Assembly (NCBI GenBank): GCA_964437395.1
Contig: CAYTGW010000001.1
Coordinates: 4,153-68,152, forward strand
DNA from: an uncultured Desulfocicer sp.
GTDB taxonomy: Bacteria; Desulfobacterota; Desulfobacteria; Desulfobacterales; SURF-7
Length of the DNA: 64,000 nucleotides
Direction of reading: 5' to 3'
The position numbers and the translations under genes were made by a program. Position 1 is the first letter of the stretch. Each line of letters starts with the position of its first letter. Shown piece after piece: positions 1 through 64,000 of this stretch. The notes under the pieces were generated by a model, which worked only from the letters and a program-made list of their open reading frames with translations, searched no databases and was not told the DNA's origin.

Positions 1-747
1 TCATGATGATCTTTTTTCCTTCAGGGCTTTATGCATCCTGCGCAATTCTTCCGCCTCATCACAGACCGGCTGAAATTCACAGCTTTCGCAGTCAAAATCA
101 TGATCCTCTGTCATCTTGGTCATAGCATTGATCAATTGCATAAACCGGTCCCCGGTCTGTTTTAATTCAAGAACATCATGATTGGATGAGGTGACAAACA
201 ATATTTCAACGCAATCCACATAATCCAGGGATTTTAATTTCTGCATCATTGCGCTTCCGAGAATGGGCAGGGAAAATCCGCTGTTAACCGCTTCCCGGCT
301 GATTCGGCTCCATTCTCTCATGTACTGGGATACGGCCCGCATCATATATCCTTTCAGGGAAATATCATACCGGGAAAGATCCATTTCCCGGAACCGGGGA
401 TAGCTGTTTTCCTCGTCAAATCCTGTGCCACCGATCAGAACTACCCTTCCAAAGGGAAGACGGTCTGAATCAGCCTCACCAATATCCGGACCCAGAAGCG
501 AAATTTTTCCATCATGCACACGAGTCAGGTCATTTGTCCAGACCAGGAAGGAAACCGATTGATCCTTGGGGTTACCCAGTTCCACGCCGGTATCGGATTG
601 CAGGATGATATCTCTCGAACCTGCTGCCGGCCATGAAATTTCCGGGGAAGACGGATATTCCCGGATGCGAAAAGAAGTCCTTGGCTTTTGCATGAAGGTT
701 CTGACTTCTTCAATAATACTATGAAAGAGCTGCATGTTATTGTTCAC
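1..747 (-). CDS. Hypothetical protein, last gene of the BCR/HGD-like operon. The central region resembles the N-terminal domain of acetyl-CoA synthase beta (CdhC/AcsB). C-terminal CxxCxxxxxC motif.
   Basis: Complete 248-aa ORF with its stop at 1-3. Its start overlaps the end of the upstream ATPase gene. The stretch ISLLGPDIGEA..LPFGRVVLIGGTGFDE matches CdhC/AcsB N-termini from memory. CESCEFQPVC lies near the C-terminus. Confidence 0.45.
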   Translation of the reverse strand: MNNNMQLFHSIIEEVRTFMQKPRTSFRIREYPSSPEISWPAAGSRDIILQSDTGVELGNPKDQSVSFLVWTNDLTRVHDGKISLLGPDIGEADSDRLPFGRVVLIGGTGFDEENSYPRFREMDLSRYDISLKGYMMRAVSQYMREWSRISREAVNSGFSLPILGSAMMQKLKSLDYVDCVEILFVTSSNHDVLELKQTGDRFMQLINAMTKMTEDHDFDCESCEFQPVCDEAEELRRMHKALKEKRSS

Positions 748-1519
748 TCATCCGGGATGCAATCAATGCAGCACCAAGGGCGCCGGTTATTTGAGGGTCG
801 ACATTTTTCATGGAATGAACCGGTTTTTTCAAAGAGGTTGAAAGAGCTGCAAACAATCCTGAATTTTTGGCAACCCCTCCGGTCATGATAATATCATCTT
901 CTGTTCCGATGCTGAGCACCATGGAAGCGACACGTCCTGCCATGGCTGCGTGAAGCGCCTTGATGATATCCGGTACAGCCCGTCCCTCATTGACCAGTGA
1001 AACCACTTCTGTCTCGGCAAAAATAACGCACTGGTTGGAGATAACGAGTTTTTCAGTTGACCGTGAGGAGATTTCTCCCATGTCATCCAGGCTGACATTC
1101 AGGGCATCGGCCATAACCTCTAAAAAGCGTCCGGTTCCGGAAGCGCATTTGTCATTATAAAGATACCGGACAACATTTCCGTTTTCATCCATTCGAATGG
1201 CTTTTGCATCCTGCCCACCGATATCGACTACCGTTCTGGCTGTTTGCAGATTCCAGAACGCTCCCCTTGCATGGCAGACAATTTCAGATTCGACTGCATT
1301 TGCAAAGGGAATCATCTCCTTTCCATAACCGGTGGCAACGATTCTTTTGATTTTCTCCATGGAGAGTCCGGAATCGGCAAGTGCAATGGCCATAGCTTCT
1401 TTGGCAGAATCAACCGGATTTGTCCCTGCTCGGACTACACCTTTTCCGATAACAGCATTGTCTTCCATTATTATAGCCTTTGCCGAAAGAGAACCAATAT
1501 CACATCCAGCTACGATCAT
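737..1519 (-). CDS. BcrAD/BadFG/HgdC-type ATPase (activase, or electron-transfer subunit of a 2-hydroxyacyl-CoA dehydratase / class I benzoyl-CoA-reductase-like enzyme)
   Basis: 260 aa. N-terminal GCDIGSLSAKA, internal DIGGQD, KCASGTGRFLE and TGGVAKN motifs typical of this acetate/sugar-kinase-fold ATPase family. Confidence 0.85.
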   Translation of the reverse strand: MIVAGCDIGSLSAKAIIMEDNAVIGKGVVRAGTNPVDSAKEAMAIALADSGLSMEKIKRIVATGYGKEMIPFANAVESEIVCHARGAFWNLQTARTVVDIGGQDAKAIRMDENGNVVRYLYNDKCASGTGRFLEVMADALNVSLDDMGEISSRSTEKLVISNQCVIFAETEVVSLVNEGRAVPDIIKALHAAMAGRVASMVLSIGTEDDIIMTGGVAKNSGLFAALSTSLKKPVHSMKNVDPQITGALGAALIASRMSEQ

Positions 1520-1520
1520 T

Positions 1521-2312
1521 TTAGGACCTCCCGTTTACACTTTCCATTGCAAAAATGGCTGCACCAATGGCCCCGGCAATCTGGGGATCAGCCTTTCTCA
1601 TCTTTTTAATATTTTTGCCCAGAAGCTTTTCCAGGTCTTGAACCACACCCTCATTTTTGGCAACCCCTCCGGTCATACAGACATCCTGTTCAATACCGAC
1701 ACTGTTTGCCAGTATGGCCACTCTTTTGGCCATGGCACTGTTCACCCCGGCACCGATATCTTCTATTTTGTGTCCGGAATTGATATATTTGATAATATCT
1801 GCCTGTGCCCAGACTGTGCAGGTTGAGGAAAGGGTAATGGGTGCCGTTGATTTGGAACTCAGGCTTCCCATGTCCTCTATGGGTATGTTGAGAAGGCGTG
1901 CCATTACTTCCAGAAAACGGCCGGTTCCGGATGCACACTTATCATTGGCAACAAATTTTACCACATTGCCGTCTTTATCAAGCCGGACTGCCTTACAATC
2001 CTGACCCCCGATATCAATGATGGTTCTTGCACCTGGATTCAGCCAGCGCGCACCTTTCCCGTGGCAGGCGATTTCAGAGACATCCTTGTCCACAAATGAA
2101 ATGTTTTTTCTTCCATATCCGGTGCCGACACAATATTTGATTTCATCCATGGAAAGACCCGCTTTTGATAATGCTTCCTGCATAACTGCTTCCGCAGAAA
2201 GCTGCGGGTTTGTTTTGGATCGGAGAAGTGCGGAGCTGATGATTCTGCCTTTTTCCATGATTACTGCTTTTGCGGTTAAAGAACCAACATCGCATCCTGC
2301 AACGATACTCAT
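1521..2312 (-). CDS. Second BcrAD/BadFG/HgdC-type ATPase subunit
   Basis: 263 aa paralog of the neighbouring ATPase (GCDVGSLTAKA, DIGGQD, KCASGTGRFLE, TGGVAKN). Two different ATPase subunits fit a BcrA/BcrD-like heterodimer. Confidence 0.85.
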   Translation of the reverse strand: MSIVAGCDVGSLTAKAVIMEKGRIISSALLRSKTNPQLSAEAVMQEALSKAGLSMDEIKYCVGTGYGRKNISFVDKDVSEIACHGKGARWLNPGARTIIDIGGQDCKAVRLDKDGNVVKFVANDKCASGTGRFLEVMARLLNIPIEDMGSLSSKSTAPITLSSTCTVWAQADIIKYINSGHKIEDIGAGVNSAMAKRVAILANSVGIEQDVCMTGGVAKNEGVVQDLEKLLGKNIKKMRKADPQIAGAIGAAIFAMESVNGRS

Positions 2313-3709
2313 AACAACCCCCTTACATTTAAAAATTCATCCAGTCGCGCAGCCGTGGCCTCCCAGGATTCAACCCGGTCATCAAAAGCATCCCCATACA
2401 TGATATGCGTCGGATATCCGGCTTTTTCCAGATCCTTAGCGATCAGTTTTACATTGGACCATGTATTTCTGCATCCGGGGGTACCATTATAGATAAGACA
2501 GTCCGCCTTGTAAATTTTGGCAAGAGCCAGAGATTCCTCCAGCCACATGTTCGGCCGGTCATAAGGACCACGAATGGTTCTGACCATGGTCATTCGTGAG
2601 TTGATCATCGCGATGCTGTCGATCATGGTGTCAAGACTGGTGGTATCGATGTTGTAAGCAACATCCTTCATTCCTTTGACATAGGGAGAATCATCCTTGA
2701 AGGAACGGCTTAAAATACTTCCGATATGGTTGATCTCACGCTTGTCGAGCCAGTTCCACAGGTTGAGATTCAGGGCATAATGATCAATATAAAATAAAAA
2801 AGCCCGTAACTTTTCCTTACCTGAGGAGATGCCGGATCAGCCCAGCTCGGCATGATCCCGGACGACCTTTGACATTTTTTCCAGAATTTCAGTGTACTCA
2901 GGCATTAATACAAAAAAAAAACGTCCACCGTAAATCAAAAAATTGTAGGTTACCGGAAGTGGACTGGGTACAATCCGTTGCAACTCTTCCATTTCACCTA
3001 CTATGGCTTCCTGCCTGGCAACCTCATCCAGCACCTTTCCAAGCCGGTCATGGTCCAGTTTTTTTCCAGTCTGTTCCTCCAGAAATTTGATCAAGGCTTT
3101 GAAATCATCTCGATGGTATTGGTTAACTTCCGGGTCATTGAGGCTTGCCGGATAATTCAGGGAGTAGAATGGTTTGTCCAGAAAGGTTTTGGCAAAAGAA
3201 AAGGCATTTGCATTGGTATCACAGATCCCCGCTGTATTGATTACAAGCATATCGATTTCTTCACCCATTCCTGCCAGATAGGCGCCAAGGCATCCTCTCT
3301 GGGAAGAGCAGGAGGTTTCGGTAAAACCAAGCTCTACGCAGAAGTCCATGTACTCGGTGGCCCCGCGTTTCCACATGACCGATGCGAGAACCGTGAGAGC
3401 TTCGAGTGTAACCGGTACAATATCCATTGCATAAAAAATGGTTGGCGAAAAACAGAACGTAGTCATTACAATTTTTTTCCCTTGTTCGTGGGCTGTTGTA
3501 ATGTTCTTCAGATACTTGCTGAGCATTTTGAAAAAAGCACTGCCCGGGTCACCTAGGTTGATAAAAGGCTCTACAATCCCTCTGAAATAGGGAATATAGG
3601 GCAACATACGTCTGTATTCTTTGTCAAACCCATCAGCTACTTTTGATGCAGCTTCCAGGGTACGCCAGAGCATCCAGTCAAAATTATACTCATATACTTC
3701 CGGTCTCAT
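2309..3709 (-). CDS. HgdA/HgdB/BcrB/BcrC-family subunit. It is one 466-codon reading frame interrupted by a single in-frame TGA at 2837-2839 (selenocysteine candidate or nonsense mutation).
   Basis: ORFs 2837..3709 and 2309..2671 are in the same frame. My hand translation of the 55 codons between them (2672..2836) found no further stop. The C-terminal part carries the family's conserved distal motif (ADCLIYNGTPGCRNTW, equivalent to IRFCDLHG in the paralog), so both halves are needed for a full-length subunit. Confidence 0.6.
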
Positions 3710-3733
3710 GTTATCTCTCCTGAGTTAAGATTT

Positions 3734-4870
3734 TTACACCATCCGTTCCAGGAATGCCTCAATGCGCATTTTCATCCTTCCGGTTTCGGTCAGCGGTCCA
3801 TATTCCCGTTCAAGCCTCAGGCAGGGGATTCCCATTTTTTCAAAATCCCGTTCAAAAAGTCCGTTTTCGGAACCATGCAGATCGCAGAACCGTATATTCT
3901 GAAGAATGATTCCTTCTACACCGGTTCTTTTGATTTTTTCCTTTAACAGATTAAAACGATGGTTGTATGCGCCGAACATTCTCGGACAGACAGAATTGGA
4001 AAGATAGTGCTTTGTTAGAGCTGATATTGGCGCATCTTCCATATTCACCTGATCTGCTTCACTTCGAATTCCAAAACAGATATTATCCGCAACTACAGTA
4101 GAACCGGCGTTTTCAATCAACCGGATAAGCTCGATGTCGTCATTGATGCTTCCGGCCACCATAATCCGTTTGCTTCCATTTTTCGAACTTGTTTTTTTTT
4201 TGGGTAGCTTTGAAAGTAGTTGTTCAAGTTTTTCGTTAAACGTTTCTCTCGGCATAACCGTTCCGGCAACGGCTATTGAAAAAGCATCTGTCCCTGAAAT
4301 CCTTATATCTTTCTTTGATCTGAGTTTTTCAATTTCCCAGAGAAGCATTCTGCCGTGGTTGTATATGGATATTGAATTTTTTAGATTCTCTTCGGTTATT
4401 TTCACACCATAATAGCTTTCAATATTTTGGATCAGTTTCCGAATTTCATTTTCAAACCATTTCATTGCATGGGGATCGGTTTTATGGGGAACATCAAAGT
4501 AGTGAAAAAAACCGGGTATGGAGCCTTGATAATCCTCTCCGGCTTTACGCCAGCACTCATCCAGTCTGCGCATGGCGTCACATCCGGTGGAGATGACGGC
4601 GCCGCTTAAAAAACTGAACTTTCCTTCTCCTGCGAGCTGGAGCAGACACTTGGGAAAGGTGCAGACATATGGCCCGTAATAGGAATCCCCGATTTCCATG
4701 CTTTCTGTGGTAATTCCCCGTATCCGGTAAGGCAGTATGTCTGCGGCATGAAAGATTTCAGGGGGCATGAATGAACAGGTATACCCGACGATTTTTTTGC
4801 CGTTGTTCAACCAGTCAGTAATATACCGGTTGGTTATTCCGGATGCAGCTTCTTGAAATATTTCCATCAT
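3734..4870 (-). CDS. HgdA/HgdB/BcrB/BcrC-family subunit (2-hydroxyacyl-CoA dehydratase D-component / BCR catalytic subunit-like)
   Basis: 378 aa with the distal motif GIILQNIRFCDLHG and the overall family pattern. Its stop lies 25 nt upstream of the next subunit gene. Confidence 0.8.
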   Translation of the reverse strand: MMEIFQEAASGITNRYITDWLNNGKKIVGYTCSFMPPEIFHAADILPYRIRGITTESMEIGDSYYGPYVCTFPKCLLQLAGEGKFSFLSGAVISTGCDAMRRLDECWRKAGEDYQGSIPGFFHYFDVPHKTDPHAMKWFENEIRKLIQNIESYYGVKITEENLKNSISIYNHGRMLLWEIEKLRSKKDIRISGTDAFSIAVAGTVMPRETFNEKLEQLLSKLPKKKTSSKNGSKRIMVAGSINDDIELIRLIENAGSTVVADNICFGIRSEADQVNMEDAPISALTKHYLSNSVCPRMFGAYNHRFNLLKEKIKRTGVEGIILQNIRFCDLHGSENGLFERDFEKMGIPCLRLEREYGPLTETGRMKMRIEAFLERMV

Positions 4871-6360
4871 AGTTGCACCTCCTTTGGTTGCAACAAGGAC
4901 TGAATCGCTTCTCTGGCATTTTCAATTGCCGGCCCCTCATTTTTTTCTACAGGCAAAAGCCAGTCACAAGCAAGTGTAACCAAATGGGGAAGAACGATAC
5001 GTCCAAGTGGCTTAAGGCTCTGGCCGATATCGCCAATGATTCCGCTGACCGCATCCTCAACTTCGTACAGATCGATACTGTCTACAATTTGAGAAATCAT
5101 GGAAGGTAACAGTTTCCGGTTATTTTTACGTATTCGATTGATCAATAGAGATGATAAATTAACAATCTCGGCAATTTCAGCAAAGTCCAATTGTGAAAGG
5201 GTTTTTGAGAAGGCATCGGAGGTCTCTTTTTCCGGAAGATCGCACATCAGTGCGGCTTTGCGACTCATGGTTTTGATGGCAGGATTGTAAAGAAACTGTG
5301 AACGGCTAATTGACTCAAGTATGATTTGGGGGTTGTCTTTTAAAATTTTAAAAATCTTAGCTGTAACAGTCTCTTTTCCGGAAGCAAGTCCTTCCCGCGC
5401 CCGGAATAGTTTTTCAATTTGAACAGTAGATGAAAAAGCATCCAGAAAACCCGATATATCCCGATTCAGGCCGGATGAGCCAGAATCACCGATCAGTGAG
5501 CTTCCGGTATCCAGTTTTCGAATCAGTTCAGCAAATTCATTAACGGTCTGCCCGAGATTTTTAGCATCCATATCCCGGAAGCAGGAAAGAACTACATCGG
5601 CAACAAGATCCGGGGCGAGGTTGTTAAATCTGCCAATAAACTCATTGATTGTTTTGATCAGAATATTGGCAATGGTTGGTAAATATGAGACCAGGAGAAC
5701 GACTTTTGCCGGATACTTCCAGATTACATCGTTGATCATCTTTACCGTTTCACCCGAGATACCGGACACAGATTCGAGGAGTTCCTTAATCTCGCCAAAA
5801 TCAGTATCCTCAATCCATTTTGTGACACCGGGTTTTATGATCTCATTTAGAAAGCCGGGTGAATCCGATTGTGTGCGGGATAGCACTCTTGCCCAGGTAG
5901 TTATCACTTTGCCGGTTCTTCCGGTAAATATTCCGGAAATTAATTTGCCAAGGGCTTTTTGTTTTTCTGTTAAAGGAAGACTTTCCAGCCCCTTTCCGAT
6001 CTCATCTGCAAGATCAAAAAGCACATCCAGAATTTTGGGAAGCTGGTCGGCCATATTTTGAATGCGATCGGGATTTCGAAACAGCTTTGCCAGATCGCTT
6101 TGACCCAGAATATCTTCTGGCCTTGATAATCCGTTTTTTATATTTTTTCCAATGGCCCGGGTCGTTATTTTTTTTGCAAAATTGTTACCTGCCCAGGCAT
6201 TGAGCACTTCCGGAACTGCATTGGCGATAATCGTTCGGATTTCCCTTGTATTCATGAGTTCTGTCAGCAGTATGACTGCCGGATCGTATCCATTCGTGTC
6301 AGAACCTTTCTTTTTATGAATCCCTTGTCTGGGTGTTTGTTGCTGTTGTTCAGTATGCAT
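4867..6360 (-). CDS. Hypothetical 497-aa protein with no recognisable domain, embedded in the BCR/HGD-like operon
   Basis: Long ORF whose stop overlaps the start of the downstream gene (4867-4870). The sequence looks helix-rich. I see no motif I can name. Confidence 0.55.
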   Translation of the reverse strand: MHTEQQQQTPRQGIHKKKGSDTNGYDPAVILLTELMNTREIRTIIANAVPEVLNAWAGNNFAKKITTRAIGKNIKNGLSRPEDILGQSDLAKLFRNPDRIQNMADQLPKILDVLFDLADEIGKGLESLPLTEKQKALGKLISGIFTGRTGKVITTWARVLSRTQSDSPGFLNEIIKPGVTKWIEDTDFGEIKELLESVSGISGETVKMINDVIWKYPAKVVLLVSYLPTIANILIKTINEFIGRFNNLAPDLVADVVLSCFRDMDAKNLGQTVNEFAELIRKLDTGSSLIGDSGSSGLNRDISGFLDAFSSTVQIEKLFRAREGLASGKETVTAKIFKILKDNPQIILESISRSQFLYNPAIKTMSRKAALMCDLPEKETSDAFSKTLSQLDFAEIAEIVNLSSLLINRIRKNNRKLLPSMISQIVDSIDLYEVEDAVSGIIGDIGQSLKPLGRIVLPHLVTLACDWLLPVEKNEGPAIENAREAIQSLLQPKEVQL

Positions 6361-6424
6361 TGGAAATCATCCCCCCCTGTACGGTTTTGGTTTGGCAGGC
6401 ACACAATCAGTATTTTGTTCATCA

Positions 6425-7714
6425 TCAGGCTGTAATATGTTTTGCCAGTCTTTTTCCCAAAGCAACAAGTGTAAACGTGGGCGGTAGTCCCCATGCCTCC
6501 GGAATGACCGAGCAGTCGCAGACATAGAGGTTTTCATATTTGGTTTTCAGGTCTGAATCCACAATATCGCCTACCTTGACGGTTCCGCCGGGATGAGCCG
6601 CGATATACCAGCTTTTGAAAATATCTTTGGCTCCGGCGTTTTTCAGAATCTGTTTTGCCCGTTCATATCCTTTTAACAGTTTTGCCTGGTCATCTTTTCC
6701 CAGACTTTTCCGGACACCTCCATTATAGGTTACCCGTCCACCCAGGCTGTCCTTTGCCTTGATCATGATCTGCAAGGTGTTACCATGTGAAAAAAGCTTG
6801 TGGAATCGGAAAACTTCAGCGGCAAATAACATGTACAGCGTACGGGGGATGGTCATATCGGTCATGACATAACCCTCTTCTTCCATATGAATTCCTGTTG
6901 CCATGGGAAATTCCTTTCCGCCGTTTAGATCCCTAACGGTTCCCATTACGGAAATCAAAGGATCATAGAAGTAGTCATACCCTGCACCGTATATTCCGCT
7001 TTTTCTTAAAATCACGGGAGATCCGATTCCTCCGGCGGATAAAATGATTTTCGGTGCAAAAGCCTGATAGCTTGAGCCCCATTTTTTATATTCAACACCA
7101 ACAGCAGTATTGTTTTCAACAATCACCTTCTGTACTTTTGCACGGTTAATCAGCGTTGAACCGTTTTCAATTGCTTTCTCGACATAATTTCTGGCGTTCC
7201 ATTTGGCTCCATAAGGACATCCGTAATCGCAACGCCAGCACCCTGCTTTGCACTTGTCCTGATAAACAAACTTGGGAAGCTTGTTCCAGTCATAACCCAG
7301 CTCTCTGGCACTCTGCATGATCCGTTTTGCTCCAGGGCCAATCAGTTCATCTTTCAGCGGCTCGGTAGGAAGCTCTTCCCGAATCTCTTTGATCTCCGCG
7401 CTGATATCCAATCCATAGGATTTTAACATCTCAACAGGCGGTTCAAATGCGGTTGCATAGAAGTAAACAGAACTTCCTCCAGTAGTGATTCCCCTGACCA
7501 TGGCAAGCGCCTTGTTCGTGATCAGAAGGCTTCTTCCCGGAATTCCTGCTGTAATGGCGGTTTGCCAGTTTGTCCCCCGTATACGCCAGTTATCCCCCCA
7601 TTCCAATATGAGGACCTTTTTGTTTTTTTCGGCAAGTTCTTTTGCAACAGTTGCCCCTCCGGGGCCGGATCCAACAACGATAGCATCATAAGGGGTACGG
7701 GAGATGGTATCCAT
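6425..7714 (-). CDS. GMC-family FAD-dependent oxidoreductase
   Basis: DAIVVGSGPGGATVAKELAE dinucleotide-binding motif at the N-terminus and HPGGTVKVG near the C-terminus. I moved the start to the internal ATG at 7714, which follows AGGAGG at a 7-nt spacing. The ORF-track start at 7786 is unlikely. Confidence 0.8.
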   Translation of the reverse strand: MDTISRTPYDAIVVGSGPGGATVAKELAEKNKKVLILEWGDNWRIRGTNWQTAITAGIPGRSLLITNKALAMVRGITTGGSSVYFYATAFEPPVEMLKSYGLDISAEIKEIREELPTEPLKDELIGPGAKRIMQSARELGYDWNKLPKFVYQDKCKAGCWRCDYGCPYGAKWNARNYVEKAIENGSTLINRAKVQKVIVENNTAVGVEYKKWGSSYQAFAPKIILSAGGIGSPVILRKSGIYGAGYDYFYDPLISVMGTVRDLNGGKEFPMATGIHMEEEGYVMTDMTIPRTLYMLFAAEVFRFHKLFSHGNTLQIMIKAKDSLGGRVTYNGGVRKSLGKDDQAKLLKGYERAKQILKNAGAKDIFKSWYIAAHPGGTVKVGDIVDSDLKTKYENLYVCDCSVIPEAWGLPPTFTLVALGKRLAKHITA

Positions 7715-7768
7715 GGTATTGCCTCCTGGATTTGTTTGATGGAAAGAATCAATGTTTGTCGATTGTCG

Positions 7769-7799
7769 ACAATTTATACCGTGCATAAATTGTTGTCAA
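7769..7799 (-). promoter_or_regulatory. Candidate sigma70 promoter (TTGACA-16 nt-ATAAAT) with overlapping palindromic operator candidates, upstream of the GMC/BCR-like operon
   Basis: The minus strand reads cTTGACAacaatttatgcacggtATAAATtgtcgacaatcgacaa. A 9-bp perfect inverted repeat ACAATTTAT-N7-ATAAATTGT spans 7769..7793. A second repeat, TTGTCGA-N3-TCGACAA, spans 7756..7772. Confidence 0.4.
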
Positions 7800-7830
7800 G
7801 AAAAAAAATTTGAAAAAATCGATCTGGTTT

Positions 7831-8607
7831 TCAGACCTTAAACTCACCATGTTTGCCGATGCCTTTTGCAAATCGATCTGCTCCGGCAAGGGTTTCCCCG
7901 CTGTTGATTACCTTCATTCCACGGTTGAATTCATTTTGCAGCGCATCTTCAAGGGGCAGGCTCCATTGCTCATAAGCACTCATTCGGTCACTTCTCATGC
8001 AGGTTTGAGGAAATCCGGCTATGGTGGCTGCTAACTCTTCTGCTGCATCGATCCCTTGTCCGTGACCAACAACCCGGTTTACCAGTCCAATGGAAAGAGC
8101 CTCATCGGCTTTAACCGGGCGGCCGGTTAAAATCAGATCCATGGCACGGCTCATTCCAATCAGTCTGGGTAACCGGATGGTTCCTCCATCAATGAGCGGC
8201 ACCCCAAAACGGCGGCAGAACACACCCATTATAGCGGTTTCTTCCATGACCCGCATATCGCACCATAATGCCAGTTCAAGTCCGCCTGCTACAGCATAAC
8301 CTGCGATAGCGGCAATTACCGGTTTTGATAATACCATCCGGCTGGGACCCATTGGGCCGTCACCTTCTGCTGCCAAGGTGTTGAATCGTCCTTCAGCATG
8401 ATTGGCGACTGCCTTCAGATCCGCCCCGGCGCAAAAAGTGTTTCCAGCCCCAGCCAGAATTGCAACATCAGACTCCTTATCTTCTTCAAAATCGCGGAAT
8501 GCATCAGCAAGCGCCTTGGCTGTGGGGCCGTCCACCGCATTTTTAACTTGTTCACGGTTGATGGTAATCCGGCAGATATGATTTTTTTTCTGAGTGGTTA
8601 CAAGCAT
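7831..8607 (-). CDS. Enoyl-CoA hydratase/isomerase (crotonase) family protein
   Basis: 258 aa with the AGAGNTFCAGADLKA oxyanion-hole motif and crotonase-family length. Confidence 0.85.
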   Translation of the reverse strand: MLVTTQKKNHICRITINREQVKNAVDGPTAKALADAFRDFEEDKESDVAILAGAGNTFCAGADLKAVANHAEGRFNTLAAEGDGPMGPSRMVLSKPVIAAIAGYAVAGGLELALWCDMRVMEETAIMGVFCRRFGVPLIDGGTIRLPRLIGMSRAMDLILTGRPVKADEALSIGLVNRVVGHGQGIDAAEELAATIAGFPQTCMRSDRMSAYEQWSLPLEDALQNEFNRGMKVINSGETLAGADRFAKGIGKHGEFKV

Positions 8608-8622
8608 GTTTTTCTCCGATAA

Positions 8623-9384
8623 TCAGCAGTTGAACTGCCTTGCAAGGTCTTGATATTTCAGTTGGGTACCGCCGAAAATATCCAGGGCGCTTCCGACTGT
8701 AAAATCGATGTATCCTTTTCCAAGTTTTTGAATTTGATAGATGTCATCCATTGAATGAATTCCACCTGCATAGGTGATGGGAATTCCTTTCCATTTTCCA
8801 AGGAGCTCGACCAGGGAAATTTCAATTCCACTGCATTTCCCTTCCACATCAACCGCATGGATCAGATATTCATCACAATATCGGGACAGCTTGTCCAGCA
8901 GACGGAAATCAATGACTTCCCGGGTAAATGTCTGCCAGCGATTGGTAACAATGATATAGGAATTTTCCTTTTTCCGGCAGCTCAAATCCAGGACCAGCCG
9001 ATTTTTTCCAATGGAATCTGAGAGCCTCTTCAACCGGTCCATATCAACGGTTCCATCATGAAAAACCCATGAGGTTACAATAACCGCAGAGGCACCCGTG
9101 TCAATCCATTGCCGGGCATTGTCCAGATGAATTCCGCCGCCGATCTGCATTCCGTCCGGCCAGGCTTGAAGGGCTTCTTTTGCGGCTTTTTCATTACCCG
9201 GGCCAAGCTGAATCACATGCCCTCCGGTCAGGTGATCCTGTCGATACAAAGACGCAAACCATCCAGCCGGTTTTTCAGCCTGAAAATTGGTTGTGGGGCT
9301 TTGGTCTGAACTGTCGGTCAGGGTGGAGCCGACAATCTGTTTGACAACGCCCTGATGAATATCAATACATGGCCGGAAGCGCAT
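8623..9384 (-). CDS. HisA/His6-type (beta/alpha)8 isomerase-like protein (ProFAR isomerase family)
   Basis: 253 aa. N-terminal RPCIDIHQGVVKQIVG and C-terminal GGI..D motifs recalled from the eukaryote-type HisA (His6) family. Confidence 0.65.
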   Translation of the reverse strand: MRFRPCIDIHQGVVKQIVGSTLTDSSDQSPTTNFQAEKPAGWFASLYRQDHLTGGHVIQLGPGNEKAAKEALQAWPDGMQIGGGIHLDNARQWIDTGASAVIVTSWVFHDGTVDMDRLKRLSDSIGKNRLVLDLSCRKKENSYIIVTNRWQTFTREVIDFRLLDKLSRYCDEYLIHAVDVEGKCSGIEISLVELLGKWKGIPITYAGGIHSMDDIYQIQKLGKGYIDFTVGSALDIFGGTQLKYQDLARQFNC

Positions 9385-9513
9385 GAATTTTTGGTCTCCT
9401 TTTCAATTCTCTCTTGAAAAACAAATCAGATATTGTATGGAATAGTAAAAATGCTCAATTTATTCAAGAACTGATTCTTTGATATTTTTTCAGGAAGTCA
9501 GGATAAGGATAAC

Positions 9514-9915
9514 GTGAACCCCAAACAGATCCGAATCGCATTCTTGTTTTACGTGTTTTCCGTGATTCTATCGGAAAGCACCTTGGGGAATCCCGGTTTT
9601 CCAATTACCTTGTGGGCATTTCAAAAAATTTCCGTATTTTACTGGAGTGTTCCGGTTCATAGCATTGGATTTTTATGGCTTCTCTTCTGGGTAAAAATCC
9701 TGCGTAATAAACCCATCCTGTTTTCAATACTGGCCTCCAGCCTTTTTTTCCTGGTCATGGAAACAGCCAACTGGTTTGTTTTTCAATTTTTTACCTATGA
9801 ACCATATCTATTCGGGGCTGAGGGATCGTTTGCAATGATCATATTGCTTTACGTAATTCTGTGTTCCGTCACCTGTATGATTCTGCGTCAGGATACGAGA
9901 TGGCGGGTGTTATAA
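9514..9915 (+). CDS. Small integral membrane protein, function unknown
   Basis: 133-aa ORF with a GTG start preceded by AAGGAT. It has about four hydrophobic segments. Confidence 0.45.
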   Translation: MNPKQIRIAFLFYVFSVILSESTLGNPGFPITLWAFQKISVFYWSVPVHSIGFLWLLFWVKILRNKPILFSILASSLFFLVMETANWFVFQFFTYEPYLFGAEGSFAMIILLYVILCSVTCMILRQDTRWRVL

Positions 9916-11853
9916 TAACAATGTATGTTCTTTATTCCGGGTTTCATTTTCCGCGGTAATCCGAATGGCCCTTTTCCCGCTGACCGGACACTCATGTTCA
10001 CAGGTACCACATCCGATGCAGGTTTCCGGGTTTACAAACGGCTTTTGCAGCCGGACAAAAATTTCAATTGCACTGCCGGTTTCCGGTTGAGTTTTCCAGG
10101 GTGAATTTTCTGCAATCTGGATGGAATCGTCACTGTTTCGGACAATCAACTGATATTCATCTGTTTCAGCCGAGGAGACATGGATAAAATAATCACCGGT
10201 TGCATATTTGCCGGATTGCAAAACTCCTCCCTGGACCGTAAGGGTGTCGGGGGTGATGGTATGGATTTTCAGCTCACTGCTTAGCCAGACCTTCTCATAG
10301 GAGATGCGGGTATAAATGGCCTTGGGGCTTACCGGACAGTTTTCCTGACAAACAATGCACGGTTTATTCATGGCCCAGGGCAGACAGCGGCTTCGATCCA
10401 CAAAAGCAGTTCCAATCCGGATGGGACCACTTGCGAAAAAATCGTCTTTCCCCAGTTTTTCCGAAAGACGGATGGGCCGGATGGCAGCCGTGGGGCAGAT
10501 ATTGCCGCAGGCAATGCAGTTCTGCTGGCAGCCGCTGGTTCCAATCCGAAAATTCAGCCTGGGTGTCCACAACTCCTCGATGCCAAAAACAAAACCGGCC
10601 GGCTGAATGATGTTTGTCGGACAGATCCGCATACACTGGCCGCATTTAATGCACCTTGCCAGAAATGATTTTTCATCAAGGGCTCCCGGGGGCCGGATCA
10701 GATCCGGGTTCCAGTTTTGGCCCAGATTTCCGCCCAATCGAAGGATCGGAACCATCGCCGCTCCGGAAACAGCAGAAACAATCAAATCCCGTCTTTCCAT
10801 ATCCGGAGCGAGAATCTCTCCGGCGACAGAAGGGGATAAAGAGTATTCCATCAGGTCATCCGGGCAGCAAGGCAAGCAATTCATGCAAAGGACGCATTCA
10901 CTGGTTCTGATCTGATGGGAAGGTTCGCATGCACCATCACAATTGGCCTCACACAAATTGCAGTGGGTGCATTTACCGGGCTTTTGACCGATTCGCCATA
11001 TTGAATACCGGCCAAGGAGTCCGAATAAAGCGCCAAGCGGACAGATAAACCGGCAGTAGAATCGGGGGATCAGAAGATTGAGAAATATTGCAGTGAAAAA
11101 GATGCCGCCAATGAACCAAGCCTGTTCATAATACCTTGCATTGGTGGAAAACAACAGGGAGGTTTTATCCATAAAAGGCAGGATTACCAGGTTGACAGAC
11201 CGGTGGATCAGGGGAATCGGATCGAGCAGGCCGGTCAGAAGGGATGTGGAAAAAATTCCATTCATGTGTAACATGCTGGTGATCACAATAAAGATCGCTA
11301 CACTGATACTGAACAACAGAAAGGTTTTTCCCGAGTCTGTCATATGGTTGATTGATGCGGAAATCAGCAGGATTACAAGGGTTGTAACCAGCAGGGCGGA
11401 AAAAAAGACCGGAGAGCCCCAAGGAGAAGATTGAATCAGGTTGATGGATTCTGCGGCTGCAGCCGTGAGCAGAAAAATAAGAATCCAGTATTTCAGGTAT
11501 TGGGTTTTGTGATATTGGTTGATCTTTATTTTTTCCAAAGTCTTTTTGTTTTTTTTCCCCAGATATCCCATCGACTGGTGAAGCGTTCCAAATGGGCAGA
11601 CCCAGCCGCAGAAAAAGCGGCCCAATAGGATGGTCAGGACAAGGGTTGCCACGCACCAGGCTAGGCCATTAAACAGGGTATGGGTGGTCAGGAAGGTTCC
11701 GATGCCAACCAGCGGATCCAGTTGAAGGAACCAGTTTATCGGCCAGCCCCGAAGCTGCCACCAGTTTTCTCCAAGGGTTTCCTCCAGGCAGAACCATAAA
11801 AAAAGGATCATAAAAAAGATCTGGGAAATTCTTCGGGTCAGGATAATGTTCAT
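9910..11853 (-). CDS. Membrane-bound polyferredoxin (NapH/NosR-like N-terminal membrane domain plus multiple 4Fe-4S domains)
   Basis: 647 aa. CGWVCPFGTL and FYCRFICPLGALFG membrane motifs, then at least six CxxCxxCxxxCP-type clusters (for example CIKCGQCMRICP and CIGCGTCEHECP). Confidence 0.75.
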   Translation of the reverse strand: MNIILTRRISQIFFMILFLWFCLEETLGENWWQLRGWPINWFLQLDPLVGIGTFLTTHTLFNGLAWCVATLVLTILLGRFFCGWVCPFGTLHQSMGYLGKKNKKTLEKIKINQYHKTQYLKYWILIFLLTAAAAESINLIQSSPWGSPVFFSALLVTTLVILLISASINHMTDSGKTFLLFSISVAIFIVITSMLHMNGIFSTSLLTGLLDPIPLIHRSVNLVILPFMDKTSLLFSTNARYYEQAWFIGGIFFTAIFLNLLIPRFYCRFICPLGALFGLLGRYSIWRIGQKPGKCTHCNLCEANCDGACEPSHQIRTSECVLCMNCLPCCPDDLMEYSLSPSVAGEILAPDMERRDLIVSAVSGAAMVPILRLGGNLGQNWNPDLIRPPGALDEKSFLARCIKCGQCMRICPTNIIQPAGFVFGIEELWTPRLNFRIGTSGCQQNCIACGNICPTAAIRPIRLSEKLGKDDFFASGPIRIGTAFVDRSRCLPWAMNKPCIVCQENCPVSPKAIYTRISYEKVWLSSELKIHTITPDTLTVQGGVLQSGKYATGDYFIHVSSAETDEYQLIVRNSDDSIQIAENSPWKTQPETGSAIEIFVRLQKPFVNPETCIGCGTCEHECPVSGKRAIRITAENETRNKEHTLLL

Positions 11854-12836
11854 GTGCGTATCAGTTTCAATGAGGTATAATCAGCCTGCCCGGTTCCGGC
11901 TTCTTCTGCTTTCTGGATAAATGGGAAATCCGCTGCGGTTTTTCCGAGCAGTGTCGCACCAAAAGAATCGGCTGCAACCTGATCCGTACTTACAATCATG
12001 GTGTCTGTCTGCTTCAGATCGGAAAGTGATCCTCCGGTAGGGCCGTTGGTCATCATGGTAACGGTTCCGTCCAGGATGACCAGTGTGGGTTTTATCATCA
12101 TGGCCAGCTCCTTGATGATGTTATGGATATCCTGGTGAAACACATTCCGTCTGCCACCGAGAACACCATACCAGTTCTTGATGGACATGCTGGCTCCGCT
12201 TCGGTGATGATCTTTGACCGGAGAGATACCGATCACCTTGGTTACACCATCAAACGGTTCATACAAAAACGGCCAGTCCTTGATCAGGGTTCCTCCGGGT
12301 ACGGTCATCTTTCTGAAAAAGCTGTCTTTGGGCAAGAACACCTCAGCCCCTGCTTGTTTGGCCGAAGCTTCGATTCCGGTCAGGGCAAAACAGCTTGCCG
12401 GATCATTGATGGGATTATCGGTCACCCGGACCGAAGATGCACCAGCCCGTAAACAGAGACGGGCTACCTCGCCAAGCAGAAGGGGATGCGTTGTCGCTGA
12501 AAGGACAGAGGGTGTTGCAAAAGCAGCATTGACTTTCAGGAGGACACGATCTCCTTTTTGGATAAAGGTTTCAATTCCACCAAGGGACAGCAGGGCTTTG
12601 TTCACAGTTACAACCCGGTCTTTTCCCGTTGCGATCGCAATTCTGCCGGCCTGGGAAGGGATGGAAAAATCAGGCAGATCAATTTGATCCTTTCGTGTAT
12701 CCAGGGGTTCCGGGCCGGAGACGTCATAAAATCCATATCCCATGCCACAGGCAGCGGCCATACTGATCCCTGCTTTGGTACACCGGATCATAAACTGTCT
12801 TCGGGTGGTTTGGCTGTCAATGGCCGGGTCCGTCAT
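11850..12836 (-). CDS. Tat-signal DUF362-like protein
   Basis: 328 aa. Twin-arginine motif TRRQFMIRCTKAGISMAAA. The body resembles DUF362 from memory. The stop overlaps the start of the polyferredoxin gene. Confidence 0.6.
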   Translation of the reverse strand: MTDPAIDSQTTRRQFMIRCTKAGISMAAACGMGYGFYDVSGPEPLDTRKDQIDLPDFSIPSQAGRIAIATGKDRVVTVNKALLSLGGIETFIQKGDRVLLKVNAAFATPSVLSATTHPLLLGEVARLCLRAGASSVRVTDNPINDPASCFALTGIEASAKQAGAEVFLPKDSFFRKMTVPGGTLIKDWPFLYEPFDGVTKVIGISPVKDHHRSGASMSIKNWYGVLGGRRNVFHQDIHNIIKELAMMIKPTLVILDGTVTMMTNGPTGGSLSDLKQTDTMIVSTDQVAADSFGATLLGKTAADFPFIQKAEEAGTGQADYTSLKLIRT

Positions 12837-13843
12837 TTGGTTGCCTCACCAATACCGTTATATAGAGTAGTCGCCATGGACTCAGCTGCATCCTGACTTC
12901 CGGCCTCATGAACTCCCAGCAAATATCTTCCGGAAGTAAAAAACAGTTCATACGAACCGAATATTTCAATCAGCCTGGAATCCCCATGTTTTGGGTTTAA
13001 TGGCACCTCAGTCCCACCAAAGGTTTTCAGAAAAGTCCCATATTCGTCAGCCAGTTTTCGGGCATTTTCAGAAGTTCCCCGATTGGACAGAAAGATCATG
13101 AGTTCTTTTCCATCAACCATACACCGGGAGGTGTAGACATTGTCCAGTTTGTCAAAACCAAAGGCATTGGACGGAATCATGGAAATCCGGTTTGGGTCTG
13201 AACAGGAGTCCGGAAACAGGGAAATCTCAGAAAATGCGCTTTTGTCTGATACTGCGTTTTGGATAAAATGTTTCAAGAACGCTGTTATAAATTGCTTCAT
13301 CTCCGGATTTACCTGTGAACCGATTACCTCCAGATAGAACATCCCCTGAGCGACAAAAAAAGCGTTTTCAGTCTGGTAGGAAAATTCGGATAGTTCTGTA
13401 GGTATTCCACCATCACGACGTTGCATGCTGAATACAGAAAATGCGTTTGAGGCGGTTTCCATCTCATAGATAAAAACTTCCATCCAGAGTTCAGGGTCAT
13501 GGTCTGACTGAATCCGCTGGCAGAGAAGCTGTTTGAATCCAGCGGAAAGATACAGTTCCGCCTTTCCATCGATTTTTTCAAACAGGGTGGCTGGTGTAAA
13601 AACCTCAGAAGGTGTCATGGGTTTCATGCCCTGAGGAAGGGAGATTGCGGCTTTTGGGTCAGACGGTGGAAAAGATGCATCGATTTTTTTTTCTCTGTTC
13701 CCAAAATCCTGATGGGAAATAACCGCAGGGTTGAACTGAAACTGGCGCAGGAAAATCCCAACGGCAATTCCAGCCAGAACCGTCAATATCAGAGCGCTGA
13801 TCGTGCTTTCCTTCTTCGACACCTTCCGGATTTTTTTTTTCAT
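12833..13843 (-). CDS. N-terminally membrane-anchored protein of unknown function
   Basis: 336 aa with a basic N-terminus followed by one hydrophobic helix (ALILTVLAGIAVGIFL). The stop overlaps the start of the DUF362-like gene. Confidence 0.5.
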   Translation of the reverse strand: MKKKIRKVSKKESTISALILTVLAGIAVGIFLRQFQFNPAVISHQDFGNREKKIDASFPPSDPKAAISLPQGMKPMTPSEVFTPATLFEKIDGKAELYLSAGFKQLLCQRIQSDHDPELWMEVFIYEMETASNAFSVFSMQRRDGGIPTELSEFSYQTENAFFVAQGMFYLEVIGSQVNPEMKQFITAFLKHFIQNAVSDKSAFSEISLFPDSCSDPNRISMIPSNAFGFDKLDNVYTSRCMVDGKELMIFLSNRGTSENARKLADEYGTFLKTFGGTEVPLNPKHGDSRLIEIFGSYELFFTSGRYLLGVHEAGSQDAAESMATTLYNGIGEATK

Positions 13844-13859
13844 ACGGCTCTTATCCGGT

Positions 13860-15077
13860 CTATGCCAGCATGTCCGATGCTTTTCTCATCAGATTTCCGA
13901 TCTCGATCTTCTGCGGGCATTGTCTTTCAGCAGAGGAAAAGTCAACTGCGGCAATCCGCTGCCGGATATCCTTTGGCATCCGGCTTACGATCAATTCAGA
14001 GAACTCCTTTTCTCCATAGGTTTCCTGGTACATGAGATATCTCATGATATCACTGATCGGAACTTTTCTCTGGATTTCCGCTTCACAGATATGGGCGCAG
14101 CCGGCACAATACCCGGAACAGGTATCCAGGGCATACTGGTGCATCAGTTCTATATCTTTTACAGCCAGGCTGGTTTTATTCAGGGCAGCGGAGATGTTGG
14201 ACATGAGTATGGTTGAATTGGGCATCTGGGAGCAGAGACTGGCGATATCCGGATTTTCCCAGACGGCTTTGAGTTTGGCCTGTTTGTCGGTGAATCCTTT
14301 TTGGATAAATCGGCCGGCCATCTGAATCTCCGTATCAGAGCTGGTTTTCACCGATCCGCCGCCCTGGGTTTTCATGGCAGTGACACCGATTCCAGCCTCG
14401 ATGCAGGCCTGGAGAGCTTCCTTCATGTCATTTTGGTGCATAAGTCGGAAATTATAGGTGGTCATGATGCCGTCTATCCAGCCAAGTTTTGCGGCGCTCA
14501 TCAGGCACGACTGCATATTCTGGTGGGTACTGAACCCGAACAGCCGGATTTTGCCTTGCTTTTTTGCATTTTCCGCCCACTTCCGGACCTTGTCGTTCAG
14601 GGGGTCGGTGCTGCTAAGGGCGTGCATGAAATACAGGTCAATGTAGTCTGTGCCCATCCGTTTTAAGGATGTATCCAGCATCGTGGTCATCTCTTCTGTG
14701 TCCAGGGTATAGGCTTTGGATACCAGAAAGATTTTGCTGCGATCCTGGGGTTTGCTCTGAAAATATTTGCCGATCCCGGTTTCACTTACACCATTGCCAT
14801 ATGAATTGGCTGTATCCCAGTAAGTCACTCCGAATTTCATGGCCAGATTCAGGACAATTTTGTTGGAGGGAATATCAAACATGCCGCCGAGGGAGAGAAT
14901 GGAAACCTCTTTTCCGGTTTTTCCGAACTTTCGTGTGGGAACAATCATATTCTGGCTTGATTCTGCAACAGCATTCTGCTGAAACAGCGGCTGGGATGCA
15001 AGTGCGCTGACACCGACTGTTCCCGCGGTTTTTAAAAAAGCCCTTCGAGAACATCCTTTTCCCTTTGATGACGTCAT
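13860..15077 (-). CDS. Tat-exported aldo/keto reductase with a C-terminal Cys cluster
   Basis: 405 aa. SRRAFLKTAGTVGVSALA twin-arginine signal, AKR motif GVTYWDTANSYGNG, and a distal CSGYCAGCAHIC cluster. Confidence 0.8.
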   Translation of the reverse strand: MTSSKGKGCSRRAFLKTAGTVGVSALASQPLFQQNAVAESSQNMIVPTRKFGKTGKEVSILSLGGMFDIPSNKIVLNLAMKFGVTYWDTANSYGNGVSETGIGKYFQSKPQDRSKIFLVSKAYTLDTEEMTTMLDTSLKRMGTDYIDLYFMHALSSTDPLNDKVRKWAENAKKQGKIRLFGFSTHQNMQSCLMSAAKLGWIDGIMTTYNFRLMHQNDMKEALQACIEAGIGVTAMKTQGGGSVKTSSDTEIQMAGRFIQKGFTDKQAKLKAVWENPDIASLCSQMPNSTILMSNISAALNKTSLAVKDIELMHQYALDTCSGYCAGCAHICEAEIQRKVPISDIMRYLMYQETYGEKEFSELIVSRMPKDIRQRIAAVDFSSAERQCPQKIEIGNLMRKASDMLA

Positions 15078-15098
15078 AAAAGTCTCCTTTATGTGGAT

Positions 15099-16025
15099 TT
15101 ATAAATACAGGTTTTTTTTCATGAATGCACCGTCTTTTTCAAAGAAAATATCAACCTTGTCCAGCAGCCTTTTTGCCTTTTCCTTTGTGGCTTCATTGGC
15201 AAAGGCTTTTTCCGGGAGCAGATCTTCAGGAGCCGAAATAATCTTGTTCAGGGTAGAGACAAAAAGCTCCCGATCCTGGGTCTGAACGCAATAATATTTG
15301 GCAAACAGAAGATGCCAGGGTAAAAATTTGGATTCCGATATCTGAAACGCTTTGTCAAAATGATATTTTGCAAGCTCCAGATCCCCGCCCATGTCATTGG
15401 ACTTTGTAGAATGATAGGATCCGAACATAACATGAATTGCGCCAAAGTTGAAGGTGTCGTCAAGCTCCATCATTCGATCCATCATGGCAAGCACCTTTGG
15501 ACGGTCATTATTCACAATGGATATATCAAATCTCCACCCAAGTCCGAGGTAGGAGAGCCAGCTGTTTGTGGAAAAAAACAAGGCGCGTGCATCATCCTTG
15601 GTGAGTTCTTTCAATCCTTGTTCAAATTCGTCATTTGAACAAGCCAGCGGATCTCCCATTGCCTCGTTTTGTTTCAGGGCTCTCAAGGCATAGTCCCGGG
15701 CTTTTTTGTGGAGTTTCGCAGCCCGCCATTTGTCATTGTCTTCGACAAAAAGAAAAGCATACCCGCTGTAAGCTTCTGCTGCCCTGAGGAGAAGATCCCG
15801 GTTATCCGGAGATGCTTCAATAAATCCGTCCAATTGGATCAGGCTTGCCGGCATAGCCTGGCGCACGGTTTCCACATCTTTGTTTTGATTCGTGGAAATA
15901 CTCATTTTTTCCATGATCGGTTTCATGTTGCTGATCATCAATTCTGTTCGTGCCGCACTGGTACAACCCATGAGCATGATCGCCAAAAGAGGTATCAGTA
16001 AAGTCTGATTTTGAATCTTCACCAT
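15099..16025 (-). CDS. Lipoprotein, TatT-like TPR-type protein (tentative)
   Basis: 308 aa with the lipobox LMGC at the end of the signal peptide. Helical-repeat body. The resemblance to the TRAP-T-associated TatT family is from memory only. Confidence 0.5.
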   Translation of the reverse strand: MVKIQNQTLLIPLLAIMLMGCTSAARTELMISNMKPIMEKMSISTNQNKDVETVRQAMPASLIQLDGFIEASPDNRDLLLRAAEAYSGYAFLFVEDNDKWRAAKLHKKARDYALRALKQNEAMGDPLACSNDEFEQGLKELTKDDARALFFSTNSWLSYLGLGWRFDISIVNNDRPKVLAMMDRMMELDDTFNFGAIHVMFGSYHSTKSNDMGGDLELAKYHFDKAFQISESKFLPWHLLFAKYYCVQTQDRELFVSTLNKIISAPEDLLPEKAFANEATKEKAKRLLDKVDIFFEKDGAFMKKNLYL

Positions 16026-16165
16026 GGAACTCTCCTTCTGTTCTGTGTCAATGGTTATTCCCTAACAGCCGGCTTCTTTTCCTATTATAAATATTGATAG
16101 ACGCTGGTTTCAATATCAGGAAAAATATTAATATTCAAGAGGATCGGATGATAATTATGATATGC

Positions 16166-16474
16166 TCATACAGTGGGATTTGTTTCACAGGCGTTGTTCA
16201 GATCTTGAGCCATTTTTGAAAGATCATCGGTTGCCATTAAAATTTCAGAGACACCTGCTTTGGTTTGCGTCACGGATGTTACAAGTCTTTTAATGCTTTC
16301 CATGGTCTCACCGCTTCCACCAGCACCCATTCTGACACGGCTGGCGATCTCTTCTGCTGAAGTTGTCTGCTTCTCAATGGCTTTTAAAATTTCATCCTGA
16401 ATACGGGTCATACTGGAAATTACTTTCGATATGGCTTCAACTGCTTTATTTGTATACAGGGTATCAGACATGTT
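16166..16474 (-). CDS. Stand-alone fragment-like protein (102 aa) matching only the C-terminal part of a methyl-accepting chemotaxis signalling domain
   Basis: Internal ATG at 16474 preceded by AAGGAGA. The sequence QTTSAEEIASRV..LVTSVTQTKAGVSEI..ATDDLSKMAQDL resembles the distal helix of MCP signalling domains. It has no sensor, HAMP or transmembrane part. Confidence 0.5.
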   Translation of the reverse strand, partial: NMSDTLYTNKAVEAISKVISSMTRIQDEILKAIEKQTTSAEEIASRVRMGAGGSGETMESIKRLVTSVTQTKAGVSEILMATDDLSKMAQDLNNACETNPTV

Positions 16475-16508
16475 GTCTCCTTGGAAAATGATAGGATGGT
16501 ATTTTTTC

Positions 16509-16660
16509 CTATGAGCCAATTTCAAAAGTCTGTTGTTGTAGTTCCGGCGAAAGCCGGACACAAATTGAAGCGTAACAGTATCCAGTATTTTCAGTTCTTT
16601 TCTGGACATCGGCTTTCGCCGGTGTGACGCTTTTCAATCGTTTTGAAATTGGCTCCTATG
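16509..16660. repeat. ~150-nt imperfect palindromic element (inverted duplication of a ~50-nt module)
   Basis: GAGCCAATTTCAAAA (16513..16527) is the exact reverse complement of 16641..16655. CCGGCGAAAGCCG (16544..16556) is the exact reverse complement of 16610..16622. An 18-nt piece recurs at 55611..55628 (17/18 match). Confidence 0.6.
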
Positions 16661-16858
16661 ATCTGATTATCAGAAAAAGTTGATTTGGAATAGATCAAAA
16701 TGTCTTTTACCTGCTTTACAATCCCTGGATAAGCTGATACATAAACATTACATCAAGTTCCTGTATCAGTTATGAAATTCATCTGTTAATTCCGTATTCA
16801 GAATTTCGGATTTCATTTTAAAATCATAGCATGAGCCAATATGAAAATGAGGTGATCG

Positions 16859-17743
16859 ATGACAGAATGTGTTCGATATGATGATGCACTGGATCATTTA
16901 TTGGGGTTGTTGAAGCTTGAAAAAATAGAAGAGAACATATTTCGTGGCAACAGCCAGGATTTGGGATTTGGAAATGTGTTCGGTGGGCAGGTTCTCGGGC
17001 AGGCGTTGTCCGCAGCTTCCCAAACCGTTACGCCGGAACGCGGTGTGCACAGGCTGCATGCGTATTTTATGAGGCCCGGTGATCCGGCAAAACCGATCAT
17101 CTATCAGGTTGATTGCATCCGGGATGGTAAAAGCTTTACAACCCGGCGGGTGGTCGCCATTCAAAAAGGCCAGGCCATATTTTCCCTGTCTGCGTCCTTT
17201 CAAATTCAGGAAGAAGGTTTTGAGCACCAAGACTCTATTCCTGACGTTCCAGGGCCTGAAGGGCTTCTGTCAGAAATGGAAAGAGCAATGCAAGTCAAAG
17301 ACCAGATTCCTGTCTCAATACGCGACAAAATATTGTGCGTGAAACCCATTGAGATCAGGCCGATAAACCCCATCAACCCTTTTGCACCAACCAGGGAAAA
17401 ACCGGTTAGATATTCATGGTTCAAAACCATACATAAAATGCCGGATGATATTGCCGTGCACAAATATTTATTGGCGTACGCATCTGATTTCGGGCTGGTT
17501 GCAACTGCGCTTTATCCTCACGGACATACATTCTGGGAACCAGCCATGCAGGTTGCGAGCCTGGATCATGCCATGTGGTTTCATCGCGACTTCCGGATTG
17601 ACGAGTGGCTGCTGTATGTTATGGAAAGTCCCAGTGCAAGCAAGGCAAGGGGGCTGTGCCATGGTAATATTTATACCCAGGACGGGCGGCTGGTCGCATC
17701 CACCACTCAGGAGGGTTTGATCCGGTACCGGCCCAGGAAATAG
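16859..17743 (+). CDS. tesB: Acyl-CoA thioesterase II
   Basis: 294 aa. N-terminal LLKLEKIEENIFRGNSQDLGFGNVFGGQVLGQAL and a double hot-dog length typical of TesB. Confidence 0.85.
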   Translation: MTECVRYDDALDHLLGLLKLEKIEENIFRGNSQDLGFGNVFGGQVLGQALSAASQTVTPERGVHRLHAYFMRPGDPAKPIIYQVDCIRDGKSFTTRRVVAIQKGQAIFSLSASFQIQEEGFEHQDSIPDVPGPEGLLSEMERAMQVKDQIPVSIRDKILCVKPIEIRPINPINPFAPTREKPVRYSWFKTIHKMPDDIAVHKYLLAYASDFGLVATALYPHGHTFWEPAMQVASLDHAMWFHRDFRIDEWLLYVMESPSASKARGLCHGNIYTQDGRLVASTTQEGLIRYRPRK

Positions 17744-17804
17744 CATTTTTTTTCATTCAGTTTGTTTCGACATCATCAATATGCATGAAAACAAAGAAAT
17801 CTTA

Positions 17805-20774
17805 TCAAATATTCTCCTGCTGCAAAGTTTCCTTAATATCAATGCTTTTAATCAATTCATATGCAATGCTGCTGCTTGTCAGGCGCATGATGCTCTCTTC
17901 AGAGTATCCGAAACTCAGCAGGTTAACACTTCCATACCAGGTTATTTTTTGATCAATGACAGCAAATTTTTGATGGATATTTGACCTGAACATGACTTGC
18001 ACTCCTGCATCTTCTAAAAGCGCAAATGTTTTTTTCAGAGTTGTTTTTTTATTTTCATTAAAATCTTCAACCGGTCTTGTCATAACTGTTATTTTTACCT
18101 GGTGTTGTAAAATCGTATTAAACTGCTGCATCATCTGCATCACCCGTTTTTGAGTGACAAAAGGGCTGACAATCAGAACCTGTTTTAATGCATTCTTTAT
18201 GTCTCCCAGGTAAACCGGAAAAAAACTGTTTTGATCAAAAATAATGTCTATTGATGCATCAGGAATATTTCCTTCTTTTGTTTTATAGCCAATAGAGGCA
18301 TAGGCTTTCAGCCTTTTTCCATACATTTTTTCAAGCATTTTTATATGGATATCAACGTAGTCGTATATCTGGACATCCCGTTTCGTCTTGAACAAGCGGT
18401 GGAGCCTTCCGGCATATTGCTGCAATGTACCTTTCCAGGCAACCGGCATGGTTAAAAACAAGGTATCAAGACGTGGTTCATCAAACCCTTCGCCAATGAA
18501 ACTGCCGGTTGCAACCAGAACAAATGGTTTATTCACAGGAGTTGAAGATATTTTCCTTAATGCTTCTGTTGTTTTTTTAATTCCCATTCCGCCGGTGAGC
18601 CTTATGATATCAGGGATTCTTTTCTTTAAGATTTCGCTCAATAATTTCACATGGGCTACTCGTCCGGTAAGAACCAGAGAATTTCTTCCCTTTTTATAGC
18701 ACTCCAACACATCATCAATGATTAACTGATTCCGGATTTCGTCTTCTATCAGCGCTGAGTATACTTCCTGAATGGATAGGTCTTTCTGGTTTTCATTGGA
18801 CCCAATTTTAAACGAAGTAAATCTTGGGACCAGATAGTGATCAAAAGGCCTTTTTTCTGCCTGTTCTTTTGAATCCACCGTAAACCTTACGGGGCCTAAA
18901 TGAAAAAAGATAATTGGATGATGCCCGTCCGGTCTGGAAGGCGTTGCCGTTAAGCCGTAAACATATTTGGCGGTTGTATTTTTAATGATTTGCTCAAAAC
19001 TGAAAGCCGGGACATGATGGCATTCATCGACGATAATCATTCCATAATTTTTTATGCAGTCTTTTAAATTTCCATCCATATGCAATGACTGCATAATGGC
19101 AACATCTACAATGGAATTTAATTGGTTTTTACCTGCACCCAACTGGCCGATTAAATTTTGCTTCTTTTTTCTGCCTCTTTTTTGGGGTGTTTCAGGGAGT
19201 ACTTCGTGAATCAAAAGGAATTCGGAGAGTTTTTCCTTCCACTGTGACAACAACTGTTGCCTATGTACCAATACAAGTGTATTTACCTTTTTAATACTGA
19301 TTAATCTAGCTCCGACAACGGTTTTTCCAAAAGCAGTTGCAGCCGACAGTACACCGTTTTCATGTTCAATCAGTGCATCAAGCGCATCCTGCTGTTCCTT
19401 TGTGAGCACACCATTGAATTCTACATTGATCGACCGCCCCTGGTTTGCTTCATCAACCCAATGCAACTTTATCTGAAATTCTTTGAACAGGTTGTTTATA
19501 TCACTTTTACACCCACGGGGCAGTGCCAGATATTCTTTAAAATCTTCAGCGCAGGAAATAACCCTTGGCTTATTATATGTGGGCATTCGCATGGCCTGGT
19601 TTTTATAAAATTCCGGATTTTGAAAAGCTGCAAATCGTTTCAGAGTATTTAATGCTTTTTGACTTAGTCCTGATTTTTTGACATACAGCATCCCGGAATT
19701 CACGATTTCAACAGTTTCGGGAAAATCCTGATGTTGTAACTTTGAGATCTTTTGTATCCAGGGCTTTTTGTCACTTGTTTCCTCATTTTTCAAAACACCC
19801 AGCTCATTTCCCTTGCAGAGCTTTGTTATTAAAGAAGCCAGCTCTTCTTCAGGTAGCTTTTGAATACCATATAAAAATCTCCACTGATCTGCATAAGGCT
19901 CAAACTCTTTATCGACAAAAAGAGTATTGTGCTTTTCCCTTGCAAATTTCTGAAGCGGCAGGGCAATCAGGTTTCCGAGTCCGCCTTTGGGCATTGTATC
20001 CTGATTGGGAAATAATCTGTCGTAGGATGTAAAGGAGATCTCATGTCTTTTCCCCATTGAATATGTCAGCAATGACGTTCCAAATTTTCTCGCTGCTGAG
20101 GCGGATAGTTTATCCTTAAAGAAAAACCAAACATGGCCGCCATTACCGGATCTGGAACGTTCAACTGCAATCGGAATTCCAAACTCAGCACATGTATCCC
20201 GTATGGCTGAAATATCTTTTTCCCAACCCTTGTTATCAAAATCAATAGCCAGAAAATAGCAGGTTTCATCAAGATTCATCGGATAAATCCCGATCACAAT
20301 ATCGCCGCGAAGGTGTTCTTCAACAACCATTTCATCCAGTTTAGAATATGATTTTTGGGTACATTTGGAACATTTAATTCTGGGTTTGTTACACACGCCG
20401 GGTGTCCACTCATTTAAGCAGACCGGGCTATATCCGGATAACCCCTTTTTGTTTTTCCATCTTTTGGCATATACATCGCATCTGCCTTTAAACAGTGACA
20501 TGAACAGCTCAATTTTATTTTCCTTTGTAGAATATTGATCAACAGTTTTTTCGTAATTGGAGTTAGTTCCTATTCGTTCTTCTTCAAGCCGATTATCAAG
20601 ATTGATTTTATCTGTTTCTCGTAATGACAATATTTGAGTTTGTGATGTTTCAGGATTGGATTGAATAAAAGATGGGGCAGCTTCTAATCCTTCTATTTTT
20701 GCTTTCAAACATCTGTTCTCTTCAAGCAGATCCTTATACTTCCTATATAATTCATCATATTCTAAGGTATTCAT
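17805..20774 (-). CDS. Fusion protein: coiled-coil N-terminus, archaeo-eukaryotic primase (AEP/Prim-Pol-like) domain, SF2 DExH helicase, and C-terminal PLD (HKD) nuclease domain
   Basis: 989 aa. AEP motifs LAIDFD, SRSGNGGHVWFFF and DRLFPNQ. Helicase motifs AFGKTVV, IIVDECHH, LTATP, ATGSFIGEGFD and QYAGRLHR. Exact HKD motif HQKFAVIDQKITWYGSVN (HxKx4Dx6GSxN). Confidence 0.8.
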   Translation of the reverse strand: MNTLEYDELYRKYKDLLEENRCLKAKIEGLEAAPSFIQSNPETSQTQILSLRETDKINLDNRLEEERIGTNSNYEKTVDQYSTKENKIELFMSLFKGRCDVYAKRWKNKKGLSGYSPVCLNEWTPGVCNKPRIKCSKCTQKSYSKLDEMVVEEHLRGDIVIGIYPMNLDETCYFLAIDFDNKGWEKDISAIRDTCAEFGIPIAVERSRSGNGGHVWFFFKDKLSASAARKFGTSLLTYSMGKRHEISFTSYDRLFPNQDTMPKGGLGNLIALPLQKFAREKHNTLFVDKEFEPYADQWRFLYGIQKLPEEELASLITKLCKGNELGVLKNEETSDKKPWIQKISKLQHQDFPETVEIVNSGMLYVKKSGLSQKALNTLKRFAAFQNPEFYKNQAMRMPTYNKPRVISCAEDFKEYLALPRGCKSDINNLFKEFQIKLHWVDEANQGRSINVEFNGVLTKEQQDALDALIEHENGVLSAATAFGKTVVGARLISIKKVNTLVLVHRQQLLSQWKEKLSEFLLIHEVLPETPQKRGRKKKQNLIGQLGAGKNQLNSIVDVAIMQSLHMDGNLKDCIKNYGMIIVDECHHVPAFSFEQIIKNTTAKYVYGLTATPSRPDGHHPIIFFHLGPVRFTVDSKEQAEKRPFDHYLVPRFTSFKIGSNENQKDLSIQEVYSALIEDEIRNQLIIDDVLECYKKGRNSLVLTGRVAHVKLLSEILKKRIPDIIRLTGGMGIKKTTEALRKISSTPVNKPFVLVATGSFIGEGFDEPRLDTLFLTMPVAWKGTLQQYAGRLHRLFKTKRDVQIYDYVDIHIKMLEKMYGKRLKAYASIGYKTKEGNIPDASIDIIFDQNSFFPVYLGDIKNALKQVLIVSPFVTQKRVMQMMQQFNTILQHQVKITVMTRPVEDFNENKKTTLKKTFALLEDAGVQVMFRSNIHQKFAVIDQKITWYGSVNLLSFGYSEESIMRLTSSSIAYELIKSIDIKETLQQENI

Positions 20775-20776
20775 AC

Positions 20777-21421
20777 CTAAACATTATATGGCAAAAGCAC
20801 ATGATATATTGTAAAATTATTTTTAGCTTTTATGTGTACAGTTTCATAACATGAACATTCTTTTTCATTCAGCATAGATGACATTTTCAATTTCACCGGG
20901 GGCTTTATTCTCAGTGAACTTTTATAAACTTCTAATGCTTTATTGATGGCAGATATAGCCTTTTTAACATCATTATCGATCACATAGCCAATCATTCCTC
21001 CACAATCACTGCCGCCGTCATACTGTCCGGAAAGAAAACAGCCCATGCCTTCTTCACCGACATATTTGCCTGCCTGACTGGAGTACTTGCCTTTATGAAC
21101 TACATTCAAACGTTTGCATTCAAATGCAAAGAATACTTTTGGACGTTTACCGTGCATAACCCGAATATCAAGCTCCCCTATTTCCGTATCTTGGCTTGCA
21201 TCAACAAGTTTGATATTTGGATCGAACCAAAAGGGTAGTTGACGATTTTCCTGGCATGATTGCAGGTGGCCAATAAAAGGTTTTGTAATCCTGTTCTCTA
21301 AAGGGTTTCGAGGTGTTCTAAGAAAGTTGTTCCATTCTTTAAAAATTTCATGAAATACCCATGGCAATAAATTTGGTGGAAAGGAATCTGCAAAATCATC
21401 AAAGGTCCCAATTATATTCAT
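20777..21421 (-). CDS. Small PD-(D/E)xK-type nuclease candidate
   Basis: 214 aa. GELDIRV followed by FAFECKRL fits the D...ExK restriction-endonuclease-fold signature. The start overlaps the methyltransferase stop (ATGA at 21418..21421). Confidence 0.5.
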   Translation of the reverse strand: MNIIGTFDDFADSFPPNLLPWVFHEIFKEWNNFLRTPRNPLENRITKPFIGHLQSCQENRQLPFWFDPNIKLVDASQDTEIGELDIRVMHGKRPKVFFAFECKRLNVVHKGKYSSQAGKYVGEEGMGCFLSGQYDGGSDCGGMIGYVIDNDVKKAISAINKALEVYKSSLRIKPPVKLKMSSMLNEKECSCYETVHIKAKNNFTIYHVLLPYNV

Positions 21422-24400
21422 ACATTCTTCTTCGGTGAGGAGATAATCAGATCAAAAAGATTCTGTGCATCATTTAGCGCAGCGGTTCGAGTCCATTTGC
21501 CAAGCATATCCGGTTTTAAAATATGAATTTTGTTGTTTTCTGCAAAAACAATTCCTCTTAAATATGAAAGGCTGCCCCGTTCACTTGATGATGCATCTGA
21601 AATCCTTTTTAAAGCATTAACCATTTCAGGACTTTCATGATTAACCGCAACGCCCTTTCTTCTGCTATTTGTTTTACAAAGAGTAATTAATACTTGACCT
21701 AACTTGTTAAACTTGGTTGATTCCGCACAGAAAAAAAAAGATGGGTGATCAGGTTGCCATGCATCCAGCATCCAGCTATTGAAAGTATTGCATATCCATT
21801 CTGAGTATTGTAAACGATCATTTTTAGTTGTTCTCTGCAAGGTCTTGATGGGTTTACCATAGCGATCGGGTGTTGCACTTTTTGCGTAAATTCCACACGT
21901 ATCCTCAATCAAGGCAATCTCTTCTTGTGTAAGCCCAAAATAGTCATACACAAGGGGTTCAAGTTCTTGAGACAGGTTTTGGGATTTTTTGTGGCGAACT
22001 TCATCAAACGTATCACCATGAAGCACAGGGGTTTTATAGTCCTGATAAAGGTCTTCTAATTCTTTTTTAAAGGCCTGTAACTTTGAAGCGATTTTTTTAA
22101 TCACCTGCTGTGCCTTTTTTTTATTCATCCCCATACTGTCAGGCGTGGGGAATGGGAGTCGTAGCAACTCATGCAGCTTTACTTCTGTTCTCTCGATTCC
22201 CCAACTGCCGGATGTATGGTACTGAAAATATGATGCCAGTCGGGACTGAGCATAAACCGAGAAAAACATAAGAAGGTCTTTGTCTTCTGTGGGACCGGAT
22301 ATTCCAGTTACTGAGTCCTGATAAAATACAAAAAAATCAGCAAATAAAAAACGGGTAAAACCTTTGTTAATTAGAACCAACGGGGGGGCAAAAATACACT
22401 TATCCGGGCTTCGGCGAAAACCTTTTAAAGAAGCATGACGTTTTGAATCTGATAATTTCGGATCTTTATATCTTGTTGTTTCAAGCTTATTTTGAAGTGT
22501 TATGCAGTCATTTGATAAAATAATAAATTTTGCATTTTGGTCCGTTGCCTCAATAAATAGATCATTAAGTTTGCCGGGTATTGGTTTGGGATCGCCATAT
22601 GTTGAAGGATTCAGTTCATATCCAGCTTTATACCAAATTTGAAATCCCTTACCTTTTTTCCAGCTTTTATCTGACTTCGGTTTCCCGGCTAATTGGTCAA
22701 GGGTTGGTAGATTTTGTAGATAATGAATCAATCTCCAATCACGAGGAGTGCCTGAATAACGACTTTTCCATAAAGCCGAAGCTGTTTTTTTCTCTGCCGA
22801 ATCAATCAACTCCTTTAAAAAAATCGTTATACAATCATCGGGAGCCACTGGAATTTTACCGACCACAGGATCCTGTCCCAAATATTTGGGTACAACATAA
22901 TCAATTTCATGAACATTAATATCAGGCCTATTCGAATTAAAGCGGGTAATAAAGCATGGGCGGATTGCTTTCTCAAACAATAACCGCCGATAGTCTGCCA
23001 ACTGGATGATTTTATACACAGTGCTTCTCTTAAACCACTCTTTCTGAAAAATATCGGTTTTATTCAGCAGCACTTCAGAAGGTAGAAGCATACAGCAGTT
23101 ACCGGATTTTTTCAGATGAAGCAGCACTTTCCACATGAAGGCATGAGCGACCTGATCTGAAGGATAAAAAATACTTTTCCTATATGTCTTTTGTTTAGAG
23201 ATTTCAGGGTCGCGAAGCAAAGGATTGTGCTCCTCATCCTCTAACCACTGTATCAGAATTTTATCAGGCTTGGATGTCCTTCCTGGCCAAGGGGGGTTTC
23301 CTATAATCACATCAAAGCTACTATGTATCGGCAGATCGTGTTGAAAAAAATTTCCTTGAAATATACTGGCATCATCAATATTTTGCCACTGTTGATCAGC
23401 ATACGCGAGAAGTTTTGGCAGTATTTTTCCGTTATTATTTTGGAGCTTGTGCAGATAGCGCGGTTCAAACTGGTCCAGAAATGCAACATAAAGACTGAAA
23501 CATGTGATGCGGCATGCTGTTGGATTAATATCAATACCGTATAGATTTTCCCTTAATAACTTTGTGAGTTCTTTAATTTTAATCTTATCATCGAGTGATT
23601 TGTTGTTTTGATACCATTCATCAGCCATCCGATTGAATAATGTAACAAGAAAAATACCAGACCCGCATGATGGATCTAAAAATGATTTATCCAACAATGT
23701 TGATGTCTGTAAATTTGAGACCGCTTCGTCAACGACCATTTCAGCCAAATGACGCGGTGTATAAAATGCACCTTTGGATCTTTTATCTTCCGGATTTTCG
23801 ATACCAAGCAGCGCTTCATATATTGCACTGATTGTTTCAACAGGTATAATAGAAAAGTCATAGGCCCAAAAGCCCAGCACCATTTGACTTGAATCAGTTT
23901 CCTGACCTTGTAGAAATTTTCGTAAAAGAATAAAATCACTGTTCTTCAGCATTGAGAGTTCAGACTGAAAGTCATCTTCAAACATGCTTCCATTAAAATC
24001 TTCTTTTAATGATGAAAAAAGAATATTCAAGCATTTACGAATTTCTGATTTTGAATTCAGCTCGAATAATTCTAGCAGGGATTTAATTTTTAGTTCAGAA
24101 AGAAGGTTGTAATCATCAAGAATAATTATTCCTCGATCGATCAGATAGCAGGTAAATATAAGACGTCCCAAAAAGGAGTTTATTTTTCTTCTATACGCAA
24201 CAGTGTTTTCATGAGCTAAACGATCACTTAATTTGGTCAACTGATGAATTAAATAATGATCAACGGTATCTCTTGGGTGGAATTTTTCCGGCCGGGAACG
24301 ATAGTATTCTCCGGTTGTTATTTGTTCGAACAATTTATAGTTTTCAAGTGTATCAGCAACTCTTGTCAGTTTCTCCACAAAAGCGTCATGTTCTTCAATA

Positions 24401-24741
24401 GGACTTTCAATCTCGTTATTTGGCTTAATCATACCTGAAAAAATATAGAGCATGTGTGGATCTTGGAGAATAAGAATCGTTGCTGTGGATTGGTTCCAGA
24501 ATTTTTTATGCAAATCGTTTACTTGAGAACGGTTAATGGAGGATTCAAAGTTTTTTAAATATACAGATGGTTTCCCATCTATACAAAAAATGCCATCAAG
24601 CCCCATTGATTGAAAAGCTCTTCGCATGTGATGGGCTTGACCAAAATTCGCATATTGATTTACATCTTCTACAGAGCTGAAATATTCATTTTCAGGTACA
24701 GATTGCAGACCGAAAGTTTTAGCTGATTTTACTCGGCTCAT
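21418..24741 (-). CDS. Large N6-adenine DNA methyltransferase (gamma-class, Eco57I/MmeI/PglX-like architecture)
   Basis: 1107 aa. SAM motif I LDPSCGSGIFLV precedes motif IV VIIGNPPWPG. The upstream helical segment FLGRLIFTCYLIDRGII resembles the one in type IIG/IIL and BREX methyltransferases. There is a long C-terminal region that may be the target-recognition domain. Confidence 0.85.
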   Translation of the reverse strand: MSRVKSAKTFGLQSVPENEYFSSVEDVNQYANFGQAHHMRRAFQSMGLDGIFCIDGKPSVYLKNFESSINRSQVNDLHKKFWNQSTATILILQDPHMLYIFSGMIKPNNEIESPIEEHDAFVEKLTRVADTLENYKLFEQITTGEYYRSRPEKFHPRDTVDHYLIHQLTKLSDRLAHENTVAYRRKINSFLGRLIFTCYLIDRGIIILDDYNLLSELKIKSLLELFELNSKSEIRKCLNILFSSLKEDFNGSMFEDDFQSELSMLKNSDFILLRKFLQGQETDSSQMVLGFWAYDFSIIPVETISAIYEALLGIENPEDKRSKGAFYTPRHLAEMVVDEAVSNLQTSTLLDKSFLDPSCGSGIFLVTLFNRMADEWYQNNKSLDDKIKIKELTKLLRENLYGIDINPTACRITCFSLYVAFLDQFEPRYLHKLQNNNGKILPKLLAYADQQWQNIDDASIFQGNFFQHDLPIHSSFDVIIGNPPWPGRTSKPDKILIQWLEDEEHNPLLRDPEISKQKTYRKSIFYPSDQVAHAFMWKVLLHLKKSGNCCMLLPSEVLLNKTDIFQKEWFKRSTVYKIIQLADYRRLLFEKAIRPCFITRFNSNRPDINVHEIDYVVPKYLGQDPVVGKIPVAPDDCITIFLKELIDSAEKKTASALWKSRYSGTPRDWRLIHYLQNLPTLDQLAGKPKSDKSWKKGKGFQIWYKAGYELNPSTYGDPKPIPGKLNDLFIEATDQNAKFIILSNDCITLQNKLETTRYKDPKLSDSKRHASLKGFRRSPDKCIFAPPLVLINKGFTRFLFADFFVFYQDSVTGISGPTEDKDLLMFFSVYAQSRLASYFQYHTSGSWGIERTEVKLHELLRLPFPTPDSMGMNKKKAQQVIKKIASKLQAFKKELEDLYQDYKTPVLHGDTFDEVRHKKSQNLSQELEPLVYDYFGLTQEEIALIEDTCGIYAKSATPDRYGKPIKTLQRTTKNDRLQYSEWICNTFNSWMLDAWQPDHPSFFFCAESTKFNKLGQVLITLCKTNSRRKGVAVNHESPEMVNALKRISDASSSERGSLSYLRGIVFAENNKIHILKPDMLGKWTRTAALNDAQNLFDLIISSPKKNV

Positions 24742-25379
24742 ATAGTAATCTTTTTTGTTAGTAGTCCAGACAATTTGCCCGCGATTTTAATTCGACAGTG
24801 GTCGGACTCTGGTATCACAATATCAGGGAAATCGAAATTTTCACTTTTTAATGAAACATGATCTGTATATCTAAAAAATCTTTTCAAGGTTGCTTCGTCT
24901 TCTATAATGACAGCAGCGATTTCTCCATTTTCAACAGAGCTTTGATGTCTGATAATTGCTATATCACCAATATTGATGCCTATATTTTTCATGCTGTCGC
25001 CTGTGACATGTAAAGCAAAATACTCCCCCGGGTCAAAAAAACCGGCTGGTACATTCAGCGTTTCCACGCCGGTTTGATTGGCTAATATAGGTACTCCTGC
25101 TGCAATATTCCCAATAATAGGAATTTGATTGTGGGATGATACTGGTTCAGATATGGCATCAGTAATTGATTTAAGTACCTGAATTCCACGTGATTTGCCA
25201 GGATATATTCTGATATAACCTTTTTTTTCAATCAGGCGAAGATGACTTTTAACAGCATTAATACTTTTATAGTGGAAGTTGACCGCCATATCTTCCAAGG
25301 TTGGTGGCATTCTCTCTATGGATAGATATTTGATAATGTATGAAAGAATTTTATTTTGAGTTAGCGTTAAGTCTTCCAT
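24738..25379 (-). CDS. lexA: LexA repressor (winged-helix DNA-binding domain plus S24 autopeptidase)
   Basis: Collinear with E. coli LexA: LT..Q..IL..I, MPPTLEDMA and SRGI in the N-domain; the Ala-Gly cleavage site in NIAAGVPILA; the GDSM serine and TLKRF lysine. I chose the start at the ATG at 25379 (M35 of the track ORF) because an SOS box occupies the upstream extension. The stop overlaps the methyltransferase start (ATGA at 24738..24741). Confidence 0.85.
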   Translation of the reverse strand: MEDLTLTQNKILSYIIKYLSIERMPPTLEDMAVNFHYKSINAVKSHLRLIEKKGYIRIYPGKSRGIQVLKSITDAISEPVSSHNQIPIIGNIAAGVPILANQTGVETLNVPAGFFDPGEYFALHVTGDSMKNIGINIGDIAIIRHQSSVENGEIAAVIIEDEATLKRFFRYTDHVSLKSENFDFPDIVIPESDHCRIKIAGKLSGLLTKKITI

Positions 25380-25390
25380 GGGGAAATCCA

Positions 25391-25410
25391 TACTGTAATT
25401 ATTTTCAGTA
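25391..25410 (-). promoter_or_regulatory. SOS box (LexA operator), gammaproteobacterial type CTG-N10-CAG, within the candidate lexA promoter
   Basis: TACTGTAATTATTTTCAGTA has perfect palindromic ends TACTG/CAGTA. On the minus strand it fills the spacer between a candidate -35 TTGCAT (25410..25415) and -10 TATGGA (25387..25392). Confidence 0.65.
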
Positions 25411-25497
25411 TGCAACAAAAAAATGTTATGAAGATAATTCACTATATTTTTAATGTTCAGTAGTCTATCAGGTATTGACAAGCGAAAAAAACTATGA

Positions 25498-25513
25498 TCA
25501 TTTGAACAAATGA
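25498..25513 (+). promoter_or_regulatory. Palindrome TCATTTG-AA-CAAATGA overlapping the TetR start codon (candidate TetR operator)
   Basis: Perfect 7-bp inverted repeat with a 2-nt spacer. The ATG of the TetR gene (25510) lies inside the right arm. Confidence 0.3.
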
Positions 25514-26118
25514 GTCAAACGTTCAAAAATTCAAAAAATGGCAAGGAAATAAAATTGCAGGAGATCCTTCAGGTCGCCCTGAAGATTTTTGCCCGGTATG
25601 GGTATAAGAAAACCACGATTGAAGATATTGCGCAGGAAATGGGAATGACCAAGAGCAATATCTATTTTTATGTGGCCAACAAGAAAGATCTGTATGAAAA
25701 AACCGTTGGGAATGAACTGATCCGCTGGAGGGACACCGTTGGCCGTGAGATTGAACAGGTGGAGGATATCGCCGAAAAATTCAGGATCATGGTATCCCGG
25801 GCTTTTGAATACCTGTTCTCTCACAAAGATCTTCATGCAGTTGTCGTGAATGATCCAGGAATTTTTACTCTGTCAAAGGAGCAAGACCGTTTTCTGGAAA
25901 TCAATCTTGGCGCCATGCAGTTGATCCGGGTTGTGTTGCAGCAGGGCGTGAGTCAGGGGCGGTTTTATCCGGTTGACATTGATGTGACTACCGAGTTCCT
26001 GTTTTCGATCTATATCATGTTCCTGATTAAAACATCGGTTACATCTGAAATTCAGTCTGTCTCCCGGATGGTTGAGGCAGGAACAGAACTGATTTTACGA
26101 GGATTGTGTGCCACTTGA
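25510..26118 (+). CDS. TetR/AcrR-family transcriptional regulator
   Basis: 202 aa with the N-terminal HTH ILQVALKIFARYGYKKTTIEDIAQEMGMTKSNIYFYVANKKDLY. Confidence 0.85.
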   Translation: MSQTFKNSKNGKEIKLQEILQVALKIFARYGYKKTTIEDIAQEMGMTKSNIYFYVANKKDLYEKTVGNELIRWRDTVGREIEQVEDIAEKFRIMVSRAFEYLFSHKDLHAVVVNDPGIFTLSKEQDRFLEINLGAMQLIRVVLQQGVSQGRFYPVDIDVTTEFLFSIYIMFLIKTSVTSEIQSVSRMVEAGTELILRGLCAT

Positions 26119-26224
26119 TATTGCAAAAAAGAAGATGCGGAAAATCTCAACCCTTTGCAATGTCAGGTTTATATCTGATAGGTGTGGCAGTCATAATAAC
26201 ATCAACGATCAGGAGGAATGAATC

Positions 26225-26878
26225 ATGACAGAAGCAAGCATTCGTGCACTCAACGGGCTGCGGGATCTTTCCATGCTCAAGTGGTATGTTATCTCATTAC
26301 TGGCAATTGTTTTTTACATCTATACCTCTGAAATGAAAAAAGCCAGGGAGACCGGTAACTGGAACGCGATCCTGGCAGGACTCACGGTTTTTGGAATGGA
26401 TTTTGTGAATGAAACCTGGAACGGTTGGGTATTTCATTTAACCGGACGATCCGCCTTCTGGACCACTCCGGGAGACACGGCCCTTCGCACCATGATCGGC
26501 TGGAACATCGAGATCATGTTCATGTTCGCAATCTCCGGCATCATTTACTACAACACCATTTCCGAGGACAGAGAGGAAAAAGTCCTGGGAGTTCCGAACT
26601 GGTGGTTCTGGGCAATCGGTTACTCTGTTTTCTGTGTTTTTGTGGAATGTGTGCTGAATTACGGCGGCCATCTGGTGTGGGAATATCCTTTCTGGAATCG
26701 AACCTTTGCCGGTGTGTGGCTGATTTTCCTGTTTGGCTATTTACATTTTTACGTGGCTGCGTTATTGGTGGTCGGTATGAAGACCTATAAAAATAAAATC
26801 ATTACGATCAGTTGCATATATCTGATCGCCATTGTCGGCAATATCCTGGGGCTGGGTGTGTTTGGCTGGACTTATTAG
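26225..26878 (+). CDS. Integral membrane protein, function unknown
   Basis: 217 aa, 5-6 hydrophobic segments, AGGAGG RBS 8 nt upstream. Confidence 0.55.
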   Translation: MTEASIRALNGLRDLSMLKWYVISLLAIVFYIYTSEMKKARETGNWNAILAGLTVFGMDFVNETWNGWVFHLTGRSAFWTTPGDTALRTMIGWNIEIMFMFAISGIIYYNTISEDREEKVLGVPNWWFWAIGYSVFCVFVECVLNYGGHLVWEYPFWNRTFAGVWLIFLFGYLHFYVAALLVVGMKTYKNKIITISCIYLIAIVGNILGLGVFGWTY

Positions 26879-26902
26879 ACTGGAAATCAGGAGGAAGATG
26901 AT

Positions 26903-28162
26903 ATGAGCAAAATCAAATGCATTGAGATGTATCATGTCCGGATTCCGCTGGATAAACCATTTTATCCAAGTTGGATTCCAGGGTATCCATCAATCGATAA
27001 CCGTTTTGATCTGGTTCGTATCATCACCGACAGCGGTGTGGAAGGGTTTTCAGCAGGGCCGGCCATTGCAACAGAGAGAAAAGGCCTGGGCCATTTGATT
27101 GCACCCTATCTGATTGATTTGGATGCTACGGATATGAACCTGATCCAGCAGAGACTTCGCGAGGTTTCCTATCTGGGTGTCCGTGCCAACTGGATGGAGC
27201 CGGCATTCTGGGATATAAAAGGCAAACTGGAAAATAAACCTGTATTTGAACTTCTGGGGGGAAAGGCCGAGCCGGTTGCCCTGTATGCGTCAACCGGTGA
27301 GGTCAAATCACCGGAAGCACGGGTGGAAGAGGTTCAGCAGCGGTATGAAGAGGGGTTCCGGAGTGTAAAGATCCGGGTTCACGACTTTCAGATCGAGAAA
27401 GACATTCAGCAGGTGGAAGCAGTCGCAAAGGCCATGGGCGATAAGATGAAGATCGGCGTGGATGCCAATCAGGCCTGGCGCGTAACCATTGTGAGCGATG
27501 CGCCTTTGTGGGATCTTGCCCGCGCGAAAAAATTTGCAGATGCCTGCGCGGATTTAGGAGTCGCTTGGCTGGAAGAGCCGCTTCCCATGGATGCTTATGA
27601 AGACCAGATCGCCCTGAGCGCATATAGCAGGGTACCGATCAGTGGTGGGGAAATTCATACCAATGGTCTGCCGGAACTCAAGATGATGATCGAGCGCAGA
27701 TGCTATAACATTTTTCAGCCGGATGCCATCATGACCGGAGGTATTTCTCAGACCATGGAAGTGGCAAGGCTCTGCCGGGAACATAATCTTATCTATACTC
27801 CCCATACCTGGACAAACGGTATTGGTTTTGCCGTAAACCTGCAGATGATGCTTGCCAGCGGTTTCAAAGGTGTGAAACCCTTGGAGTATCCCTTGAATCC
27901 ACCGTCTTGGATTGTGGAAAAACGCGATGGTCTGCTTGTGGAGAAATTTCATCATGACCATGGCGTAATCCATCCTCCGATAAGGCCTGGGCTTGGATTT
28001 GAAATCGATTTTAAGGATTTGAAAAAATATGGGAAGCGGTTTTTCCGCATGGGAAGGCTCGGACTCAAGATCTATGCAGTCCGGGACAAGGGTTTGAAAA
28101 CAGCCCTGGAGATTGATCGCAACCGGAAACAATTCGGGGTTGGCGCAAAAAACAGGAAATAA
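26903..28162 (+). CDS. Enolase-superfamily enzyme (mandelate racemase / muconate lactonizing enzyme family)
   Basis: 419 aa. KIGVDANQAW, LEEPLP, ISGGE and FQPD metal-ligand/barrel motifs in family order. Confidence 0.85.
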   Translation: MSKIKCIEMYHVRIPLDKPFYPSWIPGYPSIDNRFDLVRIITDSGVEGFSAGPAIATERKGLGHLIAPYLIDLDATDMNLIQQRLREVSYLGVRANWMEPAFWDIKGKLENKPVFELLGGKAEPVALYASTGEVKSPEARVEEVQQRYEEGFRSVKIRVHDFQIEKDIQQVEAVAKAMGDKMKIGVDANQAWRVTIVSDAPLWDLARAKKFADACADLGVAWLEEPLPMDAYEDQIALSAYSRVPISGGEIHTNGLPELKMMIERRCYNIFQPDAIMTGGISQTMEVARLCREHNLIYTPHTWTNGIGFAVNLQMMLASGFKGVKPLEYPLNPPSWIVEKRDGLLVEKFHHDHGVIHPPIRPGLGFEIDFKDLKKYGKRFFRMGRLGLKIYAVRDKGLKTALEIDRNRKQFGVGAKNRK

Positions 28163-28362
28163 TTAAGGCCGCGTTTTTGTTCGGGCACTATCTATTACAT
28201 GCCTGTGACAGCACCTTTACAGCAAGATCAAAAGACATGGGTGTGGAACTTATGGAGATTTTTTCAATCCGGAAGGTTTGAAACTCCATATCATCCATGT
28301 TAGGGTGTGAGAGCGCAGATGCAGCAGTTGTGAACAGTTCCATCTGCTTATGGGACTGCCGG

Positions 28363-28548
28363 CTATTCTTTTTTTTCAACAAATGTACGCTCCTGCTTTT
28401 GAATCCTCTGATCCATTCCACTCCGCCTGCGCCAGTTGGTTCTTTTTTCTTCGCTGGGCAGCGCTGCCGGAACCTGGAACCGTCTGTCCTTTAACCGTCT
28501 TCTGCCGCCTCGATCATCCTTCTGCTGTCTGATGACTGATTGTTTCAT
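28363..28548 (-). CDS. Small, very basic Arg-rich protein (61 aa), function unknown
   Basis: ATG preceded by AGGAGG at a 5-nt spacing. Repeated R-rich segments (GGRRRLKDRR, WRRRSG). Confidence 0.4.
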   Translation of the reverse strand: MKQSVIRQQKDDRGGRRRLKDRRFQVPAALPSEEKRTNWRRRSGMDQRIQKQERTFVEKKE

Positions 28549-28769
28549 GCAACCCTCCTGGTTTTGGTTTGATTTCTGTTCCGGACCCGGGACTCAGATG
28601 GAGTGTGGAGGAAAAAACATGGAAAAAACAGAAATATCGTTTGTGCAGTCAGCGCAATATATGAGAATATCGTCCGGATCAAAATGATCTTGAGATATCT
28701 CATTCCGTATGTCAACAGGAAATGAGTGAACTTTCGAGGAATTGATTAAAAAAAGGAATTCATGAAAAA

Positions 28770-30005
28770 ATGACGGACACAACAGAACAGAAAAAAAACA
28801 AACCCATGCCTCTTTCCGGGATTAAGATTCTGGAATACGGTGTTTTTCATGCCGGCCCCGGCAGCACGGCGATTCTGGGAGATCTTGGTGCGGATATCAT
28901 TAAAATCGAATCCGGTTTCGGAGATCCGGAGCGGTACTGGACCAAAGTAGCGGAAATCGATATGGCCATGCCGAATGGTGAAAGCATCATGCATGAGGTT
29001 TCCAATCGAAACAAGAGAGGAATTTACCTGGATATAACAACCGAAAAGGGACGGGAGATTTTTCACCGGTTGATCCGGGAGTCCGATGTATTCCTGACAA
29101 ACCTTCGGAAAACAACCAAGAAAAAGCTGGGAATCGATTATGAAACCCTGTCAGCCGTCAATCCGAAAATTATCCATGCCAATGTTTCCGGATACGGGCC
29201 GGAAGGCCCCATGAGCAATATTGGCGCTTTTGATCCCTTGGGGCAGGCACGGTCCGGTCTGATGTTTGCGACCGGATCATCCGAGCCGACCATGCTGCAT
29301 CTGGGAGTCCTGGATCAATCCACGGCCATTGCCGCCAGCCATGCCATCCTGACCGCACTTCTGGTCAAAGAAAGACAAGGGATCGGCCAGGAGGTTCATA
29401 TTTCCCTTTACAGCACAGCTCTCTGGATGCAGCATCCTAACATGATGCTGTCTTCAGCCCTTTCCGTCAATCCTTGCGTAACAGGCGTCCGGACACATCA
29501 CTCTCCGCTTCGCAACCGTTTCCAGTGTAAGGACGGAAAATGGATTATCGGAACCCACCATCCAGAGGAAAAGTACTGGTCGGTTTTTTGCAAGGCCATG
29601 GGCAAGGAGATGCTTCTGAAAGACAGGAAATACACAAATGAAGCAGTCCGGCCTGTGACCAGTCCGGAGCTGATTGAGATGTTTGATGCTGCTTTTCTGG
29701 AAAAAACCCGGGATCAGTGGATGGAGGTGTTTCAGCCGCTGGGACTGATGTTCTGCCCGGTGCTGCATGTTACGGAAGTGGAACACGATCCCCAGGCGAT
29801 TGTCAACGGGTATGTGGTTCCCTATGAACATCGAAGTCTGGGGAAGATCAACATTCCGGGATATCCCATCCATTTCAGTGCAAACTATGCGGGAACAAGG
29901 TTTTCCGCTCCGGGAATCGGCGAGCATACCGGGGAAATCCTTGGAGAGATCGGATATGGTTCCGAGGAGATTGAGGCTTTGAAAAAACAGGGCGTTGTGA
30001 AATAG
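28770..30005 (+). CDS. Family III CoA-transferase (CaiB/BaiF type)
   Basis: 411 aa. N-terminal PLSGIKILEYGVFHAGPGSTAILGDLGADIIKIE and the family-typical length. Confidence 0.85.
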   Translation: MTDTTEQKKNKPMPLSGIKILEYGVFHAGPGSTAILGDLGADIIKIESGFGDPERYWTKVAEIDMAMPNGESIMHEVSNRNKRGIYLDITTEKGREIFHRLIRESDVFLTNLRKTTKKKLGIDYETLSAVNPKIIHANVSGYGPEGPMSNIGAFDPLGQARSGLMFATGSSEPTMLHLGVLDQSTAIAASHAILTALLVKERQGIGQEVHISLYSTALWMQHPNMMLSSALSVNPCVTGVRTHHSPLRNRFQCKDGKWIIGTHHPEEKYWSVFCKAMGKEMLLKDRKYTNEAVRPVTSPELIEMFDAAFLEKTRDQWMEVFQPLGLMFCPVLHVTEVEHDPQAIVNGYVVPYEHRSLGKINIPGYPIHFSANYAGTRFSAPGIGEHTGEILGEIGYGSEEIEALKKQGVVK

Positions 30006-30023
30006 AACCGGAGATTGATCTGT

Positions 30024-31319
30024 ATGACTTTTTTTGATCAGATACCGGCACTGATCCGTCTGTTCATGGTTTTTTCCATTGTGATTGTTTGTGTCCGGAA
30101 AAATCTTTCCCTTGGCCATGCCTTTTTTCTGGGCGCCATCTGCATGGGGGTGTTTTTTGGGTTGAGCCCCTTAGCCATGGGCAGATCCATGCTCTTGTCT
30201 ATCATATTTCCCCAGACCCTGGCCTTATCGGTAATCGTATCCCTGATTCTGGTCCTGAGCAATTCCATGGAGACCACCGGGCAGATGAAGAGGCTTCTTG
30301 CAAATTTCAAGGGGTTGATCCGTCATTCCAGATTGAATATTGTGGTTTTTCCAGCCCTGATCGGTCTGCTGCCCATGCCTGGCGGGGCCGTGTTTTCCGC
30401 TCCCATGGTTAAGGAGTTGGGTTCAAATTCGGATTATTCTGCGGCAAAACTCAGTTTTATCAACTACTGGTTCCGGCATATATGGGAGTACTGGTGGCCC
30501 TTGTATCCCGGTATCCTCCTAGTTACCGCACTTGCGAAAGGCACCAGCCTGATTTCCGTGATGCTCTATCAGGGGCCGTTAACCTTGTTCGTATTGTCTG
30601 TCGGATATTCTTATCTTACGGAAAAACCATCTTCCCGGACACCGGCATTGGCTGATCCGGAAAAACAAAGCATGATCCCGTTTTTAAAAGAACTCCTTCC
30701 CGTGATGATCGTGATTATTGCCGGGATCGGGATGGGCGCGGTGTTTTTCTGGCTATCTCCAGGCTGGGTTCTGGGAAAGGAAGCCGGACTGATCCTGGCA
30801 TTGTTTCTTTCGATCTATCTGGTCTGGCAATCCAATAGAATGGCGACCAAGGAGATTTCACACATTATTTTCAATCCCCAGACCCTGAAAATGGTATACA
30901 TGATTTTCAGCATCCTGGTGTTCAAAGGCATGCTGGAGGACAGCCATGCCGTAGAGGCGATTTCACGGGAACTGACCTTCCTGAAAATTCCTCTGATTCT
31001 CATCGTCGCCATTCTCCCGTTTCTGGTGGGACTGATTACAGGAATCACCATCGCGTTTGTAGGAAGTGCATTTCCCATCGTGATTCCATTGATCGCATCC
31101 CTGGATGCAGGGGCCAATATCTATCCATACATTATGCTGGCCATGGTTTTCGGATTCAGCGGCGTACTGCTATCCCCGGTGCACCTGTGCCTGATTCTTT
31201 CCAATCAGTATTTTGAATCATCCATGGAGTCGGTTTACAGGCATCTGTGGAAACCCTGTGTCTATCTGATGGCGGCTGGTTTTGGATATTTTTACCTGCT
31301 GCGGTTTTTGGCAATTTGA
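30024..31319 (+). CDS. Polytopic membrane protein, putative transporter (DUF401-like, tentative)
   Basis: 431 aa, at least 10 hydrophobic segments. I moved the start from the TTG at 30015 to the ATG at 30024, which follows GGAG. Confidence 0.6.
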   Translation: MTFFDQIPALIRLFMVFSIVIVCVRKNLSLGHAFFLGAICMGVFFGLSPLAMGRSMLLSIIFPQTLALSVIVSLILVLSNSMETTGQMKRLLANFKGLIRHSRLNIVVFPALIGLLPMPGGAVFSAPMVKELGSNSDYSAAKLSFINYWFRHIWEYWWPLYPGILLVTALAKGTSLISVMLYQGPLTLFVLSVGYSYLTEKPSSRTPALADPEKQSMIPFLKELLPVMIVIIAGIGMGAVFFWLSPGWVLGKEAGLILALFLSIYLVWQSNRMATKEISHIIFNPQTLKMVYMIFSILVFKGMLEDSHAVEAISRELTFLKIPLILIVAILPFLVGLITGITIAFVGSAFPIVIPLIASLDAGANIYPYIMLAMVFGFSGVLLSPVHLCLILSNQYFESSMESVYRHLWKPCVYLMAAGFGYFYLLRFLAI

Positions 31320-31371
31320 TTTTAATTGTTTACGTATTACTACTGTTTCAGATCAAGGAAGGAAAGAAGGC

Positions 31372-31905
31372 ATGACTTCATCCAAGCAGAAAAGCGGTTT
31401 CAGCCTGAATCCTCTCTGGCAGTTCATGAGAAAAACCTACGGCATGGAGGAGGCGTTTAAAAGTTTTGGTCCATATCAGGGCGCATCTATTTTCCCGAGG
31501 ATTGTGGATTCCAACACAGTGGAAGTCACCATGCCTCTGGTACCCCTGAACACCAATTATGTGGGCACCCATTTCGGCGGCTCCCTCTACTCTATGTGCG
31601 ATCCTTTTTTCATGTTCATCCTGATTGAAAACCTGGGAGAAGACTACCTGGTGTGGGACAAAAGCGCCCGGATTGAATTCCATAAGCCCGGAACCGGAAC
31701 CGTCCGGGCATTGTTTCATATCCCGGATTCGGAGATCGAGGAGATCCGGAGCATCATAAACCATAACCGGAAAGCCATCCGCAATTACGAGGTGAATATC
31801 CTGAATCAGGATAATGAAGTGATAGCGACTGTCTATAAGGAGTTATACATCCGTACCCAAACCAGCATGGGGAAACAGTGGCTCGAAAAGCAGGGTAGAA
31901 GATAG
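31372..31905 (+). CDS. Hot-dog-fold thioesterase-like protein (DUF4442/YiiD C-terminal-like, tentative)
   Basis: 177 aa starting at the ATG at 31372, after AAGGAAGGAAAGAAGG. This start removes the overlap with the upstream membrane gene. GTHFGGSLYSMCDPF resembles the family. Confidence 0.55.
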   Translation: MTSSKQKSGFSLNPLWQFMRKTYGMEEAFKSFGPYQGASIFPRIVDSNTVEVTMPLVPLNTNYVGTHFGGSLYSMCDPFFMFILIENLGEDYLVWDKSARIEFHKPGTGTVRALFHIPDSEIEEIRSIINHNRKAIRNYEVNILNQDNEVIATVYKELYIRTQTSMGKQWLEKQGRR

Positions 31906-31960
31906 GCAGGATGCCCTCCGAATTCGTGTCTCATCGAATTTGGGATGAAGTTTAAAAAAT

Positions 31961-32345
31961 TTAAAAAAACATTACATCGGACGAAGCAACTGCTTGGAAA
32001 TCTTTGTCCATGGTTATTATTTTCAAACCATGATGTTTGGCTATGGTGTATTGATAGGCGTCGTCAAAATCAAAATTTAAATCCTTTTTCGCCTGAGCTA
32101 CATGAAAAAGCATGGTTTGAGGCAATGAGAGGACTGGAGTAAAGGCGTTTGCAATAATATCGGCTACGAATCGTTTAAACAAATCTGTCTGGTCGTACCG
32201 AAACAGAATTACACCAAATAGAATGTAAGGTAAAATCAGAAATATTAATTTTACCTATATTGGCGGAAAGAAATTTTTTACAGAGTTCTTGTTTCTCTTG
32301 CTTTAAAAGAACCTCTATAAAGATGTTAGTGTCTACCAGATACAT
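31961..32345 (-). pseudogene. vapC: PIN-domain toxin gene, frameshifted
   Basis: The N-terminal frame gives MYLVDTNIFIEVLL..SDFTLHS. The C-terminal ORF (31961..32182) gives ..FDFDDAYQYTIAKHHGLKIITMDKDF. The frames join only by removing one base near the AAA run at 32216..32218. The span is 385 nt (3n+1). Confidence 0.7.
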
Positions 32346-32541
32346 TTAACGCCAGTTCAAGCTCTCATGTTGCAACTCAACTGAGGTATGTTTGTCTTTT
32401 AAATGAGCCAAACCGCCAGCCCAATCAAATTTTAAATGCTTCTTTTTTTTGGGGCGTCATTACCCGCAAAGACGCAATGTAGGCCTTAACCTTTTTAACG
32501 TCTTCTTCAGATAAGTCCCGAACATCAATTGTATCAACCAT
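32346..32541 (-). pseudogene. Cognate antitoxin gene, frameshifted in a homopolymer
   Basis: Frame 1 gives MVDTIDVRDLSEEDVKKVKAYIASLRVMTPQKK. A second frame gives ..KKHLKFDWAGGLAHLKDKHTSVELQHESLNWR, ending in a stop directly abutting the vapC ATG (TAAATG). The shift maps to the T8 run at 32443..32450. The span is 196 nt (3n+1). Confidence 0.55.
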
Positions 32542-33282
32542 TTTTCTATCTCTTAATTCTTGGATTATATGTTCACATAACAAATTTTTTATTAATTATA
32601 TCAGCAATGTATTGCATTTATATTGTAAAGTCAATCATTGAAATCTAAAATACATGAAACCATAAAAGCAATAATGGCTAAACACTTTGTTTTTGAACCC
32701 GACTGACTTTCTTTTCCAGTCGGACCAAGCCGGATACCCAATTGGCGCGGGCTTGTATAAAAAACAGGGCTGTTTTTCAGTCTTAAAACGATGTTTTTCG
32801 GCTCAAAAAGAGTGTTTTAAGGAGAACCAGGGAGGTTTGGTTGAATGGAATGGAAAGAGAACGAAGGGAAGGGAAAAATAGCTGGCTGTCCGGCAGCGCT
32901 GGTTACGGGAACCATGAATCCGGTCCGGGCGGAATTGATGAAATATAACCATGACCGATGAAATATAGTTGTTTATTATAAAAAATGATCCCTGAATCCA
33001 TGATATGGAGAAGAACTTCGGTCTGGCAAGTGTTTTGCGAATTCTGATTCATGATCCGGACAGCGTCGACAGGGACAGTCTGAAAAATGGTTATTATTTC
33101 AAGCATGTGTTATACACATTTTTCTGATTATATCTGAAATGCAAGGCCTGTTCCAGGAGGAGATTTTTTGGGAATCAACCTGGATATCTGACTTTTCTGC
33201 AGGTTGGTATGCATTTTGAAATTGCAGGATGAATCGCTATATTATAACTGCTTTCAGTGCCAATTCAACGTAAGGAGTTAAA

Positions 33283-34413
33283 ATGAATACCGGAATACAA
33301 TCTGCCTTCTGTCGTAAACTGTTGATTCTGATGGGGTTGATGTTATTGCTCATCCTGTTTCCCGGATGTGATGATGACAGCCAGCCTCCATCCGCAGAAC
33401 CCCAGAACACTTCAGCGGAAACGGAAAGTACGGACGAAGAAGCTGTTTCAGAAGATCCGGAATCCTCTTCGGAATCAGAGAGTGAGGAAACATCAAGCAC
33501 AGATGAGGCAGATGAATCAACCGAAACAGCGGAAGAGGATGACGCTCCTCCTCAGGGATCTTCAGATGTCAGCTATATAGCAGACCATACAGTTGCCAAA
33601 GAATCGGTTTTACGGAGCATCCCGGTGGAGGCAATCAATCGGGCCAGGACCAACCTTCATATCATGTATTGCGGAACATCGCACTCTTCCCAGACAACCG
33701 ATGGCATGGATGCCCTTCAGGATTATAAACCAGGGGATAATACGCTGTTTGCCGTAACCTTTAACGGGAATCCAGTCAACGGAAGCCTTGATATTCACTA
33801 TAGACCCACGGGATCGGTAAACGTATATTCCGCAAGCGATTTAAGTCATGACTCAACAGACAGCAATGGTCATACAAGCTATTTTCTTCGAACCGTTGAA
33901 TACTTGGATCATCCGGATTATCAGGACGTCAATGTGGTGATGTGGTCATGGTGCTCCATCGATGGGCATGATGTGGAGATCTATCTGGACAACTTTTCGG
34001 AATTGATTGAGATGTATAAGGCCGGCGGTTCCAAGGGCCGAACTTCGGACAATCCGGTGACCTTTGTGTTCATGACCGGATATGCAAGCGGCAGCAAGGG
34101 GGATACGCCGGAACCGCCCTATATCCGATCCCCGTATCAGAATCACAAACGAATCTTTGATTTCTGCACGGCCAATCAATATTTCTGTCTGGATTATTGG
34201 TCTCAGGATACTCATCACTATGAGACAGATGAATACTACCCGCTGGCACAGGGAAATGAGCCCACTCATCTGCTGGAATGGATGGATGATCATCCGGGAG
34301 AGTGGTATGAATGTAATCCTGCCCATGCATCGGACTATGACCTTCTGGGAAACCGCAGGGCATATGCAGCCTGGTGGCTCTGGGCCAGAATCGCCGGATG
34401 GGATGGCATCTAA
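33283..34413 (+). CDS. Secreted lipoprotein with an acidic low-complexity linker, function unknown
   Basis: 376 aa. Signal peptide ending in the lipobox LFPGC, then a D/E/S-rich tract (SESESEETSSTDEADESTETAEEDD), then a ~280-aa globular part. Confidence 0.6.
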   Translation: MNTGIQSAFCRKLLILMGLMLLLILFPGCDDDSQPPSAEPQNTSAETESTDEEAVSEDPESSSESESEETSSTDEADESTETAEEDDAPPQGSSDVSYIADHTVAKESVLRSIPVEAINRARTNLHIMYCGTSHSSQTTDGMDALQDYKPGDNTLFAVTFNGNPVNGSLDIHYRPTGSVNVYSASDLSHDSTDSNGHTSYFLRTVEYLDHPDYQDVNVVMWSWCSIDGHDVEIYLDNFSELIEMYKAGGSKGRTSDNPVTFVFMTGYASGSKGDTPEPPYIRSPYQNHKRIFDFCTANQYFCLDYWSQDTHHYETDEYYPLAQGNEPTHLLEWMDDHPGEWYECNPAHASDYDLLGNRRAYAAWWLWARIAGWDGI

Positions 34414-34559
34414 CAAGGCAGAACCATCAATTCAGGTTCGGATTCCCCTTTCATGCTTCTGCATTATCTGATATGAAAATGCAGCATAAGCGTTTTGACC
34501 AGGATTCATCTGTTTATGGTTTTCGATTTTGATCCAGAGTCAATTAGGGGAGGACAGGA

Positions 34560-36050
34560 ATGGTTGATTACGATGCCGTGGTTATCGGCGCCGGAAACGG
34601 CGGTCTTACCGCAGGTTTGACCCTGGCCAGGGCGGGTGTGAAAACCCTGATGCTGGAGCGTCACAATATACCGGGCGGGTGTGCGACCAGTTTTGTGAGA
34701 GGACGGTTTGAATTTGAGGTTGCCCTGCATCAGTTGAGCGGAATGGGGACGGAGAGTTTTCCCGGGCCGCTCCGTTCCATGCTGAACGATCTGGATGTGA
34801 TGAAGGATCTGGAATTTGTTCAGATGGAGAATCTGTACCGGGCCATTATACCCGGTCAGGTGGATGTGACCCTCAGGGCAGACCGCGGGGAAGCGATTCA
34901 GTCTTTGAAGGCCAAGTTTCCCCAGGAAACATCCGGTATTGACGGATTTTTCGATCTGGTCTGGACATTCTGCAATCAGTGGGTTCATGTGGCCATTATA
35001 CGCGACCCGGAAGCATCCCCGGAAAAGTATCCAATCTATTTTCAATATGCCTTAAAAGATACCCAGACGGTTTTGAATGCATTTTTCAAAAACCCTCTCC
35101 TGCAGTCAGCGGTCAGTATCTACTGGTCCTATATGGGAATGCCTCCATCCCGGCTTCCTTTTGGTGATTTTGCCGTTATTCTCTGGGCCTATACAGAGTT
35201 CAAACCCTATCATATCAAAGGCGGGTCCCAGGCTCTGTCCAGTACCCTTCTCAACGTATATATGAAAGCCGGCGGTGAAGTTCGATTCAATTGCGGGGTG
35301 CGAAAGATCCTTGTTGAGAACAACAGAATAAAAGGAGTGGTCACAGATCAGGGTGATGAGATCTCTGCACAACGGATTATTTCAAATGCAGGATCTTACA
35401 CAACCTATGTGGATCTGATTGACAGAGAACATGTGCCGGAAGAAAGATGGAGAGAGCTGGGTGCCCGGATGGTCGGAACATCCGCGGTTACGATTTTTTT
35501 GGGAATGGATGCGGAACCGGAAGATTTGGGAATCCGGGAAACAACCAACTTTATTACGGATACAACGGATAATGATCTCGCTTTTGCTACCTTTAAAACC
35601 CTGGATTCCCCCAAGGCCATGCTGTTTACCTGCTATGATGTGGATGATCCGGATTTTTCTCCCGAAGGGGCCTGCCAGGCTGCGATAGTCTCACTGGCCT
35701 ATTCCGAACCGTGGCTTTCCATTCCAACCACCCGGTATTTTGAAACCAAATACAGGTATGCTAAGGATATGCTGAATACTCTGTACAAGGTCTTTCCGGA
35801 TTGTAAAAATCATATTGAGGAGATGGATGTTGCCACACCCCTGACGCATATGCGTTATTTGGGACATCCAGGCGGAGCCATATATGGTTTTGAACAATCC
35901 GCCAAGGATTCGGAACTGTTTCTGGACAGTGCTTCTCCCATTGAGGGACTGTATCATGCAGGCGCCTTTGCCGGAATGGGAGGATTTCAACCAACCCTGA
36001 TGTCAGGCCAATCCGCTGCCAGAAAAGTGATCCGGGCATTGCAGAAATAA
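34560..36050 (+). CDS. FAD-dependent oxidoreductase of the phytoene desaturase (CrtI)-like family
   Basis: 496 aa. N-terminal DAVVIGAGNGGLTAGLTLARAGVKTLMLERHNIPGG. RBS AGGGGAGGA. Confidence 0.8.
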   Translation: MVDYDAVVIGAGNGGLTAGLTLARAGVKTLMLERHNIPGGCATSFVRGRFEFEVALHQLSGMGTESFPGPLRSMLNDLDVMKDLEFVQMENLYRAIIPGQVDVTLRADRGEAIQSLKAKFPQETSGIDGFFDLVWTFCNQWVHVAIIRDPEASPEKYPIYFQYALKDTQTVLNAFFKNPLLQSAVSIYWSYMGMPPSRLPFGDFAVILWAYTEFKPYHIKGGSQALSSTLLNVYMKAGGEVRFNCGVRKILVENNRIKGVVTDQGDEISAQRIISNAGSYTTYVDLIDREHVPEERWRELGARMVGTSAVTIFLGMDAEPEDLGIRETTNFITDTTDNDLAFATFKTLDSPKAMLFTCYDVDDPDFSPEGACQAAIVSLAYSEPWLSIPTTRYFETKYRYAKDMLNTLYKVFPDCKNHIEEMDVATPLTHMRYLGHPGGAIYGFEQSAKDSELFLDSASPIEGLYHAGAFAGMGGFQPTLMSGQSAARKVIRALQK

Positions 36051-36059
36051 GGGGAAATT

Positions 36060-37223
36060 ATGAAGAACAAAGTGAAAAAACAGATCAGTGGATTTTCGGA
36101 AATCGAAAAAGAGATTGAAATTCTCAGAAAACATGCATTGGACCGATCCGTTGAAAAAGGTCAGGTGAGCCGGATCATCCATCGCCTGCATCCCCGGAAG
36201 CTGAATCTTGCGGTATCGGAAATCCATCCGGAAACATCTTCAGCCAAAACACTCAGGCTGGTGTCGCAGGATCAGTATCTGCCGCCTTTTCAGGCGGGTC
36301 AGTATATCAATCTGTTTCTGGATGTAGACAATATACGGACCAGTCGTCCTTACAGCATATCCTCGTCGCCATGTCAGACCGCCTATTATGATATCACGGT
36401 GCGCCGGGTAAAAAACGGTTTTTTTTCAAATTATCTGTTGGATGAAATCAAGCCTGGTGATGTTTTTCAGAGCACCTCGCCGGCCGGGTATTTCCATCAC
36501 AACCCGCTTTTTCATGGCAAGGATCTGGTCTTTCTTGCCGGGGGCAGCGGTATCACGCCGTTCATGAGCATGGTTCGGGAAGTCACGGACAAAAAGCTTG
36601 ACCAACAGATTCATCTGATTTACGGGTCGCAGCGGGATGATGATATCATTTTCAGGCAGGAGTTGTCGGAAAGGGTTTCAAACCATGCAAACCTTTTCGT
36701 AACCCATGTGATCACGGAACCCTCTTCTTCCTTTTCCGGGTATAAAGGATTCATCACCGCTGAGCGGATTCAGACGGTTCTGGAAAATCAGAACGTAAAG
36801 GATAAAATGTTCTACCTCTGCGGACCGGAAGCCATGTATGGTTTTGTTCTTTCTCAACTGGAAAAACTGGGAATACCGAGACGCAGAATCCGTATTGAGA
36901 TTTATGGTCCCCCTGAAGATATCACGGCTCATCCTGGATGGCCGGAAACCATTCAAAAAGAGGACCGGTTTCAGATCCGGCTTTCTCAGGGTAGAACATT
37001 TGAAGCAAAGGCCGGGGAAACACTGATGAATTCTTTGGAAAGAAACCGGATAACCCTTGAAACCTCATGCAGATCGGGTGTTTGCAGCCTATGCAGAACC
37101 AAACTTATTTCAGGGAAAGTTTTTCACCCGTCCGGCGTGCAGATCCGGAAATCGGATCGCAGATATGGATATATTCATCCCTGCATGGCCTATCCGCTGG
37201 AAGATCTGGAGCTGATGATATAG
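36060..37223 (+). CDS. Ferredoxin-NADP reductase-like flavoprotein with a C-terminal plant-type 2Fe-2S domain
   Basis: 387 aa. RPYSISS FAD motif, GGSGITPFMS NAD(P) motif, and a C-terminal CRSGVCSLCRTKL cluster. Confidence 0.8.
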   Translation: MKNKVKKQISGFSEIEKEIEILRKHALDRSVEKGQVSRIIHRLHPRKLNLAVSEIHPETSSAKTLRLVSQDQYLPPFQAGQYINLFLDVDNIRTSRPYSISSSPCQTAYYDITVRRVKNGFFSNYLLDEIKPGDVFQSTSPAGYFHHNPLFHGKDLVFLAGGSGITPFMSMVREVTDKKLDQQIHLIYGSQRDDDIIFRQELSERVSNHANLFVTHVITEPSSSFSGYKGFITAERIQTVLENQNVKDKMFYLCGPEAMYGFVLSQLEKLGIPRRRIRIEIYGPPEDITAHPGWPETIQKEDRFQIRLSQGRTFEAKAGETLMNSLERNRITLETSCRSGVCSLCRTKLISGKVFHPSGVQIRKSDRRYGYIHPCMAYPLEDLELMI

Positions 37224-37322
37224 AAAGGCCTTGAGTATCTATACAAAAGAATCCATCCGAGATAATGGGGGTCTGAAAAGACCAAAGTTTCAATTGAACG
37301 ATCAACACGGATTGCTGAAATC

Positions 37323-37973
37323 ATGAAAATCTATTTGCAAAGAATTCAAAAACAGATCTGGCCGTTCATTCTCATCGGCATTGTTTCGAAAATCGTATTT
37401 CAGTTTCAGGGAACCTTGTTCAATGTAGACGGTTTGAAATCGTACCTGAAATATGCCGATATCTCCCTGAACTTCTGGCTTCGGTCGTTTCAGCTTTTTG
37501 GAGAGTTTATTGCACCGGCAATCATTGCCTATTGCCTTGTAATTTTATATCTCCTCGCATTTTTTCATCGACTGATTCTGGGAAGGACAGGAGAAGGCGA
37601 TTCATTTTTTACGAAAATGATCATACTGCCCCTGGAAGAATTCACGAGCCATTTATCCGTTGCCACCCTGGGCCTTTTGATTGGCATATCCATCGGCGCC
37701 ATCCCCAATGGCATGAAAACGGTTTTTTCCTTTCTGATTTTTTCCCTGCACCCGCTTTTTTTTCTTATGTTTCTGGGAATCGGTGTAGGGTTTATCTATG
37801 TTCAAAACAAAACCATTGCCGGCCAGTGGATGGGAAACCATCTGCCTGGATGGCTCCGTTCACGGCTGGATGGCCTTTATCTGTTTTTGCTGTTTTTGAT
37901 CACCATTACTTTTCATACATGGATAGAGGAACAGATCCGATATCTTGGCCGGTGGCTGCTGAAACTGCTGTAA
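37323..37973 (+). CDS. Integral membrane protein, function unknown
   Basis: 216 aa with about six hydrophobic segments. Confidence 0.5.
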   Translation: MKIYLQRIQKQIWPFILIGIVSKIVFQFQGTLFNVDGLKSYLKYADISLNFWLRSFQLFGEFIAPAIIAYCLVILYLLAFFHRLILGRTGEGDSFFTKMIILPLEEFTSHLSVATLGLLIGISIGAIPNGMKTVFSFLIFSLHPLFFLMFLGIGVGFIYVQNKTIAGQWMGNHLPGWLRSRLDGLYLFLLFLITITFHTWIEEQIRYLGRWLLKLL

Positions 37974-38037
37974 GCCGCGTCCAATCGCTTTTCATCTTAC
38001 TTTTATCCGGAACAATCCCGGAAGGAGATTTTGTACT

Positions 38038-39063
38038 ATGCCCATCCCAGGAAATCTGCTTACAACGGCAATGGCTGTGATGCCGCACAAAGATCCGGAA
38101 AGAGCACTGGATATGGCGCTGTCTCTGGATATTCCGTTCTGGCCGCAGCTTCCCAACCTGAACTATTATGAAGACATGTATGTGCAGGCTTCAGAGCATT
38201 TTCCCGGGATACAGCTTGATCTGGATAACCGGAAGCTCGGCTTTTCCATGGAAGCTTTTGTAGCGGAGTATGAAGAAGCCCTGTCCCATTTTGAGGAACC
38301 GGAATTTTTTGATATCAGTCCGGAGTATTCCCAGGTTTATCATGCTTTTTTAAAAATGGACTTGTTGGATCGTCCGGCCATCCGGGGGCAACTGGAAGGG
38401 CCCATCAGTTTTGGGCTGAATGTTCTGGATCAGGATCAGCGTCCGATTCTGTTTGATGACAACATCCGGCCGTTGATGTTTGATTTCATGGCCAAGCGGA
38501 TCAACGTTCAACTGGAAAGGTTGAAACAGGTGAATCCCAATGCCTTCATGTTTGTGGATGAACCGGGCTTGCAGTTTATTTTCAGTGCATTGTCAGGATA
38601 TGACAGCACCAGGGCCTGGACAGATCTGGAGAAATTTTTTTCCATGATCGAGAGACCTAGGGGAATTCATCTGTGTGGAAATCCGGACTGGGATTTTCTG
38701 CTGAACCAGGATCTGGATATTTTATCCCTGGATATCTATCAGAATGGGGAGGTGTTTTCATCTTATGTGCCGTCCATTAAACGATTCCTGGATCGCGGCG
38801 GAATCCTTTCCTGGGGAATTGTTCCGACCAATGTCGAACCATTTGAGGCGGAAACTTTGGATTCTTTGCAGACCAGACTTATCAGCGTATGGGATTTTCT
38901 GGATCAGAAAGGAATCGATAAGGAGTTCCTGGTCTCCCGCAGCCTGCTGTCTCCGGCCACCTGCTGCCTAGTGAATCCGGATGGTGAAAAAACCGTTGAA
39001 AAAGCTTTTGGGGTAGTAAAGCAGCTGTCCAGAAGGTTGCGCGAGAAATTTCAATGTGGATGA
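38038..39063 (+). CDS. TIM-barrel protein resembling the cobalamin-independent methionine synthase C-terminal / uroporphyrinogen decarboxylase-like superfamily (tentative)
   Basis: 341 aa. The IRGQLEGPISFG, FVDEPGL and IHLCGN pattern is recalled from MetE-like and URO-D-like proteins. Confidence 0.45.
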   Translation: MPIPGNLLTTAMAVMPHKDPERALDMALSLDIPFWPQLPNLNYYEDMYVQASEHFPGIQLDLDNRKLGFSMEAFVAEYEEALSHFEEPEFFDISPEYSQVYHAFLKMDLLDRPAIRGQLEGPISFGLNVLDQDQRPILFDDNIRPLMFDFMAKRINVQLERLKQVNPNAFMFVDEPGLQFIFSALSGYDSTRAWTDLEKFFSMIERPRGIHLCGNPDWDFLLNQDLDILSLDIYQNGEVFSSYVPSIKRFLDRGGILSWGIVPTNVEPFEAETLDSLQTRLISVWDFLDQKGIDKEFLVSRSLLSPATCCLVNPDGEKTVEKAFGVVKQLSRRLREKFQCG

Positions 39064-39103
39064 AATTGTTTAGCGTAAAACAGATGGCCGCAATCAAAAT
39101 AAT

Positions 39104-39145
39104 ATGATTCGTAGGGGCAGGCCCCTGTGCCTGCCCTTTGTGTGG
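39104..39145. repeat. Short dispersed repeat with a GC-rich hairpin, placed between convergent genes (possible bidirectional terminator)
   Basis: ATGATTCGTAGGGGCAGGCCCCTGTGCCTGCCCTTTGTGTGG. Perfect 8-bp stem GGGCAGGC (39115..39122) / GCCTGCCC (39129..39136). A degenerate copy lies at 56281..56318. Confidence 0.55.
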
Positions 39146-39946
39146 TCAATATTCCAGCAGAAGTCCTACCGGACAATGATCAGAACCGAAAACGTCATTT
39201 AAAATAAAGGGTTCCTTGATCCAACCTCTGTCGATCAGATCCCGGGTGACAAAAAAGTAGTCAATACGCCACCCGGCATTGGTTTTCCGGGCATTGAAGC
39301 GCTGGGACCACCAGGAGTATTTCACCGTATCCGGATAGAAGTGGCGGAAGGTATCCACATATCCACGCTGAACAAGATCATCCAGCACATCCCGTTCAAT
39401 CTTCAGAAATCCCGACCGGTTTTCATTGGCTTTTGGATGCCGAAGATCGATTTCATTGTGAGCGGTATTGAAATCTCCCGTGATGATCAGGCTTTTTCCG
39501 CTACTTCGGAGTTTGTCTGCATATGCGAAAAAATCCTGATAAAAATTCAGTTTGTACTGGAGCCGATCTTCACTCATCTGACCGTTGGGGAAATAGATAT
39601 TGAAAACAAGGAAGTCGTTGAAATCCAGTTCCAGAATTCGGCCTTCATCATCATATCCGGCAATTCCGATTCCGGTTTTGACCTCTCTGGGTTTGATCCG
39701 GGAATAGGCTGCAACCCCGCTGTATCCTTTTTTGACTGTGGAAAAAGCCCAGAAGGATTCATAGGAAGCAATGTTGATCATGTCATGGGTTCGCTGATCT
39801 TCCTGAAGCTTGGTTTCCTGCAGAAGCAGGATGTCGGCATCCAGGTCTTTGACAATTTGAAGAAAGTTTTTCTTCATCACAGCCCGCAGGCCGTTTACAT
39901 TCCAGGAGATGATTTTGATCGGTTGTTTAGCCAAGGGGTTCCTCAT
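39146..39946 (-). CDS. xth: Exodeoxyribonuclease III
   Basis: 266 aa. IISWNVNGLRA, LLLQETK, GDFNTAH and SDHCPV motifs in ExoIII order. Confidence 0.9.
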   Translation of the reverse strand: MRNPLAKQPIKIISWNVNGLRAVMKKNFLQIVKDLDADILLLQETKLQEDQRTHDMINIASYESFWAFSTVKKGYSGVAAYSRIKPREVKTGIGIAGYDDEGRILELDFNDFLVFNIYFPNGQMSEDRLQYKLNFYQDFFAYADKLRSSGKSLIITGDFNTAHNEIDLRHPKANENRSGFLKIERDVLDDLVQRGYVDTFRHFYPDTVKYSWWSQRFNARKTNAGWRIDYFFVTRDLIDRGWIKEPFILNDVFGSDHCPVGLLLEY

Positions 39947-39961
39947 GGTTTTTTAATTGAA

Positions 39962-41854
39962 TTATAAAACCTCCATATAATAATCATCCTCAGCGGTCAA
40001 GCTGATCCATCGTTTCTGATGGCTTGTTTTCACGAAATTTACAAACAGGATATCAGGCGTGAAATTGGCAAACTGATCCTGCCATGTGTTGATTTCATGA
40101 TCCGAATGCCGAGTATCGATCAGCAGGCCGGAGAAACCGGACAGGGAGTCAAGATCGGTTTTATCCGGAAGGGTTGGTAGCTTCCACCAGAACACCTGCC
40201 GTTTCATCTCCCCATGAAAGAAAAGTTTTTCATGGGTCGAAACCACAGTGAACACAACAGAGCGGTTGCCGGATGCGCCATACAGAAAGCGAAGATCATT
40301 ATCCAGATAGTGGGGCCGTTTGATCTGGATAACCGAAAGAAGTTCTGTTGTGTGGATGGGGAAAGCCGGTTCCAGAAATACAATTTCAAAAGGGGTATGC
40401 GGATTTTTGCCGGAAACAATTGAAAGGCTTTTTTTCAAATAATTATGATCTGAAACCGGCTGTGTCACAAAGATCTGGTAAGGATGGGTCAGTCTATCAG
40501 AAAGATCTTCTATCTCGGCAAGTGTACGTTCCGGTTTGAGCATGAGTTTTGAAACATATTCCTGTCCATGGATAACAACCCTGTGGTCATCAACCGTCGA
40601 TTTCATGGAACCGGATTGGAACGAAACATCCATGTGTGGGTCCGGGAACAGGGAAATACGAAAAACTTCTTCCGCATAATCAAAGGCATATAACATCTCT
40701 TCCTGGGAAAAGGTCGGTGTGTGAAGAATCGAATAAGGAGGAGTATTGTCAAATGCAATCTGCAATTTGTTGCTGTTTTTCCGGAAATCCGTACCCGGCA
40801 GTATCGACAGGGGAAAGACCATGATGTCATCGAAAAGGTCGTGCTTTGCAATAAAATCAACTGATTGCTTGAATGTATCGAACGTGTCTCCGGGAAGACC
40901 CACGATCAGATCAATCCGGGAAAGGATCTCCCTTTCTTTGAGAAGGGCAGTACCTTTCAGAAAACGGGAAAGGTCGGTTCTGCGGTTCATCAGTTCAAGC
41001 GCTTTTGGATTGGTGCTTTGCAGACCAATTTCAAACATGGAAAAACCTGCATGAAGAAAGAGATCAGCCATGTTTTTGTCGATCTGTTCTGCACGGGTTT
41101 CCCCGGAGATAATGATGTTCCGTTCTGTATTGATTTCACCGATCTTCCGGAGAAGAGATGGCAGGTCCGGCCGGGAATTGAGAGAAGGGTCCAGAATACA
41201 CAGTTCATCAACCTGTTGATGGACTGCCCATTTCACGGCATCAATGACTACTTCTTCAGCAGCACTGGCCGTCTGCTTCATGGATTTATTGTAGTAGCAG
41301 AATCCGCATCGGAAAGGGCAGCCCCGCTGGGTTTCCAGGTACATCAGGCGGTTGATGGAAGGTTCCAGGAGTCCGGCCACATAGGGGCTTTGCGCAGATT
41401 GAAAACAATTTTCTGAAAACCCGGTTCCCTTTTTCAGGTCCCAGATCGAATCATCCACAAGAAGTTTTTGAAAAATGGACTCTCCTTCACCAAAGACGAG
41501 AAAGTCTGCAACCTCAAGGCCTTTCAGAGAGTTGTCCGGCGTTACTTCCGGCCCGCCAAAAATGATTTTCAGTGAGTATGCATCTTTGAGTTCTTGAGCA
41601 ATATGGATGGAGCGTTCAATGTTCCAGTTGAACAGCGAGAAGCCGACAATATTCGGTTTTTTATCTGTCAGAAGCCGGATCAGGGCGGAATCTCCCAGGT
41701 AGGAGGCCGTGCTTTCCGGAAGGATATCGATTGTGACATTTTCAATAGTATGAGCAGCCTGCTTCAGGCAGGCTGCGGCCATTGGAATATTTCCGGTTCT
41801 CCGGCCATAATTCAATTGGGGAATCGGAAGCTGGAGAAGGAGAATATGAATCAT
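39962..41854 (-). CDS. B12-binding-domain radical SAM protein with a long C-terminal extension
   Basis: 630 aa. N-terminal Rossmann-like B12-binding region, then the radical SAM motif GCPFRCGFCYY (Cx3Cx2C). The start overlaps the stop of the kinase gene (ATGA at 41851..41854). Confidence 0.8.
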   Translation of the reverse strand: MIHILLLQLPIPQLNYGRRTGNIPMAAACLKQAAHTIENVTIDILPESTASYLGDSALIRLLTDKKPNIVGFSLFNWNIERSIHIAQELKDAYSLKIIFGGPEVTPDNSLKGLEVADFLVFGEGESIFQKLLVDDSIWDLKKGTGFSENCFQSAQSPYVAGLLEPSINRLMYLETQRGCPFRCGFCYYNKSMKQTASAAEEVVIDAVKWAVHQQVDELCILDPSLNSRPDLPSLLRKIGEINTERNIIISGETRAEQIDKNMADLFLHAGFSMFEIGLQSTNPKALELMNRRTDLSRFLKGTALLKEREILSRIDLIVGLPGDTFDTFKQSVDFIAKHDLFDDIMVFPLSILPGTDFRKNSNKLQIAFDNTPPYSILHTPTFSQEEMLYAFDYAEEVFRISLFPDPHMDVSFQSGSMKSTVDDHRVVIHGQEYVSKLMLKPERTLAEIEDLSDRLTHPYQIFVTQPVSDHNYLKKSLSIVSGKNPHTPFEIVFLEPAFPIHTTELLSVIQIKRPHYLDNDLRFLYGASGNRSVVFTVVSTHEKLFFHGEMKRQVFWWKLPTLPDKTDLDSLSGFSGLLIDTRHSDHEINTWQDQFANFTPDILFVNFVKTSHQKRWISLTAEDDYYMEVL

Positions 41855-43659
41855 GCTTCTACTGGAATTGTGATTTTAAATGCAACCCCCTCCTCCGGCA
41901 CGCTGGTGCATTCGATTTGCCCATTGAGTTTCTGGGTGACAAGGTTATACACAATGTGCATTCCAAGCCCGCTCCCCCCCTGTCCCCGTTTGGTTGTAAA
42001 GAAAGGATCGAAAATTTTTTTTGCTATATTGGGATTCATGCCGACACCATTATCTGTGTAGTGAAGCACCATGTTGGAATCTTCCATGGTAACAAGGATG
42101 CTGATCTTTCCTTCTTCAATCCCCTCAAATCCATGAATCAGGGAGTTCATGACCAGGTTGGTGATAATCTGGGAGAACACACCCGGGTAGCTGTTGATCT
42201 CAAATGATTCAGGACAGTTTATGGCTATGGTGTGGCGGGTTCTCTTGTATTTGGGTTGCAGGCTGATCAGGATTTCACTCAGGTATCGATTCAGATCAAA
42301 TACACGTTTTTCATCATCGGATTGATCCACGGCAACCTGTTTGAAGCTGTTCAGCAGGTCTGCGGCCTGCGTCAAATTATTAAGTACCAGTGAAGCAGCT
42401 TCTTTTGCATTTCTGGAATATTTTTCAAACTCAGACCGGCTCAATTGTCCGGATAGGAACCGGTCATAAAATTTCTGTGTGGAATCATTCAGATAGGATG
42501 CAGACATCAGTCCAACACCAAGAGGCGTGCTGATCTCGTGAGCAACACCGGCCACAAGGTCTCCGAGGGCAGCCATTTTTTCCGATTGTACCAGCCGGCT
42601 CTGGGCTTTTTGAAGATTTTTCAGAGATTCGTTTAATGCTTTATTGGTATTTTGTAATTCTTCCTCTGCCTTTTTTCGTTCCGTAATATCTTTGGCAAAA
42701 GCCTGGAATCCAACCTGTTCGTTAACATGGTTTTTGTTTTTTTTAAAAAGAGATTCCGCTGTGATTTCAATCCAGAGGATTTTCCCGGATGCATCGATAA
42801 TTCTGATCTCATAGGGGGAAATTGTTTTTTCCCCGTTGATGGATGCCTGTATCTTGTTTTGCACGATCGGGACATCTTCTTTATGAGCCATGGGCATAAA
42901 CGGTTTTCCGATCCACTCCTCCAGGGTATATCCGGTCAGCTTCAGACAGGCCTGATTGGCATAGGTGAATCTTCCTTCCAGATCAATGGTAAACATTCCG
43001 ATGGGGGCGTTTTCGATAAACTCCCGATATCGTAATTCACTTATACTCAGGGCTTTTTCTGCTTTTTTTCGGTTTTCAATCTCTTCGAGAAGTTGTTTAT
43101 TGGTGGCAATCAGATCGGCTGTTCGCTCTTTCACTCGTTTTTCAAGGTCTGCATGGGCATCCTGCAACTGTTTCTGAATCTGTTTGCGAGCGGAAATATC
43201 CCTTGAAATACCAAGCAGTCCAACCGGGGTGCCCTGGCTGTCCCGGATCATGGAGATGTTGGATTCGGCCCATACAATGGAGCCGTTCCGATGATAAAAT
43301 TCAAGCTCAATGGTTGTGGGAATGGAATCATCCAGTTCGCCATGCTCTTCTTTCAATGCTTCCTGGTACAGGGTTCGCACGGCACGTTCCAGGGATTCAG
43401 ATGTCAACTGCTTTTCAATGGGAAGCCGTATATACTCCTCTGCCGTGTAGTTGAGCCATCGGGATATGGAGGGGCTGATGTAATAGGGTGTAAACAGAAA
43501 ATCGGTTGTCCAGATCACATCGGTGATATTGTCGGCAAGAAGCCGATATCGCTCTTCACTTTCCTGAGACACATATGCGGATTTAAAATACCGGAGGCTT
43601 GCCTCTTCCACGGTTTTGAATTTTTGATACAATTCAGCTTGTATTGTCTCAATATCCAA
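41851..43659 (-). CDS. Cytoplasmic multi-PAS sensor histidine kinase
   Basis: 602 aa. Several PAS-like segments, H-box VAHEISTPL, and N/G boxes (NLVMNSLIHG, DNGVGM, GGSGLGMHIV). Confidence 0.85.
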   Translation of the reverse strand: MDIETIQAELYQKFKTVEEASLRYFKSAYVSQESEERYRLLADNITDVIWTTDFLFTPYYISPSISRWLNYTAEEYIRLPIEKQLTSESLERAVRTLYQEALKEEHGELDDSIPTTIELEFYHRNGSIVWAESNISMIRDSQGTPVGLLGISRDISARKQIQKQLQDAHADLEKRVKERTADLIATNKQLLEEIENRKKAEKALSISELRYREFIENAPIGMFTIDLEGRFTYANQACLKLTGYTLEEWIGKPFMPMAHKEDVPIVQNKIQASINGEKTISPYEIRIIDASGKILWIEITAESLFKKNKNHVNEQVGFQAFAKDITERKKAEEELQNTNKALNESLKNLQKAQSRLVQSEKMAALGDLVAGVAHEISTPLGVGLMSASYLNDSTQKFYDRFLSGQLSRSEFEKYSRNAKEAASLVLNNLTQAADLLNSFKQVAVDQSDDEKRVFDLNRYLSEILISLQPKYKRTRHTIAINCPESFEINSYPGVFSQIITNLVMNSLIHGFEGIEEGKISILVTMEDSNMVLHYTDNGVGMNPNIAKKIFDPFFTTKRGQGGSGLGMHIVYNLVTQKLNGQIECTSVPEEGVAFKITIPVEA

Positions 43660-43837
43660 TTAAACCCCCACAGGTGTTCATATCGATTTTGATAAAATGG
43701 ATTGGCAGGAAAAGCTATCGTAAATTATTGCAGACCCCTGAATCTGTGTCAAGGCGGGAATGGAGGGTTTTTCTCTTTTGGTTGTGTTTTACCGGGAATT
43801 GCCGGGATTCAATGGACATGGTTGAATCCCGGAAAGA

Positions 43838-44683
43838 ATGATGATATCAGATCAGGGGTTATTGGATGGTAACCGGGTAAGGCAATTCCAGATTGATTTT
43901 TCAGGTGAAAGTATGGACAGTCCAGATCGTTGTTTGACAATCGAAAACAGACCGATAAAAGAGACAGAGCGTTTTCCGTTTCAGTGTCATTCCGGCTTAT
44001 CCTGCTTTACAGGCTGCTGCCGGAATGCAGATATGTATCTGTATCCATATGATATTGTCCGCATGAAAAACAGACTGGGGATCAGCTCCGGGGAATTTCT
44101 GGAACAACACACGGTTACGGCCATCCGGGGGAATCCCTTTTTCCCGAATGTGATGCTGAAAATGTCTGATCAGGAGGATAAGGCTTGTCCATTTTTATCC
44201 GGAAACGGGTGCCGGGTGTATGAGGACAGGCCATTTTCCTGCCGGGCCTATCCAATGGAACGGGGCGTCTCGCCTCTGGATCACATTGGCAACCGGGATA
44301 TCCTGCATTTTATTGCCATGCATTCCTATTGCAAAGGACATGGCGAAAGCAGGGAATGGACTGTCCGGGAGTGGATTGAAAACCAGGAGATTCTTCCGTT
44401 CATTGAGATGAATGATCTCTGGACCGATCTGGATGTGATTTTCAGAACAAACCCCTGGGGCGAACAGGGATTGAACGCCAAATCATTCAAGATGGCGTTC
44501 ATGGCCAGCTATAATATGGATGCATTCCGAAATTTTGTATTCAGCAGCAGCTTTCTGGAGCGTTTTGCCATATCGGAAGAGAGAATAAAGGATATCCGGG
44601 ACTCGGAAATCGCATTGCTGAAACTGGGGTTTGACTGGATCACCTTTTTTCTGACTGGAAAAGGCCCATTGAGTATTGGATAA
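43838..44683 (+). CDS. YkgJ-family cysteine-cluster protein (CxxCxxCC type)
   Basis: FQCHSGLSCFTGCCRN and ACPFLSGNGCRVYEDRPFSCRAYP motifs. The exact start is uncertain (alternative ATG at the MDSPDR position). Confidence 0.65.
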   Translation: MMISDQGLLDGNRVRQFQIDFSGESMDSPDRCLTIENRPIKETERFPFQCHSGLSCFTGCCRNADMYLYPYDIVRMKNRLGISSGEFLEQHTVTAIRGNPFFPNVMLKMSDQEDKACPFLSGNGCRVYEDRPFSCRAYPMERGVSPLDHIGNRDILHFIAMHSYCKGHGESREWTVREWIENQEILPFIEMNDLWTDLDVIFRTNPWGEQGLNAKSFKMAFMASYNMDAFRNFVFSSSFLERFAISEERIKDIRDSEIALLKLGFDWITFFLTGKGPLSIG

Positions 44684-44726
44684 TATTGTTGGTTTGCTTC
44701 TGGTTTATCAAAAAGGATTGTTGCAT

Positions 44727-45782
44727 ATGAGAACGAAAATTACAGAACTGTTTGGCATTCAGTATCCCATTATACTTTCCGGAATGACCGGTGTCAGCAC
44801 ACCTGAACTAGTTGCTTCCGTGTCCAACGCCGGCGGACTTGGAATCCTGGCCACCGGAAATTTGAATACCGATGAGATTCGGAATGCAGTCAAAAAGGTA
44901 AAACAACTGACCAGTAAGCCATTTGGAGCCAATCTTCCGCTGTTGATTCCCGGGGCGAGGAAAAAGGCCGAAGTTCTGATTCAGGAAAAGGTTCCGGTTG
45001 TGAACTATTCCCTGGGCAAGGGGGACTGGCTTGTTCAAAAGGTTCATTCGTATGGCGGAAAAGTGGTTGCAACGGTTGTAACCCACAAGCATGCAAAAGC
45101 TGCGGAAAGAGACGGTGCGGATGCTTTGATCGTAACCGGGCATGAGGCCGCCGCTCATGGGGGAGCGGTCACTTCTCTGGTATTGACGCCCAGCATCGCA
45201 CGAGTGGTAAACATCCCGGTCATTGCTGCCGGTGGTTTTGCAGATGGCAGCGGACTTGCGGCAGCCCTTGCCTTGAAAGCAGAAGGAATCGCCATGGGAA
45301 CGCGCTTCATGAATACCCTGGAGAGTCCGGTTCATGAAAACATGAAAAAACAGAGCATTGAAAGAAGTGTTCATGACACCGTATACTCGGATCGGATTGA
45401 CGGCCTTCCCTGCCGGGCCATGAAATCGCCGGGTACGGAGAAGCTGGTGAAGAGCAGGTTTGTCATTTTCAGAGCGCTGATCAATTCCAGAGATGCGGCA
45501 AAAGCCTACGGATTTCCCTGGCTCAAATTGACAGCAGGCATTATATTTGCCGGATATCGAAAGGCGATCACCCTGGCGCGGATGGCAAATGCATTCAAGC
45601 CGATTCAAATGGCCATGTCCCATGGAGATTCAGATCAGGGAGTACTCCTGCTGGGTCAGGTTACCGGCATGGTTGAGGACACGCCTTCGGTTTCTGATTT
45701 AATCAACCGGATGGTCAGGGAGGCGTGCGATGCAACTCGGACGCTTTCGGATAAACTGGGAAAGGAAATGATTCAGCAATAG
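44727..45782 (+). CDS. Nitronate monooxygenase / FabK-like FMN enzyme (NPD family)
   Basis: 351 aa from the ATG at 44727 (MRTKITELFGIQYPIILSGM), with GGFADGSGLAAALALKAEGIAMGTRF. Its last ~110 nt are duplicated at 47997..48106. Confidence 0.8.
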   Translation: MRTKITELFGIQYPIILSGMTGVSTPELVASVSNAGGLGILATGNLNTDEIRNAVKKVKQLTSKPFGANLPLLIPGARKKAEVLIQEKVPVVNYSLGKGDWLVQKVHSYGGKVVATVVTHKHAKAAERDGADALIVTGHEAAAHGGAVTSLVLTPSIARVVNIPVIAAGGFADGSGLAAALALKAEGIAMGTRFMNTLESPVHENMKKQSIERSVHDTVYSDRIDGLPCRAMKSPGTEKLVKSRFVIFRALINSRDAAKAYGFPWLKLTAGIIFAGYRKAITLARMANAFKPIQMAMSHGDSDQGVLLLGQVTGMVEDTPSVSDLINRMVREACDATRTLSDKLGKEMIQQ

Positions 45783-45849
45783 ATTGGCAAAAGAATGCAG
45801 GCGGTTCATTACTGTTTATATGATACACACGGATACCCGCCCGCAATAT

Positions 45850-46058
45850 CGCTCCATGAATAATTTTAAGACTGCGTCGTTCAAACTCATGGATAAGGGC
45901 TCGTAAGCAAAAAACAGGATAGGAGAAATAAACGAGTTGCCAGGTCTGCCAACTTTATGTAAATTAAATTCCTGCCAGTAGTTGATGCTGTTTTTTGCTG
46001 ACGATCCCTAACCCATTCAGACAGTGAACGACTCCGCTATAAAATCATTCATTCCGCT
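45850..46058. repeat. Left arm of a ~209-bp inverted repeat bracketing the Abi-alpha-like gene
   Basis: Block A (45850..45907, 58 nt) is the exact reverse complement of 47706..47763. Block B (46001..46058, 58 nt) is the reverse complement of 47555..47612 with one mismatch. The 93-nt core between the blocks has the same length in both arms but is diverged. Confidence 0.85.
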
Positions 46059-46258
46059 ATAGCCAGGATATCAACACGTTTACTGTGCTGCCGTAGTCAT
46101 GTTTTTGGTAACACAATCAATACATTTACGCCGCAGGATTTATATATTTTTATTGCAAGATAACTAAAAAACTAATATTTCTATCTCAAACACTTTTTTG
46201 TCTTCAATTAACCAACTTTAATATTAACTAATGCAGACAGGATAAAAGAGGGGGGTAA

Positions 46259-47080
46259 ATGGTTGAGCCTATAACAACGACTATCAGTGTTGGCGCTTTA
46301 GCGTATATTAGCAAAGATGCTATAGGGAAGTTATTAGGTCCCACCTTCGACTATCTGGGTGGAGAGTTAAAAGATTTTACTCAGAAACGGGCTGAAAATA
46401 TTGGTCGTATTTTTCAAAACGCCTACACCAAATTAGGGGATAAGATAAACTCAAATGGGAAAGTGCCGCCTAAGGTATTAAGAGGTATTATAAATGAAGG
46501 TTCTTTCTGTGATGATGAACTGTCAGCAGAATATTTCGGCGGGATTCTTGCCTCATCTCGCTCAGATAGTGGAAGGGATGACAGGACGATCGCTCTTACT
46601 GCTGTAGTAGCAAAAATATCCTCTTACCAAATAAAAGCACATTACATTATTTATAAAGCTTTTAATCACCTTTTTAGAGGTGAAGAGCTAAGTCCCTTGA
46701 TACAAAGTCAAGCAGCTCAAATGGAAATTTATATTCCTTATAACACGTTACATTATTTTATGAATTTTGATCTTGAAGAATTTAAGGTGTTTTCTTCTAT
46801 ATCAACTCATATAGTTACAGGTTTAGCTAAAGAAAATTTAATTAAGGAGAAATCCTATTATGGCGAGAAAGATCATATGAGTAAATTTTTCCCTAAGATT
46901 CCTAGTTATTCTTGGGGTTTCACATGTCAACCTACGGCTTTTGGGGTAGAATTATTTAATTCTGTTTATGGAATGCAAAATATTAGTGCTGAGGATTTTA
47001 CAAAAGCAGAATATCCGACACTAGATATAGACAAGTCATTAAAACTGATGGATGTTTATAAAACAAGTAATTTAAAATAA
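46259..47080 (+). CDS. Abi-alpha (DUF4393)-like abortive-infection protein (tentative)
   Basis: 273 aa, AT-rich, RBS AAAGAGGGGGG. The N-terminal pattern AIGKLLGP..DYLGGELKDF..RAENIGRIF..A..KL...PKVLRGIINEGSFCDDELSAEYFGGILASS matches my memory of Abi-alpha. Confidence 0.5.
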   Translation: MVEPITTTISVGALAYISKDAIGKLLGPTFDYLGGELKDFTQKRAENIGRIFQNAYTKLGDKINSNGKVPPKVLRGIINEGSFCDDELSAEYFGGILASSRSDSGRDDRTIALTAVVAKISSYQIKAHYIIYKAFNHLFRGEELSPLIQSQAAQMEIYIPYNTLHYFMNFDLEEFKVFSSISTHIVTGLAKENLIKEKSYYGEKDHMSKFFPKIPSYSWGFTCQPTAFGVELFNSVYGMQNISAEDFTKAEYPTLDIDKSLKLMDVYKTSNLK

Positions 47081-47127
47081 AATTCATTTGTTAAATGACT
47101 TCACCACATCTTGTCAATTACAGCTTC

Positions 47128-47237
47128 GTAGGTTGGGTTGAATGAAATGAAACCCAACAAATATTAAGATTAAAAAAATTACAATTAATTGAAAACAAGA
47201 ACCGCTGTTGGGTTTCGCTCCTCTCAACCCAACCTAC
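47128..47237. repeat. REP-like hairpin doublet in inverted orientation
   Basis: GTAGGTTGGGTTGA (47128..47141) pairs with TCAACCCAACCTAC (47224..47237). GAAACCCAACA (47149..47159) pairs with TGTTGGGTTTC (47206..47216). Each half can also fold on its own (GTTGGGTT/AACCCAAC). Confidence 0.7.
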
Positions 47238-47385
47238 TATCTATAATCCGGGGTGTTCAAGGTGTCCTGAAGTCCGAATTCCAATAAAAGCAACATAATC
47301 AATACGACTACGTTTTTTATCCATTATGGTTATTATTCCCATGAATTTCTTGATTGCCGAACGGTGTATGATAAAATTACATCGT

Positions 47386-47506
47386 GTAGGGGTGGCCCTT
47401 GTGGCTACCCGTTTTTTTGTGATAGATTTTACCCGTTGTCATATATAATTACGGGCAATATGGGAAATCACAGGCAATACGGGCAACCACAAGGGTTTGC
47501 CCCTAC
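47386..47506. repeat. Second REP-like doublet (GTAGGGG...CCCTTGTGG...CCCG type) in inverted orientation
   Basis: GTAGGGGTGGCCCTTGTGGCTACCCG (47386..47411) against the reverse complement of CGGGCAACCACAAGGGTTTGCCCCTAC (47480..47506). It is related to the hairpin repeat at 39111..39136. Confidence 0.6.
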
Positions 47507-47554
47507 GGATATAAAACGATTGGCGATATTTGAAAAAATGACAGGTTCGAGTTG

Positions 47555-47763
47555 AGCGGAATGAATGATTTTATAGCGGAGTCGTTCACTGTCTGAATGG
47601 ATTAGGGATCGTTTGGAAAAAACAGTTTACAGCTACTTCTTTTTTTGCGGAAGCAATCTGGACAAAACGTGATCATTAATTTTATTGCTGCCATTCTGTT
47701 TTTTCCTTACGAGCCCTTATCCATGAGTTTGAACGACGCAGTCTTAAAATTATTCATGGAGCG
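47555..47763. repeat. Right arm of the ~209-bp inverted repeat
   Basis: See the left arm. Blocks at 47555..47612 and 47706..47763. Confidence 0.85.
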
Positions 47764-47783
47764 GCATCGTAGGAGGCGGAGTT

Positions 47784-47951
47784 GTGTTTATATTCCGGCC
47801 GTATTTCGTCGATCCTCAAAAACTACCTGCAATAAGAAAAGAGATTGCAGTCAACCTTATTTACAAATATGGCATATCGCCGTCTGAAACCGCAAGACAA
47901 CTGGGCATATCCACATCGGGTGTCCCGCAAATCATGAGGCGGGGAACTTGA
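47784..47951 (+). pseudogene. Remnant of a transposase C-terminus (HTH of the kind found on REP-associated/IS200-like Y1 transposases), tentative
   Basis: A 55-codon frame reads ..PAIRKEIAVNLIYKYGISPSETARQLGISTSGVPQIMRRGT*. No catalytic part is present. It lies immediately next to the REP-like repeats. Confidence 0.35.
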
Positions 47952-47996
47952 GTTTGTATAATTTTTTCCAATATATTACGTCCCATATATTATCCT

Positions 47997-48106
47997 GGTT
48001 GAGGACGCACCTTCAGTTTCTGTCTTGATCAACCGGATGGTGAAGGAGGCGTGTGATGCAACCCGGACGCTTGCTAAAAAACTCGATAGTGAAATGATTC
48101 AGCAAT
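47997..48106 (+). repeat. Diverged duplicate of the 3' end of the NPD-family gene (copy of 45671..45780)
   Basis: Hand alignment gives 91/110 identical positions with the frame preserved (LVEDAPSVSVLINRMVKEACDATRTLAKKLDSEMIQQ against MVEDTPSVSDLINRMVREACDATRTLSDKLGKEMIQQ). Confidence 0.85.
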
Positions 48107-48125
48107 ATTCGGATTCAAAAAACAG

Positions 48126-48153
48126 TTGACATTTGTTGTTTTAAAGATACAAT
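48126..48153 (+). promoter_or_regulatory. Candidate sigma70 promoter of higBA (TTGACA-16 nt-TACAAT)
   Basis: TTGACA at 48126..48131 and TACAAT at 48148..48153, directly abutting the first ATG. This implies a leaderless or near-leaderless mRNA. Confidence 0.5.
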
Positions 48154-48495
48154 ATGATTATGGATAGCTCCAAAATAGAACTTCTCGAATATATAACCGA
48201 AGATGGTGACAATCCATTCCATAAATGGCTTAATTCACTGAAAGATCGACTTGCACGTGCGCGGATTCGAGTTCGGCTGAATCGTGTGAGGCTCGGAAAT
48301 TTTGGTGATTGCAAACCTGTTGGAAAAGGTGTGAATGAGTTACGCGTGGATTTTGGCCCAGGATATCGGGTTTATTACGGAAAATCGGAGATGACCATTG
48401 TAATTTTGCTTTGCGGAGGGTCTAAAAAATCTCAGTCAAAAGATATTCAGTTGGCGCAAGCATATTGGGCTGACTTCCAAAAGAGGGCGAAATGA
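48154..48495 (+). CDS. higB: RelE/ParE-superfamily toxin of the HigB 'addiction module killer' type
   Basis: 113 aa. F..WL..L.D..ARARI..RL.R...GN.GD.KPVG.GV.ELR...GPGYRVYY pattern. The true start may be the second ATG at 48160. The stop overlaps the antitoxin start. Confidence 0.8.
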   Translation: MIMDSSKIELLEYITEDGDNPFHKWLNSLKDRLARARIRVRLNRVRLGNFGDCKPVGKGVNELRVDFGPGYRVYYGKSEMTIVILLCGGSKKSQSKDIQLAQAYWADFQKRAK

Positions 48496-48830
48496 AAAAA
48501 GTAACAGAAAAATATGAAAAAAATCTCAAAGAAGATCTTCGTGATCCTGCTGAGGCCGCAGAATATTTAAAGGCCGCATTGGAGGATGGCTCTCAGGAAT
48601 TGTTTTTAATGGCGTTAAAAGACATTGCAAATGCAAAGGGTATTTCTGAAATAGCACGAGAAACGAAACTCAACCGTGAGAATCTTTATCGAATTCTTTC
48701 AACACAAGGAAATCCAAAATTAAAAAGTTTGAGTTCTGTTCTTCATAGTGTTGGATTGAAACTGTCCGTTGAAGTGGCAAATCAAGTTAAGAACTATTCA
48801 GCGAACAAAACCCATCAGCCGATCTCGTAA
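48492..48830 (+). CDS. higA: HigA-type antitoxin (addiction module antidote protein, HTH)
   Basis: 112 aa. LKAALEDG....F..AL.DIA.AKG...IA.ET.L.RE.LY..LS..GNP.L..L..VL...GL.L pattern. Confidence 0.8.
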   Translation: MKKVTEKYEKNLKEDLRDPAEAAEYLKAALEDGSQELFLMALKDIANAKGISEIARETKLNRENLYRILSTQGNPKLKSLSSVLHSVGLKLSVEVANQVKNYSANKTHQPIS

Positions 48831-48973
48831 ATTAGACGGCTGAGCCTGGTTATTACTTATCCTGGTAGCAAATACGGATAATCTTTGCTACCGGTAAGCA
48901 TTCCCTTTTCACCTAATCTCATATCATATTAAATTCCCATGAATCACATGTTCAGGTGAAACAAGGTTATTTT

Positions 48974-49561
48974 CTATGCCCTTCGCCCGCTCTGCCCGCT
49001 AACAACCGCAGATCCGATCAGATGTGCAATCCGCAAGGCTTCAGGAACATTACCTTGATTGGATATTCGCTTGAGAGCTTCGGCGGTAATGTCGGGTTGT
49101 TCCCCGATGACCTGAAAACAGAAGTTGTCGGTTTGATGAACAGGGCCTGCTTTTTCCAATAGCTCCAGACGATGCGGACAATCATCAAAATGCCTGAGCG
49201 CTTTTTGAATGGCAGGAATATCCGGCAGCTTTCTCATCACGGCAACACATGGACGATTAAGCTGACTGGCCAATTCGGGAAGATCAATAAGATTGAATCC
49301 CCCAAATGCCAGACCGTCCGTCAGCACCATATGAATCTGATCATGAAATTTGCTGTTAAGGACCATCCGGGACAGAACATCGGTTGCATCACTACCGTCT
49401 TTTTGAACTTTTCCCCACAGCATTCCTTCAAATACAGTCCCTGCGCAGACAACGCCTGTGATGTAGACCGCGCTGTTCCGGCGTTTCCGGAAAGGAGCGT
49501 CGTCAAAACCGATCACACGGATCAACAGGTTTCGTTCAATCAGCTTTTGTAATGATTTCAT
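48974..49561 (-). CDS. DUF99 (endonuclease V-like, UPF0215) family protein
   Basis: 195 aa from the ATG at 49561. IRVIGFDDAPF and TDGLAFGGFN motifs. The shorter start removes the overlap with the upstream gene. Confidence 0.65.
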   Translation of the reverse strand: MKSLQKLIERNLLIRVIGFDDAPFRKRRNSAVYITGVVCAGTVFEGMLWGKVQKDGSDATDVLSRMVLNSKFHDQIHMVLTDGLAFGGFNLIDLPELASQLNRPCVAVMRKLPDIPAIQKALRHFDDCPHRLELLEKAGPVHQTDNFCFQVIGEQPDITAEALKRISNQGNVPEALRIAHLIGSAVVSGQSGRRA

Positions 49562-49616
49562 AAAATCAGAAAAACCTGTTTCATCAACCCAGGCAGAATG
49601 GTGATTGCCTGGATGA

Positions 49617-50357
49617 TCACTCCATTTGGAAACGGCTTTCAAACAAGGTGACAATCGCATCCGCAGCAGCGTTGTCCTTGATAGAATCCATATTTATGAC
49701 CAGGTCAAATTCCTGAGGCGGCGCACTCTCTTTTCCATGTACTTTTTTAAAAAAATCTTTTTGTTCCTGATCCGCCTGGGCGAGAATTTTTTTTGCCTTC
49801 TGTCTGCTTACCTTCAGGGATTGGACGATGTTTTCAATCCGGTGGTCGATGGAGCCGATGCACCGAACCACAAAGACCCGGTTGCGGGGTAGCATCAAAT
49901 GGAGGCCGCGACCAACAAAAATGGTCTTATCCATGTGGGCGAGAAAAAAAGCCGAGACAAACAGTTGCCGGGTGTATTGATCCAGATCAAATGCACGATC
50001 TCCGAAAATCCGGCCTAGCAATTCGCGTAGTTTTCCGGGATAGCGTTCATCAAAGGTGGCAATGCTGGCCTGGTTCAGTGCCGTTGCTTTGGATATGGTT
50101 TCGATAACCTCTCTGTCAATTACCCGGTAGCCTATTTTTTTGGCTGTTTTTTCAGCCAATTCCAGTGCTCCGACTCCGATTTGACGAGAGAAACAGATGG
50201 CGGGGAAAATTTCAAAACGATATTTGCGAACTTTTTCGCGGAGTACTTCCTTATTGATTTGTTCAGCATAATCGTCCGCCAGTTGATTGACCCGGAGTTT
50301 ACCTTTCCAATATCGGGTTAAGTCAGAATCCCACGGTTGTTTTATTTTTTTGTCCAT
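49617..50357 (-). CDS. Cytidylate-kinase-like family protein (degenerate P-loop)
   Basis: 246 aa. ICFSRQIGVGALELAEKTAKKIGYRVIDREVI resembles the Cytidylate_kin2-type family from memory. Confidence 0.55.
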   Translation of the reverse strand: MDKKIKQPWDSDLTRYWKGKLRVNQLADDYAEQINKEVLREKVRKYRFEIFPAICFSRQIGVGALELAEKTAKKIGYRVIDREVIETISKATALNQASIATFDERYPGKLRELLGRIFGDRAFDLDQYTRQLFVSAFFLAHMDKTIFVGRGLHLMLPRNRVFVVRCIGSIDHRIENIVQSLKVSRQKAKKILAQADQEQKDFFKKVHGKESAPPQEFDLVINMDSIKDNAAADAIVTLFESRFQME

Positions 50358-50589
50358 GGTGCCTCCTTAGCAGTTTTTAGGTCACGGCTGTCAGATATAA
50401 TATTCTATCGAGGAGCGATTATAGTTATTCTTTTACCACAGAAATACAGGGTCGTAAAAAGAAATCGGATAGGGTCAGGATATTCGATTGGAGCTTGATA
50501 AGCTTTCCCGTGAGACCGAAAGGGAGGCTGGAGCCGGACGGAAACGTGAAAAAGAAATATGGATATGCAGGATAAATTTTCTTATTCCC

Positions 50590-50618
50590 TTGACAGGGAT
50601 TTCTCATCCTGCAATATT
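50590..50618 (+). promoter_or_regulatory. Candidate sigma70 promoter (TTGACA-17 nt-AATATT) upstream of the DUF2804-like gene
   Basis: TTGACA at 50590..50595 and AATATT at 50613..50618, 57 nt upstream of the ATG at 50675. Confidence 0.35.
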
Positions 50619-50674
50619 CTGTTCCAAACAACCGAATTCCCATAGAATAAATAAGTTTTATTCAGGAGAACCCT

Positions 50675-51733
50675 ATGTCTAAACCTGTTCGACCGATTCT
50701 TCCCAGCCCAGGAAGACTTGTATCCAATGGGCGATTTAATCTTGGAACATTCAAAGAAGAGTTCACGGAAATCAATCCTCTTGATGTGGAAATCGGCAGT
50801 TTATTTCCGTATCCACGAGCTTTTAAGAATTTCCGCTTAAAAGAGTGGCAGCATTTTGCATTGGTCAATGAAGAATATTATATCAGCCTGGCGCTTTTTA
50901 ATGCAAAAACCCTGGCGCTGGCCCAGGTGTGTCTTTATGACCGAAAATCCGGCAATATCCATTTTTATGAAAAAAAGACGCTTCCGGGCAATATCCGTCT
51001 GCCTCAGGCGCTCTGGAATGGTCATGCATCCATTCACCAGAAAGGATTTGCAATAGATATTCACAACGAACTGGCCGAGGGCCTGCATACAATATCTTTT
51101 AAAATCAATGCGACTAAAGGGTTGCCCGGTGTTGAAGGCCGGTTTACCTGTTTTGAGGATATGCGTGAATCAGAACCCATTGTGGTTTGTCTACCCCTGA
51201 AAGAGAATCGGGCCATGTATTCGCATAAATATGTATGCCCCATCGAGGGTGAGTTGACCTTGTCCGGGAAATCAATAGTATTTTCACGCAAGAACAGCTA
51301 TGGTCTGGTGGATATCCATAAGGGTTATTATCCGTTTGTCATGAAATGGCATTGGGCGACTGCCGGCGGCTTTGATCCGGAACATGGCCTTGTAGGTTTG
51401 AACCTTACGGATAACCAGGTCAAAGATCAGAATGCCTATAATGAAAACTGTATCTGGTTGAATGGCCGGTTGCATCTTCTTCCTTCTGTCCGTTTTACCT
51501 TTCTAAAGGAGGACTTGTATAAACCCTGGCGCATTCAGGATCAGGATGGGATGGTTGATCTGACATTCACACCAGAGGTAATTCGCACGGTGGATATCAA
51601 TGCACTTGTTGTAAAGACTCAATATCGTGGGCCTTTTGGATCATTTACAGGGCATTTAAAAACAGCAAGCAAAGATGTTATTCAGGTGAATCGTTTTTTT
51701 GGTATGTGTGAAGATTTTTTTCTGCAAACATAG
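50675..51733 (+). CDS. DUF2804-like protein (tentative)
   Basis: 352 aa, RBS AGGAGA. The assignment is from overall resemblance (W.HF.L.....Y.....F.....L......WHWATAGG) and is low-certainty. Confidence 0.5.
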   Translation: MSKPVRPILPSPGRLVSNGRFNLGTFKEEFTEINPLDVEIGSLFPYPRAFKNFRLKEWQHFALVNEEYYISLALFNAKTLALAQVCLYDRKSGNIHFYEKKTLPGNIRLPQALWNGHASIHQKGFAIDIHNELAEGLHTISFKINATKGLPGVEGRFTCFEDMRESEPIVVCLPLKENRAMYSHKYVCPIEGELTLSGKSIVFSRKNSYGLVDIHKGYYPFVMKWHWATAGGFDPEHGLVGLNLTDNQVKDQNAYNENCIWLNGRLHLLPSVRFTFLKEDLYKPWRIQDQDGMVDLTFTPEVIRTVDINALVVKTQYRGPFGSFTGHLKTASKDVIQVNRFFGMCEDFFLQT

Positions 51734-51771
51734 ATTCCGAATTTGTTTTCCATCTGCTAAAGGAAGAGAAA

Positions 51772-54729
51772 ATGGAAAAGAACAATAGCCTTTCCTGTTG
51801 GAATTGTAAAAAAACAATCGAAAAGGTGGGCATGAACTGCCCTCATTGTAATGTTTTTATCGACAAGGAAATGATCGATCGCATTGCATCAGGCGGGATA
51901 ACGAAGATGCCTTCCGGCGGTTTACATCCGGGGACCATTTTTGATGAACGGTATGAAATTATCAAACCCCTTGGCAGGGGTGGAATGGGGGTAGTCTATA
52001 AGGCTCATGATAAGTATATGGATCGGGATGTGGCGCTGAAACTGATCCCCAAAGAGCTTTCCATGGACCCGAAGGCAATCGCGGATCTAAAGCGTGAAGT
52101 TGCACTGGCGCTTGATCTGACACACGAGTATATTGTACGGCTTTATAACCTGGATACCTGGGATTCTTTTACATTTGTCACCATGGAATATGTTCAGTGC
52201 GGAACCCTTTCACACCTTATGGTTGAAAAAGGCGGAAGCCTTTCTCTGAATGAAGCGCTTCCGCTTTTAGTCCAAATCGGGCAGGCACTGGATTATGCTC
52301 ATAGTAAAAACCCGCCGGTTGTGCATCTGGATTTAAAGCCGTTGAATATTTTGCTTACATTCGACGGGTATGCGAAAATCACAGACTTTGGCCTTGCCAG
52401 AGTGTTGCGGGATCTGGCTACCCGTGTCTCTGCATGGGAAGCGGCGGGATCGCTGGCATACATGGCACCGGAGCAGATTCGAGGGAAGGGGATCGGCACC
52501 TGGACGGACATATATGCGCTTGCGGCGGTTGCCTATGAACTGTTATCCGGTCAACCTCCTTTTTATACAGGGGATTTGAGATGGCAGATCATGCATGAAA
52601 CAGTGGACCCGATTCCGAATATGCCGGATCATGTCAATAAGGCTCTTCTTGTTGGTCTTGCAAAGGACAGTTCCCTGCGTCCTAAAACTGCCGGGGAATT
52701 TGTAAAAATGGTTTCCGGGGAGCTTCCGGTTCCAGATATCAAAATATTAATAGGGCCCAGGAATGAAAAAGCTCGTAAGGGTGTTGATGCAGAAACGGAG
52801 GAATCGTCTGTTTGGAAAGAGGAATGGTTTGAGACTTTTGTGACAGACGAAGAGAAAACACCTCGAAAATCAGTAAAAAAGCCTGTTTTTGTATACAGCG
52901 TTATTGCGTTTTTATGCTTGCTTGTGCTGGCTGAACTGGGCTGGATACTCAGTTCGCAAAAGGATAAAAACGACAAAACAGTGGATCGGTTCATATCCTT
53001 TTTCATGCCGGATAAAAAAGAGCCGGTACCATCTGTCGGAGATTTGCCGTCTCCTGAGAAAAAAATCATCATTCCAGCCGAAGATGAATCCAAAAAAAAG
53101 AGTGAGACCTTCAGGATTCCATTGCAGGAGGAAAAGGAACCAGCCTCGCAAGCGATCGGTCAATTATCGCTGGCAACTTCTCCAAGTGAAGCCGATATAT
53201 GGATTGATGATCATCAGAAAGGAATTTCGCCGCTTATTGTAAGCGCTCTGCCGGAGGGCGCACATACTGTAAAGGCCGTAAAAAAAGGCTTTCAACCCTG
53301 GCTGGGTGAAGTGCTGATTCAACCATCACAGGTTTTTGAATTACAGATAGACCTGAAGCCCCTGCTCGGATCCATATCGATAGACAGCAAGCCAGGCGGA
53401 GCGTCGGTTTTTATTGAAAGAACCCAGGTGGGCACAACCCCGGTTACACTGAAAAAAACAATATCCGGAAAACAGTCGATTGAAATACAAAAAAAGGGGT
53501 ATGAAAAGTGGCAAAGTGTAGTTGATATCTTACCGGATACAGACAATGATCTTACCGCGACATTGATACCTCTTCCAGGAAAACTCAGCATTACAAGTAT
53601 CCCGGCAAAGGCGGATGTCTATATATCCGGTGAGCGGATCGGTAAAACTCCTGTAAAAATGTATGAGGTCAAAGAGGAGAATGTGTGGGTGGAAATCCAG
53701 ATGCCTTGCTATGATTCAATAAAGAAGAATGTTTCTGTTTTGCCGGGCATGGAAGAAGAGACCAAATTTGTTTTAAAGCCTTCGTGCGGAGATATTGTTG
53801 TCAAGAGTCAGCCGACGGGCGCAGATTGGTTTTTAAACGGTGAATTGATGGGGAAAACACCTGGAAAAACAAAGACCCTGGAAAAAGGGACATATTCAAT
53901 TAAAATTAAAAAAGAGAAATATGCAGATTGGGAAACAGACGTTGTGATTCATCCTCAAAAAAATGATCCGATCGTCGCTAGACTTGATCCGATCGTCGCC
54001 AGAATAGACCCGATTGCTGAACCGGCCGGAAATATTAATATCGATCCGATTACAAAAATGGAATTTATCTGGGTTAAAAAGGGTTGTTTTCAGATGGGGA
54101 GCGCTTTTGATGACAAGGATAAAAGTTCAGATGAAAATCCGGTTCATGCAGTTTGTCTGGATGGATTCTGGATTGGGAAATATGAGGTGACACAGAAACA
54201 ATGGGTAACAATTTCCGGAGATAAACCTTCGTCGTTTCAAAAAGGTGGAGATTATCCTGTGGAAAATGTATCCTGGAACGATGTGCAAAAATTTATTTCC
54301 AGGCTCAATGAGATGAATCAGGGCAAAGCGACCTATCGCCTTCCAACGGAAGCGGAATGGGAATATGCCTGCCGGAGCGGGGGCAAGCCTGAGAAATATT
54401 CAGGAGGCGACACACCGGATCTTGTATCCTGGTACAAGGATAACAGCAAAGGCACAACCCAATCTGTTGGAAAGAAAAAACCCAATGGTTTTGGTCTGTA
54501 TGATATGAGCGGAAATGTATTTGAATGGGTTGAGGATGTTTATCTGGCAGATTCCTATCTGCGACATAAAGCATCCAACCCGGTTTACAGAGGAGAGGGT
54601 TCTTACAGGGTTTGCAGAGGTGGAAGCTGGCTTTTAGGCGGCAAAGAAAGCAGATCCACAAATCGGAGTTATTATTACGCGACGAGTCGAAACTACAATC
54701 TTGGATTTCGTGTTGTTAAAAATCCATAA
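51772..54729 (+). CDS. Membrane Ser/Thr protein kinase with an N-terminal zinc ribbon, extracytoplasmic PEGA repeats and a C-terminal formylglycine-generating-enzyme (SUMF1/FGE-sulfatase) domain
   Basis: 985 aa. CWNCKK..CPHCN; kinase motifs GRGGMGVVYKA, HLDLKPLNIL, DFGLAR and APEQ; one transmembrane segment (VFVYSVIAFLCLLVLAELGWIL); repeated PEGA-like modules (A.V.IDG...G.TP); C-terminal ...YRLPTEAEWEYACR...GNV.EW..D pattern. Confidence 0.85.
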   Translation: MEKNNSLSCWNCKKTIEKVGMNCPHCNVFIDKEMIDRIASGGITKMPSGGLHPGTIFDERYEIIKPLGRGGMGVVYKAHDKYMDRDVALKLIPKELSMDPKAIADLKREVALALDLTHEYIVRLYNLDTWDSFTFVTMEYVQCGTLSHLMVEKGGSLSLNEALPLLVQIGQALDYAHSKNPPVVHLDLKPLNILLTFDGYAKITDFGLARVLRDLATRVSAWEAAGSLAYMAPEQIRGKGIGTWTDIYALAAVAYELLSGQPPFYTGDLRWQIMHETVDPIPNMPDHVNKALLVGLAKDSSLRPKTAGEFVKMVSGELPVPDIKILIGPRNEKARKGVDAETEESSVWKEEWFETFVTDEEKTPRKSVKKPVFVYSVIAFLCLLVLAELGWILSSQKDKNDKTVDRFISFFMPDKKEPVPSVGDLPSPEKKIIIPAEDESKKKSETFRIPLQEEKEPASQAIGQLSLATSPSEADIWIDDHQKGISPLIVSALPEGAHTVKAVKKGFQPWLGEVLIQPSQVFELQIDLKPLLGSISIDSKPGGASVFIERTQVGTTPVTLKKTISGKQSIEIQKKGYEKWQSVVDILPDTDNDLTATLIPLPGKLSITSIPAKADVYISGERIGKTPVKMYEVKEENVWVEIQMPCYDSIKKNVSVLPGMEEETKFVLKPSCGDIVVKSQPTGADWFLNGELMGKTPGKTKTLEKGTYSIKIKKEKYADWETDVVIHPQKNDPIVARLDPIVARIDPIAEPAGNINIDPITKMEFIWVKKGCFQMGSAFDDKDKSSDENPVHAVCLDGFWIGKYEVTQKQWVTISGDKPSSFQKGGDYPVENVSWNDVQKFISRLNEMNQGKATYRLPTEAEWEYACRSGGKPEKYSGGDTPDLVSWYKDNSKGTTQSVGKKKPNGFGLYDMSGNVFEWVEDVYLADSYLRHKASNPVYRGEGSYRVCRGGSWLLGGKESRSTNRSYYYATSRNYNLGFRVVKNP

Positions 54730-54779
54730 GATGAAACAGCTTCAATAATTGGATATATTGAGGCATTTTCAATGAAAAA

Positions 54780-55610
54780 GTGTCGTTGAACAAAATTAGT
54801 TACCATCAAAATAAAATTCTTTGGGCTGTGGAGACAAATTCCGGGCTCATCCGATCCCACAACGAGGATTATTATATTGCCCGTCCTGCTTTTGGATTGT
54901 GGATTCTGTGTGACGGCATGGGCGGTCATGCAGAAGGAGCTATGGCAAGCCGGGTTTGTGCTGAGACCATCGCGCATTCTATTATTCAGGGAAAAGATCT
55001 GGAGCAGGCGATTCAGCTTTCTCATGAAGCAGTGCATAATCTGGGAAAACAAGCGACCGATCATTCCGGGCAGCCGTGCAGCACGGTTGCTGTGTTATTG
55101 ATTTCAAAAAGAAAGTGGACAGTTGCATGGGTGGGTGATACACGGGTTTGGTTGTTTGAGAAGAAGAAATTACAGCAGATTACCAGAGATCATACCGTGG
55201 TCCGGAAGCTATTGGACTGGGGTGTTATCACAGAAGAGGAAGCGAAAATCCATCCGGACCGGCATAAAGTAACCAGAGCGATCGGAATCGGAAATGAACA
55301 CCCTGAGATCAGTATCAAGACAGGGGTATGGAATTCGGATCAGGTTTTTCTTCTCGGTACGGACGGAATGGCCTATCGTGATGAACCGGAAATCCTGTTT
55401 AACATACTTATCGATACGGTCAATCCGGATCAGATCGTCGATGAGCTTGCCTATGCTAGCCTTCAAATCTGTGGCAGTGATAACTTTACAATTGCTGTAA
55501 TTGGACGATCCCTGGAAAATCGTTTTATCCAAAATGCTGTGGAAAAAAGCCGGGAGATATGGAACCGACGTTTTAAAATGGGAGGCCTGCTTCAACCGGT
55601 TCATTTTTGA
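54780..55610 (+). CDS. PP2C-family Ser/Thr phosphatase
   Basis: 276 aa, GTG start. RSHNEDYY, LCDGMGGH, GDTRVW and LLGTDGM motifs. Confidence 0.8.
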   Translation: MSLNKISYHQNKILWAVETNSGLIRSHNEDYYIARPAFGLWILCDGMGGHAEGAMASRVCAETIAHSIIQGKDLEQAIQLSHEAVHNLGKQATDHSGQPCSTVAVLLISKRKWTVAWVGDTRVWLFEKKKLQQITRDHTVVRKLLDWGVITEEEAKIHPDRHKVTRAIGIGNEHPEISIKTGVWNSDQVFLLGTDGMAYRDEPEILFNILIDTVNPDQIVDELAYASLQICGSDNFTIAVIGRSLENRFIQNAVEKSREIWNRRFKMGGLLQPVHF

Positions 55611-55645
55611 TCGTTTTGAAATTAGCTCTGGTGAGTAAATTTGAG

Positions 55646-56257
55646 ATGTGTATTTACAGAGAAAAAGAAGAAATTTTACGTTTTTTTCAGAACCAGAATG
55701 TCAAATATCTGGAGCGGACAAGAATCGGGTGGGTACCCCTTCTGGGAATGAACCTGGAGGACACGCCGTATTATATTGAAAATAAAATATTGTTTCAGGA
55801 GCTTTCTCTCCGTTATCAAGAGGATCTCGAAAAAAACAACATGGCACCCATTTATATCAAGCAGGTTAATCGAAAACTTGGCGTAGGCGTTTTTGCTGCT
55901 GAAAAAATCCCAAAAGATTCGTTTATCGGGGAATATACCGGTGTTGTTCAGGTTCCAACCTCCAACGCAGGAAGAGAAATGGGGCACGGGGGGTATGAAT
56001 CCGATTTTTCATGGTATTACCTTGACCAGATTGAGGGCGCGCCTGAGCTTGAGATCAATGGGAGGCTGGAAGGCAATGAAATGCGGTTTGTCAATCACAG
56101 TGAAAACTTCAATGTGGATGTCGAACACACGCTCTTTTGCGGGCACTGGGTTATTTTTTTCAAGGCTGCAAGGACAATTCAGAAAGATGAGCAGCTGTTA
56201 ATCAGCTACGGAGAAAAGTATTGGGACAATGATCTTCGAGAGATTTTGGAAATCTAA
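55646..56257 (+). CDS. SET-domain protein (putative lysine methyltransferase)
   Basis: 203 aa from the ATG at 55646. GVGVFA...I.KD.FIGEYTG, RFVNHSENFN and ISYGEKYW motifs. Confidence 0.75.
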   Translation: MCIYREKEEILRFFQNQNVKYLERTRIGWVPLLGMNLEDTPYYIENKILFQELSLRYQEDLEKNNMAPIYIKQVNRKLGVGVFAAEKIPKDSFIGEYTGVVQVPTSNAGREMGHGGYESDFSWYYLDQIEGAPELEINGRLEGNEMRFVNHSENFNVDVEHTLFCGHWVIFFKAARTIQKDEQLLISYGEKYWDNDLREILEI

Positions 56258-56375
56258 TTCAATTTTACGATCAAGGTGGTATGATTCGTATGCCACTGTG
56301 TCTGCCCTTTGTAAGACCATATATCGTGTCAACATGAAAGCAAATCGGAATCATACCTGAAGATTGCACGAATTT

Positions 56376-57182
56376 TCATTTTAAGGGAATTCGGCCTTGT
56401 TTCACTCCGGGAAAATGAGGACAGGCCTTGAGACAAGCCATACATTCGATCCCGTAATGAGCAAAGAAATTCAGGGTTACTATTTCCATAAAATGGGTCA
56501 TCCGGGCACTCCTGGCGATAAGCCATTTCATTGGACGAAGAAGCTTTTTAGGTGGCATGAGCACATGTTCCAGACAATGAGCCATGCACCGTAGCTTATT
56601 GATGCTGCCGGCGTCCAAGGCCTTAACGGGGCAGTTTCTTGCGCACTTGTCGCATCCGTCCGGACAAATTTTCGAAAAATCCGGTTTATCGGTTTCAGGC
56701 AATTCCAGTGTCGTGATAATCCCTCCTAGTCGCAATACATTGCCGTATATGGGGTGAATCAGCAATGTGTTCTTGCCGAGTTTGCCCAACCCGGCCTCCG
56801 CTGCCGCGTGTTTTAAACTGATCAGGCCTTTGGGTTCTCCTTCATGAAATCGTATGGGACTGTAAGAAGGAATCGGAAGGGAAGGATATCCCGCTGTTTC
56901 CAGAAGAAGGCAGATTTGAATGGCCGCCTCATCCATGGCATGGTAGTAGGTACTGAATGCATTGATATAAAACATGTTGTGTGTCTCCGGTGGGGCTGAA
57001 AAGACGGAAACAGGCAGGGGTTTTGCAAATATCAATACACTCTTCGCATCCCCAAGATAATCAGCCGGCCTGAATCCCATCGGGGCTTTGTGATTCAAGC
57101 TCTCTGCCGAGGCTGCGCCCATCAAAGGAATATGCTTTTGATTCAAAAAAATTTTTATTTGATCCATCAGATTTTGGTGCAT
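56376..57182 (-). CDS. 4Fe-4S double-cluster protein resembling the epoxyqueuosine reductase / reductive-dehalogenase-like family
   Basis: 268 aa. CPDGCDKCARNCP and CMACLKACP clusters, with an N-terminal part similar to QueG-like proteins from memory. Confidence 0.55.
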   Translation of the reverse strand: MHQNLMDQIKIFLNQKHIPLMGAASAESLNHKAPMGFRPADYLGDAKSVLIFAKPLPVSVFSAPPETHNMFYINAFSTYYHAMDEAAIQICLLLETAGYPSLPIPSYSPIRFHEGEPKGLISLKHAAAEAGLGKLGKNTLLIHPIYGNVLRLGGIITTLELPETDKPDFSKICPDGCDKCARNCPVKALDAGSINKLRCMAHCLEHVLMPPKKLLRPMKWLIARSARMTHFMEIVTLNFFAHYGIECMACLKACPHFPGVKQGRIPLK

Positions 57183-57898
57183 GTTGCTTCCTTTCCGGAT
57201 TCGCGGATCCGCTTGACATTTCGATTCATGATGTGTCGAGCCACATGTTTGAACATGGATCTGCGTATTCCCCTCAGATTGGTGCCATGTTGCCGATAAA
57301 AAACATCCGGTGAATCATATAGACCAAGATCCAATACAATGCTTTGGTCTTGAATATAAGTGTGATCGCCTTGCCAGTCTATAGGCGGATTTTGCAGGTT
57401 TTCAGCAGCCACCCCAAATCCGCAGAACGGCCCCTTGAAACTTTGAAATCGGTGCTGGAGGTTTTGAAGATAAGACTTATCCAGGATCAACCCCTCCAGA
57501 TTGATCCAGCGGTTTTGAAAATAAATTTCCGTCCAACTGTGGATAATATGCTTTGGAGCCAGTATATACAACAGACCGTTGATTACCCCTCGTTGAACGG
57601 ATTTATCCACCTTGAAGCCATGAAACCGACAGGGGATTTCAAGTTTTCGGAAAAGCGCCATGGACAGGGATGTTTTGGTATTGCATTGCCCGTATCCGTC
57701 CCCCAGTATACTGCTAGCTTGAATATCGTCTGATTCGTTATATCCAAAAGCAATTTCGTTTTGAACGAAATCATATACCGCCTGAATTTTATTGAAAGGG
57801 TCCAGTCCCTTCCAGCCACGGCTGTCCGAAAGCCGGTTGAATACGGGTTGACTGAAATCCAGAATTCCCGTTTCCTGTAAATATGTCATCATTTCCAT
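57167..57898 (-). CDS. Transglutaminase-like cysteine-protease-fold protein
   Basis: 243 aa. The GYGQCNTKTSLSMALFRKLEIPCRFHGF core (catalytic Cys context), followed by H and D candidates. Confidence 0.65.
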   Translation of the reverse strand: MEMMTYLQETGILDFSQPVFNRLSDSRGWKGLDPFNKIQAVYDFVQNEIAFGYNESDDIQASSILGDGYGQCNTKTSLSMALFRKLEIPCRFHGFKVDKSVQRGVINGLLYILAPKHIIHSWTEIYFQNRWINLEGLILDKSYLQNLQHRFQSFKGPFCGFGVAAENLQNPPIDWQGDHTYIQDQSIVLDLGLYDSPDVFYRQHGTNLRGIRRSMFKHVARHIMNRNVKRIRESGKEATCTKI

Positions 57899-57925
57899 AT
57901 TCCCTCCTGATTGTTTTTGCTAATT

Positions 57926-58711
57926 TTAACAGGACGGACAGGAAATGGCTTGAATAAACCGGTCATTTTTTAAAATATCGGAGGGTGAAAAACCGAACAT
58001 CAGGCGGAAGGTGCGGCTGAGATGAGCAGAATCGGCAAATCCGGAAGCATGGGCTGCCTCGGTCAAAGAAATTCCAGATAGTATATATTTCACTGCTTCG
58101 ATCAATCTCAACCAACGTAAATATGGTCGAATGGGGATGCCGATATTTTTTTTAAAAAGGTGAATCAGGCGTGTTTCAGAAATGGCGAGTTCCGTTGCCA
58201 GCGCCTTGGTGGAAATTTTTTTGATTTCCATTTCCCGCATCAACATCAAGGCGTTCTGAATCCGCGAATCCATAACAACGGGCTCATTTTTTACAAACCC
58301 TAAGGTCGACAGGATATATGTACAGATTTTTTTTGCCATGTCGCAGGTCAACTGTCCGTCACCAGCCAGGCGTGTTAATTGATCCACCTTGCGAGGATCA
58401 AAAAGTGATTCAAGGAAGGTTAAGGGTGATTTCACACTATATGTGCTGCTCAGATGGCGGCCTTCAGTTGATTCGGGTTCAATTAATAGCAGAATATGCC
58501 GGTCTTCATCGCCTTGGAACTGGTGAAATATGTCCGAAGCGATGATGGACGCATGATATAAGCCGGACTTGGATTCATGAATCAATAGAAACGGTTTATC
58601 CAGGGCGATGCATAGTTGGATGGCATGATGCCGGTGAGTGCTGTTATCCCTCAGGTTTCCGATGAATAAAGCAATCCCGTTCCATAAAAATAGTTGCGAA
58701 CAGTCGATCAT
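57926..58711 (-). CDS. AraC-family transcriptional regulator
   Basis: 261 aa with a C-terminal double HTH (LATELAISETRLIHLFKKNIGIPIRPYLRWLRL..A..L.....SLTEAAHASGFADSAHLSRTFR..FG..PS). Confidence 0.85.
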   Translation of the reverse strand: MIDCSQLFLWNGIALFIGNLRDNSTHRHHAIQLCIALDKPFLLIHESKSGLYHASIIASDIFHQFQGDEDRHILLLIEPESTEGRHLSSTYSVKSPLTFLESLFDPRKVDQLTRLAGDGQLTCDMAKKICTYILSTLGFVKNEPVVMDSRIQNALMLMREMEIKKISTKALATELAISETRLIHLFKKNIGIPIRPYLRWLRLIEAVKYILSGISLTEAAHASGFADSAHLSRTFRLMFGFSPSDILKNDRFIQAISCPSC

Positions 58712-59712
58712 TGAGGAATAAAGTCAATTGCTCTTGCTTCTACCATAGTAATGGCTTCTTCCGGACAGGTAATCTTGCATAGCCCGCAGCCAAGGCATTT
58801 ATCAGCGATGACCTGCATGACCGATCCATTGGTCGGAGTGCCTTTTGTTTCAATGGCACTGAAATAACATCGTTCCTGGCAGGTTCCGCAGGCTGAACAC
58901 AGATCCGGATCAATGCTTGCCTGAAATCGGCTCGGGTCACAGATTTTCAGCCCTTCCGTGATAATCAAAGGGAGTGCCTGGCAACAATCGTTGCAGCAAT
59001 TGCAGATAAAGTGGCCTACATGTGCCTTGTTCATGGTCACGTGAACAAGTCCTTTTTCTTCACATTCTCGAAGAATTTTTAATGCCTCTTCCTTGGTGAC
59101 CTCACGGCCGGACCCCCGGTCAATGGAGTATTTTGCGGCATTGTTTACCTGGAGGCATACTTCAAGAGGCATATCGCATTTATGGGCAATAACGCGACAG
59201 GTGCATTTGGTTAAAGCCACGGTATCCGCAGATTCAATGATTTTGTTTACGCTGTCGGCATCCAGTACCTGCTGTTTTCCGGAATCAATGGACTCCTGCA
59301 CCGGTATAACCCTTGTAAACGGTTTGGGGAAAAATTGCTCGGCAAGCCGGGCAAAGCCAGGCCACTCTTCTTCCATAAAGCGCTGCCATAAATCATGATA
59401 TTCCCGGGATGCTTCCGCCCAAAGGATTGTGGCATCATGAAACTGAATCATGTCCCGGCACATTTTATATCCGACTACACCCCCTTTGAATGATTTAAAG
59501 GCAAGTCCTTTGTGATAGAGGGTTTTACAAAGGGACTCGACCTTGTCAAGCGGATGATTGGTTTTTTCTGCCAATTGCTCCGGTGTACCGGGCATGGCCA
59601 TAAGAAGCTCAGCCTCTTCCGTATTGGTGATCATTTCAAAAAGTCTGGGGATGATTTTTGATCCGGTCAGCATGATTTTATCCGTCATTTTTTCGTAAAT
59701 GGTCTTACTCAT
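58708..59712 (-). CDS. 4Fe-4S ferredoxin-domain protein with an N-terminal winged-helix-like region
   Basis: 334 aa. CSACGTCQERC and CLGCGLCKITCPEEAI clusters plus further Cys motifs (CNCCNDCC). Confidence 0.7.
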   Translation of the reverse strand: MSKTIYEKMTDKIMLTGSKIIPRLFEMITNTEEAELLMAMPGTPEQLAEKTNHPLDKVESLCKTLYHKGLAFKSFKGGVVGYKMCRDMIQFHDATILWAEASREYHDLWQRFMEEEWPGFARLAEQFFPKPFTRVIPVQESIDSGKQQVLDADSVNKIIESADTVALTKCTCRVIAHKCDMPLEVCLQVNNAAKYSIDRGSGREVTKEEALKILRECEEKGLVHVTMNKAHVGHFICNCCNDCCQALPLIITEGLKICDPSRFQASIDPDLCSACGTCQERCYFSAIETKGTPTNGSVMQVIADKCLGCGLCKITCPEEAITMVEARAIDFIPQ

Positions 59713-59897
59713 TTCACCCTCCTTGCGCCATTGGATTCCGTGGATCTGACTACACGCTTATCTTCTTGATATTGTTGAGCAAGGACTATACATCATCTTT
59801 GATTAATACACAAGAGTTTTGACAAAATATTCAGCACAAACTCATTCGTTGACTTTATTAAAATTGCATAATAGAAGAGGATGCGAGGAGAATTTAA

Positions 59898-60080
59898 ATG
59901 AAACACAATAAAATGACGATTCGTATGGCTGAATTTTGTAAAAAGTCATGCCCGGTCTGTACCAGGGGTAGAGAAAAAGGGAAGGGTATTTTATATCAGA
60001 TGGTGAGACTGGAAGAAGATCTTTGTCCTGCGTGCAGGTCCTATCGGAAAGTGTATGGAAAATATGCGCATGAAAAATAG
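59898..60080 (+). CDS. Small Cys-rich (CxxC...CxxC) zinc-ribbon-like protein
   Basis: 60 aa. GAGGAG lies 8 nt upstream of the ATG. CPVC and CPAC pairs are 25 residues apart. Confidence 0.4.
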   Translation: MKHNKMTIRMAEFCKKSCPVCTRGREKGKGILYQMVRLEEDLCPACRSYRKVYGKYAHEK

Positions 60081-60152
60081 TCATCGTTGTTTTTGGCGTC
60101 CGACATCGCTTTATCGGCATTAACCTTTTATTCATTACCGGAGTATTTTGTC

Positions 60153-60962
60153 ATGTCTTGCATGTATCCCATAGGAGGGGGCAAGGGGGGCATTGGAAAA
60201 AGCTTTATTGCAGCTAATTTAGGCGTTTTACTTGCCAAACAGGGGAATCAGGTCGTACTGGTTGATCTAGATCTTGGAGGAGCAAATCTTCATACCTTTA
60301 CAGGGATGACCCATGTTAAAATCGGGATGGAAGCTTTTTTAAATAAATCCGTCAAAAATTTGAACGAAGTGGTTGTTCCTACAAACATTCATAATCTTTC
60401 CATTATCAGTTCAGTGAACTGCTCCATGGAGATTGCAAATTTATCTGCCGCTCAAAAGAATAAGGTTATCAATGCTCTGGTGAAACTTCCCTATGAATAT
60501 ATATTGTTGGACCTGGGAGCTGGGACGAATTATAACACGCTTGACTTTTTTCTGTCTTCTTATGAAGGGATCATCACCTTGACGCCAGAGCCTACCTCTG
60601 TTGAAAATGCATTTAAATTCATTAAGGCGCTTTATTTCAGAAAGGTGAAGCAGGTTCTTGGCCAGAATGATTTCAAATTGTATTCTCAGCATATTGAAAT
60701 GAATTCGAATGCTCTTGAGGTTACATCACAGGTGATCGATTCCTTAATGGAAAAAGATCCGGAGAAGGGGAAAATACTTCTTGAGGAACTTCAGAAGTTC
60801 AAGTTTAAATTTGTCATCAATCAATTTCGAAAGACTGTTGGAATTAAGCTGGATAAAAAAATTGAGAATGTGTGCAATAAACATTTTTATTCTGAATTTC
60901 AGTTTTTGGGAAATAGAGAAGCTTCTTCGCTGCAGACCTTAGGCAGTTATGAACGATTATAA
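60153..60962 (+). CDS. MinD/ParA-family P-loop ATPase
   Basis: 269 aa from the ATG at 60153. Deviant Walker A GGGKGGIGKS and VVLVDLDLGGANLH. Confidence 0.8.
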   Translation: MSCMYPIGGGKGGIGKSFIAANLGVLLAKQGNQVVLVDLDLGGANLHTFTGMTHVKIGMEAFLNKSVKNLNEVVVPTNIHNLSIISSVNCSMEIANLSAAQKNKVINALVKLPYEYILLDLGAGTNYNTLDFFLSSYEGIITLTPEPTSVENAFKFIKALYFRKVKQVLGQNDFKLYSQHIEMNSNALEVTSQVIDSLMEKDPEKGKILLEELQKFKFKFVINQFRKTVGIKLDKKIENVCNKHFYSEFQFLGNREASSLQTLGSYERL

Positions 60963-61599
60963 GAAAATGAATTATTACGAAGTTCTTGAGGTTCCGGTCA
61001 ATGCCTCTTTTTTCGAGATTAGGCATGCATACAAGGAAGCGCTTTCCGTATATGGGGAAGATTCCTTGAGTACATATTCCTTGTTTTCCGAAGCAGAGAG
61101 AGAAACGCTGCTCAAAAAGATTGAGGAAGCATTTCAAACGTTAATGGATGAGAAAAAACGGTCGGATTACAACAATCAGCTTGTTAAGAATGGAGAAGCT
61201 GATCCTGATGATCTGTTTCGGGATTCTAATAAAAACTCCATACCGATTTTTCTGGCGCACAATGCAGTAGATAAAAATTCTTTTTTTAAAAAAGTGAAAA
61301 AAAAAGTCGGGGAGAGCAGTATTCAGAAGCTTTCCAGGGAAATTCTGGAAACAGAACTGATTGCGGGCCAGGACTTGAAAAAGCTGAGACAAGCAATCGG
61401 AATTAAACTGGAGGATATCTTTGAGGTTGCTCGAATCAGCATATCGATTTTGAAAGCGATCGAGAATGATGACTTTCAAAACCTGCCATCCCTGATTTAT
61501 CTTCGAAATTTTTTAAAGTCATATGCTGAAATTCTTCATCTTGATCCGGAAAAAGTGGCTGACAACTATATCATAAACATTTCTCTTCTGCAAAAATAG
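60949..61599 (+). CDS. J-domain-like (HPD-less) protein with a C-terminal RodZ-type HTH
   Basis: 216 aa. NYYEVLEV...AS..EIRHAYKEA without an HPD tripeptide. The C-terminal LKKLRQAIGIKLEDIFEVARISISILKAIEND resembles the RodZ/Xre HTH. The start overlaps the end of the ATPase gene. Confidence 0.6.
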   Translation: MNDYKKMNYYEVLEVPVNASFFEIRHAYKEALSVYGEDSLSTYSLFSEAERETLLKKIEEAFQTLMDEKKRSDYNNQLVKNGEADPDDLFRDSNKNSIPIFLAHNAVDKNSFFKKVKKKVGESSIQKLSREILETELIAGQDLKKLRQAIGIKLEDIFEVARISISILKAIENDDFQNLPSLIYLRNFLKSYAEILHLDPEKVADNYIINISLLQK

Positions 61600-61608
61600 A
61601 AATGGGCC

Positions 61609-62067
61609 ATGATGAAAACAAAGGGAAACATTATTTTTTTTTGCTTTATACTGGGATTCGTTTCTTTGTGTACAGGGTGCGCCCATGGCCCGGCAAGACA
61701 CCACACTCTTGGGTATTACAAATATGCCGGATCTGAGTTTACAAAACGATCCTCTTTGCCTGTTATACCCCTTGCTTTGATAACAGGTCTTGCAACAGAC
61801 GCTGTATTGATTGTTGCAGATACAGCCATAACTCCAGTCGCAGCGTGGATCGTTCCCGGGGTGATCGTGAAGGTCAGTCCAGATGAAGAAACCAACAATA
61901 TGGCAAACCTGCTGATTCCGACTTATCCTTTAACTCTTGCCAATATTGGTGCAATGGGATTAGGATCAGGTACAAAAGAAGAGTATGAAGAGATTTTTGG
62001 CTATGAATCTTCTCTGTTTCAGGCCGGGCTATCAGATCGTGCTGCCGGAAAGCAGGAATCCCCTTGA
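61609..62067 (+). CDS. Lipoprotein, function unknown
   Basis: 152 aa with a signal peptide carrying the lipobox LCTGC. Confidence 0.6.
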   Translation: MMKTKGNIIFFCFILGFVSLCTGCAHGPARHHTLGYYKYAGSEFTKRSSLPVIPLALITGLATDAVLIVADTAITPVAAWIVPGVIVKVSPDEETNNMANLLIPTYPLTLANIGAMGLGSGTKEEYEEIFGYESSLFQAGLSDRAAGKQESP

Positions 62068-62285
62068 GAGGTTTTTTTAATTGATAATATAAAGGTAACA
62101 GGGTAAAGTTTAGACATATCTGCCTCTGCCTTCTTTCAAGGCTCGTACGTTATCAACAAAAAGGGTTGTTATTGTTTTTAGAGTCTTTACAGGATGTAAA
62201 CAATTTTAACAGTTTAATTTGTTGCAGTCTGGCTATAATATTATTATCGTATTGATATAACGATTGATTTAAGTCATGCCCTGAT

Positions 62286-62301
62286 TGGCATCGGTATTGC
62301 T
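62286..62301 (+). promoter_or_regulatory. Candidate sigma54 (-24/-12) promoter
   Basis: TGGCATcggtaTTGCT against the consensus TGGCAC-N5-TTGCW, with correct GG/GC spacing (62287 and 62299). It lies 86 nt upstream of the CBM48 gene ATG. Confidence 0.5.
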
Positions 62302-62386
62302 GTTTCTGAATTCGTATTTATATCGTAAAAATACAGATGCCATCGGGAAACTGGAATGGAAAACAAATCATTTAACAGGAGGTATT

Positions 62387-62677
62387 ATGTCCAAGAGTGG
62401 CAGTAAACAAAGCATGAAACAGAAAAAAGTAACTTTTAAATTTGTAGCACCTGATGCTGAAAATGTATCCCTGGTCGGTAATTTTAATGATTGGGACAAA
62501 TCCAAACATCCAATGAAAAATGAGGGTAATGGAGTCTGGTCAAAAACAGTAACCCTTGGCTATGGAGTCCACCAGTACAAATTTCTGGCAGATGACAAAT
62601 GGGTTGAAGATCCGAACAATGAAAAATTGGCTCCTAATGAGTTTGGAACCCTGAATAATATCCTTGATGTGAAATGA
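62387..62677 (+). CDS. Stand-alone glycogen-binding module (CBM48 / AMPK-beta-like early-set domain)
   Basis: 96 aa from the ATG at 62387, after AGGAGG. V.F.F.AP.A..V.LVGNFNDWD...HPM......GVW...V.L..G.H.YKF..D..W..DP.N pattern. Confidence 0.75.
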   Translation: MSKSGSKQSMKQKKVTFKFVAPDAENVSLVGNFNDWDKSKHPMKNEGNGVWSKTVTLGYGVHQYKFLADDKWVEDPNNEKLAPNEFGTLNNILDVK

Positions 62678-62931
62678 TTGGGCTTTATGAATTCAATTTT
62701 CTTTCTATCCTGAAGTGAATTTCTTTCAAATAAGGGTTAGAAAAACTTGAAAATCTATTCTGGAAGGAGAGTATTGTCAAAAAATTAAATCCGCATTTTT
62801 TATTTACAGGAAAAGCCGGAATCAGAATGGATTTGATAAAAAGTCGATATATTTCATAATGTTAGATGTTGATTCTTGAAAACAGAAATTCGTCATTTTT
62901 TTACGAATCGAATAAGTTTCAGGGCTTTGTT

Positions 62932-64000
62932 ATGAGTCATAATTCAAAAAATCCACGTGTGCTTATTGTTACCCCTGAGGTGAGTTATCTCCCGGATGAA
63001 ATGGGTACTCGTTCAAATTGCCGAAGGGCAAGGGCCGGTGGGTTGGGTGATATGTCGGCAGCGTTAATTCATACCCTCTATTACAAGGGTGTAGATATCC
63101 ATTTGGCCCTTCCGGATTATCGCACAATATTTAACATTCAGGAGTCACAGCATACCCCAAAAAAATTGAATTTTATTCGTCCAAAAGACCCCCTTGAGAG
63201 AATACACCTGGCCAAGGATAGTGCCTTTTTTCATGTTAATCGTGTATATTCGGGATCTGACCATGAAATTATCAGCATGTCCCTTGCTTTTCAAAGAGAG
63301 GTTATTCATCATATTGTTCCTGAAATAAGGCCGGATCTGATTCATTGCAATGACTGGATGACGAGTCTCATACCGGCAATGGCCCGTGAACTGAAAATTC
63401 CATGTTTGTTTTCAATCCATAATATTCATACCGTACACACCCTTCTTTCTCGTCTTGAGGATAGCGGTCTGAATAGTGAGGTTTTTTGGCGCAATCTGTA
63501 TTACAGCAGTTATCCGGGGGATTATAAGGAAACCAGAGACAAAATACCTCTGGACTATCTCGTAAGCGGAATCTTTGCATCCCATTTTGTGAATACGGTT
63601 AGTCCCACATTTTTAGAGGAAATCATAACACGACAGCATGATGTTGTCAGCGAAGCATTGATGCGTGAACTATCCAATAAAAAGGCAGAGGGTTGTGCAG
63701 AAGGGATTCTGAACGCACCGGACCCTTCATATGGCACGGAAAAGGATAGATCTCTTATTTGTGGATATTCTCCGGAAAGCCATTTGGATGGCAAGAAAAA
63801 CAACAAGCTGTATCTTCAGAAAGAATTGGGACTGATAATCGATCCAGGTGCTTCGTTATTCTTCTGGCCGTCAAGGCTGGATCCAATCCAGAAGGGGTGT
63901 GAGCTTTTATCAGGAATCCTTTACAATATTGTCTCCCGTTATTGGGATCAGAATCTGGAAATCGTTTTTGTAGCCGATGGCCCATATCAGAAACATTTCC
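62932..64000 (+). CDS. glgA: Glycogen/starch synthase-like GT5 glycosyltransferase, 3'-truncated by the window edge
   Basis: This ORF is not in the ORF track because it is open-ended. My hand translation from the ATG at 62932 is stop-free to 64000. Motifs VLIVTPEV, AGGLGDM, LPDY, CNDWMT, NAPDP, KKNNKLYLQKELGL and SRLDPIQKG follow GlgA order. Confidence 0.75.
   Translation, partial: MSHNSKNPRVLIVTPEVSYLPDEMGTRSNCRRARAGGLGDMSAALIHTLYYKGVDIHLALPDYRTIFNIQESQHTPKKLNFIRPKDPLERIHLAKDSAFFHVNRVYSGSDHEIISMSLAFQREVIHHIVPEIRPDLIHCNDWMTSLIPAMARELKIPCLFSIHNIHTVHTLLSRLEDSGLNSEVFWRNLYYSSYPGDYKETRDKIPLDYLVSGIFASHFVNTVSPTFLEEIITRQHDVVSEALMRELSNKKAEGCAEGILNAPDPSYGTEKDRSLICGYSPESHLDGKKNNKLYLQKELGLIIDPGASLFFWPSRLDPIQKGCELLSGILYNIVSRYWDQNLEIVFVADGPYQKHF

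Follow-up and report, generated by a model that had tools for sequence, protein, structure and literature searches.

We found that the gene for the larger HGD-D subunit at 2309..3709 (minus strand) of the window, the whole 64,000-nucleotide stretch of DNA analysed here, is interrupted by a single in-frame TGA at codon 291. We attribute this stop, with a probability of about 60%, to a recent nonsense mutation, in which case the gene would either have become a pseudogene lately or exist in the sampled population as a segregating variant. In the path that we propose, one C>T transition would have turned an Arg codon, CGA, into TGA. The residue concerned occupies a variable position, in a loop, of the larger subunit of a four-gene enzyme resembling class I benzoyl-CoA reductases or 2-hydroxyacyl-CoA dehydratases. 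Translated as written, the gene would yield a 290-aa fragment without the second alpha/beta domain and the conserved cysteines located there, and this copy of the gene would be inactive. The change is presumably a real mutation rather than a consensus error, and the product is presumably non-functional; "inactive" is to be read with the qualification that the column tolerates almost any residue, so that even slight near-cognate read-through would yield functional protein. Premature termination by nonsense mutation is in itself an already known kind of event.

Translation of the minus strand over 2309..3709 gave 466 codons followed by a terminal TGA, and the TGA at 2837..2839 was the sole internal stop, with A at position 2839 of the plus strand where the inferred ancestor has G. 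The open reading frames at 2837..3709 (290 aa) and 2309..2671 (120 aa) share a frame. The internal TGA is separated from the ATG at 2671 by 55 codons with no other stop, as had been stated in the earlier note, and with no ATG, GTG or TTG. The hand translation given in that note contained a small slip, RAFFIYIDHY instead of RAFLFYIDHY, the correct reading being ...KLRAFLFYIDHY... at this point. Both halves of the gene matched the Pfam family HGD-D (PF06050, cut-off 28.4 bits), the N-terminal ORF (2840..3709, minus strand) at profile positions 6-183 (E = 2.7e-28, 100 bits) and codons 292-466 with the terminal stop (2309..2836, minus strand) at positions 193-340 (E = 5.8e-14, 52.8 bits), the two matched segments being consecutive. 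In addition, more than 100 homologues, measuring about 465-475 aa and for the most part exactly 466 aa, aligned collinearly with the joined 466-codon frame and showed no gap around the site; their identity to it reached 93%. These consecutive profile segments and the gap-free collinearity indicate a single interrupted gene rather than two chance ORFs, and bear out the proposal, made earlier from the open reading frames, that one in-frame TGA splits a dehydratase/reductase subunit gene. The invariant cysteines of the family are C86, C134, C163 and C413, none of them close to residue 291; C413 and the nearly invariant C404 both lie 3' of the TGA, in agreement with the earlier view that the functional unit needs both halves (466 codons). 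If the stop is real, the 290-aa N-terminal ORF would be the sole product expected, and the part of the gene at 2309..2836 would remain untranslated barring read-through of the TGA.

The interrupted gene (BzdO/HadB-like, "alpha/O-type") is the second of four on the minus strand, which run in the order N-type subunit, O-type subunit and two BcrAD ATPases. The partner HGD-D subunit (BzdN/HadC-like, "beta/N-type") at 3734..4870 is intact, with 378 aa and an HGD-D match of E = 7.5e-87, and is 86% identical to its counterpart in L019, a locus from a metagenome-assembled genome (MAG) labelled Desulfosudis oleivorans. Both ATPases are intact and of the BcrAD/BadFG type; the first (1521..2312, minus strand, 263 aa, BcrAD_BadFG E = 2.9e-63), an activase-like electron-transfer subunit, has a start overlapping the stop of the interrupted gene (ATGA), and the second lies at 737..1519 on the same strand (260 aa, E = 6.3e-60). 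The Pfam score, the fold, and the adjacent partner subunit and ATPases all place 2309..3709 in the HGD-D superfamily. The fold was taken from the AlphaFold model of a homologue 93% identical to the window's sequence (P0001; pLDDT 82, pTM 0.88), rather than from a model of the window's own sequence. This model matched 8s02 chains A/C, 3o3m chains A/C, 9gai (chains A/E) and 6eno with E values of 1e-15 to 1e-13, and it places residue 291 in the loop that leads from helix 270-289 to strand 301-305. Given the order of the four genes and these structural matches, the operon is Bzd-like or dehydratase-like: it is laid out in the manner of a class I benzoyl-CoA reductase of the Bzd type or of an ATP-activated 2-hydroxyacyl-CoA dehydratase.

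Searches with the NCBIfam equivalogs gave scores below the cut-offs. Specifically, the N-terminal 290-aa half scored 17.1 against BzdO (cut-off 448.6), 33.1 against HadB (cut-off 750) and 40.4 against the double-cubane model (cut-off 350), the C-terminal half matched no NCBIfam model, and the partner subunit scored 146 against BzdN (cut-off 453.8). The neighbouring genes, encoding a GMC-like flavoprotein, a 497-aa protein, an enoyl-CoA hydratase, a HisA/F-like barrel protein and a polyferredoxin-like membrane protein, do not identify the substrate, and a literature search for a named function of the cluster returned nothing relevant. The gene belongs to an uncharacterised subfamily, nearly all members of which are 466 aa long, with representatives in Desulfobacterales, Smithella, Spirochaetota, SAR324 and other groups.

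Several features around the operon were also recorded. Directly after the two ATPase genes, a small protein with a CdhC domain (acetyl-CoA synthase beta) is encoded at 1..747 (minus strand); this companion is conserved in relatives and is unusual for a benzoyl-CoA-reductase-like or dehydratase-like system, and in one related locus (L002, 4633..6125) a CooC/CbiA-like ATPase comes next after it. The 497-aa protein (4867..6360, minus strand), located between the genes for the GMC-like oxidoreductase and the reductase, has no Pfam or NCBIfam match, is 87% identical to its counterpart in L019 and is syntenic in both L019 and the Logan contig L001. L019 carries, directly downstream of the orthologous cluster (14436..17859), a second, divergent HGD-D/HGD-D/BcrAD set sharing 22-40% amino acid identity with the genes of the window, and a counterpart of this set would fall beyond the left end of the window.

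The residue found at position 291 varies widely among relatives. In an alignment of the 120 best homologues, all of them full length, the column contained R (30), I (25), V (17), K (16), L (14) and E (8), with Q, T and A among the further residues and Cys in a single homologue (P0015); the aligned residue of HadB is Lys. Among the members of the window's 90% cluster, eight full-length or nearly full-length sequences were read, and Arg was present in seven and Gln in one. At the DNA level, the closest relative was L019 (89.7% nucleotide identity), in which codon 291 is CGA (Arg), as it also is in L005; five more relatives have CGC or CGT, L001 has CTA (Leu), and the remaining codons among the 18 related loci were CAA, ATA, ATT, ATC, GCT, GCA, ACT, TTG and AAA. 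TGA, TGC and TGT were absent from this position in all 18 related genomic loci. With CGA present in two relatives, including the closest, the TGA lies one C>T transition from the likeliest ancestral codon. Intact full-length orthologues thus exist, and the nearest relatives have a sense codon a single mutation away, as expected of a nonsense mutation. The earlier note had left the choice between selenocysteine and a fresh nonsense mutation; the side of nonsense mutation, pseudogene or sequencing error is favoured by these codons and by the lack of long-term relaxed selection described below, whereas the selenocysteine side fails on the variable, non-Cys residues of this column (Cys in 1/120) and on the absence of a shared TGA from the orthologous loci (0/18).

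Comparison with L001, L003 and L019 revealed no insertions or deletions in the gene and mainly synonymous differences; for example, 110 codons differed synonymously and 32 non-synonymously from those of L001. Substitutions private to the lineage of the window numbered 17 nonsynonymous and 36 synonymous, a ratio within the range of the relatives, and were distributed on both sides of the stop. The ten neighbouring genes were all intact and collinear over their full length with those of L019, with 86-96% amino acid identity. Apart from the stop, both the gene and the operon as a whole still appear to be under selection, so that the stop appears to be young, and these comparisons of sequence suggest that it arose recently relative to the divergence of about 10% from the nearest relatives. 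An old, decaying pseudogene was rejected on the same grounds, there being no indels, a private ratio (17/36) like that of the relatives, and intact neighbours. We also considered a premature stop in the partner gene, which encodes 378 aa compared with 394 aa in some relatives, and rejected it: the C-terminus of the partner in the window is of the common form, as in L005 and L007-L009, and the longer form is a lineage-specific extension (L019, L001 and L003).

Two further replacements are relevant to whether the stop is real. At codons 267-268 (2906..2911, minus strand), adjoining an in-frame run of ten T (2912-2921), the window reads GTA TTA (Val-Leu) and relatives read GCA GGA (Ala-Gly). The difference amounts to three GC>AT changes in a span of 5 nt and puts Leu in place of G268, a residue 99% conserved in the family. 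Downstream of the stop, codon 374 (2588..2590, minus strand) is ACC (Thr), whereas Pro is present in all 120 homologues, encoded by CCC in relatives. Both G268L and P374T are radical replacements at near-invariant columns, and the changes are all GC>AT. Two or more deviations at columns conserved to at least 98% were seen in only 8 of the 120 homologues. The two replacements would lean weakly toward a real relaxation of constraint over a lone base-calling error. On the other hand, a dN/dS-like ratio showing no relaxation would also be expected from an error in a functional gene, and counts against a real mutation.

The main rival explanation, and a serious one, is an artefact of assembly or sequencing, which we regard as possible but doubtful. 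According to it, the organism has a sense codon, most likely CGA for Arg, and the T is an error of base calling or consensus or comes from a chimeric strain consensus; in one variant, a strain with TTA or CTA (Leu) and another with CGA (Arg) could have given TGA in a per-column consensus. The sources of the data are consistent with such an origin: a single NCBI contig, of 86,060 bp, is the only recorded source of the exact 290-aa product, which occurs in no independent assembly, and the close relatives are all MAGs. Among the closest relatives, moreover, codon 291 encodes Leu in L001 (CTA) and Arg in L019 (CGA). The position of the codon points the same way, as it lies where the most variable part of the gene (the intervals beginning at codons 261 and 281, with 78-83% nucleotide identity to the four closest relatives, L001, L003, L005 and L019) meets the conserved segment SG(I/L)xSGxEKxR. 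Furthermore, the assembly of another MAG breaks exactly at codon 291. In this MAG, JAQYVL01 (Desulfobacterales SG_15_bin76), the orthologue is distributed over two contigs, one (L021) ending at 7612 and the other (L023) carrying it from 1..3, and the break falls at the codon homologous to the TGA (CGC there), with an overlap of 2 nt. This break is probably a branch of the assembly graph at the boundary between variable and conserved sequence, which suggests that strain-mixed assembly graphs branch at codon 291. The fully selected appearance of the rest of the gene and of the operon would also fit an error in a functional gene.

Several observations argue against such an artefact. We found no frameshift and no other broken gene among the ORFs annotated across the 64 kb, and the T10 run stays in frame, so the quality of the consensus looks good. 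In addition, relatedness to the other sequences does not switch at codon 291 as it would at a chimeric join; a recombination or chimeric junction at this codon was rejected for this reason, leaving the per-column consensus as a form that an artefact could still take. The radical changes at two further invariant columns, G268L and P374T, also hint at a genuine loss of constraint. On balance, we prefer the recent nonsense mutation.

Leaky read-through, in which a near-cognate tRNA (Trp, Cys or Arg) would sometimes decode the UGA and produce some full-length enzyme, appears unlikely. Column 291 lies in a loop and is extremely permissive: with nearly every residue acceptable there, read-through would yield a functional product; moreover, UGA is the leakiest stop in bacteria and the codons downstream of it are still conserved here. 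However, a young stop explains this downstream conservation equally well, UGA is present at this codon in no relative, and nothing points to a programmed event. The base following the UGA is U, and UGAU is an efficient termination context among UGA signals in E. coli, which counts against read-through, as does the absence of a stimulatory structure downstream. More broadly, that the UGA is decoded at all, whether an atypical signal directs selenocysteine insertion or a near-cognate tRNA reads through it efficiently, and that a full-length functional O-type subunit results, seems very improbable to us; such a protein would be the first case of recoding in the HGD-D / class I benzoyl-CoA-reductase-like family.

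Reading of UGA-291 as selenocysteine, which would make this the first selenoprotein of the HGD-D (HgdAB/BcrBC/BzdNO) family, is less probable still, and we rejected it. Selenoproteins are common in Desulfobacterales, the order to which this anaerobe is related. This background, the presence of just one in-frame UGA in a gene that is otherwise intact, and the one homologue of 120 that has Cys at the column (P0015) might suggest such a reading. The column, however, is occupied by R, I, V, K, L, E and other residues rather than by Cys, TGA occurs in no orthologue and CGA occurs in two relatives including the closest, and residue 291 is situated in a loop away from the conserved cysteines. The RNA also lacks the expected signal. 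Folding of the 76 nt around and after the UGA (2770..2845, minus strand) gave a minimum free energy of -13.8 kcal/mol, weaker than the mean of -15.8 kcal/mol for dinucleotide-shuffled sequences (z = +0.69), and contained no SECIS-like hairpin 3' of the UGA; the stems were of only 3-5 bp, much as the earlier note had described, and the sole correctly placed one was a 4-bp AU-rich GUAA/UUAC stem. Scans of the whole 64-kb window returned no Rfam match, no tRNA (ARAGORN) and no Sel-family match in Pfam or NCBIfam, so that it contains none of the Sec machinery (selA, selB, selC and selD). Our literature search found no selenoprotein reported in the HGD-D family, in line with the earlier note, which likewise knew of none; the one paper that touches on both subjects states that no connection with selenium is known for the related double-cubane proteins (10.1101/2022.07.06.499078). 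An alternative genetic code, with TGA read as Trp or Gly, was also rejected: TGA is the commonest ordinary stop in the window and terminates 24 of its 52 genes, including the interrupted gene at its own end, so the standard code applies.

A functional split gene, whose halves would be made separately and then assemble, the break being at a domain boundary, is equally remote and was rejected together with re-initiation: although the stop interrupts the Pfam profile match between positions 183 and 193, within the loop that leads into the second alpha/beta domain, no ATG, GTG or TTG follows for 55 codons, a product begun at the first canonical start (ATG at 2671) would lack strand 301-305 and helix 316-323, the ribosome-binding site of this ATG is poor, its AAGGA motif abutting the start with no spacer, and no split at codon 291 was seen among the best 120 homologues, the cluster members or the 18 loci, the short homologue records being contig-end fragments or one frameshifted copy.

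Elsewhere in the window, a low-GC island of four genes at 17805..25481 (minus strand; GC 0.37-0.39 compared with about 0.46 in the flanks) has the appearance of a defence island gained by horizontal transfer. One of its genes encodes a 989-aa fusion of an AEP-TOTE/PrimPol primase, an SF2 helicase and a PLD nuclease (Pfam "TOTE conflict system", E = 1e-102), and the others encode a 214-aa protein without assignment, a 1107-aa type IIG restriction-methyltransferase and a LexA/S24-like repressor. The region 51772..56257 (plus strand) encodes a 985-aa protein in which a Ser/Thr kinase is fused to four PEGA repeats and an FGE-sulfatase domain; a PP2C phosphatase and then a bacterial SET-domain protein come after it. 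Two stretches of 1.0-1.3 kb, 31945..33283 and 47080..48154, have a GC content of 0.37-0.41, no ORF of at least 100 aa and no Rfam match; the former, checked down to 30 aa, has no ORF longer than 73 aa, and each contains a short tandem repeat (32771..32818 and 47454..47491, respectively). A toxin-antitoxin pair, consisting of a Gp49/HigB-like toxin and an HI1420-type antidote, is encoded at 48154..48830 (plus strand).

For annotation, we suggest recording 2309..3709 as one HGD-D subunit gene that is interrupted, being a pseudogene or possibly the product of an assembly error, rather than as two hypothetical proteins or as a selenoprotein. Should the mutation be real, the copy of this uncharacterised ATP-dependent reductase or dehydratase in the sampled lineage would be inactive, which bears on metabolic reconstructions of this organism related to Desulfobacterales. 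The gene may also serve as a negative control for pipelines that predict selenocysteine, as one in-frame UGA in the gene for a redox enzyme is, in an anaerobe related to Desulfobacterales, insufficient for such a call. Beyond annotation, the relevance is small.

Among known systems, the operon resembles BzdNOPQ and MbdONPQ (8s02, 8s2r and 9gai) in having two HGD-D subunits (378 and 466 aa) and two BcrAD/BadFG ATPases, and the P0001 model superposes on chains A (438 aa) and C (431 aa) of the BzdNO complex with TM scores of 0.75-0.81. It differs from these class I (Bzd-type) benzoyl-CoA reductases in that the sequences share merely 14-19% identity, the equivalog scores are far under the cut-offs, the neighbours are not genes of the benzoyl-CoA pathway, and the copy in the window is interrupted. 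With HadBC and HadI, the (R)-2-hydroxyisocaproyl-CoA dehydratase system (3o3m), it shares the superfamily and the fold, and the HadB loop "...MKTGKSSF-RGEEKYR" aligns with the stop and has Lys there; however, HadBC is served by a separate homodimeric activator, whereas the operon in the window has two distinct ATPase genes, and the HadB equivalog score (33) compares with a cut-off of 750. The likeness to bacterial selenoprotein genes, in which a UGA is accompanied by a SelB-bound SECIS hairpin, goes no further than one in-frame UGA in a gene for a redox enzyme from an anaerobe, as there is no Cys/Sec column, no conserved UGA and no hairpin. From young CGA>TGA bacterial pseudogenes, by comparison, the gene did not differ in any of the features tested, and it shares with them a one-step change, intact orthologues, the lack of a restart codon and a coding sequence that is not yet degraded.
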